Assembly (NCBI GenBank): GCA_973895155.1
Contig: OZ316895.1
Coordinates: forward strand, 1,971,659-2,035,658
DNA length: 64,000 nt
Direction of reading: 5' to 3'
DNA from: Marsupella aquatica
Lineage: Eukaryota; Plantae; Marchantiophyta
Shown: piece after piece, positions 1-64,000 of the stretch
Layout: every line of letters begins with the position of its first letter
Numbering within the stretch: position 1 is the first letter of the stretch
The notes under the pieces: model-generated
Database searches by the model: none
What the model was told of the DNA's origin: nothing
Seen by the model: the letters and a program-made list of their open reading frames with translations, nothing else
Position numbers and translations under genes: made by a program

Positions 1-298
1 TGACAAGACGAAAGCAGCAACGCTTTGCGACCCTCCCAAGCCAGCTAGCCTGTGAATACATTCCTGAATGGGCCACTCGCAAGACTGGATTGATCACTAG
101 TAAGACAAAGTATATAGTTGAAGAAAGGGTGCCCTCCAAGACATTGACTTGAGCTCCATCCATCTCCACATTAGTCTCCTCATCATGCTAGTAGAGTCCA
201 AGACTTTCCATAGCGTCGACTGGAATCGCCCAAAATTTTCAGCTTAGGTGGGAATATCCCTCTCATTATTATGTCTAGAATTCTATACAAATATAAAA

Positions 299-4487
<4,189 letters not shown>

Positions 4488-4489
<2 letters not shown>

Positions 4490-4514
4490 CTCTCTCTCTC
4501 TCTCTCTCTCTCTC
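4488..4514. repeat. (GA)n/(CT)n microsatellite abutting the NFS2 start codon
   Basis: About 13 TC units directly upstream of the ATG on the minus strand. Confidence 0.9.
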
Positions 4515-4844
4515 GTTGCTCAGTGGGCGATGCTCCGCTCTGCTCCGCTCCACTCCAATCGCCTTGGCCGAAAAGCAAAGCTTCGTTGCTCGGCTGAGTC
4601 CCTTGATACGACTGTTGCAAAACCTCAGCCCCCAGCAACGCACATTCCGCAGTTGCCTTCGTGCACCTAAGATTTTCTCCAAGGTACTTGTTTTTTTCGC
4701 TGGTATGCAACGTGTCTAAGTAAGCGCATCCTGCTGGAAAGAAGGCCCCAAAATGCATTTACCGGGATACGCAGTTTGGACTATATACATGGTAACGCCG
4801 CCTTGACTCCAGGCCTTTTGGCTATATGTATGGAGTAAAGTAAA

Positions 4845-5420
4845 TTACTCTTTCGAAGGCATTATGATTATTTTTACTAATCTGTCCCCAAAACTCTTTC
4901 GAAGGCATTATTATTATCAGCTTTTTACTAATCTGTCCCCAAAACTCTTTCCAAGGCACCCAAAACTCTTTCCAAGGCACCCAAAACTCTTTTGAAGGCA
5001 TTATTATTATCAGCTTTTTACTAATTTGTCCCCAAAACTCTTTGGAAGGCATTATAATTATCAGCTTTTTACTAATCTGTCCCCAAAAATACCCAATATT
5101 AGTAACGTGGGATTAGTCCCCAAAAATATCCAATATTAGTAACGTGCCTCCAAACAAACGGAACTTATATTAACGAGTCCCTCATTTGGTATTTGAGTTA
5201 GTATTAGCTCATGTACAGGTTCCCATTATCATGTGGCAAGTCGCTATTGGGTAACTTGAACCCAATGCAACCCCCTTTGGCCCCCCTTCCTTGCACATGG
5301 CATTGGGAACCCACATACAAATTAATACTAACCCAAATATGAAATGGGGAACAAGTTGATAATTACTTTTGTTTTGGGGGGCACATTAGTAACATTGGGT
5401 ACTTTGGGGGACACGTTATT
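4845..5420. mobile_element. Stowaway-like MITE with a tandemly re-duplicated left end
   Basis: Left end TACTAATCTGTCCCCAAAAATACCCAATATTAGTAACGTG (~5070) is inverted against CACATTAGTAACATTGGGTACTTTGGGGGACAC (~5382-5414). About four ~50-bp copies of terminus plus flank lie at 4845-5090. A related element is at 51412-52050. Confidence 0.6.
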
Positions 5421-5625
5421 ATTCTCAAGTCAAGAATTGAAGTCAAGAACCTTAGTAGAACCTTGCGCCATTTAATAGAGTGGTAGTCACTCAAATTTGG
5501 CGAGCCATTTCAAGTAGAAAAAATTGAAAAGGGTAAAAAAGGAAGCAATAGCGAACAAAAAAACAAGTCGTCCCCTGGATGAAGGCCATGGGCAGCCCTG
5601 AGATTGACTGGTCTGTTGTCGTGTG

Positions 5626-5932
5626 TGTGGGGAGAAATCAGATCAGGAAACGTGCTCAATAGTTACGTGGTTCGCCTCAAGGTTGGCTACGTCCACGGGA
5701 AGACCAAGCTTTATTAATGGTTATGTGTCTACTCAAGCATCACCATAGCTCTCATCTCTTCAAGCTCTCATCTCTTGTTATATCCCTGTGTTCTCTCTTG
5801 AGAACTCTCTTGTGTGTTCTCACACCACATAGAAGTTGAAGAGATAAGGACCAATCTCTTCAACTAGGGTTTACTCTAACCCTAGTTAACATACTAACCA
5901 TAGTTCAACCCAAGACTGAGTTAACCTCTACA
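5626..5932 (-). repeat. 3' LTR of the Copia element
   Basis: Near-identical to 12479-12819 apart from a ~20-bp indel, copy number of a 16-bp CTCTTCAAGCTCTCAT unit and a few SNPs. Confidence 0.95.
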
Positions 5933-6129
5933 AACTCCCCCTTGACTCACGTCTTGGGAGGGTTCATAACATTGTCTTTTCCTTACAAGTTCCTCCGCGG
6001 GAAGTTCAAGACAATAGGGTCAAAGGACCCTCCCCCTAATGCAAGGGTTAACTAGAACTAAGCCGTAGCCGATAAGCCATCGGATGGAGTACTCATATAG
6101 AGACATTTTCTTGGTTAACTCTATATTTA

Positions 6130-9100
6130 CAATATTTGTAAATAATTACAATGCCTTGAAAAAATATTGGAGTCTAATACTTTGGTAAAAGCATCTTGTG
6201 GATTAAGCTTTCCATCAATCTTGACAAGCTCAAACTCATCATCCAAAAATGTTTGTCAGATGAAATGATAGCGGACATCAATGTGCTTTACCCTGTCATC
6301 CATCACCTGATTCTTGGCAGTATAAATTGCACTTTGACTGTCACAATGAAGATAGACACAATCTTGTGATAAACCCATCTTCGTGACAAGCTTTTTCAAC
6401 CAAATGGTCTCTGATGCTGCTTTTGCTGCCGCTACATACTTTGCATCCATAGTAGACTTTGCAACACACTTTTGGAGAGTAGACTTCCAACTAATGCATC
6501 CACCAGCAAGTGTAAATACATATCCAGTTGTCGATCTCCTCTTATCCAGATCACCTGCATAGTCTGCATCCACATAACCTTGAAGCACTTTCATATTGGT
6601 TGAACTTGCATCAAACAATAAACCCTTCTTAGTGGAACCTCTGATGTAGCGCAAAATCCATTTCACTGCTTCCCAATGAACTTTTCCTGGATTTGCCATG
6701 TATCTGCTTACCTTGCTAATGGCATAAGCTATGTTTGGTCGGGTGCATACCATGAGATACATTAAACTACCCACAACACTTTCATAAGGAACTTTGGACA
6801 TCAAACTTTTTTCTGTCGCATCCGATGGACAAAATGCTGCAGAAATATTGAAATGCCTTGCCAAAGGAACACTCATAGCCTTAGCATCTGCCATGTTGAA
6901 TTTTGAGAGTACCTTCTCTGCATATCTTTTCTGCGTCAGCCAAAGTTTGGCTTTGTTAACATCCCTAACAATCTCCATGCCTAGGATCCTCTTGGCTGTG
7001 CCCAAATCCTTCATCTTAAACTCATAACTAAGTTGGGCCTTAAGCTTATCAACTTCGCCCCTATCCTGTGCTGCAATGAGCATGTCATCCACATAAAATA
7101 CAAGGATGACAAGCTTAAAACCTATGTTGTTCACACGCCTGATGTAAACACATGGATCGTACACGCTTTGCATAAATCCAAGCGATTTCAAAAATTCATC
7201 AAAACGCTTGTTCCACTGCCTTGGGCTCTACTTTAATCCATACAAGGATTTTAGCAACCTGCATACCAAATTTTCCTTGCCCTTTTGCACAAAACCCTTT
7301 GGTTGCCTCATGTAAATTACCTCATCCAATGATCCATATATATAAGAATGTCGTGACAACATCCATTTGATCTAAAATCAGATCAAATAAAACTACAAGA
7401 GCACATAGCAAACGTATTGTTGAATACTTTGCTATGGGTGAAAAAACCTCATTGTAGTCTATATCTTTCTGTTGAGTAAAACCCTTGGCTACCAACCGAG
7501 CCTTAAATATCTTCTCAGCATCCTCCGTGGGTCCATATTTTTTCCTATACACCCACTTGCTGTCAATAGCCTGCTTGTCACTAGGTAGACTTGTGAGTTC
7601 CCAAGTCTTGTTATCATGAAGTGATTTCATTTCCATGCGCATCGCCACCTGCCATTGTTGCTTCTCCATAGAAGCTAGGACCTCTTGAAATGAGGATTGA
7701 TCTCCATCTTCTGTCACCAATGCATCAATAGATTCTTCATCCAAATCCACATGATCAGAAGGAAGCCAAGTTCCATACCTTTCCCGGGCTTGACGTAACT
7801 TACAAGTTCCTCTTCGCACTGAAGACTCTGGCTGATCTGATTGTAGTGTGCTTTGCCTTACAGTAGTGTCAACATATTCTTCATTTGACACATCATCTCC
7901 TCTTAAATCCTCTAGAGGAGGAGATTGCACTTTGTTAGTAGTAGGGAATTGATCTATCTCCCCCTCCTTCAATGATTTGTCTTCATTGAAGGATACATCC
8001 CGACTAACAAGTAACTTGCAATCAACTAGATCCCACAATCGATATCCTTTAACGTCACGCTGATAACCAAGAAAAATGCATTTTTGGGCTTGAGGATCTA
8101 GCTTAGTCCTATTGTTGCTAGGAACATGTGCATGTGCTTCACAACCAAAAACCCTAAGCTTTGAATAATCAACAGGTCGATTGTGCCATAGCTCAAAGGG
8201 GGTTTTGTAAGTAATTGCTCGACTAGGAGAGAGATTTACTAGATAAGCAACTATGTTGACAGCTTCCGCCCAAAAGATTTGTGGCAATTTAGAATGGCTC
8301 AACATGCTCCTTGCTCGGTCCAACAATGTGCGGTTGAGTCGCTCAGCAACACCATTTTGCTCAGGAGTGTACACACTTGTGAGATGGTGAGTAATTCCCT
8401 TATTTGCACAATACGTGTTGAACTCGCCACAGGTGTATTCACCACCATTATCTAATCGTAGATATCTCACATTCTTTGCAGTCTGTGTCTCAACTTGAGC
8501 TACCCATTGTTTGAAGATGGAAAGCACTTCAAACTTATGGGCAATGAAATAAATCCAAACAAACCTTGAGTAATCATCGATAAACGATACATAGTATTGT
8601 TTGCCTGAATGTGAGGAAACCGGAGCAGGACCCCACACATCGGAATGAATATACTCAAGTACAATTTTAGAATGATGAATGGCAGTCGCAAATGGAGTTC
8701 TTGTTTTCTTGCCGACAATGCAATGATCACAAAAACTCAACTTGCATGCTTGCAATCCTGGTAGGAGATATCGCTTGTGTAGGATTTCCAAACTTTTTTC
8801 ACTCATGTGACCAAGCTGAGCATGCCATAAATTGATTTTCTCCTCCTGAGATGTGACCAAATTGACTTCGGCAAGAAGGGTTGTGCCTTCCAAGACATAA
8901 ATGTTTATTTTCCTCTTGCCAATAAGAACTTCATTTAATCCGTGCGTGACTGTTAACACCCCATCAGTTGCACTCCATTGATAACCCTTCGCATCCAAGT
9001 AGCCAAGAGAAATCAAATTCTTACACATTTCTGGAATGTGTCTGACATTTGATAGAGTACAGTACTTGCCACCGGGTAGTTGAATCTTTACGGATCCAAT

Positions 9101-10153
9101 CCCTAAAACTTTGCAAGAATGATTATTTCCCATCAAAATAGATCCGTTGATAGGAGTGTAGGATGAGAAAAGTTCACGCATATAACACATGTGATACGAG
9201 AAAGCGGAATCCAAGATCCATTGACAATCCTCAACTTGGGAAGTGGTACACAATGCAAATCCTTCACTATCCTCTTATCGAACAACTACTTGGACTGAAG
9301 AACCAGCAACTTCCTTGAATGTGTCTTTGATGCGACAATCGTTCTTCATGTGGCCCACTTTGTCACACTTCCAACACTTTATCTCATGAGTAGACTTGGA
9401 TGGTGATTTGGATCAAGATCTAGATCTAGATCTAAACCTCCTCCTACCAAAAGATCGGTCGTGGAACCTTCCTCGCCCCTGGGAAGTGGGTTAAACCTTT
9501 TGTTTTCATGAGATGGCTCCCTTGTTTTGCCTCTTTCTACCAATAGTGTTGTTGATGATGAGGTTGAGGTAGGATGAGCTGAAGAAACCAGCTTCGACTG
9601 CATATCATCGATCAACAAGGCACTCACTACATCATTGTAGGATATAGTTGTCTTATCACGGAATAGAAGAACTCGAGACAAAAATTGGTACGAAGGTGGT
9701 AGTGAGCTCAAGAGTTGTAAGGCTTTCTTTTCTTCGCTCAAATGCTCCCCCAAATTCTCTAGGTCAACCACAAGATCATTGAACTGATCGATATGATCTT
9801 GAATCTTGACTCCATTAGCCATTTTGAATTGCATGAGCTTCAAGCTTGCATACATTCGGTTTGACATCTCCTTCTTGTAGTACTTGTTGCGCAATGCTTG
9901 AAACAAGTCCGTCACCGTTTATGTTGTTTTTTCCTCGAACTGCTTCTTCACATTGTTTTACAATACTTACCGCTTGATTTTGGAGATCATGCCAATCATC
10001 ATCTTCCATCTCCTTGGGTTGAGATCTTAGTACCTTGCCTAGGCCCATCGCCCTAAGTGCATCCCTCACGTTACGTTCCTACATTGTATAGTCAATCCGA
10101 CCATCAAATTTTTCCACCTCAAACCTTTGACCTCCAATCCTAGTAGTCGCCAT
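6130..10153 (-). pseudogene. Copia gag-pol polyprotein, disrupted by stops and frameshifts
   Basis: MATTRIGGQRFEVEKFDG gag start, CWKCDKVGH zinc knuckle (~9380), protease WILDS, integrase HSDVWGP and EQNGVAER, RT YVDDML, RNase H YVDADYAGD and KHIDVRYHFI. Split over several ORFs, with premature TGA at e.g. 7322 and 6256. Confidence 0.95.
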
Positions 10154-10969
10154 CGCTGGAATGCCAAATGTAGTTTGGAGTTGCCTTCCGACAAGAAATA
10201 AACGTCGAATGCTCAGATGTGGGGTGTGAAAATAAGGCCAAAAATAAAAGTTGGGGTGAATTTTGAAACTGATCACTCCTATGTGTAGCCCACAAGGTAA
10301 CGTTCCAAATTCTGAAAACGGTTTGTCAAATGGACTCTCGAGTGCCAAGAATTTTTACTCCAACCGGAGGGGGGTAAAAGATGAAATAATTACCCCTCGA
10401 GAGAATCTCTTATGCCAAAGATTCCACTAGTGTATTTTTTCAGAATCAAACGCACCAATACTTGCCTAGCTCCCCAAGTACGCCTCTCCAAAAGTTGAAG
10501 TTGATCCAATTTTATTTGCCGCTCAGAATCTTTGACCTTCAGTAAAAATTTAAGCCTCTGGAAAATAATATTTTCGAGAAATTTCGTCCGCCCTTGTACA
10601 GCCCCTGTGGAGGACTTCACAGGGGGCACTTCCCCCTGCCCGAGCCCTATCGAGCCCTAAAAGGCCTCCTCAAAGTTTTCGACCTCCTCGCGCGTTCACG
10701 GAAGTTGCGACTACTCGTGGTAGAAAGTACCCCTCGGCGGATTCACTCAAATTCCTGTCTCAATTTTTGACGAAATCCAATTCTGATTCAGAAACTAGAC
10801 TTCGAGGGCATCAAGATTGATATAAAGAACTCACAAAACGGTGTCGTGATTTTCTCTTAAGTTATAAAAAATTGTTTGTTTTAATATGCTATAGATTATA
10901 TAAGTAATTTAGTAGTTAGATTATTAAGTTTAGATTTTATTAAAACTCTTTAGCTATATTAACGGACTA

Positions 10970-11185
10970 TTGTAGTTCCACCAATGCATATGAGTAGTTC
11001 CACCAACTATAATAATATTCACCTACGCATAGTAATTCTACCAACGCACAGTAGGTCCACCAGCGCATAGTAGTTTTACCAACTACAGTAGTTTTACCAA
11101 CGCACAGTAGTTCTACCAACGCACAGTAGGTCCACCAACGCATGGTAGTTCCACCTACTAAAAGTAGTTTCACCAACTATGAACA
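10970..11185 (+). repeat. ~19-bp tandem array (TAGTTCCACCAACGCA[C/T]AG-like, ~11 units) upstream of the small-ORF cassette, copy 1
   Basis: Directly visible. A homologous shorter array lies at 14325-14445. Confidence 0.9.
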
Positions 11186-11310
11186 GTACTAGCACACTCT
11201 TAGGTATTAGATGTTTGACACTTGGCCTTCATCCAAGTGCTTGGGCTTGATCCATGCCCTCTTGGTGTGCACTATAAATAAAGTGGTGAGGGGCACTCTC
11301 CCCTCATTCT
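11178..11310 (+). promoter_or_regulatory. Putative core promoter of the cassette (TATAAATA at 11273)
   Basis: Block alignable by eye with 14441-14584 (TATACATA at 14547). Both are followed ~25 nt later by a pyrimidine-rich CTCATTCT initiator-like site. Confidence 0.6.
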
Positions 11311-11499
11311 GCAGTGTTTATCATTCAAGGTTGGGAAGCTCTTTTGTGCCTTGAACATAGTAGTGGGGCGTCCTTTGGCCCGGATAGCAAAGGAATGAGT
11401 GGTAGACTTATAGATGGGACCTTAGGGAATAAGGTTTCTTTGGGAATATAGGGGTGGGGCGTCCTTTGGCCCGGATAGCAAAGGAATAGGAGAGCCATC

Positions 11500-11715
11500 A
11501 TGAATCCAGGAGAGAGAGTTATCCCTGATCTTCCCCTTCGTAATCCGTTTTTGATTAGAGTCCATCTTTTAGACAAACCATCTATGAGGCAACATCTAAC
11601 CTATCATTTTGGAGCTCAGTTTGCAACTGCTATTATGATTTCTAACGAGCCAATAATATACCCAGTGGTGTCGTACCGAGAGGAGTGGGAGTGCATCATC
11701 TTTGTCCTTTATTGA
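11500..11715 (+). CDS. Cassette ORF-A, 71-aa unknown protein
   Basis: Intact ATG in GCCATCATG context through to TGA. Homologous to frameshifted 15281-15512 (PFLIR, YHFG, IMxSNxPxxYP, EWEC shared) and paralogous to ORF-B. Confidence 0.6.
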   Translation: MNPGERVIPDLPLRNPFLIRVHLLDKPSMRQHLTYHFGAQFATAIMISNEPIIYPVVSYREEWECIIFVLY

Positions 11716-11719
11716 AGTC

Positions 11720-11926
11720 ATGGATCTAAATAGGAGTCCGGATGATATTCCTGTTTCATTTTCTCTTGGAGATATTAGGATCATATGTCGTAAGAAAACT
11801 AATTTTCGTGATGTGTTGGTCCGCAAGTATGATGAAGTAGGGTTTAACAGTATTTTAGTTTCACCTGAACCTTTCTTAATACCCACTACCCTTGTTAATA
11901 GAATTATCATTTTGATTTTAGTGTAG
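11720..11926 (+). CDS. Cassette ORF-B, 68-aa unknown protein (MDLNRSPDD...)
   Basis: ATG lies 4 nt after the ORF-A stop. Ungapped homology to ~15555-15763 (DLNR, CRKK, RDVLVxKY, EP, IIIxI) with many synonymous differences. Confidence 0.6.
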   Translation: MDLNRSPDDIPVSFSLGDIRIICRKKTNFRDVLVRKYDEVGFNSILVSPEPFLIPTTLVNRIIILILV

Positions 11927-12478
11927 AACTTATGAGCATGCAAGGTTAACTTCAAAAGAGCCAACATGCTCTTGCCAAAAAACACGGTCACCCGGACAAC
12001 GGTGGAATAATGAGGGAGAAAGAATTTGATGAAAGTGACTGATATTAAGTTATCCGCCATAGCCAAAATTTTGAGCTCAAAAAATAAGAATTGAAATTAA
12101 GATTGCTTCTCAACCGTTTGACGGAATTCAACGATGTTGATATCGAAACGTCTAGAAAGACAAGGCGCTCAAGCGTATCTCAGTTTTAAGTCACGATAGA
12201 ACAATCAAAAAGACTGATCTGAGAAATTGACCTTATCTCTTGCCCGATAACGTAAATTGAAAACTGTCACTTACAATTGTTTCTGTTTCTGACCTCAGGC
12301 CTTCATTGCTTCACTGAAATGAGTCCCTGGTTGTGTGGTCCACACTTGTGAGAAGATTGAGTCCGATCTTCTTTCAATAGCTCCGCTTCGAAGAGGAAAT
12401 CATCCGTTGTTCGCTTTGCTTGAAGCAAGTTCTATGGAGTTCCTAATCGACTAAAAAAATCTGAGCTCTGATACCAAT

Positions 12479-12819
12479 TGTGGGGAGAAATCAGATCAAG
12501 AAAAACACTCTAAACTTACACGTGCTCAATAGTTACGTGGTTCGCCTCAAGGTTGGCTACGTCCACGGGAAGACCAAGCTTTATTAATGGTTATGTGTCT
12601 ACTCAAGCATCTCTTCAAGCTCTCATCTCTTCAAGCTCTCATCTCTTCAAGCTCTCATCTCTTGTTATATCCCTGTGTTTTCTCTTGAGAACTCTCTTGT
12701 GTGTTCTCACACCACATAGAAGTTGAAGAGATAAGGACCAATCTCTTCAACTAGGGTTTACTCTAACCCTAGTTAACATACTAACCATAATTTAACCCAA
12801 GACTGAGTTAACCTCTACA
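12479..12819 (-). repeat. 5' LTR of the Copia element
   Basis: Adjacent to the PBS and matches 5626-5932. Confidence 0.95.
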
Positions 12820-14683
12820 ATGTGGCCGCTGCCAGCCCCAAGGTCTGCTGCCGTGCGTCCAGTCCTACCACGACTGGAGCAACCACCCTGCTACACAGCC
12901 AGTCTTGCCCCAGCTGCATGCCGCATCCTTGTAATCTGCCTCCCTTCCACCTCGCCCCGGTTTGGACTTGTTGGACAAATAGGGCCATTTGGGGCGACAA
13001 TTGACATATGTTGCCCCGGTTGATCCTGGCCAATTGACAGGTTGGGCGGGAGGGTGTGGAGCTTGATCGGGAGAAGGGTCGGGGGATTGGACAGGTCGGG
13101 TGTTGCTCGGGGGTCAGGCTGGCCAAAAGTCGGGCGGGGAGGTCCGGTTGGGGGGAGGGCCGGTTGGGAGTCGGGCAGGGAAGGCCGGTCGGGGGGACTG
13201 CTCCCTTCGAGAGCCTGTCTGGGATGAGGCGGGCGAGCGACGAGCCAGACCGGGAGAGAGCGAGCGGGACTGGGAAGGTACCAGGCTGGGAAAGGTTGGG
13301 ACCCGGCCGAGAGGGGTCAGGACAGTTTGGGACCGGGCCGGGAATGGTTTGGGAATTTTTGGTCCCAGCCAGGGAATATAAGAGAATATTGGACAAATAG
13401 ACCATTTTTGAGAGGACAAGTTGTCATTTGTCGTGTCGGACAAGTAGACATCTTGTCTGACAGTGAAAATCGGGCACCTCACCTTGACAACTCCCTCTCT
13501 CCCACCTTGCTCCATTTCCGTCCCTCCCTCCCTGACGACCTGCCCAAAAAAAACTCCCCAATAGCCCCCAAGTCGACTCAAAAAGGAGTTGAGGGAGGCA
13601 ACTTCCTCCCTGCACACCCTGTGACTCGCTGGCCCCCTCCGTGTATCCTTCCTCCCTTTGCGTCTTCTCTCCCTCCTCCCTCACTCCTTTCCCTCCCCCT
13701 CCATATTTCCCCCCCCCCCATCTTGACCCTCTCTCTCCCTACCCAGCACCTCCCTTCCCCCTCCACGCCTTGACTCCCTCTCTTCCCCCTCCACACCTTG
13801 ACTGTCCCCTTCTTGGTCCACCTCCATCGCCGCATGTCCACCTCTGCGCCTGGACCTGACACTGTTGCACTCCCCCCTTGCCCGCACGATCGGCCTATGA
13901 AGAACCCTAGGGAGGGACCATCCCTAGGTCTTGGGTTCAGGCTTGGGGGCCTCACTATATGGATGCCTCTCCATCCCATGCAACATTTTTAGGCCTCGGA
14001 TCCCTATAAAGTTAGAATATTCTTGGAATATTCCAAAATTTTGGTTAAAACAACCCTAATTATGCTCTTATAAGTCTCAAAATTGGATTTTAAAATACCC
14101 TATTATTTTTCTCCAAAAATTCTTAAGTCTTCCCTTTGAACCAATAAAATGACCCTATATTACGTCACACGTTGTCGTAGGGATTCCCTATAGAAGGTTA
14201 GAATCCATATTGTGTTATCAGAGTTTATGTGGAAAGACTTTTACTTAGAAATTATATAGTAGTAATATTATAGCATATAGGCTATATTATGTATGCACAG
14301 TATACATTCTATGGTGATGCACAATAGTTCTACCAACTACAGTATAGTAGTTTCACCAATTGGAGTATAATAGTTCCACCAAATATGGTTCCACCTACTA
14401 CAATGAATAGTCTATAGAGAGGCACAATTGTTCCACAAATTATGAACAATATTAACACATTTATAAGTACTTGATGCTTGCCACTTGGCTTCCACCCAAG
14501 AGCCAAGGCATTGTTTCATGTCCTCTTGGAAAGCACAAATGAGCACTATACATAAAGTGAAGAGGAACACACTCTCCTCATTCTCATTGTTTGATTAATC
14601 ATGTTGTCGGAATGCTGTAAGGAGCTATTCTCCTCTTGTGCACATGGCTTGTTTGTTATTTGTATCCATGCTTAGGATACTAA

Positions 14684-15202
14684 CCCCTGAAAATCACTTG
14701 TCGGATTCTTAGAACCACGTGCAAAAAAATGAAGGCTATTTAAAATCATGCCCAATTAATAATTATAAACACAAATTTGTAATAAAAGAGATTAATTAAC
14801 TCATTATCTCATATTATTTTTATTTTTATGTAAGGGTATTATTACATAGTGTATGCCACATATCACCAACGGATTGGTCCACATGTGACTTGCTTAGTGT
14901 AGGTCATGTATTAGTAGTTTAATTTGTTATAATGGTATTAGTTGTTAAACATGAACCATACATGTGCACTTGATCATGCCTTAGTATTGTATTCGCAATA
15001 CTTTATAAAGACACAAGGGGTTTTACAAGAAGTTTCTAAATTATTTATAAATGACTCAAGGGTGTTTTTAATATATTGAAAATTATTTATTATATTTTTC
15101 AAAGGTCTCTTAAATTTTTCATAAGAAAATTAATAAGGTGTATGTAACATGTAAGTGTTCACATGGGTATTAGGAGTTTTAGCCTAAGTGATTTTCTAGG
15201 GG
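14684..15202. mobile_element. Nested MITE, TIR CCCCT(A)GAAAATCACTT, flanked by TACTAA direct repeat
   Basis: TACTAA at 14678-14683 and 15203-15208. 16/17-bp inverted termini and AT-rich interior. Confidence 0.75.
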
Positions 15203-15280
15203 TACTAACTTGATTGTTAGCCTTAGAATTATTCTATATTTTATGTTTACTAATGTTGAGACCAATTTAGAGTAATTATA

Positions 15281-15763
15281 ATGAATAATATGATAAATGG
15301 AGTACCTAGAGTTCATCCTCCACCTGTTGTGCCATTTGTTAGTCCTTTTTTAATTAGAATTCGTTGTCTTAGCAAGTATACCATGATAATGCATCTTTTT
15401 TTATCATTTTGGGCTTGAATTAGTGAAAATTATTATGAATAGCAATGCACCATTTGTATACCCGATTGTCATTTATGGGAATGAATGGAATGTGACTATT
15501 TTATTTTGTATTCTAAGATAGATCTTAATAGACAACTTGAAAATGTATCAAAGTTAGATTTGAATAGACTTCCTAATAATGTGTTTGATTTTCCTTCATC
15601 TATTGACATTATGATGGTATGTCGCAAGAAAGTTGATTGTAGAGATGTTTTAGTTAAAAAATATGGAGAGGAAAGATACAATGTCATGCTTAGGATGTCA
15701 GAGCCTGTGATTATATCATCTATGATGAATCTTAAGATCATAATCTTTATTTTCCATAATTGA
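15281..15763 (+). pseudogene. Cassette copy 2: ORF-A/ORF-B homologue, apparently fused, with two 1-bp frameshifts
   Basis: Reconstructed MNNMINGVPRVHPPPVVPFVSPFLIRIRCLSKYTMIMHLF/YHFGLELVKIIMNSNAPFVYPIVIYGNEW/ECDYFILYSKIDLNR...CRKKVDCRDVLVKKYG...IIIFIFHN. Confidence 0.7.
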
Positions 15764-16974
15764 CTTATCTAATTGTAGGATTCATTGAGATTTGCAATCC
15801 ACTACATGATCGACTTGAGAATTAAATTATGTGGGAAGAGAGGATAGGCCAATTTGAGGCTTAGTGTGAGGAAGCCACTTATTATAGAGTGGGACAAAGG
15901 CTATGAGAGATATTTTAGAGGCTAATGGTGAGAGAAATTGATCGAAAGGGGATTGCAAGGACGATATGAGGTGAGAAAATGCATACTTTGAAAGGTTCCT
16001 TTTGAGATAGGAAAAACAAGAGCTTGGTGCTTCCCAAAAACTAAAGATTTCCCCGACAATGTGATATGTCATTTTTATGGAAGTGAAACCCCCAAGGATT
16101 CAGGCATCCTGAGTGAAGATGGGCACTGTCAGGTCCAAGGCCAAACTCAACAAGAATGTAACAGGGCCTCATCAAATTAACTTAGTCATCCTTGGCCTTA
16201 ACTCAACGCATTGCCTTGGTTCAAACTTGTCGGCGAGCCCTCAACCTTACCGTTATCTCTTGCACTAGGGCTAGCACTCAAAGATGCATGGGTTTGGGGC
16301 CAAAATATTGGGACCAAAATTGGTCAAGGGTGGAAGGTTGTGATGCCTTGCCAAGGATCATTTAGTATTAGTTAAGCCTAAGATAGTCGGCAAATAGTAT
16401 TATGTATATAGTTGGCCTTGTTGCCTAGTTCGCAAACTCTTGCTGACCAAGAAGTTGTGTGTTGTGATATTTGTTGCTTGATCAATTTAAGTCAGATAAA
16501 GTGAAATTTGTGAGCACAGTAGGATTGCATTGTCTTGATTGGAAACTGCCAAATCAAACTCTGAGAGAAAAGTGAGGTATTGAGAGTGTTAGTTGGTTAA
16601 AGTGTGGGTTGAGTCCGTCTGAAAAAGACCTTTAGCCGACTTAAGAAATTAAGCCGTAGAGGTACATTTCGGGGGCGGAATACAAATATACCTGATAAAG
16701 TCAAAGGAGAAATTAGGTGTCTCTACAGTGCACAATTCATAAGTCCAGTGAAAGAATCGGTCCAGCAAAGTGTGGATTGAAGGATAGGCCGCATTTCCAA
16801 GCCGAATAGTTGCCAAACTCCTAGAAGCCGGACATAAATAAGTGGTTTATGATTGGTTGCTGGTAGTTCTTGGGGTTAGAGGTGTCGGGAAACGTGCCAC
16901 AAAGGTCCTTATAAACATATATATGAGGGGACCACCTCCTCTCAAGAATCAATTGTTTGAAAAATGTTACAAAC

Positions 16975-17390
16975 CACACCACCACCCCAAGGGGCCTGGT
17001 GTTGGAGAGTAAGGAGCAAAGTAACTTGGATGAGGTTTTCAAAGGGATTGCATGTACATGGGGTAGCGGAAAATGTATTGTTGAAAAGTGGACCAAGCCG
17101 TATAGTTGCCCCAGGGGGTTTGAGGATCGGGGAGGCCAAATCCAAGTAAGTTAGCCACAGTGACTTGAAGCAAACTCTTCAAGTAACCAAACTTGGGGTT
17201 ACCAATGGGGCTCAAGGATGCAAAGGGTGGCAAAAATGCGTCTCTAAAAAGTGGGCCAACGGTGCCATTGCCCCAAGGGGTCTTGGCATTGGGGCAGCCA
17301 AAGCGAAGTAAGTGAGCATGGTTACTTTAAGCAATACTTGAAGTAATCTGAACTGGGGTTACCAATGGTGCCAATGGTTACCAATGATGT
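16975..17390. repeat. Diverged ~130-165-bp tandem repeat, 2-3 units
   Basis: Recurrent CCCCAAGGGG...AAGTAA...GGGGTTACCAATGG blocks. Confidence 0.55.
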
Positions 17391-17703
17391 CCCTTAGTTA
17401 TAACATTTTGTACTTCACAACATCTTCAATTTACTTGACAGTGTCTTTTATTGTCTAACGACATTCCTTTACTCATTGACACTTTTTACACAACATTGTT
17501 GTACTTAAAGACATATTTTCACTTAACCACATCTTTGATGCGACAACACTGTTTTACTCAAAATGACACCTTTGACTTAACTACATCTTTTTATCTAATG
17601 ATCCCGTATTTAATGACATCTATGATGCAAAGACATCTTCTTACTTGACTACATCTCAAGTGCCATGACAAGTTTTTACTTAACAACATCTTCTCTGGAA
17701 TAA

Positions 17704-18290
17704 CTAGCCTGTTGCCCGTGCGTTGCACAAAAGATTTTGAGTTGGGAGCAAGATTTTGAGGTGAGAGCAAGATGTTGAGGCGAGACAAAGATGTTGAGGT
17801 GAGGGCAAGATGTCAAGGCGAGGAAAAGATAGGAGGTGAGAGAAAGATGTCAAGGCAAGGGCAAGATGTCAAGGAGAGGCAAAGATAACTAAGGAAGGAG
17901 GTGAGGTCATTAAAGATGTTGAGGTGAAAAAAGATGTCGATGAGAGAAAGAGATGTTGAGGTGAGGAAAAGAAATCAAGGTGAGAAAAGGAGGTTGAGGA
18001 GAGAATAAAAGGCAAGGTGAGAAAAAGATGTAAAATGAGGAATAGATGCCGAAGAGAGAAAAGATGTTGAGGGTGACAAAAGTATATTGTAGTGAGATAA
18101 GATGTCAAGGTGAGCAAAAGGCAAGATGTCAAGTTGAGGAAAGAGGTCAAGGAGAGAAAAGATGCATGTCAGGGAGAGAAAAGATGTCAAAGGTGAGAAA
18201 AAATATTGTGGTGAGATAAAGTTGTCAATGTGAGAAAAAATGACAAGAAGAGAGAAACATGTCAAGGTAAGGTAAAGTTGTTGTGATAGA
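17704..18290 (-). mobile_element. Helitron-like non-autonomous element filled with a GAGGTGAGAAAAGATGTT minisatellite
   Basis: Minus-strand 3' end TTTTGTGCAACGCACGGGCAACAGGCTAG|T (short hairpin, CTAG, T). The 5' end was not located. Confidence 0.7.
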
Positions 18291-21200
18291 GTTTAATAAC
18301 CTGTGTGTTTCACGTAGAAAATTGGAGATGCAAGATAACGACCATCACATCTATTCAACCCATGTTTATTCTTTTACCCAACTTTTAATTCTTTTAAATA
18401 CCCAAAATTTTCTGGCCTTCGTATCCCCCCCCCCCGCCCTCTCCCATCCTCTCCCTTTCTTTCCTTGCTTTCCCCTCTTACCCTCCGAGTGCCTCGTCCA
18501 GGTTCCTCCTCCCCCTTTTTCTTGTCTTTAACATTGTTAAAAAGATATGAAAAGGAGTTAAAAAATGGGAAGAAAAGACAATTAACCTCCAAAAAATTAA
18601 ATGTCCTTTTTAAGAGCAAAAACCAAAATAATTTAATGTCAATCTACTTTACGTAGATAATTGTAGGATTATGATACAATTAAAAATAGAAAAATAATCA
18701 CACAAGTCATGAGAAAGAGTTTAGGGACAAGGGCCCCATTAAGGATATTTGAAAAGTGATGGGCTAGTCAGGAATATATTTACCTAGACGGCCCCATCAA
18801 GTATTTTGCTGTGCAAAAAAGGGAAAGAGGAGGGGGTGTTAAGGTTTAAAAGGAAAAAATTGATAAAACAAGGAAAAAAAACTGTTCTCACTTTGTTGTA
18901 CTTTGGTGGCCGTTGTTGCCTTTTTTGTGTATGATGACATCTTTTACTTTATGACATTTTTTATGCAATGAGATCTTTTTAACAAACAAAATCTTTCACT
19001 CAATATATCTTTTGCACCATGATATTTTTCTCAACTACTTCTCTAGCACAATGTCATCTATTAGGCATTGGCATCTTTTGCCAAATGATATCTTTCAGTA
19101 AACTAGTACACCTTTTGCCCAACAACATATTTTAGTTAACAACACCTTTTGAGCAACCACATATTTTACTTGATGACGTCTTTTGTGCAACTACATGTTT
19201 AATGCAGCAACATGTTTATTCAACAACATTAATTTTTGGTGCAACTTATGGGGATTCAGATAAATTTTGAAACTGCTATATGGTGAATCCACCTTTCAGA
19301 TTTTGTCTTATTCAGAGTTTTGGTGTCATATATTTTTATTTTAATGTGCCTTATCAAGGGGCAGCCTGTGTATAATATACATTTTTATTTAATTTATGGG
19401 CCCCTTTAATTATTCTAGAGTATTTTGAACTTATTTTGGCAGCCCCCTTATAAATTTTAATGTTTATGATTTATCAGAGATGAACTAAAGGCTCCACCAC
19501 CGAAAGTATTCTCATGAGTGAGAGAAATGGCTCTGATTGTGTCTTAAGTTCCCCTTATGTTTTTCTTTCCTAAGTTTATGGTTTTTATTGAAATGAGTGT
19601 CATTCATGAGGACATTGAATTAAGTGCGGACATTGTAGCTCCTTGATTGTACTTTTCATTTGTCACTGTGCACTAATCCTTCTAGTTATGTTTTCATGTT
19701 TTATTTACTTTAAAATCACTACAAGACAAAAACTCAAGCATGTTCCAGGATGAGCATGCTATATGGGGATTGAACTTGTGGGATATAGTGCCTTGAAACA
19801 CGAGAGCTTCCGCTTAGTTAGAACACTTGAGAGATGTCTTTCTAAGTTTAATAAACTTTGAGGAGAATCTTAATGAGATGATCCAGATCTTGACCAGGGC
19901 ATTATGCTCCCAAACTGAAAATATAAATGGAAAAACCGTGATGGGCATTAAAAGTAAACACTAAAGTCCTGTTTAGGGGGCATTTATGGTATCTATATAA
20001 TGCTCGGGTTTTAGCTTGAGTTTTGAGGGGCTTTTTGCCCATAATGCTCTCACTAGAAACAGGACCTTATTACACTGTCTTACAGGCCTGAGAGGTTTAA
20101 TTTTTTTCTAACTTAAGTAAAATTAGAGAGAAGTCAACTTACTAAAGAGGTATCCAGATCTTGACCTGGATGCTCCCAGAATGCCCTAAAAAATACAAAG
20201 GAAAACCTCTTGAAGGGCACTATGTGTTGCAAATGCCCCTCGTCTTTTTTTTCACACTTGGAAAAAAACCCAAATTTCATTTAAGTTCAGATTTCAGTTT
20301 CTTTTCCAAAAGACTAGTGAAACAAAATGCCCTTGAAGTGAGTGTCATGGGCACTCCCTTACACAAAGAGTAGTATATACTTCACTTACTCTTTACAAAG
20401 CATTGTGGAGGAAAATGCCTTGAAAAATGAGGGCCTTAGCTAGCTTGAGGTTTGAGGGGCTATTATTGCCCATCAAATCAAACTATATAGTAAAGAGCCC
20501 CTCAAAAAATGGACGATGGTCTCCTTTCAAAGAGGAAAGGGCGGGAGCAAGATAATCTGCTTTGAAAAAGGGAAAAGGCGAGAGCAAATCCTAGTTCATG
20601 AAAATAAATCTTTTTGCATTCTCATATCCCAAGCTGCTCCAACCCATGCCTGCCATAGTGAATAAATCAAAAATTAAAAGCCAGATCATTGCTGAGAGTC
20701 GAACAAACAAAACAATGACTATCCACAATGAATATCTTGGCTCTTGCAACCCCGCTTGCAACAACCAAGAACATGGTAAAATGCAATACCTAGTGTGAAT
20801 TGCACCAGTCTACAACATACAATCGATACCAACTTGGAGCTACATGATTCTTCCTGTCTTGGCCCGTGTCTTGGTTATGTCCACGTGCAAGAGAAGAAGC
20901 CACTATGCACTAACACCAGACATTTGCATTAGGGATGACAAGCCATGAGATGCTCCATGACAAGATCTTCTTAATTCTTGCTCGTCAATCTCCAACACCC
21001 TGAAAAATAATCTTTACTAGGTGCAAGCACAATGAAGTGTGCCTCCAGCTACGGTATAGGGCTAGGCCCTCTCCACTAGTCTAACCTCAACAACCGTTAA
21101 TTGTCAGTGGTTAGGCAATTCTGTAGTTAACCTAACTAGACACTAGAGTTAAGTACCAAGATCTATAGTAAGAAAAAAATCTGTTAGAAGTTTAAGTGCA

Positions 21201-21579
21201 TTGTCATCTAGAGCATTATAAAAAGTTATAATACAAGGTTCCGCCAAAAAATGAAGTGGTCATCACTCAAATTTGATGTGCTGTTTTGAAAGAAAAAATG
21301 GAAACCTGAAAAAGTGGGAGTAATAAAGCAAAAGTGAACTAAGTTTGGTGTAGACTGTTCACCAAGCAAGAAGAAAAAGTAGGAACCAATCATGACCTTT
21401 AATCAAAATATTCTTTTATTTACACCATTAGATCTATCCATACACTCCATCTAAAATAAATGTTTGCACAAACTGCCGTTTAGCCTGCCATCAACTGCAT
21501 GAAATTAAAAAATTAATTGCATATTTTAGTTAAAGTAATTAACATAACATGACTCAACAACTACAATCATATGCTTTTG

Positions 21580-22095
21580 CCTTGTCTTGACATCATTTAC
21601 TAATCTTTACACATTTATGTCTCCTTAACATCTTTATCTTGCTTTGACATCTTTTTCTCTTAATATTGACATCTTTATCTCACCACTACATTTTTTCTTA
21701 CCCTGACATATTTTCTCTCTTGGACGTCTTTTTCTCTCCTCAAGATCTTTTTTCACCTAGCTTGACAATTCTTCCTCACGTAGACATCTTTTCCTACCCT
21801 TGACATCTTATCTTTTTCTCACCTTGACATCTTTATTTCACCGCGACATAGTTTCCCTCTTCCTCAACATCTTTTTTCTCCTTGACATCTTTTCCATCAT
21901 TACATCGTTTACTCCTCTTTACATAATTTTCTCGGGATCTTTCTCACCTCACCATCTTTTTGCTTCTTGATATCTTTTTCTCGGCTTGACATCTTTTTCT
22001 CTTATCAACATCTTGTTCTCTTATCGACATCTTATTTATCTCCACATCTTTTCTCACCTCAACATCTTTTGTGCAGCACAAACACCGGGCTATAG
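21580..22095 (+). mobile_element. Same Helitron-like minisatellite family, decayed 3' end
   Basis: CTCACCTTGACATCTTTT units ending TTTTGTGCAGCACAAACACCGGGCTA. Confidence 0.55.
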
Positions 22096-23449
22096 ACAAT
22101 AATAACTTGTCAAAACTCAAGCTAAAACCCTGATTTTTAGGGCATTATAAGCCCACAAATCTTGTAAACCCAGGGTTCTTATGTTCTTAACACCCTTAGT
22201 GATTTTTCCCTGTGGAGTTTTTTGGGCATTTCTGGAGTAAAATAAATTAAAAATATTTAGATAACTCAATACTAAGTTTATCCTCCACTTTTACTACAAT
22301 TTAAATATCTTTTAGGCTTTTGAAATTTGGGGTACTTTTCCCTGGAATGCCATTTATAGCATTGTCAGGTTATGCTCACCCATTGCTGCCCAAACCTTGC
22401 ACAATGATACTAGGATAAATACCAGGAGGAAATGTGACCTCTAGTTTTGTCCAGCAGGCTATGGGTGTTGTGGTAGACACCCCACCCAAAAGTGGGGTTC
22501 AAACTAAACTACTGACACTTAGAGAGTAAACAGTAATTTCTAAATTTCAGCAGGCAACATAGAGCCCTAAAACCATAACTGACTTTCCAACAATAAATGA
22601 CCTAAAACCATACCTGACTTTCCAACCATAAATGACTTTCCATGGACCCGTATCCTTAAGTATTTTGTAGTGTAAGCATTATTTTATTACGTACTCTAGC
22701 CCCGGCTACCCTGAATGTGGGAATAGTTCCCTACTCACATTTTGTATCCCTACTCACATTTTGATATATTCCCTACTCACATTTTTTGAAGATTAATAAA
22801 ATGAAAAATATCATGCATGTTATCATTTCAATAATTATACATGTACCATACTATTTTCTATGACATCCTTCTTTTTATGCACATATGTTATGGTGGGACT
22901 ATAGAGCTCAATTTTTAATATAAATATGAATAATGATAAAAAGCATGCATGATTATCATTTGACATAGATCATAATCATAAATTTTTGCATCATATGATG
23001 AACGATGGAGTTACAGTGTAGTGACTTCTCTCTAGAAGCCCAGGCCCCAACTTTACCTTGTAATTGGGCTTTATATTATAAGTAAGATACATGTTCTCGT
23101 GTCCTTTACTAACGCTCTGGTCACGTGTCTACCAAGTACCATTCCCTAACTGCCATTCTCCTGTACACTGTAATGGCAACTGCAGTACCTTGGTAGTGAA
23201 CGAAGAAACTGCACGAAAAGGAAAACATTGGAATGTGCTTGCTGGGCCCGAGGTTTAGCGCACGCTAGGAATGTGCTTGCTGGGGCTGATGAGGGCTGAT
23301 GAGGTTTAGCACACTTCATCTGTAGCAAGAGAATTGTCAGCCGAGCGACGAAGCTGGGCATTCGGCCAAGAAGAAGGGAGCAGAGCAGAGCAGAGCAGAA
23401 GTTGCATCTCTCTATCATTTCGTTGGAATTGTTGTTGTTACTGTTGGAG

Positions 23450-25727
23450 ATGGCCGCGGTTTCGGCTATGATCGTCGGTGCTGCTCTTGGATCCGTTGCT
23501 CCGCGGCAGACAGCTGCAACCCAGGCGTGGATCTCGATCGGAGGCCGTAGCGAGTGCTCTCTGAAATACTCGAGGACTGCCCGGTGCTGTTCCTCCATTT
23601 TTTCCATTTTAGGTGAGTTTCCGGTGAGCGTAACTACTTCAGTCGAAGTGGTCACTCAAGAGAAGCTTTTCTGTGGTCTGCGTGACAATACTGCTTGATC
23701 TAGAATATTTGGTGTTGTCATCTGTTGGACTCGAGGGTCTTTTCTAACGTAAAGATATGTTTGTTGCTACCTGTCTGTAATTTGTGTTGGGCCGTGCGCA
23801 GTGTATCCTGGAAGTTGGTTTTCCCAGTGTTATTTCTAAGATTGTGAACAGTGTCCTTGCTAAAAAAACTATGAGATGCCTTGGAAGCTTCAAAGGTGGA
23901 ACCTGTGTATTTCTCTTGACATTTTGGTGAGGTGGCCCCGTAGAATTTGGACTGCTTGACTTGAGAGTTGCCAACTAGAAGCTCGTTAGTCTTTCTCCGT
24001 GGGTAAGAAGTCAGTGGAACTTATGAGGTGTGGTTTGCTCTGATCGTATTGTGGCGTTTGGGTTGATACATTTCCTGCTGGTCGGTCCGAGTTCCTTGGC
24101 TCTACTTCTGGAGTATGTAATTGCAATTATGTAGGAGATGAGGGGTCCTTTTTCTTTACTGTGTCATTTATTTCGTCAGCATTGAGTGACTATCTGAGAA
24201 GTTTGTCTACTTTGCTGTCTTTTGTCGTACAAGTTATATGTTCCAGGGCGTCCTATTGTTGGGGCAGAGGCTCTACAGTTTTGGGGCTCACTAGCGGTAC
24301 TGGCTTGCAGTGGGTCCTACTGAACGAGTGGCAGAAATTATTGATGGGAAGGCAATTGCTAAGGACATCCGGAAAAGCATTGGCGAGGAAGTGGCCCAAA
24401 TAAAAGAAAGAGTAGGAAAAGTTCCAGGGTTGGCTGTAGTACTGGTGGGAAGTCGCACGGACTCAGCAACGTATGTCCGTAGCAAAAAGAAAGCCTGTGA
24501 AGAAGTTGGAATTGCCTCTTATGAGGTGAAGTTACCGGAGGATGCTGCAGAAGAAGAGGTCTTACAATCAGTTCGCAAGTTTAACAGCGACCCAGCTGTC
24601 CATGGAATTCTTGTGCAACTCCCACTTCCAAAGGTACCAATAACATCTCCTAAAAAATGGAACTTGGGGTCAGCAGGGAGGAGAGAAGGGAGGCGTACGT
24701 ATGCTCCTTGATGCTAATGTACATGAAATACTTTGGCAGCATATGAGCGAGGAGACGATCCTGACAGCCATCGACGTTGAAAAGGATGTTGATGGGTTCC
24801 ATCCCTTGAATGTGGGACGTCTGGCTTCGCAAGGCAGGACACCTCTTCATGTGTCCTGCACTCCAAGAGGCTGCATAGAGCTCATGCTGCGATCTGGAGT
24901 GACTATCAAAGGCAAGCATGCCGTTGTCATTGGCCGCAGCAATGTGATTGGGATGCCAGTTGCCATTCTTCTGCAGGTCAGTATCTCAAAATGAATACGC
25001 TTTTATAGGGAGTCGGCGAAATTTTTCACTAGCTGATAGTGCATCGCCAAAACATGGCATGGTACTGAAATAAGGGAAACAGAGTTACCAGTTGGTACTA
25101 TGATCAAGTTTCATAAGGGATTCCTGTATGGCTTTTGATTTAGTGGAAAAGATTGAGATTGTTACATTGCTTGCAACAAATATTTACTGCCTGTCTGGTT
25201 GCAATCATCGTCGAACTCCTACTCGTGCAACGATTCCTGTTACCGCTCGGGGGTTACCCTAAACTCTCATCTGATGCACGGTTGAATGTTTGCAGCGGGA
25301 AAATGCTACAGTGACTGTCGTGCATTCACACACACCCGATCCTGCTGAAGTCACCAGAAGGGCAGATATAGTGATTGCAGCTGTAGGGGTTGCCCACCTA
25401 GTCCGAGGCGATTGGATCAAGCCTGGTGCAGTGGTCATTGATGTTGGGATTAACTCTGTTGAGGTGAGTTCGAACCTTTTAGCTTTCATCCTTGGGTAAT
25501 TATCTTGCTGGGGCTTTATATTTCAAGCTAACACATACTTCTCTGTGCAGGATCCAAAGGCAAAGAAAGGTTATCGGCTAGTTGGAGACGTGTGCTATCA
25601 TGAAGTTTCTAAAGTAGCGTCAAAGATAACTCCAGTACCTGGAGGAGTAGGCCCAATGACAATTGCTATGCTCTTGTCCAACACCTTGGATTCTGCTAAA
25701 AGGTCCTTTGGCCTTACTGATCGTTGA
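23450..25727 (+). CDS. FOLD: Bifunctional methylenetetrahydrofolate dehydrogenase/cyclohydrolase with N-terminal organellar targeting peptide, 5 exons
   Basis: Exons 23450-23612, 24311-24633, 24740-24976, 25296-25463, 25551-25727, with consistent phases. Motifs [49 protein letters not shown]. Confidence 0.96.
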
Positions 25728-26754
25728 GAAAATCTAACAGTGGTTTATTACCTCCACGCTTTGGAACAGGCCGTCCTCAAGAAGAGCAGCCAAGTCAATG
25801 TAGCAAATTTGTTCCATCCCAGATTGACTTGATGCATGCATTCTGGTACCCATAAAGGCTTCAAATCAGTTCGTACCTATGACGTCAACAGTATTCGATA
25901 GAATATAACTTTTGTCCTATGCTGACCTCACTGAGCTCGACCAATTGCATGGGTTGTCTAGGACATTTTTCATCTACTCCTGTTGCTTTGTATGTCCGTG
26001 GTCAAGCCCATAAAAATTCTTCCTGTATCAGAGACGTACACAAAAGTCCGGGAGGTATAGCAGAGATAAGAGATGCAGGAATAATACTGCCTTGAAAGTT
26101 GATGTGGCTATCTCAGTTCACTTTCCAATCTGAAATGTTGTACAGTCCTCGTGCTGGTTAGGCAGTACTTTTAAATTATGACCAGCGTCAAAGTTGAAAT
26201 ATGAGATTTGGACAATTTATAGCATGTTCTCGATCGTATTTTCAATTCCCGATTCACTCCAGAAGCAGATCTGTTTCCAAAAACAGCCGCATGGACTTTC
26301 TCAGTGGAAAACCCGCAAAAGTGATTCTGGGATAACAGCCGTCAATAGAGACAGGTCGAACTATCGCTAGTGTATTCCTTAAATCAGACAGTCTCCCCGT
26401 AAAATTAATATGAACGGTTTTGGTTCTCTCGAGCGACGTACACAGAACCCTTGACAAGTTCGTTTGGCGGTCTGGCCTGAAAGAATCACAGGTACTCTAA
26501 ATGAAATGATACTGTACATATTCCCGAGTATTGGAGAGTTCCAATTCAGTTATTTCCAGAATTCTCCAGCTATTAACGAACCTAATGGATGTAAAGATTT
26601 ATCAGCGTGAATACTGGCTGCTCTATGGATTTTCTTTAATTCTATTTCCCTAACATAAAATCCTATGCTTACTGGAGGTTCCCTAGTTGAGAAAGATGGA
26701 AAAAATAGTCGGCCGTGTTGAAGTTATGCATGCAGTCACATATGATGCATGAAA

Positions 26755-29700
26755 TTATGATAGAGGTATATCTCCCTGGGCATCACGTGCCACCTTCACA
26801 AAAACGTCTTCTAATGTGGTATCAGCAATGCCCCAAGCTTGAATCGAGAGTCGCTGCTTGGCATTTTGCATAGCTGTGAAGACTTGGCCGATCTCCACAT
26901 CCTCCTTAGGAATTTCGAACTTTTGAGTACCGGCAAGCCCATACACTTTCTTTGCATTTTGAGACAAAGACTTTACCAAATACTCTACATCTGATTCCTC
27001 TTGAGCCGGTGTCGTGATAGTGATCACATAGATGCCTCCATATCTCGCAGTCAACTGCGCAGTACAGAGTATTCAAATGTAAGACTCTCTTTTGATCGTC
27101 ATGAATAAATGGTTTCATCAATTTTTCTACGTCCCATGACTTCATTCTTCAACTCGACAACAAAAGAATCCTTACTTCCACATCATGGATTCCCTCCCTT
27201 CTATATGTTTTTTTGACTCCGTGTCTAGAAATATGTCATATCTCACAAGATGAAATTCCAAATGCATCGCAAAATGATTCACATTCGCGTGACAAGGTTC
27301 AAGTACTTCACCTCCTTGGAATCACCAATGCATTGTAGCTGACCATCGACAAAAATGCCAAGACGATCACAGAGCGCTTCAGCCTCCTCCATAGAGTGTG
27401 CTGGCGAGGACGAAAAGTAACAACTGTTGTTAGAGCGAGATAAACAGGGCTAAAATAATATCTTGTTTTATAGACAGGTGTGCAACTCCAGTTTGGAATT
27501 CCCTTGCATTGAAGTTGAAAAATGGGCTTAAACCAGCTGGAAGCTTTGACATACTTGTGAGAATGATGGCCCGGTTCTTCTTCGCTTGCTTGACAACATT
27601 CCATAAGTTGTAACGAGAGGCTGGATCTAGCCCTGTGCTGGGTTCATCCATATATACCACCTGAGCAGGATAGAAAAATGACATGAACAATCAGAAACTC
27701 CAACCATCAACTGAAGCCAGAATTGAGTAGGTAGTGAATGTGACCCCGCTTTCAACAGAACTTCATATCATACCTGTGGATTACCAATCAGAGAAATGGC
27801 CACACTCAATCGACGCTTCATACCACCGCTATACTGGCCGGCTGTCTTGTTCCCTACTCCAGCATTGAAGAGGTTTACACTTTTCAGTGATTCGTCCACC
27901 GCCTGCAAATATGAAACAGAGAGCGTTCAGGGACATGATGTGTTAGACACGATACGCGTGATTTCAAACTTGACGGCACTCACTGCAGGCAATGCACTTT
28001 GCACAGAGTTTCACTGTAAGAAGATCCGATAAAAAATCGAAAAGGCTGGAGCTGTTGCAGAGCAAGGAGGGCTTACACTCTCAAGTGCAGCACCCTTCAA
28101 GTTTTTCAACCTCCCATAGAAGAGAAGGTGTTCTCTAGCTGTCAGGTTCTCCCAGATTAAACTGCCAAGTCAAATTCGATATTTAGAATCGCAAATAAAA
28201 TGAGTGAATTTTGAAATGCAAGCCAACAAGGATATCACACTCACTCGTGCTGTGGACACATTCCAACAAGGATATTGAACTCACTCGTGCTGTGGACAAA
28301 CTCCCATGCTTGTGTAGATGTTATCCATATTTGTTCGGATGTCAAGTCCATCAATGTAAGCAGTTCCTGAAGTTGGAGTCAGAAATCCGATCATCTGAAA
28401 AAAATGAGATATATATATCGTTAGATACTTCAAGTTGCAATTGCAAAATTGGCAAAATTGTTATAACCAGGAAACATTACCGTGCACAGGAACAATATCC
28501 AAGAGCAACGTACCATATTGATCGTAGAGGTTTTCCCAGCTCCGTTGGGCCCCAACATCCCAAAGCACTCGTTCTTTCCAACAGCCAAGGAAAGTCCGCG
28601 AACAGCAAACTTATCAGGGTTTCCATCTGTTCCAGGGTACACCTTCTTCAAGTGGTCGCAAACAATTGCGCAAGAATCTACTTTCTGTTCCTCCAGCAAT
28701 CTTTCCACCGCTTCTCTCTGCATGTGCGGTTAGGCCATTAATGAGGAAAGTTAATTCTTAGGTTTTTCCTTGCATCATTTCCTTGAATCCAGTAACTGTT
28801 GATATATAAGTGCTAATTTGAGATGTTTGCGTTGGAGTGAACCCTGGCAGTAGGAAGGAAAACCTCAGCAACCATAAAACCATAACATAGAACCTGCTTA
28901 ATGTTTAATACAAATTTCCATGACCAGGTTCAGCCCAGTGTTCTTCTGGAAAACAGAAAATTGAAGATCATATATACATTAGGACCATCTCAATGTCGGA
29001 CTATCCGGCACGAGTAAAGCTTACCTCCTGCAAAACATCCTGCTTCTCCATCTCGATACTGAATTCTGTACCAGTTTTTGACGGTGATTTTGCTGGCGCT
29101 GCAGCACTGGACCTCCTCTTGAAGCACTTCTTGAAAAGAAAAAGGGGATGTTTCTTTACTCCGCTGCCGGACGAAACAACTTGATCGAGATACCAAGATA
29201 GCAGTAAAAAAATAGCCCACTCAACAATCTGGATGGCCCAGACAGTAGTCATCCCATTGTTTTTGTCTCCCAGGTTGCTAAACTTCATGCCCTTGGTTCC
29301 CTCGTAAGCTCCTGTGAAAGAATAGTCAGCAAAGTCGTAAAGACCGCGAAACAGAGAAAATCCAGGAATCAGCTCCATTGCAAATATCCAGCCTCCTGCA
29401 CACATCCAACATCCCCTGGATTGTGAGCTACGTTCCCAAACTTTTGCCCGTTGGTTTTCCTCAGATGACAAAACTTTAACAACACACCAACACAAAGCAG
29501 ATTTTAGGAAGACAACTTACTGCCAGTGTTTAAGTCCTCCAGAAAGTTTTGAAAGAAAAAGTTCCCAAGAAGTCCAAACCCAATAACATATAGATATCCA
29601 CAAACTGCTCCAACCAGTAGGAGAATGTTAGTTAACTTTCACGTGCATTTCTACTGACAAATACCAAACACACTATACAAAGAACACAGTTCTCGTAAAT

Positions 29701-32700
29701 CTAATATTTTTTAGGCTCTGCCTGGCATAATCCATGACGTATGCCGAGCCATGTGAATCAAAGGACCAAATAAGAGATCATTGTGATAATTCAACTTGCT
29801 GACACAAAACCAACTGTGCGGGAGAAAATCCAAAGCATTGACGAGCTTCGCTACCAATGAACAGGACGAGTAAGAGTATTTCTTCACAGAGGTCAGTGTG
29901 GTCACAAACTGCCAACAATGCAGGGTATTGCCTTCAACGAGTTCGGATCCAAAATAATTGCAAACGCCTCAACTATGTGGGATTAGATCGTGGGGTGACA
30001 GAAAGCAAAGCAAACTTCAGACCTGTTGCTGTCCTCACAGATGAAAAGATTGTTGCTCCCAGGAACCCCAAAGAAATCTGCAAGTTGATGTAGATGAAGT
30101 AAAAAATGAACTGAAGTCCATAAGAATTGAGCCTAAAAAACTTGAGATCTGCAAAAGTCCAAACGCAACCTTTAGACATGAATATGAGATTTGACAACAT
30201 GACTACCTTCAGTTAAACAGAAAATTGGCTGCAACTTCCGTGATACGACACAACTCAAACGTCCGAGGAAGCATCCTATTAACGCAGCATTCGAAAGCTG
30301 CATCCCCGACATGGAGTCTCCTCCTTTTTGAGGATTTTTGGTATGCATGTGACGAACAGAAAGAAAATTAGATGGCTAGATTTCATTAAGGTCATCAACA
30401 GCCCTGGCCTAAGAAAAACAGTGTGTTCCGACCCGCCAGATGAAGAAAGAATTATCTTACTTATGACTGAACCGATAAGAACGTAAAGAAACGTGTAGAT
30501 CAGTGACAGCGCTAAGAAGTAAAAATACGATATAAACCAGTATGCACCATCTCCCAACCCATGCATCTTCATCATCATACGCAGGTTTTGCTGTTTCTCA
30601 TAGACCAAATACGTCAAAATAACCTGCAACACGTATCCTCATAAACGTAAGTACAAAGTGAGAATTCCTACACCCTCAATAATCTACCACAATGACAGAT
30701 CCAAACTACACAGAGGTGAAAATTGGCTTTCGGAAGAATCGGGGTGGTTAACTGAAACCAAGAACAGGGCCTACTTACGGGTAATAGCAGCTGGATGACC
30801 CATGCATAAAATAGTGGTCCGATAATTGAGGAGAAGTCAAGGGTGAGCTTTGACGAAACTTTGGGCATCTCCTTGATAAACCACAGAGGTAACTCTGCCT
30901 GTGACCCAATAATAAAGCGAAGATACGCTTGTGCTGCCTGCAAGTACACATATGTCCAACTTTCTCAGAAGAAAAGCGAATTTCTCACTACAATTACCGA
31001 GTAGTGTGACCTGTCAGTTATCATCTAACCCAATCTTATTCATCCGAATCTTATGGGGGAAATTGCAGTCATAAAAGCACAAGGAAGGCCATTGAGATAT
31101 ACCAGATTCATGGGTCGCGAAACACGGGCATTTCCTGGAGGCGCCTGACTGGTGTCATTTATCATAGTTTGATTCCAATATATGGTCACGTCAAAGTTCT
31201 TCGCATCAGTATTTCCGAAGTCATAGGCTGCAAATATTCAAGAGGCAAGTAAGAAAGCAGGTCTCTAGATCTGAACGAAGAAAAAGAATGAAAAAGATTG
31301 TGTAAATGACAATTCTTTCTAGTGAACAACCCAACTCACCATTCACATATTCATTGATCTTTTGTTGAGGATTCCCTTGTGGATCTCCTTTACGGAACCC
31401 TTTGTAGAGCTCCGAGTCTATTGTAGCCACAGTGTCACGGTGGACCAACTGTGTAGACAAGCATTCAGCGCCTGCAGGATTCAACGTTGGTGTAACGTAA
31501 GTCCATAGTGACCAACAGAACCAGTCTGGCTCCTCTGCATTAACAGGACATTGTAGATAACAAAGCGCTGGCTTATTTTGACATTCCAAAGCCACTGAGG
31601 GGTTATCTAGGAAATCCATACACTAATCGAGGTTCTCATATGATGTGCTTGTGTTAAATGTGAGAGAATGCATGGAGACACTCACGATAGGGTGTCGGGA
31701 AGATTGGAGATGTGAAAGAAGGTTCAACGGAATTTGCGCTGCATGACTGGTTTTGCAACACGTAAAACGGTTCGTTGTCGAGAAAGGCAGGCTCATAGAA
31801 ATTGGAACCACCCAACCATGAAGCTGAACCCTGTGGTCAGCCAAAATCCAGATGAACTTTTAGCTCGAAGTGACAGGAAATCCCCTGCTTGTACTCCGTC
31901 CCCACGTCTGAAGCAGCAATTACAACTAAATGTCCCATCCAAACAACATCAGACAATGCCTCAGACGGCTCACAGTCTCTCCGAAGTCCGAAGGATGGAA
32001 GAAAAAGCAATAAAATAATTTTTTCTTACCGGAATCAGACTTGAGAACTCCACTAAAGGATCTGTTGTGTTCGAAGGAGCCCTAGTGAAAAGAAGGCTCG
32101 ACGCCAAAGCTGTCAGATCAAAAGTCACTGCATACATGAGTGCCACATTCCAAGAACAAACAGGGTCTTGCAGCTGATGACTGTATATAGCTGGATGCAC
32201 AATTTCCTGAACTATCAAGCCCTCATCCCGAACGGAGAGAGACTACTCAACGCATATGAAATGACTGTTTGGCAATTCAACTTTTGGAAGATTTCCTATA
32301 ACGGCGTTTCTCACTACACAAGCGAAACGACCGCTCCGCTACAGGCACTTCAACGCCAAACCGTGTGAAACTATCACAAAACAATTTTCGCTTGTCCCTA
32401 TCTGGTCAGCAAGTTATAAAACAGTGTGCACTAATTTGACCGAATTGGGATTTCCACTGACCTCCTATTACGTGACCTGGACATGGATAGCAGATACGTA
32501 CCAGGTGCAGCAACGCTTGCCCCGGTCCACAGAATTGTGGCAGGATTTGATGAGCCTACACCCGCACCTGCGACGGCTGCTCGATATTGTGGACGGGGAA
32601 CTTGCATAATTGCCGGCCATTCTGGCGGGTGAGGAAGGGCGCAGAAAGCAGCTTGTTGCGAGTCCGAATATTGAAGTCCGCAAACACCATCTTTACAACC

Positions 32701-33137
32701 ACACTTATACTTGGCCCCATTGAAGATCGAATTGATTCCGGTTTGAATAAGCACGAGAATTATAAACATGATAATTGGAAGAGTAACTATGCAACAATTT
32801 GTTTTCCAGCTCCGCTTCTGCCGAACAGAAAAGCCACCGTTAGATCCGAAACAATGACCCACGAAAGAAGAAAGAAAGTAACACTGAAACTTTCACACGT
32901 AATGAGGCACGCCGTCATGATCCACAACACCCACTAGCATGGAAAGCAGCTGGGAGGGAGGGAGCTTAAGCGGGGGACCTGAAACGTGACATTCTTCCGC
33001 ATCAACGCATTCGCCTGAGTGGCAAACGTAGGAACGAGCGAACCCCTATCCACTTGATTTGTTCCTCTGGTGTCTCCATTACCTGTCGGACTTCTACCAT
33101 TCCGACCGTTGGGATCCGGAGAGGGAGAGGACTCCAT
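26755..33137 (-). CDS. ABC transporter subfamily A half-size member (AtABCA7-like), multi-exon
   Basis: [31 protein letters not shown], Walker A GPNGAGKT, signature [26 protein letters not shown]-terminal [16 protein letters not shown] introns. Confidence 0.94.
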
Positions 33138-35029
33138 CTTCAGATTCGGGCCGGCCGGGCCAGGGCAGTGCAACGCAATCCGATCGCCTCACCCCTATTC
33201 AAGCAGTCCGTTTTAGAAATTGTGAATGTCATGGCTGCCACGCTAGATGCTGATGGGCATATAATGCACCATCCGAATTACACGGCAATCCCGTCCATTG
33301 AAGTACTTTCCAATGCCCACGCTCAATTGTCCAAACAGGCTCTCAAAGCACAAATGAAGTACCCATTTGAATACCAGGACTTGATCCAACAAGCGCAAGA
33401 ATTGAGCGGAAAGATCAAACGATTTTACTTACCCAGAATCCAAATCGGCAATTGTCCAGCCACACTTGCTTCAATGCTACCACAGCCTACTGTCTAGCAA
33501 ATGAGCAGATCAATCTGCCTGAATTCGAGCTGACTCTAAGCTGAGTGGGCTTGAGATCTAAGCATGACAAATATTGCGCTCTTACAATGGAGATGAGGAA
33601 GATATTTGTACAGATTTTGTGTACTGACCCAGAGGAATATGTCTCTCTCTCCGTGGGTGACGGAATGAGCGGGCAGATCTCAACCACCCGAGAAAGGGAG
33701 AGTAGGATTGAAGGGATCAATGCGGTCAATAGGTCCACCTGCCCTTTTGTAATCCGCGTGATGTTCGAATCTCCCCATTTTCGCGTTGTCTCCTTTGCGA
33801 TTTTTTTATTGTTATTTTAGCCATGACCCACGGGAACTGGGTGCACACCTTTGGGGAGAAAACCCCTGACCCCATGTGGGCAACTGGAGCACAAGCAATC
33901 TCTGCTCCTAGCCGCTAGGTCCACTAGAAGAAGCAGGGCCGAAACAAGACATGAGGCCTAAAGTCAAGATGATACCGGCACTAAAATTGTTCTAGAAATG
34001 TAATTTAAAAGTCAACACTGCATCAGATGCAGCAAAGAGGTGATCGGAGGAACAACGATATTGCTCGTGTTTGACAAGATGCAAATTGGTAACCCGGGAG
34101 AGAGGCTGGTGTTCAACAAGAGATCACAGGGACCACGAAACTTCGGAAAAGCAGAATGTGATGCTTCTCCCCTGCTTCCAGCAATCGCACGGTAGATCTA
34201 GGAGTTTTCCCTGCAGATGTCGATCGCATTGAAGTCGTGCGCCGGCCAATACCGGCAATACAGTTCAGTAATTCAGTTCGCATTCTCCCAGCTCGTACCG
34301 CTGCCAGCTCTCCAGCAATGCAGATCCGGAGTACTCAAAAGCAACAGCATGATTCCGAAATCTGTAGGTTTATCCAGAAACCGGACGGCAAAAGCTGGAT
34401 GGACTTTCTTGATTCGGGAACTATTCTCTCCATTGTGTGGCGGACCTGACAATGACGTTCATGAGTTTCTTCTTGTTTGTCCTCAGCCTCAGGAGTATGG
34501 ACTTGGCTCTGGAGCTCGTTTGCTTTTACGCCATTGTACTTTGGTGGATCTGTTCAGGACTTCAGGCCAATGGCACTGCTGAATGCTCATTGAGTGGCGG
34601 CGCGGCGTCAGTGGATTTAGAATGGCACTTTGACTGATCTGCCTGTCCCGCATTGGTATAATACAGCCCAGTGCTACAGTCATCGATTCTGAAGCTGCTC
34701 GGAAAGGGGGGGAGCTGAACGGAAACTTGAGATGCAAATTTACTCTGATTCGTCGATGATTCGTTCCTTCCTTTGAGGACACACATCGAGACGAGAGAAG
34801 CGATGACTTGGTATCCTTCACTTTCTTCGACCTTTCTTTCACTAACAAGGCTTTACAAGACCCACTGTAATCACATCAAAAAGCACTGCAAGTAATCACA
34901 CATCAAAATGTGTAAATATACAGAGTGAAAATAACTAGATTTATCATGGTAGGGAGTAATGTACAACATCCTATATGTCATACTTTGATGTGCACTTACA
35001 CAAAACCTTGTAAAAACTTTGTGCAGTTA

Positions 35030-35448
35030 AGGGTGTCAAAGTAGGGTCCTAGTTGGTCCTAATTGAGTTAAGGCCAAGGGCACAAAGGATTTTTGTGGCC
35101 ACGAAAAAAATGTTATATGTCATCTAAATATGCGCCCAATGTGGATGGTACATCCAATTGGATTTTTGTGGCCAAGACAAAAATGCTATAGGTCTGCGCC
35201 CCATATGGATGGTACATCCAAAAACTCACATAAAAACCGTCCTTCCTAAAAATCACTGCTATAAGAAATCAGGGGTGTCAAAGTACGGTCCTAATTGAGT
35301 TATGGCCAAGGCCATAAAGGATTTTTGTGGCCAAAACAAAAACACTGTAGGTTACCTGAACATGCACCCATAAGGATAGGTACATCCAAAAGTCACAGCC
35401 ATAATAAGACAATAATGAGACCTTGGGTATCTTATTATGGCTGTGACT
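35030..35448. repeat. Tandem ~240-bp repeat ending in a perfect 19-bp hairpin
   Basis: GGGTGTCAAAGTA...GGATTTTTGTGGCC at ~35031 and ~35274. Inverted repeat 35391-35409 / 35430-35448. Confidence 0.7.
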
Positions 35449-36160
35449 AGCCCCATGCCTGTGCATTGCACAAAAGATGTTGAGGTGAAGAAAAGATGTC
35501 GAGATGGAAAAAAATGTCAATGAGAGAAAAAGATGTTGAGGTGAGAAAAAGAAATTGAGGTGAGAAAAAGATGTCAGGGTGAGAAACAATAGTGAGGTGA
35601 GGAAAAGATGTTGAGGAGAGAAGAAAATGTCAAGGGTGAGGAAAGATGTTGTGAGGAGATTTAAAGACAATGATAAAGATGTCAAGGTGAGAAAATATGG
35701 TGATATAAGAAAAGATAAGATATCAAGGTGAGACAAAGATTTTGAGGTGAGAAAAAGATGTTGAGATGAAAAACGATGTTGATGAGAGAAAAAGATGTCC
35801 AGGTGAGAAAAAGAAGTCGGGGAGAGAGATGACGGCAAGGTGAGAAATAGATGGAAAGTTGAGGAAAAGATGTTGAGGAAAGAAAAAAATGTCAAGCGTG
35901 AGAAAAAGATGTCACAATGAGATAAAGATGTCAAGGTGAGAAAAGATCTTGAGGAGAGAAAAAGATGTTGAGGTGAGAATATTTGTCAAGTGAGGAAAAA
36001 TGTCATGGTGAGGTAAAGATGTAAATGTGAGAAAAATGGCAAAATGAGAAAAAGACGTCAAGGCAAGGAAAAGATGTTGAGGAGCAATAAATATGTAAAG
36101 ATTAGAAAAATACATGAAAGTGAGATTGAAAAGATGCTAAGGAGACATATAAAAGAGATT
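35447..36160 (-). mobile_element. Helitron-like minisatellite element
   Basis: Minus-strand end TTTTGTGCAATGCACAGGCATGGGGCTAG|T followed by ~35 diverged 17-19-bp units. Confidence 0.7.
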
Positions 36161-36890
36161 TCCCATGTAGTTGTTGAGATATGTTGTGTGCATCCTGGCC
36201 AAATAATTGTTGTGGTTGTGTTCTGTGACTTGTGTTCCACATAAAAATTGGAGACACTAGATATCAACCACCACATCATAGAATCTAATCTAACCAAGTG
36301 ACAGGAAAAGATGTGTTTTTTCAATTTTTCAATATTTAGAGAATTAAGTATTTTCTATGTTTTATTTACATTCCATTTAAAAAAAAATTTCAGAGTTTTA
36401 TCCCCATTTTTCTAAATATAAATACAGTTGATTACTTAACACCAAATTTCTATCTTGGATAGGTGCAGACACGCTAAATTGTGACTTGGGCATGCATTGA
36501 TTTTAAATGGTGTATATGGATGGATATGATGGTGAAAAAAACAATGTTTGGATAAAGGTCTAAGATCGATTCCCATTTTTAATGAGTCTGGAAAAAGAAC
36601 TATTTCATCTTTTTGGTGGGATAGGGTATTATAAGGAGACACTCCTTCCCCCATTTCATCACATCAAAGATACATTAAAAAGTAAAATCAAATTTTAGCT
36701 TTTTGAGAAATGAGAAAGAATAAAAAAACAAAACTGCACAGATTCCTTTCTGCTAATAAATATATTGTTCAAAATTATATACACCCATTTTAGTTGGAAA
36801 GTACTACTAATTATACATCTACTTTCTTCCAATAAAAGAAACTCCTTTAGCGTGCAATGATTGAATGCACTATGAAATATTCATACTATG

Positions 36891-37390
36891 GTAGCTCAAT
36901 ACCCATGCATTGCACAAAAGATGTTCTTGATGCCCAAGATGTATGTCATTATGTGAAAAATGTCATGAAATGAAAAGATGTTGTTAAGAAAAAAGAAGTT
37001 GTGACGCCCAAGATGTCGTTAAGTGAAACATGTCGTGAAGTGAAAGAGTGTTGTTCACAAAAAAAGTCATTTTGCCAAAGATGTCATTACGTGAAAAATG
37101 TTGTCAAGTACAAAAAATGTCATTAAAAAGAAGTTGTTTTGCCAAAGATATCATTATGTGAAAGACATTGTCAAGAAAAAAGATGACATCAAATAAAAAG
37201 ATGTAGCTAAGAAAAAATAAATAGTTGTGTCAAAGAATGATGTGGTTATGTGAAAGATGTACTCAAGTACAACGATGTTGTTAACAAAAAGAAGTTGTTT
37301 AGCCAAAGATATCATCAAGTAAAATGATATTGTGGCACCAAAAAGGTTGTTATGTGAAAGATACTGTGAAGTAAAAAGATATTTTCAAGT
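36891..37390 (-). mobile_element. Helitron-like element, second minisatellite variant (AAAAGATGTTGTTAAGTG)
   Basis: End TTTTGTGCAATGCATGGGTATTGAGCTAC. The same unit type occurs at 17400-17700, 18900-19250 and 61400-61650. Confidence 0.5.
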
Positions 37391-38323
37391 AAAAGTGTGC
37401 CCCTTGCCCGACACCTTGTCATCAATGCTCGTGCCGTGATCTTTACTGTATTTGGGCCTTATGTTTTTGTTTTTTGGCAGTGAATATTGAATATAAAAAA
37501 TCAAAAAATCAAAAAATTGAATATAAAAAATCACCCCAAATATTGGAATAGTTGTTTTTAATTTGATCAATGTATGACTGTAGTCCCCTTATTGACTAAA
37601 GCAGTATCTGCAATTTTAACTCCTCCAAGTATTACATGAAAATTTTCAATATTATTCTATTGAGTATGTACACCCTATTGAGTGTGTAGAGTAGTTCCTT
37701 TGATCACGAAGGGAAGATACTCATTGATCGTGGCATTGTGTGACCATAGTACATTGTTTTTATTTTATTTTTATCTCATTTGATTCTCTCGGTAACAATG
37801 GTGTGACTCTTTTTATTCACACTAAATTAAATTCACTTTTTGGCTTATTCCTTCTCTCTCTAACAGGATTTCTCATTTTTTGTGCCCTGCAAATTTGAAT
37901 GACAGACCACTTCAAAAAATGGCGCAACTCTTTATTATAGAAGTTAATGTGACAAAAAATTATGCTGTTCTTAACTCGTACCGGCTAAGCGTTCACTCAC
38001 AATTATTATCACCTAGGTACGTACCACCTAGGTACCTTATTGTGTTGTTTGCTTTGGTTACACTCATGTCTCAGTGATCAAAGGTGGGAATAAACTATAA
38101 CATAAATCTGATGGTGAGCCAGTATCCCCACCACATCTCATTTTGTAAACAGACGCTTGACAACTTCTGGCGGGATTGAGCTGTGATAATAAGACAATGA
38201 CATGCCCTATTGCTTCTTGTCTTTGCCTTTCAATCACATCCTTAGGGGGGACCATTGCTTCTTCTCATTCACTCGGACATTAAGTATGTATGGTGGCTGT
38301 ACACTACCTGGGGGCCATGGCTT

Positions 38324-38354
<31 letters not shown>

Positions 38355-38617
38355 GATTAAATCTGCATGGTCATTTTTACAGGATTCTCTTAAATTAAAT
38401 ATGTACAGTGACGTTACAAATACACTGGCTTTGTAAGACTGGGGCCATTGCTTTGTCTTATTTGCAATGAGCAGAACTTCTTGGCTATCCAAGAAATGGG
38501 GGCCTCATTCCAATAAAAGACTTAACCAGGCCCCTCCAACATCTTCTGGATTTGATGGACTGCAAAGATGACTCAGGACTTGACCAGACCCTTTGGAGGG
38601 TGCCTCACTCATCATAA

Positions 38618-39478
38618 GAGCATCTCCAGCAGTAGGACCTTCGATCGGTTCCCACAACCCCTATTCTCTCGTATAGCGGTCATTATTTGGCAAGAAATGC
38701 ACCCCACTGGTGCTTCATCCAGTATTTTTTTGCTGCTACTGCAAAATGCATTACCTGCCGACCTCCACTTTTGGCAGAAAGGAAGCCTAGAAGTAGCTCC
38801 CCTTTGCCAGCCTCCATATGGTCAACCATCGAGCGTATACCACATGGCATCATCGGCGATGGATCCAGCTTGTGCATGAAAACTGGCAACTCCTGCGAGG
38901 GAATGCAGCTCTTTTGCAAATCCCCCCAACGAAGCCGGACAAAAAAATCCTGCACATTTTCATGCCTGGGAAATGTGTATCATGCAGTCCTCGTTTCAAA
39001 CAGTGCACTTGTACGTGAAGTTGGGGAGGTCGCCGTGATGGCAGCAAGTCGTGGGAAGAAATATTCAACCGAGGAGCTCAAGCAAGTGTGCTACAACGTC
39101 CTACATGTGTCCCATGACCCGTGTGTTGGTTCTGGGCAGAGAGCCGCCAGGTTTTGGGAAAGGGTCAGAGAGCACTATGAAAAACACAAGCCGCACGGTA
39201 CAGAATCTAGGGCCAGAAAATCAGTGGAAGGAATGTGGAGTGACATCAAACACGATGTTGCAAAGTTCAATGGAGTATTTCAGCAGGTAGAAGACCTGCA
39301 AATTTCTGGGACGAATGATGATTATACGTTGATCAAGGCCAAAGAATTATACAAACAGAATCATCCGAAAGGTAAATCATTCTCTTTCGAGTGCTACTTT
39401 TGGATCTTGAAAGATTGCCCAAGGTGGGGCAATCCGCCAGACAAGATGTTGCCCAAGATCAAATTTGGGATCAAATGA
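38618..39478 (+). mobile_element. PIF/Harbinger remnant with truncated Myb/SANT-like ORF
   Basis: TAA then GAGCATCTCCAGC terminus at 38615-38630. ORF from ATG 39038: RGKKYSTEE...VSHDPCVGSGQ...FWERV...W...VAKFNG...SG...AKELY...F.FE..WILKDCPRW. No transposase or right TIR seen. Confidence 0.85.
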
Positions 39479-40249
39479 TAATTGTGGTATACCAAATGAT
39501 ATACCACATTGGGATAAATGTTCCCTTTCTTGGACAACAAGCATTTGGGATAAATGATTTGGTATAATACAAAAGATACTCAATAAGTGTATTTAAATAC
39601 TGTAAACATACCAAAAAAACATTATCAAGTGAACCTGATCAAATTACTTTGTAATATTTGAATGACTCTTCCATGGACAGCATACAAAAACCATGCACCC
39701 ACCAGATGGACTAATTATAAATCTAGGACCTTTTGAGTAATATGCTCCAGAAATGCTCTAGGCAGAACGTAATCAAGTCAGAGTGCGATGAGAAGATACT
39801 TTGTTGTGGCATTTCAGGGTCTCAAGACTGTCTAATTGGGTGGTTTTTTGTGTGTGGCTTGCCAGGGAGGCTTTTGTCTCCTTGCTTAGCATTGGAGGAA
39901 CCCTGCCTGAATCCTGAATTTGAAGTTAGAGTAAATTAAAACTAAAAAATAGACATATACTTTGAGAAATTGTGATCAAAATGTAGTCTATCCTGTTGCA
40001 GAAATATATGAAAGCATTTTGGCAAACCTACACTGTAGGACCTTCTGGGCTTCATTTCCTATTTCTCAGTCATTATAGTAAGGGGGACTAAAGTATGGTA
40101 ATCAAATTCTAAAGTCCACTTTTGAAAAAATCCCCCAAAGGAAGGACCCTAGATGGGGTAGATTCACTTTCTCATGTCTTTCAAATTGGGAACAAGGCAA
40201 ACTTTTTGCAATTTCTCATTCTGCTCGTCAAGGATTCCTAAGGATACCT

Positions 40250-40530
40250 ATGACCCATAGCGCACAACAATGAGTAGGGTGCATGCTATTGCAAGCATGG
40301 ACAACATCTAAGATGGCAACTTTGGAATCTTGAAAGCCAATTCACAAGAATTACCTCAGAGCCATCTTGCATGTGGGTGGCCCTTATCTTTCCAGCGCAC
40401 AATATTGAGTAGGGTGTGTGCTGTTCAAACCATGGATAACATGTAAGATGACAACTTTGCAGTCTTCAAAGCCAATACACAAGGATCACCTCAGGGCCAT
40501 CTTGCATGTGGGTTGCTCTTATCTTCTTGT
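40250..40530. repeat. ~136-bp diverged tandem duplication
   Basis: AGCGCACAA...GAGTAGGGTG...GCCATCTTGCATGTGGG occurs twice. Confidence 0.75.
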
Positions 40531-40997
40531 CCACAACTTCACAGATGGCAGTGGAATATTGACTAGGATTTTTGTGGAGAAACTCTTCATCAGGCAGGGC
40601 TTATGGCATAAAAAGTGGAGAACCAAGGGCTGGAGACTTCCTCGAAGTCCCCTATTTTGAAATCACAATAAAACAGAAAATTGGGGCATGCAATGACAAA
40701 AAATCAAAATCTAGGGAAACAAAAAGGGCTACTTACAGTACCAGGGATACTCTTGAGGATCTAGAATTAGAAGGCCTAGTGGTGATTGAACATTCTCCCT
40801 CTACAACCCATCGTGACTATAAGGTGTGCTTACCAATAGTCTTTAAACCACAATTGCCACTATAAGGGGCTACAGCTTACCCCTAGCTCTCATTGTAAAG
40901 TGCAGATGTTCAAGAATAGGTTTTGAACTTCACAAAAGATGATGAGTGCAAAACCTTTTATTGGCAAGGGCTCCACAAAAGGTGCTGAGTATTACTC

Positions 40998-41512
40998 CTT
41001 TTATGGTGAGTAGTGAGACATAGAATAAGGCTTTTATAGTGGCAGGTGTGGTATAAGACTCACCAAGCTCATTGAAGCTTTATTGTTTTTCTCTAATTCG
41101 TCATTTTATGGTGAGTAGTGAGACATAGAATAAGGCTTTTATAGTGGCAGGTGTGGTTTAAGACTCACCAAGCTCATTGAAGCTTTATTGTTTTTCTCTA
41201 ATTCGTCATAGCCATGGTACTGGCAACCCAACGTTGGCACGATGGATTCATAGGCAGTCAATTCTCACACTTACTGGGTTTCACTAGGAGGAAATTTTAT
41301 ATCAAGTTTTTATGGTGAGTAGTGAGACATAGAATAAGGCTTTTATAGTGGCAGGTGTGGTTTAAGACTCACCAAGCTCATTGAAGCTTTATTGTTTTTC
41401 TCTAATTCGTCATAGCCATGGTACTGGCAACTCAACGTTGGCACGATGGATTCATAGGCAGTCAATTCTCACACGTACTGGGTTTCACTAGGAGGAAATT
41501 TTATATCAAGTT
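40998..41512. repeat. Near-identical tandem duplications (A-A-B-A-B; A ~106 bp, B ~97 bp)
   Basis: TTTTATGGTGAGTAGTGAGACATAG... starts at ~40999, ~41105 and ~41308. Confidence 0.9.
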
Positions 41513-42486
41513 TGCCTGTACTTGATTTCTCTTCTCTATATTGTCACCGCCATAGTACTGGCAGCTTAAAGTTGAAGCTTTAGGGTCGGGAAGGCATTTA
41601 AACACGTTGAAGCAAGCTTGAGACATACACCTCAGGAAATTATATAGATGCATTACAGCCCCAGATTTCTGAGAATGCTCCCACCTAGGTCGTCCATGAG
41701 TGAATCTCCCTATGGATACAGGTTAGTGACCTTCGGCCCCAGAATTGCTATGAGGTACATAATGTTGTCTGGCTCTGCAAACTATCCTGCTTACTCCTAT
41801 CAAACAGGGAAACGTGCACCAGACAAGAAAACACCTTCCTATTTGCCCATCCACACGGTAGACTAAAGCAGATCTCCTGCCACTACTCTTTCTGTCGAAA
41901 AAAAAAATGACTTTGAACGACGAGTTACTAATTCTTTTCGTTACTGTTGTCATGGGACAAGGTGGACAACTCCAACACCTTATTCAACAACCGCATACTT
42001 AGCCTTCGCTGGATATAATGCAACTACAGTACTTACTCGTCCAGAATTACAAAACCACAGAAGCTCTTGAGGTGGTCAATATAAAGAAGGGAGTACAATT
42101 TGCTACTATCCTCCTACTACATACCTGTGTGCAAATCACCTACGTTTCCAAGTTACAAGTAGCTTTCTTCCAATAAAATCATTGCGGTTCTGCGGTCCAG
42201 AAAAATAGAGCAAAAATTGCAACACCTGCCATCCGATATTTCAAAATTGGTATCTTTATGTCAGGTAACTAAGCCTTGAATGACCTTTAAGGAGATCGAC
42301 ACCTCGGAGGTCCTATTCGAAATGTTCATGAAGTGATCATTTTGCACGGGTTTCGAGAAGATCGAGGAAGAATTGTACAGAGCCGTATAGATGCAGTGCA
42401 GCCCCAAGTAAACCAGCGTCCCTTGGATATCCAGTTAGCATCTCAACACGGTGTCGTTTATACAAACACAGGTTCATCCCTGGGGA

Positions 42487-43349
42487 TCACAAAAATAAAA
42501 TTGACAAACCCATGATGAAACAACACCCAGCCATCCATGGGCTTAATCGCTCACCTGCAACGTGGAAATGGAAAACGCATTCGTAAATGCCCACTAACAT
42601 GACTCGAAGACCCAACCCAAATAAAAACAACAGCCTAGCTGGAAAACTGCTGATTGCTTAGTGAACTACAGTGGGTTTTGCAAACTTTAAAAGAGCTTAG
42701 GTGCAATGCTCAACTCGGACAATGAAATTATTTATTTTCAGGTGGTTAGTTGGCACACCAATTCGGGCCGCCTTCCAGAAGAAGCCTCGAAACCTGCGTC
42801 AGGGACATGAACCAAATATCCAACACTAAGTTACTTCCCAGGCCGTACATGTGAGCATAAACGTTACCCTGACAGCTTGGTGCGTTCTAGTCTTGAAGTT
42901 CTCAAATTCGTTACACAGCCATATGCTGTAAAGATTTTCTTCCAACTATCACACTGAAAAAAACCCTAACTTTGCACTACTTCTTCTACCACATGAGATT
43001 GAGAAACTGTAACTGATCTTGTACCCGGTTTTCTTCTCCAGGACTTTCGGGAAGTGGATCTTGATGTACGTGCAAGTGCAGATAACCAGGAGCACCACCG
43101 TCAAAAAGGACTCAAAATTGAAAAGCGCGGACTGCAAAAGCACCGTTGAGATTCCAACATCAGCAAAAAAATAAGAAAGAGCTTTCATCAATTACAATCG
43201 AATTCAACAACACCGTTTACAGAAGAGATATTTCGAAGACAAAGATCGACAAAATCCCCAAAGCAGCCCCCATAGCCCTAAAATGGCGACTTTACGACCA
43301 GAGCAGCAGAGCGACCTAGTGGAGAGTTCATGGAAACAGAACATACCAT
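42487..43349 (-). CDS. Protein kish (TMEM167 family), 4 coding exons, the first contributing only ATG
   Basis: ATG|gtatgt at 43349-43347. Exons 43131-43025, 42793-42759, 42554-42487 give MSALFNFESFLTVVLLVICTCTYIK...GFRGFFWKAARIGERLSPW...ILFL*. Confidence 0.93.
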
Positions 43350-44401
43350 GATCGCAGTCCGTCAATTCAGAAGGTTTCGGAGCATTCGTGAGTGGAGTGA
43401 TGACTCTCTAACAAAAGTACTGTCCGTCCGTCAGTCCGTAGGACCCCTGTCGGCAGGGCACAATCGCTCGGGACACGGTAACAAACCGGGCGAGATTCTT
43501 AATTTTCCAGTCGCTTGTTAGACCATGATTTCCAGAGTCTCGATTGCCGTAGAGACGTTCAAGTGAACTGCAGGACCCAACATTGCAAAAGTCTGAGTAT
43601 GCCAAATTCAAAGATCATCAAAGAGCCCGTGCACGGAAAGAGTGTTGCAAAGCTCCGACTTAGATGCTGATATTCGATCAAATGCGTAAACCAAATGTAG
43701 TAGCAATCGAAAACGAGACAGAGCGTGAGGAGATCGAGCTAAGATTTCTATGACGAAGCTCGAGAAAATGATTCAACCTAGTTGCGAAGGGCTTGAACGA
43801 CCGCGACAGAGTGTTTCATTAATGTAGCTGAGAAGACTGCTGCGCGAGCTTTGACAAAAAACGATTCAACCTACTACTGTAGTTGCGAACGAATTGAGAA
43901 ACCACACAGAGATCGGACAGCGTGAGTGAGGGAAGGAGAGAGCAACAACGAGAAAAAGCAATGCTTCTGCAAAACACCGTTGCCTCACTGTTTTTGGTGC
44001 AAGGATAAGTGTGAAAAAAGAAGCCAGGATGGACCATAACGTTTGACGCACAGCTTGGATGGACCACCATCCCAGATAGACCGTTTCCAAACTTTGCTGT
44101 CAGCTCAAATCGTATATTTCCTTTTGTAAATCTAATTATGTCATCACGAATGATCAATGTGAGCCTTACATTAGGGTGTAGGTTTAAAAAATTGCAGAAC
44201 ACTGAGTGACATTGTTGTTGTCTTTTGTGGTGTTGCTGTCGCCTGCTTGAAGGACAACATTGGCTGTCTTTGGTGGTGAAGCTTGGGCAATGTGACACCA
44301 CTCAATTATAAGTACCCCTATTCTGCTTGTGCTCGGTACTGTGGATGCGGCCTACTTTCGGGCCATAATTTCCATGGGCGGCAGTACAAGCCACTCCTGC
44401 A

Positions 44402-45000
44402 GATTTTTAATATCAGTTTTTAAGTACACTTCCACTTAAGATGTTTGAATTTATAGTACTACCACAGTTTTTGTTGTATTTACAAAAATGTCACAGTTTC
44501 CATATATAGTTCTCTTAGTTACCTTCAGTTGAGGAACTTTGTTGAGCATAGACTACATTCGTAACAACAAGCCCATGAACCATCCAATGCACAAGAGTCG
44601 ACACAGAAAGATACGTGGTTCACCTCCACATGAGGCTACGTCCACGGGAACACACAAGAGCTTTATTGCACTCTAGACCGACCGGCCATACCAAGCATCC
44701 ACAGCACAAGCTCTCCCTATCTCTCAACTAGCTCCGTAACAATGAGCCTAAGTTCCACTAGGGTCTGGTATCAGCCCTGACTATATGCACAACAGCACTA
44801 TCGCTAATATTAGTTAAGTCTTAACCTGAGTTAGACTAACTATGGTTAGCTGACGAGTCACAAGACTAGAGCAATATCTAACAAACTTGTCATCCATATA
44901 CGAAACCAAGGTATTTTTATAAATATGAAAAAAAACCATGGCAGTATTGTCAATAAAAATATCTTTAGTGGCAAAGTACTTAAAAGCTGTTTTTAATATT
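44402..45000. mobile_element. Long-TIR (Mutator-like) MITE interrupted by a solo LTR
   Basis: CAGTTTTTAAGTACACTTCCACTTAAGATGTTT is inverted against AAATATCTTTAGTGGCAAAGTACTTAAAAGCTG. TSD not established. Confidence 0.55.
44540..44883 (-). mobile_element. Copia solo LTR
   Basis: TG...CA with perfect 5-bp TSD AACTT. Shares the TACGTGGTTC...GGCTACGTCCACGGGA motif with the full-length element's LTRs. Confidence 0.92.
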
Positions 45001-45629
45001 GAGGGGCGCTATTCTAGAGTGACCAAGACTCTGGGTGTGACTGAAGTTGGGGGCAGTGGACTACAACTGGGACAGACCCTAACTTTGCCAACTTTTCTGT
45101 CAACTCAAATAGTATTTTGCCCCATGTAAATCTAATTATATAATCACGATGTCAGCCTGTTGTTTAAATTTATATTCTTGAGTGACCAAGAGAGGGTGTA
45201 ACTGAAGTTGAGGGTAGGGGACTACAACCTGGAGAGACAGTTTCCAAACTATTCTGTCAGCTCAAATAATATTTACCCACCCCCATGTGAATTTCCTTCC
45301 AAAATCCCTGGAAGCACATGCAACCACATTAGCACTATTGGTCACAAACAAGAACTGTTAGTTATGCAAAAAGCACCAAACAATACTATGTGTGTTTGAA
45401 ACAAGTCAAAGAAAAACAATTAGACCTTGTAACTGTAAAAACAATTTAAAACTGAAGGATAACATTTAGAATAAAAAATGAAATGGGTGAAAAGGGGGCA
45501 AAAGAAAATAACCTTTGGATGGGTTGTGATTTATATATCGGTGTTTTCTATATATTTAACAATTTTTGGAATAACCACATGTAGAAGAAACTCTTCAACT
45601 AATGTAACATTTACTAAGTTAATGTAAGA

Positions 45630-46328
45630 AACCATTCAGTTACTATGGAAAAAGGAACACCAAGGGAACATAAGAAACCCTTTGACTACTATGGATATGG
45701 ATAAAGGAATACCAAAGGAATATAATTAAGAAACCCTTTGGCTTCTATAGCATTTTGCATGGACTGGATGGACATAAGAGTACTAAGGGAATGTTGTGCA
45801 TGCACTTCTCCCATGAATAATCTACTCATTTTTTCATCTCATATATCTCCATATTCAAACCTATTCCAATACCAGTTCCAATATGCAACTCTTCATGTGT
45901 TCCAACTTAGTTGTTGAATAACATCAAATTTACATAACCAAGGGGTCCTCAAACTAATTTTTTTTGTGCAAATCCAATGATGTAATCACAATGTGAACCT
46001 ATTGTGTAGGTTTACATTCTAGAGTGAATTAGTGTGAATACCCCTTGGTTATGTGAGTTTGATGTTAGTCAACAAATTGGAGGGATGAAGAGTTGCAGAT
46101 TACAATAGGTTTGAATATGGAGATGAAGGGACAAAAAGAGTAAATTATTCAATGATGGGTAATAGTACAAATGTGGCCTAGTGGGTACTCTTATGTCTAG
46201 CCCATGCATGTGACATAGAGTTCATGCAAAATGTTAAGGTTGTTGAGGGTTTATTAGATTCCCTTGATATTCCCATGGTAAGAGGGTTTCTTACATTCCC
46301 TTATTCTTCTGTGCATAGTAACCGAAGA
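45630..46328. mobile_element. Foldback element, ~700-bp imperfect palindrome
   Basis: Paired arms, e.g. CTCCATATTCAAACCTATT / AATAGGTTTGAATATGGAG, ACATAACCAAGGGGT / ACCCCTTGGTTATGT, GACATAAGAGTAC / GTACTCTTATGTC. Confidence 0.75.
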
Positions 46329-47450
46329 GTCTGTCGAAGACTCTTCAATTTTGCACCTAGCGAAGAAGAATTGTCAAATAAGGTGCACGGGTAGATGGGG
46401 AGGAAAATCGATTGGGGGTTCTATGGCATGGGTTGAAGCAGAGTAGTTGTTCTGAGTTAAATTGCATCACTGAGGTGCGTGCAGTTTATAATGGTAGGCA
46501 TTGAGGATACACGAGTCTATTTTCTGTTGTGTGCAGCAGCCGTAGAATACTCATTCGACTCCTATGAATGGCCAGCTCATCCACCTAAAGAACGATTGCG
46601 TAATTAAAGGTGTACATGCGGGTGTACATGAACCATGAGATAAGACAGTCTGCTATCCCGACTGGAGCCAAAATTTCAATGGGTTGAGTACTGTCTGAGT
46701 CATCTGAAACGAATGAGCCATCGACTCGGTCTACTTGGAATTCCATCTATGCCAGGCAACTGAATGCACTTAGGAGTCATGTCTTTCTGGTAAATGCGCA
46801 TACTAACTCAACAGCATGTACTTTGTAGTGTACTGTGTCAAGTGGCATATGCCCACATTCTTTGGACAGAATTTCCATGCTACTATGAACCCGACTATTA
46901 GTATCAATGAGCTTCGGTCCTTCTAGTACGCGAATATATGCGCCCATTGGTTGACAGATTTTCCATACCACTATAAAATGGCCTGTGTTGTTTATACCAA
47001 TGAGTGTTGTTCCTTCTATCGACTTTTCCCATTGTTTTGTTATGACGTTGAGTGTTGTTGCTTCTAAGTATTAATGTGCTTTTGATGTAGTTACCGAGAA
47101 GTACGAAACCCTTCGTATGCGACAGAATGGTGTGGGTTGTCGAGTACAGTCACTAAGGTTGAGGTCCAATGTCATCTTATAAAGTTCTGATGACATTGGC
47201 TGGGAGTAAATCAGCCTGCACGAGCATAGAGTAGCCAACATTCCCGCGGTCTCAATCCTGGGATATCGAAGTCCCCATCAGATCGATCTGAGACTCGGAG
47301 ATTGAAGCGATTTTGAACAGCCAGAGAGCAGTGGCAATTGCCTCCGGCGTAGGGAGCATTTCTCGACGGAGTCTCCAGTCAACTCTTGGAACAAGTGTCG
47401 TTCGCAATTCCGAGGTTTTTGTTAATAGTTTGTCACGCCTTCATTGAGCA

Positions 47451-49574
47451 ATGACATCGCCACTCGCATTCGTACTGCTGCTGCAGCTGGTATTAGTTTT
47501 CGCGGCAGTCGAGCAGATTTTGTGGGTTGACGGGACACCACAATTCACCACAACAACTCCGACATATCCACGAGGGGGGATCAAGGCAAAACTCATTCAT
47601 AGGGACGATTACTTTCGAGATAAGAATGATGCGTCCACACCCAGAGAGAAGGTCGACCGAGCAGCGAGAAGGAGCTTGCTGCGCGTGCAGTATCTCGAGA
47701 GGAAAAGACAACTTGCAGGAACAACCCCGTCAAGTCCGAGTCCGGCTCCGGGCAGTGCCGACTGGGAGACGCCCTTATCGGACGGAGCAACTGCTGAGTA
47801 CCTGATGGAAATCGACCTCGGGACACCCCCGCAGAAATTTGTGGCCATTGCGGACACGGGTAGCGATCTCACCTGGCTCAATTGTGCCCCATGCCAGAGT
47901 GGCTGCGCAAGTGGTACTACTTTTCAGCCAACTAAATCCTCCACATATGCCCCGCTCGCATGCTCTTCGAGCATGTGTCGCTTCCTAAATGAATCTGGAA
48001 AACTCGAGGGAACAGTCTGTCCGCTTTCAAACGATGTCCCTGCGTCAGGATGCAGCTACTCATATTCGTATGGAGACGGGTCGGTAACAAGAGGCACGCT
48101 CGCCCAGGAGACGCTTACCATGCAGATAGTGGCCGGAGGCTCCCAGACTGTGCCGGACTACTGGTTCGGCTGCTCTACCAATGCAGCCAGCAATTCGAGC
48201 CTGCTCGACAGCAGTGATGGACTCGTTGGCTTGGGGCGTGGCAATATCTCCTTCCCAGCTCAATTGGGAAAAGACTTTGGCCAAAAATTCGGATACTGTC
48301 TCGTCAGTAGGTAAGCCACCTTCCAAGCATATAAGAACAACAGATTCGAAGGCACATTATTTACTCTCCTTTCCTTTTCTCGTAGTCACTGTGCACATTA
48401 TTTACTCTCCTTTCCTTTTCTCGTAGTCACTGTCTCATAATTAACACGAACCAGTCGAGGTGATATGGAACTAAATTAAAGCCAGCATCATTGACTGTCT
48501 TCAATTTAAAATTTAAAGCTAGCTTCAATCTTAATTCAATGGTAAGAGGAGAATATCAGGAAAGAAAGGAGAGCCGAGATATGATCGCCTTGAACTCTCC
48601 AAGTTTACCATCATTTTACGTGTTGATCGTTTAATCTGCACTACCTATACGCTCCTTGGCTATGATTACTTAAGGTATTTTTGCTTCTAGACAACTTTGG
48701 TTCCAAGACGATGACAGGAAACGAAGAATCTAACTACAATATGGCTGAGCTTAATGTGCTAGTATGGAGAAAATCTAGAAGAAGGTACACTAATTCGAAA
48801 TTGATTAAATATTGTGAGCGCGAACTGATAAAAGAGTTGGTTATCCTGAACATTGGGACATTCAGGTCGTCATCGCAAGTTCAGGCGAGTCCTTTGTTCT
48901 TTGGCAAGGATGCAGTGCCATCGAATGCAATACTTCAGTTCACTCCCCTTCTCAGCAGCAAAATGATCAGTACCTTCTACTACGTGGGTTGCACGGGGAT
49001 CAGTCTGAACGGGATCACTGTCAAAAACATTTCAGCATCTGCTTTCGCCATCTCGCCAGACGGCAGCGGAGGGTTCATAGTCGACTCAGGCACAACGTAC
49101 ACCATACTAGCGGAATCTATCTTCACCCCATTCATGGCGGCCTTAGCAGCACAAACTAGTAGTCAGTACCAACCATTTCTAGATTCCACTGGCTCCCTAC
49201 TGTGCTACGTCGTTATCTCGTGGAGTGATTGGGTCAAGGACTACGGAAAAGGAGCGCCCAGTATCAGCTTCCAGCTAACAAACACAACGGGCTTCACTCT
49301 GGCGGTGGAAAACGCGTGGATCGAAATGTCCGACACTACAGTGTGCTCGACGATTCTGGGGACTTCGGGCAAAATGAGCATCTTGGGTAATCTCCAACAG
49401 GTGGGCTTCCGTGTTCTCTACGACTTGGAGAACCAGCAGATCGGATTTGTCAAAGCCGATTGCATGTCAAATGCGTTCGTCATTTCAAATTCTCAGAAAA
49501 CCGTCGTGAGCATGGGAACCACTCTACTCTCTGCCCTCCTGTCAATGGTGGCACTCGTATTTACGTTGACTTAA
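47451..49574 (+). CDS. Nepenthesin/CDR1-like A1 aspartic protease with signal peptide and hydrophobic C-terminal (GPI-like) tail, 2 exons
   Basis: Exons 47451-48310 and 48866-49574. Catalytic DTGS and DSGT, Cys-rich insert, YGDGS flap, GLVGLG, ILGNLQQ...YDL...IGF. Confidence 0.94.
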
Positions 49575-49834
49575 CAGTGGTTCGGCACCGAATTCCGGAG
49601 AGATTGCCCTTTGGTGCTGTGAACGGGGACGCCCAGATACTCGATGATAAATTTGGGTTTCCTCATTTTGAACTGTCATAATCCATTCTCCAATTGGGGA
49701 ACTGGGAGCTTCCTCCTCCCTTCGTCCAGGGAGACCCTAAGGGAGACGAGTCCTGGATTGTCATTAATGACCTCCAGACTAGGCTCCCAGCTGCCCAGAA
49801 AACCCAGAAAATTATTATATTTTTAATGTGTAAC

Positions 49835-49948
49835 TAGCTTAGTCTGGACCCCACTTTTGCTTGGAGTTAATGTAAAAAGTCACGTGCTTGCATGGATTCG
49901 AACTCCTCACCTCCACTACACTGGTCTACCACCAGGCTGGCCTGCTCC
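49835..49948 (-). mobile_element. Possible tRNA-derived SINE head
   Basis: Minus strand has A-box-like CAGCCTGGTGG and B-box GAGTTCGAATCC at tRNA-like spacing, but no cloverleaf. Confidence 0.4.
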
Positions 49949-50323
49949 ATGATATTGACTCTTTCCTGGGTTTTAACTTGTCACTAACATTTGCACTTTG
50001 GGCAGCATCCCGTGGGCAACTAGTAGGGAAAGTCATAAATTACATTCCAGGGACTTGAAGACCTGAATCTCCCGTCCATCATGGCATTCAACGTTCATTA
50101 GTGTACTCGTTGCTCATTGCACTACTATGGTGGTAGATCTTATTATACATTTCTAGGTAGGTTTGCCTTTGGCCTCTTTTTTTGAGTTTGTCCTAGGGCC
50201 TGTCCCGAAATTGCCAGTTTTAGTTTGGGGTCACTAGTGTGTAGACAAGCATTTTTGTGTTTGTCACTATTTGTTCTGGGAAAATGCCCTTGGCAGCAAC
50301 CAGAGGCAAAAAGAAGAAGATTG

Positions 50324-50671
50324 TGTGGAGCATAGACAACAATCGCAATGGTAAACACATCAATGGCACATCCAATGCGCAAATAATAAACATAAGAGAT
50401 ATGTGGTTCACCTCCTTGAGTCTACGTGCATGGGGACACACACGAGAGTTTTATTGAACTCTAAGCCCGTCAGTCATACCAAATCTCCAAAGTGTACACT
50501 CTCCTCATCTCTCAAGTGGCTCTGTAACAATAAGTTTTAATTTCACTTATCCTAGCAAACACCGCTTAGGATATAGTGTACAATTTAGTTAACCTAGCCA
50601 CATCTCCGACTACAGTTAACCTAACTATAGTTATATGTCATAATCCTAGGCGTAAGAGTAAATACCTAACA
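50324..50671 (-). mobile_element. Copia solo LTR related to 44540-44883
   Basis: TG...CA with perfect TSD GATTG. Similar start (TGTGGAGCATAGAC) and the GTGGTTCACCTCC motif. Confidence 0.9.
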
Positions 50672-51411
50672 GATTGAGATGCCTACTAGAGTCTATGGGG
50701 TCTAAGTGCAAGCTCCCTGAAAGACAAACCAAACCTGTACTTATCAACGTTATGCATTGTGTCATAGCGCATGTGTATCATTTATGCACTTCCTGATATG
50801 TGCATGTTGCACTTTCCAACAACTGCATGCAAAATTGCTTATGCACTTCTGCAAGTGTCTTGTCAGCTCATAAGTATCTCACTCCTCACATCCCAAATAG
50901 TGATAGTCCACAACTCATGTCCCCTGCACTTGTCAATAAATGCTTTTGACATATGTGTTACACTAATTGATGAATGCATTATTTTGTTATTTAGTGACGT
51001 CAACCTGCACTTACAGACTGTGCCTTTTTTGGTGTATTTTCAAAGAAAAATGTATTAATATATGTAATAGGAGATTACACCACCAACCCACAGTTACCCC
51101 AGGGAATGCACTTATATATGGTGCACTCATGCGCAGAATACATTATAGCACTTCTTATGATCTCTATATCTCTAAGTTTGGGTTTGCATTTGCTTTCTTC
51201 TTTGAGTTTGTCCTATCTGAACATAGTTTGCTTTTTACTTCATCATATTTGTTTGGTCCTTTCAATAAATAGGTCCAGTCTTCTTGAATCAAGATAAGAA
51301 CACAAAAATGAAACAGTTCACTATGGGAGTTACAGTAGATAGTGTCATGGTAGGTAGCAGGTCATGATTGATTGTTTTTCTACCATATACTTGTTTCTGT
51401 AATACAGCTTT

Positions 51412-52050
51412 CTACTAACCCTGTCCCCAAAGTACCCAATAATATTAACATGTTTCTCAAACCAAGTTAGTCATGAACCTGTCCCCCATTTTGTATTTGT
51501 GCCAGGTCACTATTGACTATTCCAAGTGGGGTGAAAATATATCATTTTTCACTCCACAGTTGCCTGGCAAAACCCGACACTTTCAGCCCTCAATTTTACT
51601 CAGGAAATGCAGCACGGTTAGGGAACACTTTCAGCCCTCAATTTTACTCAGGAAATGCAGCACGGTTAGGGAAGGGGGCCGAGGGGGTGGCAAGGCTAGC
51701 CAATAGTTGGCACATGTCAAAGGGAACATGTATACAAGTTGATAACCAACCAAATATTAATAATTAATTTTATTTGGGGATGCGTTAGTAATATCAGGTA
51801 CTTTTGGAGACAAGTTAATGAATACCAACCCAGATATAACATGCAGGACAGATTACTAATTAATTTTATTTGGGGGATGCGTTAGTAATATCAGGTACTT
51901 TTGGAGACAAGTAATACCAGGCACTTTTGGAGACAAGTTAGTAAAAAAACATAGTAATATCAGGTACTTAATATCAGGTACTTTTGGAGACAAGTTAGTA
52001 AAAAACATAGTAATATCAGGTACTTTTGGAGACAAGTTAGTAAAAAAACA
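51412..52050. mobile_element. Stowaway-like MITE with a tandemly re-duplicated right end
   Basis: TACTAACCCTGTCCCCAAAGTACCCAATA at the left. About five copies of TAATATCAGGTACTTTTGGAGACAAG at 51790-52040. Internal 47-bp duplication at 51578-51672. Confidence 0.6.
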
Positions 52051-53384
52051 TACCGCTAGGAAGATCTCAGTAACTTTGATGCGCACAACTGTGCAATGCT
52101 CGTCAGATCCTCACCTTCATGAACACACCTGAAAGATTATCTTTGCAGATTGACAGGCTGCATCTGTATGTAGAGTGATGAATAATCTACTAGCTGGGCA
52201 CTGAAGGCAAGTTAATATCTCACGCACTTTTCGGGTTGTTTGTGTCCCTCCACCTGGAGATATTAGCAAGCATCGCCTGGGTGGGAGAACAAAGACGCAA
52301 GGGTGGATGGAAAAATACACTACTTGGAGCAATTTCGTTTCATTCGTGTCAAGCCAGCATCTTGGTGTATCGATATGATCATGGTACAAGGACATTCTTG
52401 CAGCGTTCGCAGTGGCATGTGGGCTGAAGGCATTATGTTATACCAGTAGGTGTATGAGCCAAGCGTTGATGCATGGGTTCCTCTCAGGAATTGTCGCAAG
52501 GATACACCTAAGTAAGTTCTGTCATCTGATCGTGGAATGGACAGCCCTTGGGAAAGCTTGGCCGAGATTGGTGATATATAAGATCGTTACCACGTGTAAT
52601 ACTCATGAAGGTGAGTCTGGCATCGTCTTACAATCTACATCACATAGCTTGACCGTCTGATCTATTGATCGAAGAAAGTGTACAGAGGACAGTTAGGATA
52701 ACACTGCTGTCGAAGGACTTGTTAAAGGCTTTAAAGTTGACGATAGAAGTTGACTTTGATGAGGATGGAGTTCTCATCCAGGGCATTCTCCGCCAGAAGA
52801 TCGGAAGTGTTAAATTGTGTTTGGTGCGATTGTTTCTGTTTAAACCTTGGCAGATATTTAGTCGTCATAATAATAAAAACAGGCAGTAAGGGCAAAGTAA
52901 CCCCGACTCAAGGCAGATGAATCACAACCTTAGGAAGCAGGACCTGACGGACGAAACCAGGAAAAACTGACCAGTGCGATTGTTTCGAAGGTGATCTTTC
53001 TCACCAGCTGTGTATCTGCTGTCAAGCAAGATCATTATGTGTAGTCTAGATTTTAATCTGACGTAAGTTGGAGTTGAGGAGCCGTCCTGGGCTATGGCCT
53101 CCTCTGGTCACCGACTGTAGTTCACAACATGCCGTTCTTTGGGTCCCTACAGGTTTCCTCGAAGCCTGTTCTGTCCGCTGCATGACTGTCTGATGAGTAC
53201 TTCCGCATGCAAACAGGACTTGATTGTCTAACTCTTTTCTTGTCACCTGTCTCTGGCCGTCACAATCGTTTGCCATCTGCTCGGATTCGTTGAAACCCAT
53301 ATATCTCTTCTGATCACAATAGACCTGCAAAACTGTCCTTGTTTTAACCATACACTCAGCTACTCCCTTTTTCTAAATACTTGG

Positions 53385-56300
53385 TCAACTGCTCCCCAAA
53401 GGTCCAGGGCCGAGGCGTGGTCGTGCCATATTCAGTGCTCCTCTTGCAGTGGCCTGTTGAAGTCAAGGTACACAGTGTTATGTGAAGGAGGCTCTTATTT
53501 TCCCCCTCATAACAGAGGATCAACTACGAGATGGGACTGATTCGTGCCTCACGCGAGATGACATCTTTCACTACTGAATAACAAAAGCCTTGTGCAGACC
53601 CTAAACTTAGGAACAATCCTCATTACGTCCATCACATGAAGACTGGAAAAGCGGTGAATCGTTCCGAAGAGGTTAAACACCATTCAGATCCTTCTACCCA
53701 ACAATCTAACTTGTGGAATCATATCTTGTGTAATGCTTTTTTGTAAAACTAGCTTAGCCCAAATCTTGACTCAGTCTGCTAGCCTCATGACCATAGGCTA
53801 GCATAACAAAAATACCTCAAAAAACGAGTTGTAATTCAACCGCAGAAGGAACTGACGAAGAAATGGAGCTCGTTGACTGCCAGCAAGCTTGCTGCTCCTC
53901 AAAATAGTGTACAGGGAGTTTGACTTCTTGTTGAACTCCTACAAAACCATAACCGACGAAAAGAGTGAAACAGACTGCCAGCTTGGACAAAAAACGCCAT
54001 CTTATACCAACTTGATTGAAGCAAAGAACATTCTCAACAGCAAAACGGTCCAATGAACGTCGATGGCTTGGTGAACGTCGAGCGCCGACGCCCCTGTTAA
54101 CATTACAGATAAAGTCGAAATCAACGATGTGAGACCGGGCAATAAACATGCATGGTCCCATGATAGACAGTGAATGCACCTCTGTTATCTGTTCAAGTTC
54201 TGCAGTGCCAGGAGTCCCATCCTGTTGCTCTATGACTCGGCATAGCTGCAAGCAGAGCTTGATAATGCTGTCTAATATCCTTGACACGGATCCAATATCT
54301 AAAAACGATTGTGATATGAGAGCTGATAAGTACCTGTAGTGGTCCAACAGGCAAATGTGAGAACGATGAAGCTGGACATCAGTGTCTTCACAGGTATATA
54401 TACAAATGCAAAGAGCGTAAAAGTGAAACGGGGTATGAAAATAACTCCACGTTCGAGTTTCATTCTGTGGAAAAGTTTTTATTTAGACGACCACAATAGC
54501 AGAGTACTATGCAAGGGAAGAAACCTACTCTTGATGAAACCGTGCTAGTTCTGTAAAATCTTTCGAGGCCTCAACTCGCTCCTGTAAAAGATTCCATTGT
54601 GACTCTATAACATCGACCTGGCCACAAACAAGATCGCAAGGCAAAACAAAGTCACTTGTTTATGTCTTAGGCAGTAGGGACCAATACGAAGGCAAGGCCT
54701 TCACAACTCCACCGTAGAACTCTCCATACTTTGGTTTCCCCAATGTCTATTCCTAAAACTTTCAAGTTCATGACTGATGAAATTTGGTTGCCAAAATCAT
54801 GTCCATGAAAGAATCGAAGATTACTTGCAACCTAAGATAATAGCTAGTAAGCACACCTGGATGTAGAACTGTAAATTTGTGATAAGGTAGGTCATGTGCT
54901 GCCGTACACGCCACATCGGCATACGTAATTGTCGTCGCTGCCATGCATGGCTTCCATTAACTGGATCCTTTCGTTGCCTCCGAGAGTCTGCCCTATCAAA
55001 GTGCATGGCTTCTGCCCACGACTTTTCCAACTCGAGCTGTATCCGCTTCAGTCGAAGCAGATACTGGAAGACTTTGCTATACCTGAGGTCAAACAGATAC
55101 ATCACCATAAGCCTGACCATATCGAGCAATGCAGCAATTCTTGGACACTAATTGACTCCATGATTTTGATTGCGACAGCCACAGATCCTACGGAGCGATT
55201 GTAAGCCATGCTTCTTGATTCATAGGATTCCGGGCAAGTCATCAGGTGACTGATAGAACCTTGATATGAAAAAGCTATTAAACTGTGGCACCATACCAAA
55301 TGATCACTCTGCAGGGAATATCAGCGGAAACAAAATCACCAGTAAACGACTATACAGCGGGTATATCTTACTTTGCGAGAACTTCTTGCGTGAACAACAA
55401 CTGCAAAGGCCAGTCGATGGAGTAGTCCAATGCAAGACCGTCCCATCCGTCATAAGCAAGACTTGCTGATGACTCGCCAAAAGCACTTAAAGCCGCACTG
55501 GAAATACCATCATAACCGATTCTTTGCCTTGAGATATCTGCTGGGATGTTCCCAGTGTTAAATGATTTGCCAAGCAATGGCATCCTGCGAATATGTTCCG
55601 AACGTTGAGCTATCAAAATTTACAATTTGATAAGAGTTTACAGCAGAAACTGTTTCTTCACATGTAGCTGTGGTATTCGACATTTAATTTGCGTTCATGC
55701 CATAGCGTTCTGCATTTCATAACTCTTAAACATAAGTCCCGCAAGAATCCATATCCAAGGTTGCACTTCAGATTAATAGTCCCCTCTAACTTTAGTACTC
55801 CAGAGATATACGTTAGCATCCAAAAATCCATACCTTAGTGAGACCCTGGAAAAGTATTTATCATCATCTCCAATTGCTTTAACCGCTGCCTGCACATAAT
55901 TCACGGGTCTACTCATCCACCTGTAAGATTCAAAAAGGGGAAGAAGCACGGACAGGGCAATGGGACCATTCAAACGCGCTGGTCTGCAATGGTTACCTGC
56001 TGGAATGGTATTTTGAGATCAGCTTCAGCCGTTGATGGCCGTGGTGGGAGTTGCATCAAGCTGCGGCTCTCCTCCAAAAAACACTGCAGCAAAATTGGGC
56101 GGTCCAAGCCATGTCAATTACCAGATACTGTTCAAGCCATTGTACAATAAATGACTGTTCCTAAGCTGACGTTGGATTTTTACAAAGTTTATAATACAAA
56201 GATGCCCCCCGGGAGAGATAATCTTGAAGCACCACGACTAAACGAAAGGCTCTTCAAGCGACCATTTTTATCAGTAAGAAGGAAGTTGAAAGCTGATTCG

Positions 56301-59300
56301 CATGCTGGGCCGTACCTGGAAGAAATCTCCTTTGGCAAGAAGGAAGTAGTCCTTTAAAGCCTTCAAATGGCCTATTAGGTCTGAATGGACAACTACCAGC
56401 TGCAGGAGCACCCAAAATGGAAATCTCAGAATGATAAACAAGAAGGGTCCAGCGATTAGGAATTCCGTTAGCATGCCAGTTCCATCTCCATGCATGTATT
56501 GGAGTTTTCCAATTCAACCACATTTTCTATCACAATTCCTGGTCTCCACTTAGTTTGCGCTTCCGGAATTCGAGATACCCATAGAGTAAACCAAACGGCT
56601 TCAACATTCCTACCATTCAAGTTTCAAGACTTGGCCTCAGTTAATTATTAACTTCGTTCCATTACTAGAACGAATTAGGCACGTAGAAAGAGTGAATGTA
56701 GCCATTACATAAATGCAGTATTGGACCACAGAGAACGGTAAAAACAGACCAGTGACCGAGCCTTAAACTTGAGAGGACCCGGAAAACCACCTGCCAAAGA
56801 TGTGTGGCTGCAATAGCACGAATTGCGTCAACTGCTTGCTCCAGAGACATCTTGTGGAATTCAGGAGCCTCCTGAAAAATTAACGAGATTCTTCGGGTTG
56901 AAATGCTTGTTGGTTTTGGCCAATCTGCATATAAAGGTACAACATGTCTTTTGCAGACTTCCATATTTAGCACTAAGAATCTCGCTTTCCACCGACCACC
57001 ATTCCAACCTCGCCATCAGCCCAAAATGATCAAGACATACTTTGCCCATCAAGACCTAGAAAACAAAACAAATCTCCAGCAATCGAACTCTACTCCCTCC
57101 ACGATCGGAGAATGAAGCTTATACGATAGACATTGAAATTTAGAAATACTGTGACGGGCCTCATGGGCTAAATGACAGACCTTCAAATCACGGAGCATAG
57201 AAGCTATCTTTTCAGCTTCAGCCTCCGGTAAAAGTTCTGGACGGTGAGAATTTCCTCTGCCTGCGATGGAGTCTTTGGAAAATGGTAGTGGCATAAGAAC
57301 ATCATCTGGTCGCTGCTGTCCTTTGGAACCTGGCCTTTGGGATATACTTGTTTCAACCTTGAACGAAGTGCTGGGATTGCGAAGAACTCTAACCGCCTTG
57401 CCCACAAATAGAATGGACTCGGCCACTGGAATTTGAATGTACTCTGGCAGCATCTCCTGAAATGTCTCATGGCGTCAAGGTCAAACTTCACAATATCTTG
57501 GCAAAAGATAAACCAATATCACTCACCTTCCTAATATACAGCAGTGCTTACACAATGAAACGAGGGGCAAGAGTCCATAGACCGACTACAATGCTCTAAG
57601 AAGAACTACCGCCCATCACCGGAGCACAATAGTCTCGAGGTCTATATGGTGATATGACAGTGATGATGGACGGACGGATTTCCCGCAGAAGCCTCAAAGT
57701 GACTACTTACATGACTGATGTGAAAGCCCGTGTGCCAATCCGCCAAACGGGCATCATCCGCTAAGCGACTCCCACCTTTTTCCGATGGTTGCTCAGTGTC
57801 TGCAAGTCCAGTTTGACTTTCACCATCCTGGCCTCTGAAAGCACAGATCGTCTAGAAGATGAATCTCTCGATAGCAAACATGTAAATTCTCAACTATGAA
57901 TGTGGCGACAACTAAGATCTCTGCGTAGTATTTAGATTAAGTGTCACAACTTTTTATGTCCTGTAACTAAATGATTTATAGCCGACAGTGATTTGTAAAG
58001 GACGGGATTCTTAACGATGCTATAAAACGATATTCACTGAATGGGACCCCCGGAGAGAAATAGAGTTTGCGTGATTAATACCTGGTTATAAAAAATTCAA
58101 TGTGGGGATCTTGAAGTAAACCATACACCATCCAAGATGCTAGTTGTCGATACATAACTTGATGTCCATGCCAGAGAAGCCTACAGTAAAACACGGACCC
58201 GGCAAAATTGAAATTGGCTAGGCGGCAAGCTTCAACACATGTCTATAGCATAGATCCCCTAAGAAAGCTGTCCATTTAACAGTTGCTGTGGCCAAACGAC
58301 AACATATCTCTCAGCTTACTGCTTCTTCAATTCAGCCGTAGCTAACATGGTGATTGAAAGATGATTATCTTGAAACAAAATCTTCCCCTAAACTCAGCAA
58401 CCGTCAAGTTCCATCAGAGATTTCCGACGCCAAACCTTTGCATACATGCTTGAAGCTCGGGTACACCACAGTGACATTTGGCATGCAGGAGATTGAGCAG
58501 GCGGCCCCCTTTCAGTTCTTCTCGTTCTACTTCACACACCAAAGCATATAAGGGTGGAAGTAGCAGTTCAAACTGCATAGCCAGCAGCAGATGTATAATC
58601 ATGGTTGTGATCATGATCAACCCCATCAGATGGTCTGATTCATATCCTCTTGACAAATCTCAGTAAGGTTCCAGGGCCCAATGTCTGACTCCCTCTGAGC
58701 TTAAGTATCCTAACTCGTTCATTCAGTTCATTTTTTCTTAATTTTAATTATCCTCAATGTCGTCGATGGATGGAAGAGGAACAAAACTCATTCAACACGT
58801 CAACACTCTTTCCAAGACCTGAATGACACATGAATCAAGACTTAATGCTTCAAATAGGATCTAGAGATCATTCGCAAGCCCTAAGTCTTGTCGCGTGCCT
58901 CGAGCGAATTTCATGATCAAGAGAGTTCAGTTTGGAGTTTCCTATTGGACACCATAGAGGGAGTATTGTTCAGATAGAGATAGACGTGTGCGTACCTGAT
59001 GTAAGCCTTGTGTTACACTCGCCAACACAGGGACAGGATCAGAAAGAAGGTTCTGTTCCACTTTCAGGACCGCAGACCTGTACACAGCTAGGATTTCCGC
59101 AATGCCGTTTGCAAGGGCTCTCCTGTAAACACTGGGAGTCTTATTTCTTTTGACCATAGCAAACAGTCCATTGGTTCCAGTGTTGGCATCTGGATAAGGA
59201 GATTTGATCCAGCTTAAATTCCGACAGCGCACTGTAAACCGGTCAAGCTCCCGATAGTAGAAACCAAGCCGAAGAAGTCTGTCCAGAAGTGCTCTGTCAG

Positions 59301-59746
59301 GTACCAAGAAAGCAAGTTAATCACATGCCACAGCAGCAGAGCAGATTAACTAGTACCTAATACTGCCCAGCTCGACTACAAATTTCGCTGAATTTGTATG
59401 CTATGGAAGAATGTGAAGAAAGCAACATTTCAGCTCAGTTGGACGCCCGCAGAAGAAATAAACCAAGCTTGCAACAAATCAGGAACCCCAGATCGCAGAT
59501 TAAATCTTTATGCCAAACAGAGTTGCCAATGCCAGGTATGTTGATTGAGAAAGCGACCCACCTCTCGGAATCTTGCAAGAATGTGATGTCTGGTGCCAGC
59601 CTGAAAGTGCATTCATCATCGATTTCTTCACTCTCGCCTTTCTCATCCTTGGGGGAAGTGAGCCCAAGAGCTTGGGCCTGCTCTTTCACATCCATGAATA
59701 CATCGCCCGTACAGCCCACCAGAGCCAGCAGCAGCTCATGCAGCAT
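53385..59746 (-). CDS. GCP4: Gamma-tubulin complex component 4, multi-exon
   Basis: MLHELLLALVGCTGDVF start, SVYRRALANG, LASWMVYG, AESILFVGKA, LKDYFLLAKGDFFQ, WPLQLLFT, NLQFYIQ-VDVIESQW, FLLRLNYNSFF. Last exon ATARGALNM...SS* (53453-53385). Confidence 0.95.
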
Positions 59747-60014
59747 CTTCCTCAGCTTTTCAGAATTAGGTTAGCTCACCCGTTTGATGACGGCAGATTT
59801 CTTCTGCATGTTTTGGGCATCAAAATATATGGACTTCGGACACGCATATTTTGAGCATCGAAATATATGGACTTCGGACACGCATGCACGCTGTCGTTTT
59901 GATGTTTTAAGACGCTGCTATTACTGTGTTGGCGTTGCAGGTATATTTTGCTTGAAATCATCGTTGGAACTCCATCAGTGAGTTAACACGACTGTGCACA
60001 TCACGGAGTGAGCT

Positions 60015-60145
60015 ATGGCAACTCACGATTCTTCACTCCCGATGGACAACGAGAAAAGTTATAGCACGCAAGGAGTAAGCGCGGGGTCGTCCAAGAAGCT
60101 GCAAACGGTGGACCTCGTTCTCAGATTTCTCACTTTTGCAAGCAA
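60015..60145 (+). pseudogene. 5' fragment of a CASP-like gene, truncated in the first TM helix
   Basis: ...KKLQTVDLVLRFLTFAS resembles the CASPL TM1 (LRxx motif). The frame then runs into CAG/CAA low-complexity sequence and stops, and no further CASP exons are seen. Confidence 0.5.
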
Positions 60146-60238
60146 GAAACAAGAAACAAACTGGACAGAGGCAACAACAGCAGTAGCAGCTAGGCAAATG
60201 CAGCAACAACAACAAATCGAAACAGAACTGTGAACTGC

Positions 60239-60412
60239 CAGATTTCAGACAACGGAGGGAAAGCAAAGGAGCACACGGGAGACATACCACGAGCCAGCGG
60301 CGCAGGGGGAGTTCGGAACAGAGCCTGATTTCAGACAACGGAGGGAAAGCAAAGGTGCACACGGGAGACATACCACGACCCAGCGGCGCAGGGGGAGTTC
60401 GGAACAGAGCCT
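60239..60412. repeat. 86-bp near-perfect tandem duplication
   Basis: GATTTCAGACAACGGAGGGAAAGCAAAGG...GGAACAGAGCCTG occurs twice. Confidence 0.9.
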
Positions 60413-62569
60413 GCAGCATACCGATATCACAAGGAGAATCGAATCCTGACTGAGCAAACCCAGGGCTCTTCAACAGAAAATCTTGGTGCCCGTCTGGAGC
60501 GAGTGCGGTCGAGGGCTCTTCCAGAAAATAGTTGAATGTGTCCGTAGCAGAGTCCGCAGAGTAGGAAAACGGATTCCGCGTTGAAACGGGGGTCGAGTTT
60601 GAATGCGAAGAGAAGCATAGCGGGTGGTAGCAATTCGAACCGTGTACTCTATTAAGCTCATAATTTGATGGACCCTTCTTTTTTTTATAAACAGTATTTT
60701 TAATTTTTTAAAAACAAAATTTGCAAGCTTTATTTAAAAAACAGAAAAAGCCCCAAGAAGCCCCATGGTGAGGACCTGCAGAGGAGCAAGGGGCAAAACC
60801 CAGGGGCAAAGCAAAAGAACACTGGCGAAGGCCGCAGCAACACCAGGCCCCAAGAAAGCACAGCCCCTGGCCACTAGGTCAAGACTTTTGGGAAGGAATG
60901 AGTCCTAGTCGACCATCTACTAATGGTTGGAAAAAACAATCCACCTACAATCCCACATCCTGTGCACAAAATGGCAGTCCCACTAGATAGGCCTCTACTG
61001 AGAGATAGAAAAGTCTCTAGGATCTGAATAATCCCACCTGGTGTGCCAGTTCCTGCACCTAATAGACAGAGAGACCTTCTTAGGTTGCTTGCACTTGTGA
61101 TAGGAGAACAAGATACTGCCCAGCCAAGGGAGGTGGGCCAGATCTTGCAAATCCTACAAATCCTCCATATCCTAGCTTGTTCCTACATGGTTGTTAATTA
61201 GGAGTTGTTGTGTTAGTCAGAGGCTCTAGTTACCATGGTAGCAAGTCTATCTCAGGCCTTAGTGATAGCAGATTTTGTTTTTAGAGTCTTTGTCTGTTGA
61301 AGAAGAATGTCAACATGCAGCATGACACTATTGAGACTGAGAAGCAGAAGAAATCTAGTAGAGGGGGCATTGAAAAAATTGGGGCATCTTTCAAGCCGTT
61401 GCATTTACAATGTTGTTCAATAAAAGATGTAATTTACTAAAAGATATTGTTTGGCAAAAGACGTCAATGTGTAAAAGATGTTGTTGTGCTAAAGATGTAG
61501 TTAAAGAATTTTCATGGTGCAAAAGATATATTTTTTAGAAAGAACTCATTGTGTAAAAATAATTTGTCGAGTGAAAGAAGTCATGACACAAAGAGAGGTG
61601 ACAACCACCACCAAAGTACAACACAATGAGAATGATTTTTTAAATTGTCTTTGTCATTTATATCTTTTTAAACCATAAAACCCTCCCTGGGCCCGGCAGC
61701 ACCCCCCGCCCCCCCCCCCCCCCTTCCCTTCTTTTTCACTATTTTTCTTGTCTTGTCTTTTTTATTAGATTGTGCACTATTTTATTGATTACCTAATATT
61801 TGTAATTAAACTCCTCTCATGATGTAGCACTTCCTATGCGTGGATGATATGGCATGGAGCATAGTATGGCATGGATGGTGGACGGAGGAGCATGGAGGGT
61901 AAAACTGTAAAAGTGAATACTTTATACTTTTCTTGCTTGGAAACCATATCCACACCAAACATAATTGTTTTCTTCTTATTCCATTCGCTTTTTCCAGTTT
62001 GCTTTTCTTTCACTCAAAAAGCCTCTTCAAATTTGAATGACGACCATTTAAAAAAAGGTGCAACCCTATTATAGTTTTTAATAAAACATAGAGATAAGGG
62101 AGGAGGTAACAAGAAATTGTCCTGGAGGAAAAAAAGGGGGGAGGGCCAGAGAAAGGAAAAAAATAACAAAACTTGAGGAAGAGGAGAATGAAAAAGGTAG
62201 GGAAAATAGAGAATTCCAAGTGAGATAATTTTGCATTTTCCTGCCCCCCCCCCCCCCCATTTAAAAACAATAAGCGTGTATATATTTTTGTATATAAAAT
62301 ATTAATAATTTTAATAAAAAATGCATTGTGTTTTTGGGTGATCATACTACAACTCCGTGATGTAATGACTACTGTCACCCATCTTGCATCCCCATGTTTT
62401 CACCTTCATCCTCCTCAATAGTAACATGTTCACAAGAATGACCAAATGACAACATTTTTGCAACAATGACAAACATCAAGAAACAACTTACTACAGTTTT
62501 TATGCTAGTATATCTTTTTTGTGGCGCATCGGGAATGAGTTTTCTTGCATTTTATTGTTTCCTGAACAA

Positions 62570-63285
62570 CTTTGCCTCACCTCAATATCTTTTCTTTACC
62601 TCAACATCTCTTCTTTACCTCAACATTTTATGTGCAGTGCATGGACATTTTTTGGGTTCTTTACCTCATCATGACATCTTTCCATCACCGTCAACATATT
62701 TTCTCTTATCAACATGTTTTCCTCATCTTTACATCTTTTTATCACCTTGCCATCTTTTCTCTCCTCAACATAGTTTTTTCACTTTGACTTCTTTTCCTCA
62801 CCTTGACATCTTTTTCTCTCATCGACAACTTTTTTCACACCAACATCTTTTCTTCGCCTTGAAATCTTTTTCTCTCATCAACAACTTTTTCACACCAACA
62901 TTTTATTTCACCTCGACATCTTTTTATCTCATTGACAATTTTTTTCACCTGAACATCTTTTGTACATGCAACACATAGGCACTGGGCCTTGGAGGGTTAA
63001 CTAAGTGTATATTTTGGGGTACCACGTGCAATCCTATCCTAATCTAAATAGACCTATTTTATAAAAAAAATATTCCAAGAATATTCTTTATTTTCAATAT
63101 TAATAATCTATTTTACTTTATAAAGGGTATATATTAAAGAATATTCTATAAACATGAGTTTATAATACCTTCTTTTGCTTCCTACGCTTTTAAAAACTTT
63201 AGTTAAAATCTGCCAAAAATACCTATTTTGGATCGCACGTGGTTCCTAAGATTTTTGATAGTCAACCCCCCGAGCACTGGGCTAG
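62570..63285 (+). mobile_element. Helitron-like minisatellite element whose 3' end is split by a MITE
   Basis: Removing 62988-63282 restores ...TGCAACACATAGGCACTGGGCTAG|T. Confidence 0.65.
62988..63274. mobile_element. MITE with 8-bp TSD (CT[C/T]GG-type termini)
   Basis: Perfect TSD CACTGGGC (62980-62987, 63275-63282). TIR CTTGGAGGGTTAACTA versus reverse complement CTCGGGGGGTTGACTA (13/16). Confidence 0.85.
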
Positions 63286-63700
63286 TGTATGTAATATTAG
63301 CTTTAATTAGCTAAAGTTGTGAGAGGCTATTATGGTCCAAAATGCTCTAGTAACACACATTATTATGCCCGGGGTCCTCGCTTCTTTTCTTCCGACCCAT
63401 CATGCGCGAATAAGTATATGGGTTTTTTATTGGGTTTAGTGAAATACTTTTAAATTTTTGTTGAAGAACATTCGCTATTTTAATCCAATTTTGAGAATTA
63501 TAAAAATCATAGGGTTTTTTAAAATCAAATATGAGAATCTTCTTGGAATATTCCATTAAGTTAGGAGTAAAACAATTCCTAAAAAAAATTATTGACTTAA
63601 CTTTTAGGGTGTTTATTCTCCAAAAACTTTGAGCGTGATATGGGACACCCCTTGGATTGAGGCACCTGAGTTATTATGATGAGACAGTGTTACAAATTTT

Positions 63701-63996
63701 CTCAGGGGTCTCACTATATGGGGACCTCCCCATCGCCTACGACGTTTTTAGGCCTCGGACCCCCTAAAATGTAAGAAAAAAAATTATTTTTTAACCCCTA
63801 TAAAGTTGGAATATTCTTGGAATATTCTAAAAATTGGATTAAAAAGACCCTAATGTTCTTATAAGTCTCAAAATTGAATTTAAAAGACCCTATTGTTCTT
63901 CTACAAAAATTCTTAAGTCTTCCCTTAGAACCAATAAAATGACCCTATCCTTCGTCGCACGTGATATGCCATTTTTGTGGAAGTGAAACCCCCGAG
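63701..63996. mobile_element. 296-bp short member of the 13942-16096 TIR family
   Basis: CTCAGGGGTCTCACT...AGTGAAACCCCCGAG. Colinear with 13942-14170 and 16060-16096. Left flank CAAATTTT, right flank begins CAAA at the window edge. Confidence 0.85.
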
Positions 63997-64000
63997 CAAA

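Follow-up and report, generated by a model that had tools for sequence, protein, structure and literature searches.

Candidate solo LTRs encoding a conserved pair of small proteins, one with a predicted EAR motif, in Marsupella aquatica

Proteins encoded by LTRs and other mobile elements

Proteins coded within LTRs are known from animal retroviruses, where MMTV sag lies in U3 and HIV nef overlaps it. The two ORFs described here would share this coding within an LTR, but they lie 3' of the TATA box and are unrelated in sequence. They occur in a window of 64,000 nucleotides (the whole stretch of DNA analysed) from Marsupella aquatica contig OZ316895.1, in two TG...CA elements that are both likely solo LTRs: copy 1, of 1157 bp (10842..11998, + strand), and copy 2, of 1886 bp and from a diverged subfamily (14173..16058, + strand). 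Solo LTRs are usually seen as non-coding leftovers; copy 1 keeps intact ORFs 3' of a promoter-like block.

Accessory ORFs are common in plant LTR retrotransposons, and their function is unknown. In the sections of the literature cited here, Grande gene23, RIRE2, Retand and env-like ORFs resemble the window ORFs in being conserved accessory ORFs, with proposed regulatory roles (PMC7264820). Those additional ORFs belong to the internal region, where most are found between pol and the 3' LTR (PMC7264820), whereas the window holds two paralogues of about 70 aa between the element's own termini. VANC of VANDAL elements offers another parallel, as an element-encoded accessory protein accompanied by a tandem array in non-coding DNA. 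However, as far as the cited part of that work describes it, VANC belongs to a Mutator DNA transposon and is activating, while the motif in the window module suggests repression (PMC10398659).

EAR repressors and Jsi1 share with ORF2 the DLNx(x)P consensus, and the ORF2 family includes exact matches to characterised motifs (PMC9956375, PMC8126959). Compared with the repressors and effectors in the parts of these papers used here, ORF2 carries its motif N-terminally, is without a known DNA-binding domain and travels on a mobile element. In open-licence full text, our search turned up no account of a protein that is encoded by an LTR and bears an EAR motif. The family provides a testable hypothesis, namely EAR-dependent TOPLESS recruitment by a selected retrotransposon microprotein pair that has no library match.

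A promoter-like block and two paralogous ORFs

Copy 1 contains a U3-like 19-bp tandem array of 10.7 copies upstream of its TATA box (10972..11177, + strand). The array of copy 2 is short and degenerate (14323..14398, + strand; period 23, 2.6 copies). Matches to the core array motif number 16 across the window, ten of them in copy 1 and four in copy 2; shuffled windows held 6.2 on average, and none of 100 shuffles reached 16. The core promoter block of copy 1, with a TATA box at 11273 (11167..11319, + strand), aligns with that of copy 2, with a TATA-like box at 14547 (14430..14592, + strand), over 164 columns (72.6%, E 1e-18). We infer that transcription of copy 1 would start near 11305.

The ORF pair sits 3' of the TATA box. 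ORF1 (11500..11715, + strand; 71 aa) and ORF2 (11720..11926, + strand; 68 aa) are both intact in copy 1. ORF2 begins 4 nt past the ORF1 stop and is preceded by ORF1 and by upstream AUGs. The two are paralogues (hhalign E 3e-6), ORF1 being the one without DLN. In copy 2, ORF1 (15290..15521, + strand) is frameshifted near 15385-15392. The ORF2 frame of copy 2 (15485..15763, + strand) has two DLN motifs (15521, 15557) and an Ile codon where the relative P0002 has the first Met.

Over 120 aligned codons, the two copies differ with a pS of 0.695 and a pN of 0.358, corresponding to a dN/dS of about 0.25 with dS near saturation, and pN equalled or exceeded pS in 0 of 1000 bootstraps. Both ORFs are under purifying selection. 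The variants listed within them (n = 15) comprise seven synonymous changes, five Ile>Val and three other missense changes, with no nonsense change.

The ORF family has dozens of relatives, whose genes we assume to lie in LTRs as well. HMMER returned 33 matches, two of them spurious; 38 of 309 candidates were accepted as family relatives, and the count for ORF1 relatives was 11/11. The long repetitive proteins P0016 and P0020 and a read-through translation were left out before counting. A word search with ORF2 alone returned nothing. ORF2-type proteins have a median length of 68 aa counted from MDLN (n = 75) and a median net charge of just +2. A single frameshifted protein of about 140 aa made from both ORFs was rejected as the rule, since ORF1 relatives are stand-alone 71-aa proteins with the same end residue; no indel at the ORF1/ORF2 junction was found among those listed (12 of 21). 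Fused two-domain forms do exist in four relatives (P0006, P0040, P0048 and P0090), and could be genuine or single-copy frameshifts.

Library searches did not place the family. Pfam held no family at curated level for the four ORF pieces, ORF2 or 32 family members; its best match, Bestrophin_2 (2 of 32 members, E 4e-4), was not accepted as real. A PDB sequence search gave a single match at E 1.9 and a profile search none, two ESM Atlas queries gave no usable match, and viral contigs contained no related locus. The sole metagenome locus (L001) was a bacterial false positive, matching over 19 residues. The ORF2 model (pLDDT 88) predicts a strands-helix-hairpin domain, for which Foldseek found no match at E<=0.001 in the PDB or viral libraries. 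The best result of the fold search among 48,161 chains was VIA Z 3.2, which does not in itself make the fold new, and no DNA-binding fold was recognised in these searches. P0006, a tandem relative, gave a model of pLDDT 50 on 4 sequences, which was set aside.

Part of this had been described in an earlier note on this DNA. The note had described the 19-bp array of copy 1, the alignable TATA block and the small ORFs of both copies, with the RDVLV and DLNR codons it quoted, and these were all found. The past purifying selection it suggested agrees with a dN/dS that is not near 1, and the protein family that it did not recognise found no counterpart here in Pfam, the PDB, the Atlas or the fold libraries either. 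That the module is regulatory, as the note proposed, is plausible. It had also placed the array in both copies, which is true of the core motif but overstates the remnant in copy 2. Its analogy with VANC anti-silencing fared worse: there is no Pfam match and no TIR, and the one recognisable motif points the other way.

A candidate EAR motif and its possible roles

The N-terminal tail of ORF2 reads DLNRSP (11723..11740, + strand), fitting the DLNxxP EAR consensus. Residues 1-10 are modelled at pLDDT 63, and the tail is likely flexible. DLN is present in 62 of 69 relatives and DLNx(1-2)P in 56 of 69, as well as in both window copies; none of 16 full-length ORF1 proteins has DLN. D2 and N4 are kept in 31/31 aligned rows and P7 in 25/31, while neighbouring positions vary. 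A profile with the motif removed still matched 24 of the 33 at E<=0.001, among them 21 proteins with DLN and 18 with DLNx(1-2)P. By composition alone, the motif would be expected with a chance of about 0.002 per protein, although the relatives are not independent. One subfamily, seen in P0002 and copy 2, has the motif doubled.

Characterised EARs include DLNRPP, DLNEPP and DLNLPP (PMC9956375, in the part cited), all of which are present within the ORF2 family. In the same source, all but 5 of the 65 DLNx(x)P motifs that have been characterised are located in the C-terminal region, whereas that of ORF2 is N-terminal. Taken together, the motif data lean slightly towards ORF2 DLNxxP binding TPL/TPR.

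The reading we prefer is that Phygy-like solo LTRs code for a protein pair of which ORF2 recruits TOPLESS and likely damps its own promoter; as a whole, this remains tentative, with a probability a little short of even. ORF2 would bring the TOPLESS co-repressor through its N-terminal EAR motif, and this recruitment would likely lower the element's own promoter activity. The small domains may also pair, which we propose because the domains are fused in some relatives, and may bind nucleic acid, perhaps that of the 19-bp array, via the conserved R20, K26 and R30. Through pairing and array binding, copy activity would then be under negative feedback, and ORF1 would be an EAR-less partner or tuner. 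These last steps (pairing, nucleic-acid binding and feedback with ORF1) form the weakest part of the reading, and we would grant them about half of the remaining probability. With a poly(A) site 3' of ORF2, each solo LTR would have all the parts of a mini-gene. A bolder version, in which the solo LTRs are mini-genes for a new-fold DNA-binding heterodimer that brings TOPLESS to the 19-bp array, a self-silencing mirror image of VANC, appears doubtful. Were all this true, a bryophyte Gypsy lineage would hold hundreds of self-contained solo-LTR mini-genes per genome, and a sequence-specific self-silencing circuit would survive the loss of the element body and may rewire host genes.

The DLNxxP evidence would also serve if ORF2, still encoded by a solo LTR, were a TOPLESS decoy or host-manipulating effector that sits on TPL/TPR and, rather than lowering the activity of its own promoter, de-represses host or element genes. 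The EAR motif of fungal Jsi1 binds TPL/TPR and activates the ERF branch (PMC8126959, in the part cited), and ORF2 has a low charge and no recognised DNA-binding fold. For a decoy, however, the motif alone would be nearly enough, yet the 60-aa domain is conserved and duplicated (K26 in 31/32 rows, R/K30 in 30/32), and ORF1 is selected though it lacks the motif. We consider a decoy unlikely.

It seems similarly improbable that the copies are solo LTRs but DLNxxP is not a working EAR, the target of the pair being the element's RNA or particle, whether the pair binds the leader, controls translation in the manner of upstream ORFs, or serves in packaging or nuclear import. On the inferred transcript, the ORFs do occupy the 5' end, before gag, the small domain has conserved basic residues, and the motif's position is atypical among the EARs compiled in the cited part of PMC9956375. 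What such a role would struggle to explain is why a low-confidence tail should keep a near-invariant motif of five to six residues that equals characterised EARs, is so rarely expected by chance and is duplicated in one subfamily.

Element class and landing sites

The preferred solo-LTR reading begins with the boundaries of the two copies. A 4-bp NCGN target duplication flanks each of them, ACGG/ACGG in copy 1 and ACGT/ATGT in copy 2; the left flank of copy 1 is also readable as a longer 6-7 bp repeat, and the 4-bp reading there is based on homology with copy 2. The terminal inverted match is short in both (4-5 bp; 17/40 positions). In run X2, 15 contigs exit copy 1 at exactly 11998 into unrelated flanks (agreement 0.43), whose consensus begins CCG and so fits the NCGN duplication. 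Summed contig depth, which we do not take as copy number, drops 4 to 5 fold across this end in X1, X2 and X4, and the run contigs show no depth increase at the left end. A purine-rich flank before 10841, common to two X1 contigs and not ending in NCGN, might perhaps be polypurine-tract-like. A PBS, tRNA-Trp type included, was absent among the loose ends listed (24 of 467), and a hairpin at the 3' end did not go beyond shuffles (z -1.14).

Solo LTRs are likely because a 4-bp NCGN duplication has been described for the Gypsy lineage Phygy (PMC6317226). The element is quite probably an LTR left by LTR-LTR recombination, in + orientation, with the array and TATA box as U3 and the ORFs in R/U5; the lineage is likely Phygy-like Gypsy. 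In the part of the REXdb survey used here, all 186 Phygy elements (100%) have a 4-bp TSD, NCGN, and measure 7.7-10 kb, with a polyprotein occupying nearly the whole interior (PMC6317226); this size would leave space for LTRs over 1 kb. Phygy, a non-chromovirus Ty3/Gypsy lineage, thus resembles the window copies in its TG...CA ends, duplication and compatible size. No extra ORF is listed for it in that part, but ORFs shorter than 250 codons were passed over in the survey. It also gives 4-bp duplications for Selgy, TatI and part of Galadriel and TatII (PMC6317226).

TG...CA ends with a 4-bp duplication would fit Ginger1 too (PMC6839031), and both window copies are single units in which internal gag-pol was not seen. 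They could then be whole non-autonomous elements, moved by an integrase-type (Ginger-like) transposase and with the two ORFs as their only genes. We consider this rather unlikely: the copies lack a long terminal inverted repeat, GingerRoot differs in its TIRs of 100-150 bp, its 6-bp duplications and its ends, which are mostly TA (PMC6839031), NCGN specifically is a Phygy feature in the cited part of PMC6317226, and the array-TATA arrangement resembles an LTR.

Copy 1 landed in a Ty1/Copia retrotransposon (5626..12819, - strand) that is its host and not the owner of the module. This Copia has a 3' LTR at 5626-5933, a 5' LTR at 12479-12819, a PBS of tRNA-Met type at about 12463-12478, a 5-bp duplication (4/5 matching) and Pfam gag, integrase and RT domains. 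The module ORFs are antisense to it, as the earlier note had seen, for no other reason than that the nested element inserted in the reverse direction. Contigs that span the Copia site and lack the insert were found in X1 (1), X2 (2), X4 (1) and X5 (1) and not in X3 (0), with the empty-site joint at 10843>12011. The joint tables leave room for some Copia copies that carry copy 1 as well.

The host of copy 2 had been described as a TIR element with an 8-bp TSD. The duplication is there (7/8 matching), but the element at 13942..16096 (no strand assigned) is a MITE of roughly 280 bp (13942-14172 plus 16059-16096) split by the 1886-bp insert. An unbroken sibling lies within the window at about 63700-63996, the empty MITE site is joined by contigs in 4/4 runs (X1-X4), and the run data hold many MITE copies without the insert.

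Both copies are independent nested insertions of one TG...CA element family, given their own termini, 4-bp duplications, empty host sites and unrelated flanks. The module is larger than the earlier note had drawn it, and a simple nested insertion, the outcome which that note had itself set against its proposal, is what both sites contain. The proposal, a portable cassette exchanged as cargo between a class I Copia family and a class II TIR family, is very improbable: the two copies do sit in elements of different classes, and a nested pair may co-amplify, as reported for Phygy inside Tcn1 (PMC6911290), but both copies have their own termini and duplications, both hosts have empty sites, many flanks are unrelated, and the small MITE exists in many copies without the insert.

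Copy 2 has itself received an insertion. A small inverted-repeat element of roughly 530 bp with 22-nt arms (14678..15207, no strand assigned) is nested in its leader; without this inner MITE, copy 2 would measure about 1360 bp, and the joint lacking it (14673>15200) is present in X1, X3 and X4.

Two copies of one module, their ends and their probable class

The module described in the earlier note, a tandem array with a promoter-like block and an ORF pair, is present in the window sequence. Its two hosts are likewise real, a Copia element at 5626-12819 (minus strand) holding copy 1 and a TIR element with an 8-bp duplication at 13942-16096 holding copy 2. In copy 1, the 19-bp array (10972-11177) has 10.7 units; that of copy 2 is shorter, with 4 of the 16 window matches to the core motif vs 10 in copy 1. 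The promoter-like block of copy 1 aligns with 14430-14592 of copy 2 over 164 columns (72.6% identity, E 1e-18), and TATA boxes lie at 11273 (copy 1) and 14547 (copy 2). Next come two small ORFs, ORF1 (11500-11715, 71 aa) and ORF2 (11720-11926, 68 aa); ORF2 starts 4 nt past the ORF1 stop and is preceded by upstream AUGs. Copy 2 has the same pair, with ORF1 frameshifted.

Past purifying selection on these ORFs, as previously suggested, is supported: over 120 aligned codons, pS (0.695) exceeds pN (0.358), an order reversed in 0 of 1000 bootstraps, and dN/dS is about 0.25 with dS near saturation. In a biased sample (40 of 255 variant rows), 15 variants fall within the ORFs; none creates a stop codon, and besides 7 synonymous changes there are 5 Ile>Val and 3 other missense substitutions.

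Both copies have their own ends, separate from those of the host elements: copy 1 runs from TGTC to GACA (10842-11998), flanked by ACGG and ACGG, and copy 2 from TGTCG to CGACA (14173-16058), flanked by ACGT and ATGT. In the REXdb survey, Phygy alone is listed with a target sequence preference (4 bp, NCGN, 186 elements), matched by both module duplications and by the flank consensus. Duplications of 4 bp also occur in Selgy and TatI and in part of Galadriel and of TatII (PMC6317226). The module is probably a solo LTR of a Phygy-like Gypsy element. In the contigs, gag-pol was not linked to its ends, and 24 of 467 loose-end rows showed no PBS. Phygy is on record from Physcomitrium and, in PMC12885004, from a liverwort, and also nested in other elements (PMC6911290); on this host range the window would come from a land plant, probably a bryophyte. 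Two contigs of sequencing run X1 share purine-rich sequence preceding the left end, as expected of a polypurine tract; on this basis we weakly favour a plus-oriented LTR, whose U3 would hold the array and TATA box, with the ORFs lying downstream.

The leader of copy 1 contains a 44-bp direct duplication (11353-11396 and 11444-11487, 93%), and short upstream ORFs lie between TATA box and ORF1. In X5 (organism C), summed depth over the promoter block alone (11200-11310) is >50-fold that of the ORFs, and the sequence downstream differs; the core promoter thus seems common to many other subfamilies. At 11340-11365, many contigs carry a pyrimidine-rich stretch in place of the sequence before 11355, just before an AG, a possible splice acceptor for a sister subfamily's leader.

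The ORF1/ORF2 family and the candidate EAR motif of ORF2

A two-sequence ORF2 profile matched 33 proteins (1.84 billion representatives searched), two of them spurious repeats, and a 32-sequence profile matched 38 of 309 candidates; with an ORF1 relative as query, 11/11 were found. ORF1 and ORF2 are paralogues, with a gap-free alignment of 50 columns (probability 88, E 2.9e-6); in four relatives, a single chain holds two domains. The 20 clusters looked up bore no name beyond hypothetical protein. The AlphaFold model of ORF2 (pLDDT 88, pTM 0.66) combines a pair of short strands with a long helical stretch and a hairpin at the C-terminus. Pfam, PDB sequences, Foldseek, VIA-align and Atlas gave no convincing match, a null that does not establish a new fold.

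ORF2 begins MDLNxxP, and DLNx(x)P is one of two consensus patterns of the EAR repression motif (PMC9956375; PMC6283911), with DLNRPP, DLNEPP and DLNLPP among the characterised examples (PMC9956375). Among the 69 relatives not of ORF1 type (near-duplicates included), 62 have DLN and 56 DLNx(1-2)P, compared with DLN in 0/16 full-length ORF1-type proteins. Since the query itself held the motif, the 33 matches were rescored without it; 24 still passed, of which 21 have DLN and 18 the complete motif. The ORF2 motif is N-terminal, whereas in the EAR review only 5 of 65 DLNx(x)P motifs lie outside the C-terminal region (PMC9956375), which counts against an EAR role.

In listings from searches of open-licence full text, we found no description of this ORF1/ORF2 family. 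The words EAR and TOPLESS are absent from the main texts of an Arabidopsis TE-product atlas (PMC13547354) and a bioRxiv preprint (10.64898/2026.08.24.746577), as is 'open reading' from the text of PMC7466625. The REXdb survey set a 250-codon minimum on the ORFs it tallied (PMC6317226), which left ORF1 and ORF2 invisible to it. The additional plant ORFs covered by one review differ in being internal to the element, for the most part placed between pol and the 3' LTR (PMC7264820). VANC resembles the module in pairing an accessory protein with a tandem array, but it activates and belongs to Mutator elements (PMC10398659). What stands out here is a selected microprotein pair, probably LTR-borne, with an EAR motif.

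Possible functions and competing explanations

Transcription from the LTR promoter would cover ORF1 and ORF2 before reaching gag, and the EAR motif of ORF2 would, on balance, bind the TOPLESS co-repressor (TPL/TPR). The conserved residues R20, K26 and R30 may let the paired domains target nucleic acid, possibly at the array, and array targeting with TPL/TPR binding would produce negative feedback; these two steps are the least certain. As a whole, this explanation is tentative, and a self-silencing circuit encoded by the LTR would be an unlikely outcome. ORF2 might instead act as a TOPLESS decoy, for which Jsi1 provides a precedent (PMC8126959), although we think this improbable. We similarly doubt that the pair acts at the RNA or particle level with a coincidental EAR-like motif.

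A non-LTR mini-element moved by an integrase is less probable still than these: the module's terminal inverted match is only 4-5 bp (17/40), unlike GingerRoot with its 100-150 bp TIRs and 6-bp duplication (PMC6839031).

The remaining explanation, cargo exchanged between Copia and TIR families as the earlier note proposed, is very improbable. We compared the window with contigs from public runs (X1-X4, four samples of two studies, and X5 from a third; one is possibly the window's source), the joint and depth tables giving best rows. Contigs join the Copia site without the insert in X1 (1), X2 (2), X4 (1) and X5 (1), with no such join in X3. The host TIR element is itself a MITE, about 280 bp long, with an uninterrupted sibling near 63700-63996, and its site is joined without the insert in all four runs X1-X4. 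In X2, 15 contigs depart from the module exactly at 11998, and the flanks they enter are unrelated (agreement 0.43, consensus starting CCG), and summed depth falls 4 to 5 fold across this end in X1, X2 and X4. The left end of copy 1 shows no depth rise, and because of this and the use of best rows, some Copia copies may also hold the insert. With own ends and target duplications in both copies, insert-free host sites and unrelated flanks, the cross-class claim therefore falls under a refuting condition that the earlier note itself named, and the nesting of the module in other transposons is ordinary.

Further nesting and other features of the window

A third nested layer is present in the leader of copy 2, an inverted-repeat element of roughly 530 bp. 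This small element (14678-15207) carries inverted ends of 22 nt, seems to sit at a TA site, and makes a three-level nest of MITE, LTR-like element and MITE. The empty MITE sibling sits in an imperfect palindrome of roughly 570 bp (63399-63996), which may consist of two related half-MITEs facing opposite ways.

Host-like genes, presumed from their translations, are SufS-like cysteine desulfurase (3074-4519, minus strand), FolD-like (24295-24994, plus), aspartic protease-like (47448-49574, plus) and a Harbinger-type Myb-like ORF (38636-39478, plus). The GC-rich segment 12820-13940 has a purine-rich half followed by a pyrimidine-rich half and is at single-copy depth, except near 13272-13488, where a part is repeated. 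Another motif, with no relation to the LTR array, forms four long, degenerate 19-bp arrays at 17731-18268, 21586-22070, 35472-35979 and 62658-62961. The first two point towards each other across about 3.5-4 kb, which suggests an abundant family of DNA transposons with such arrays as subterminal repeats.
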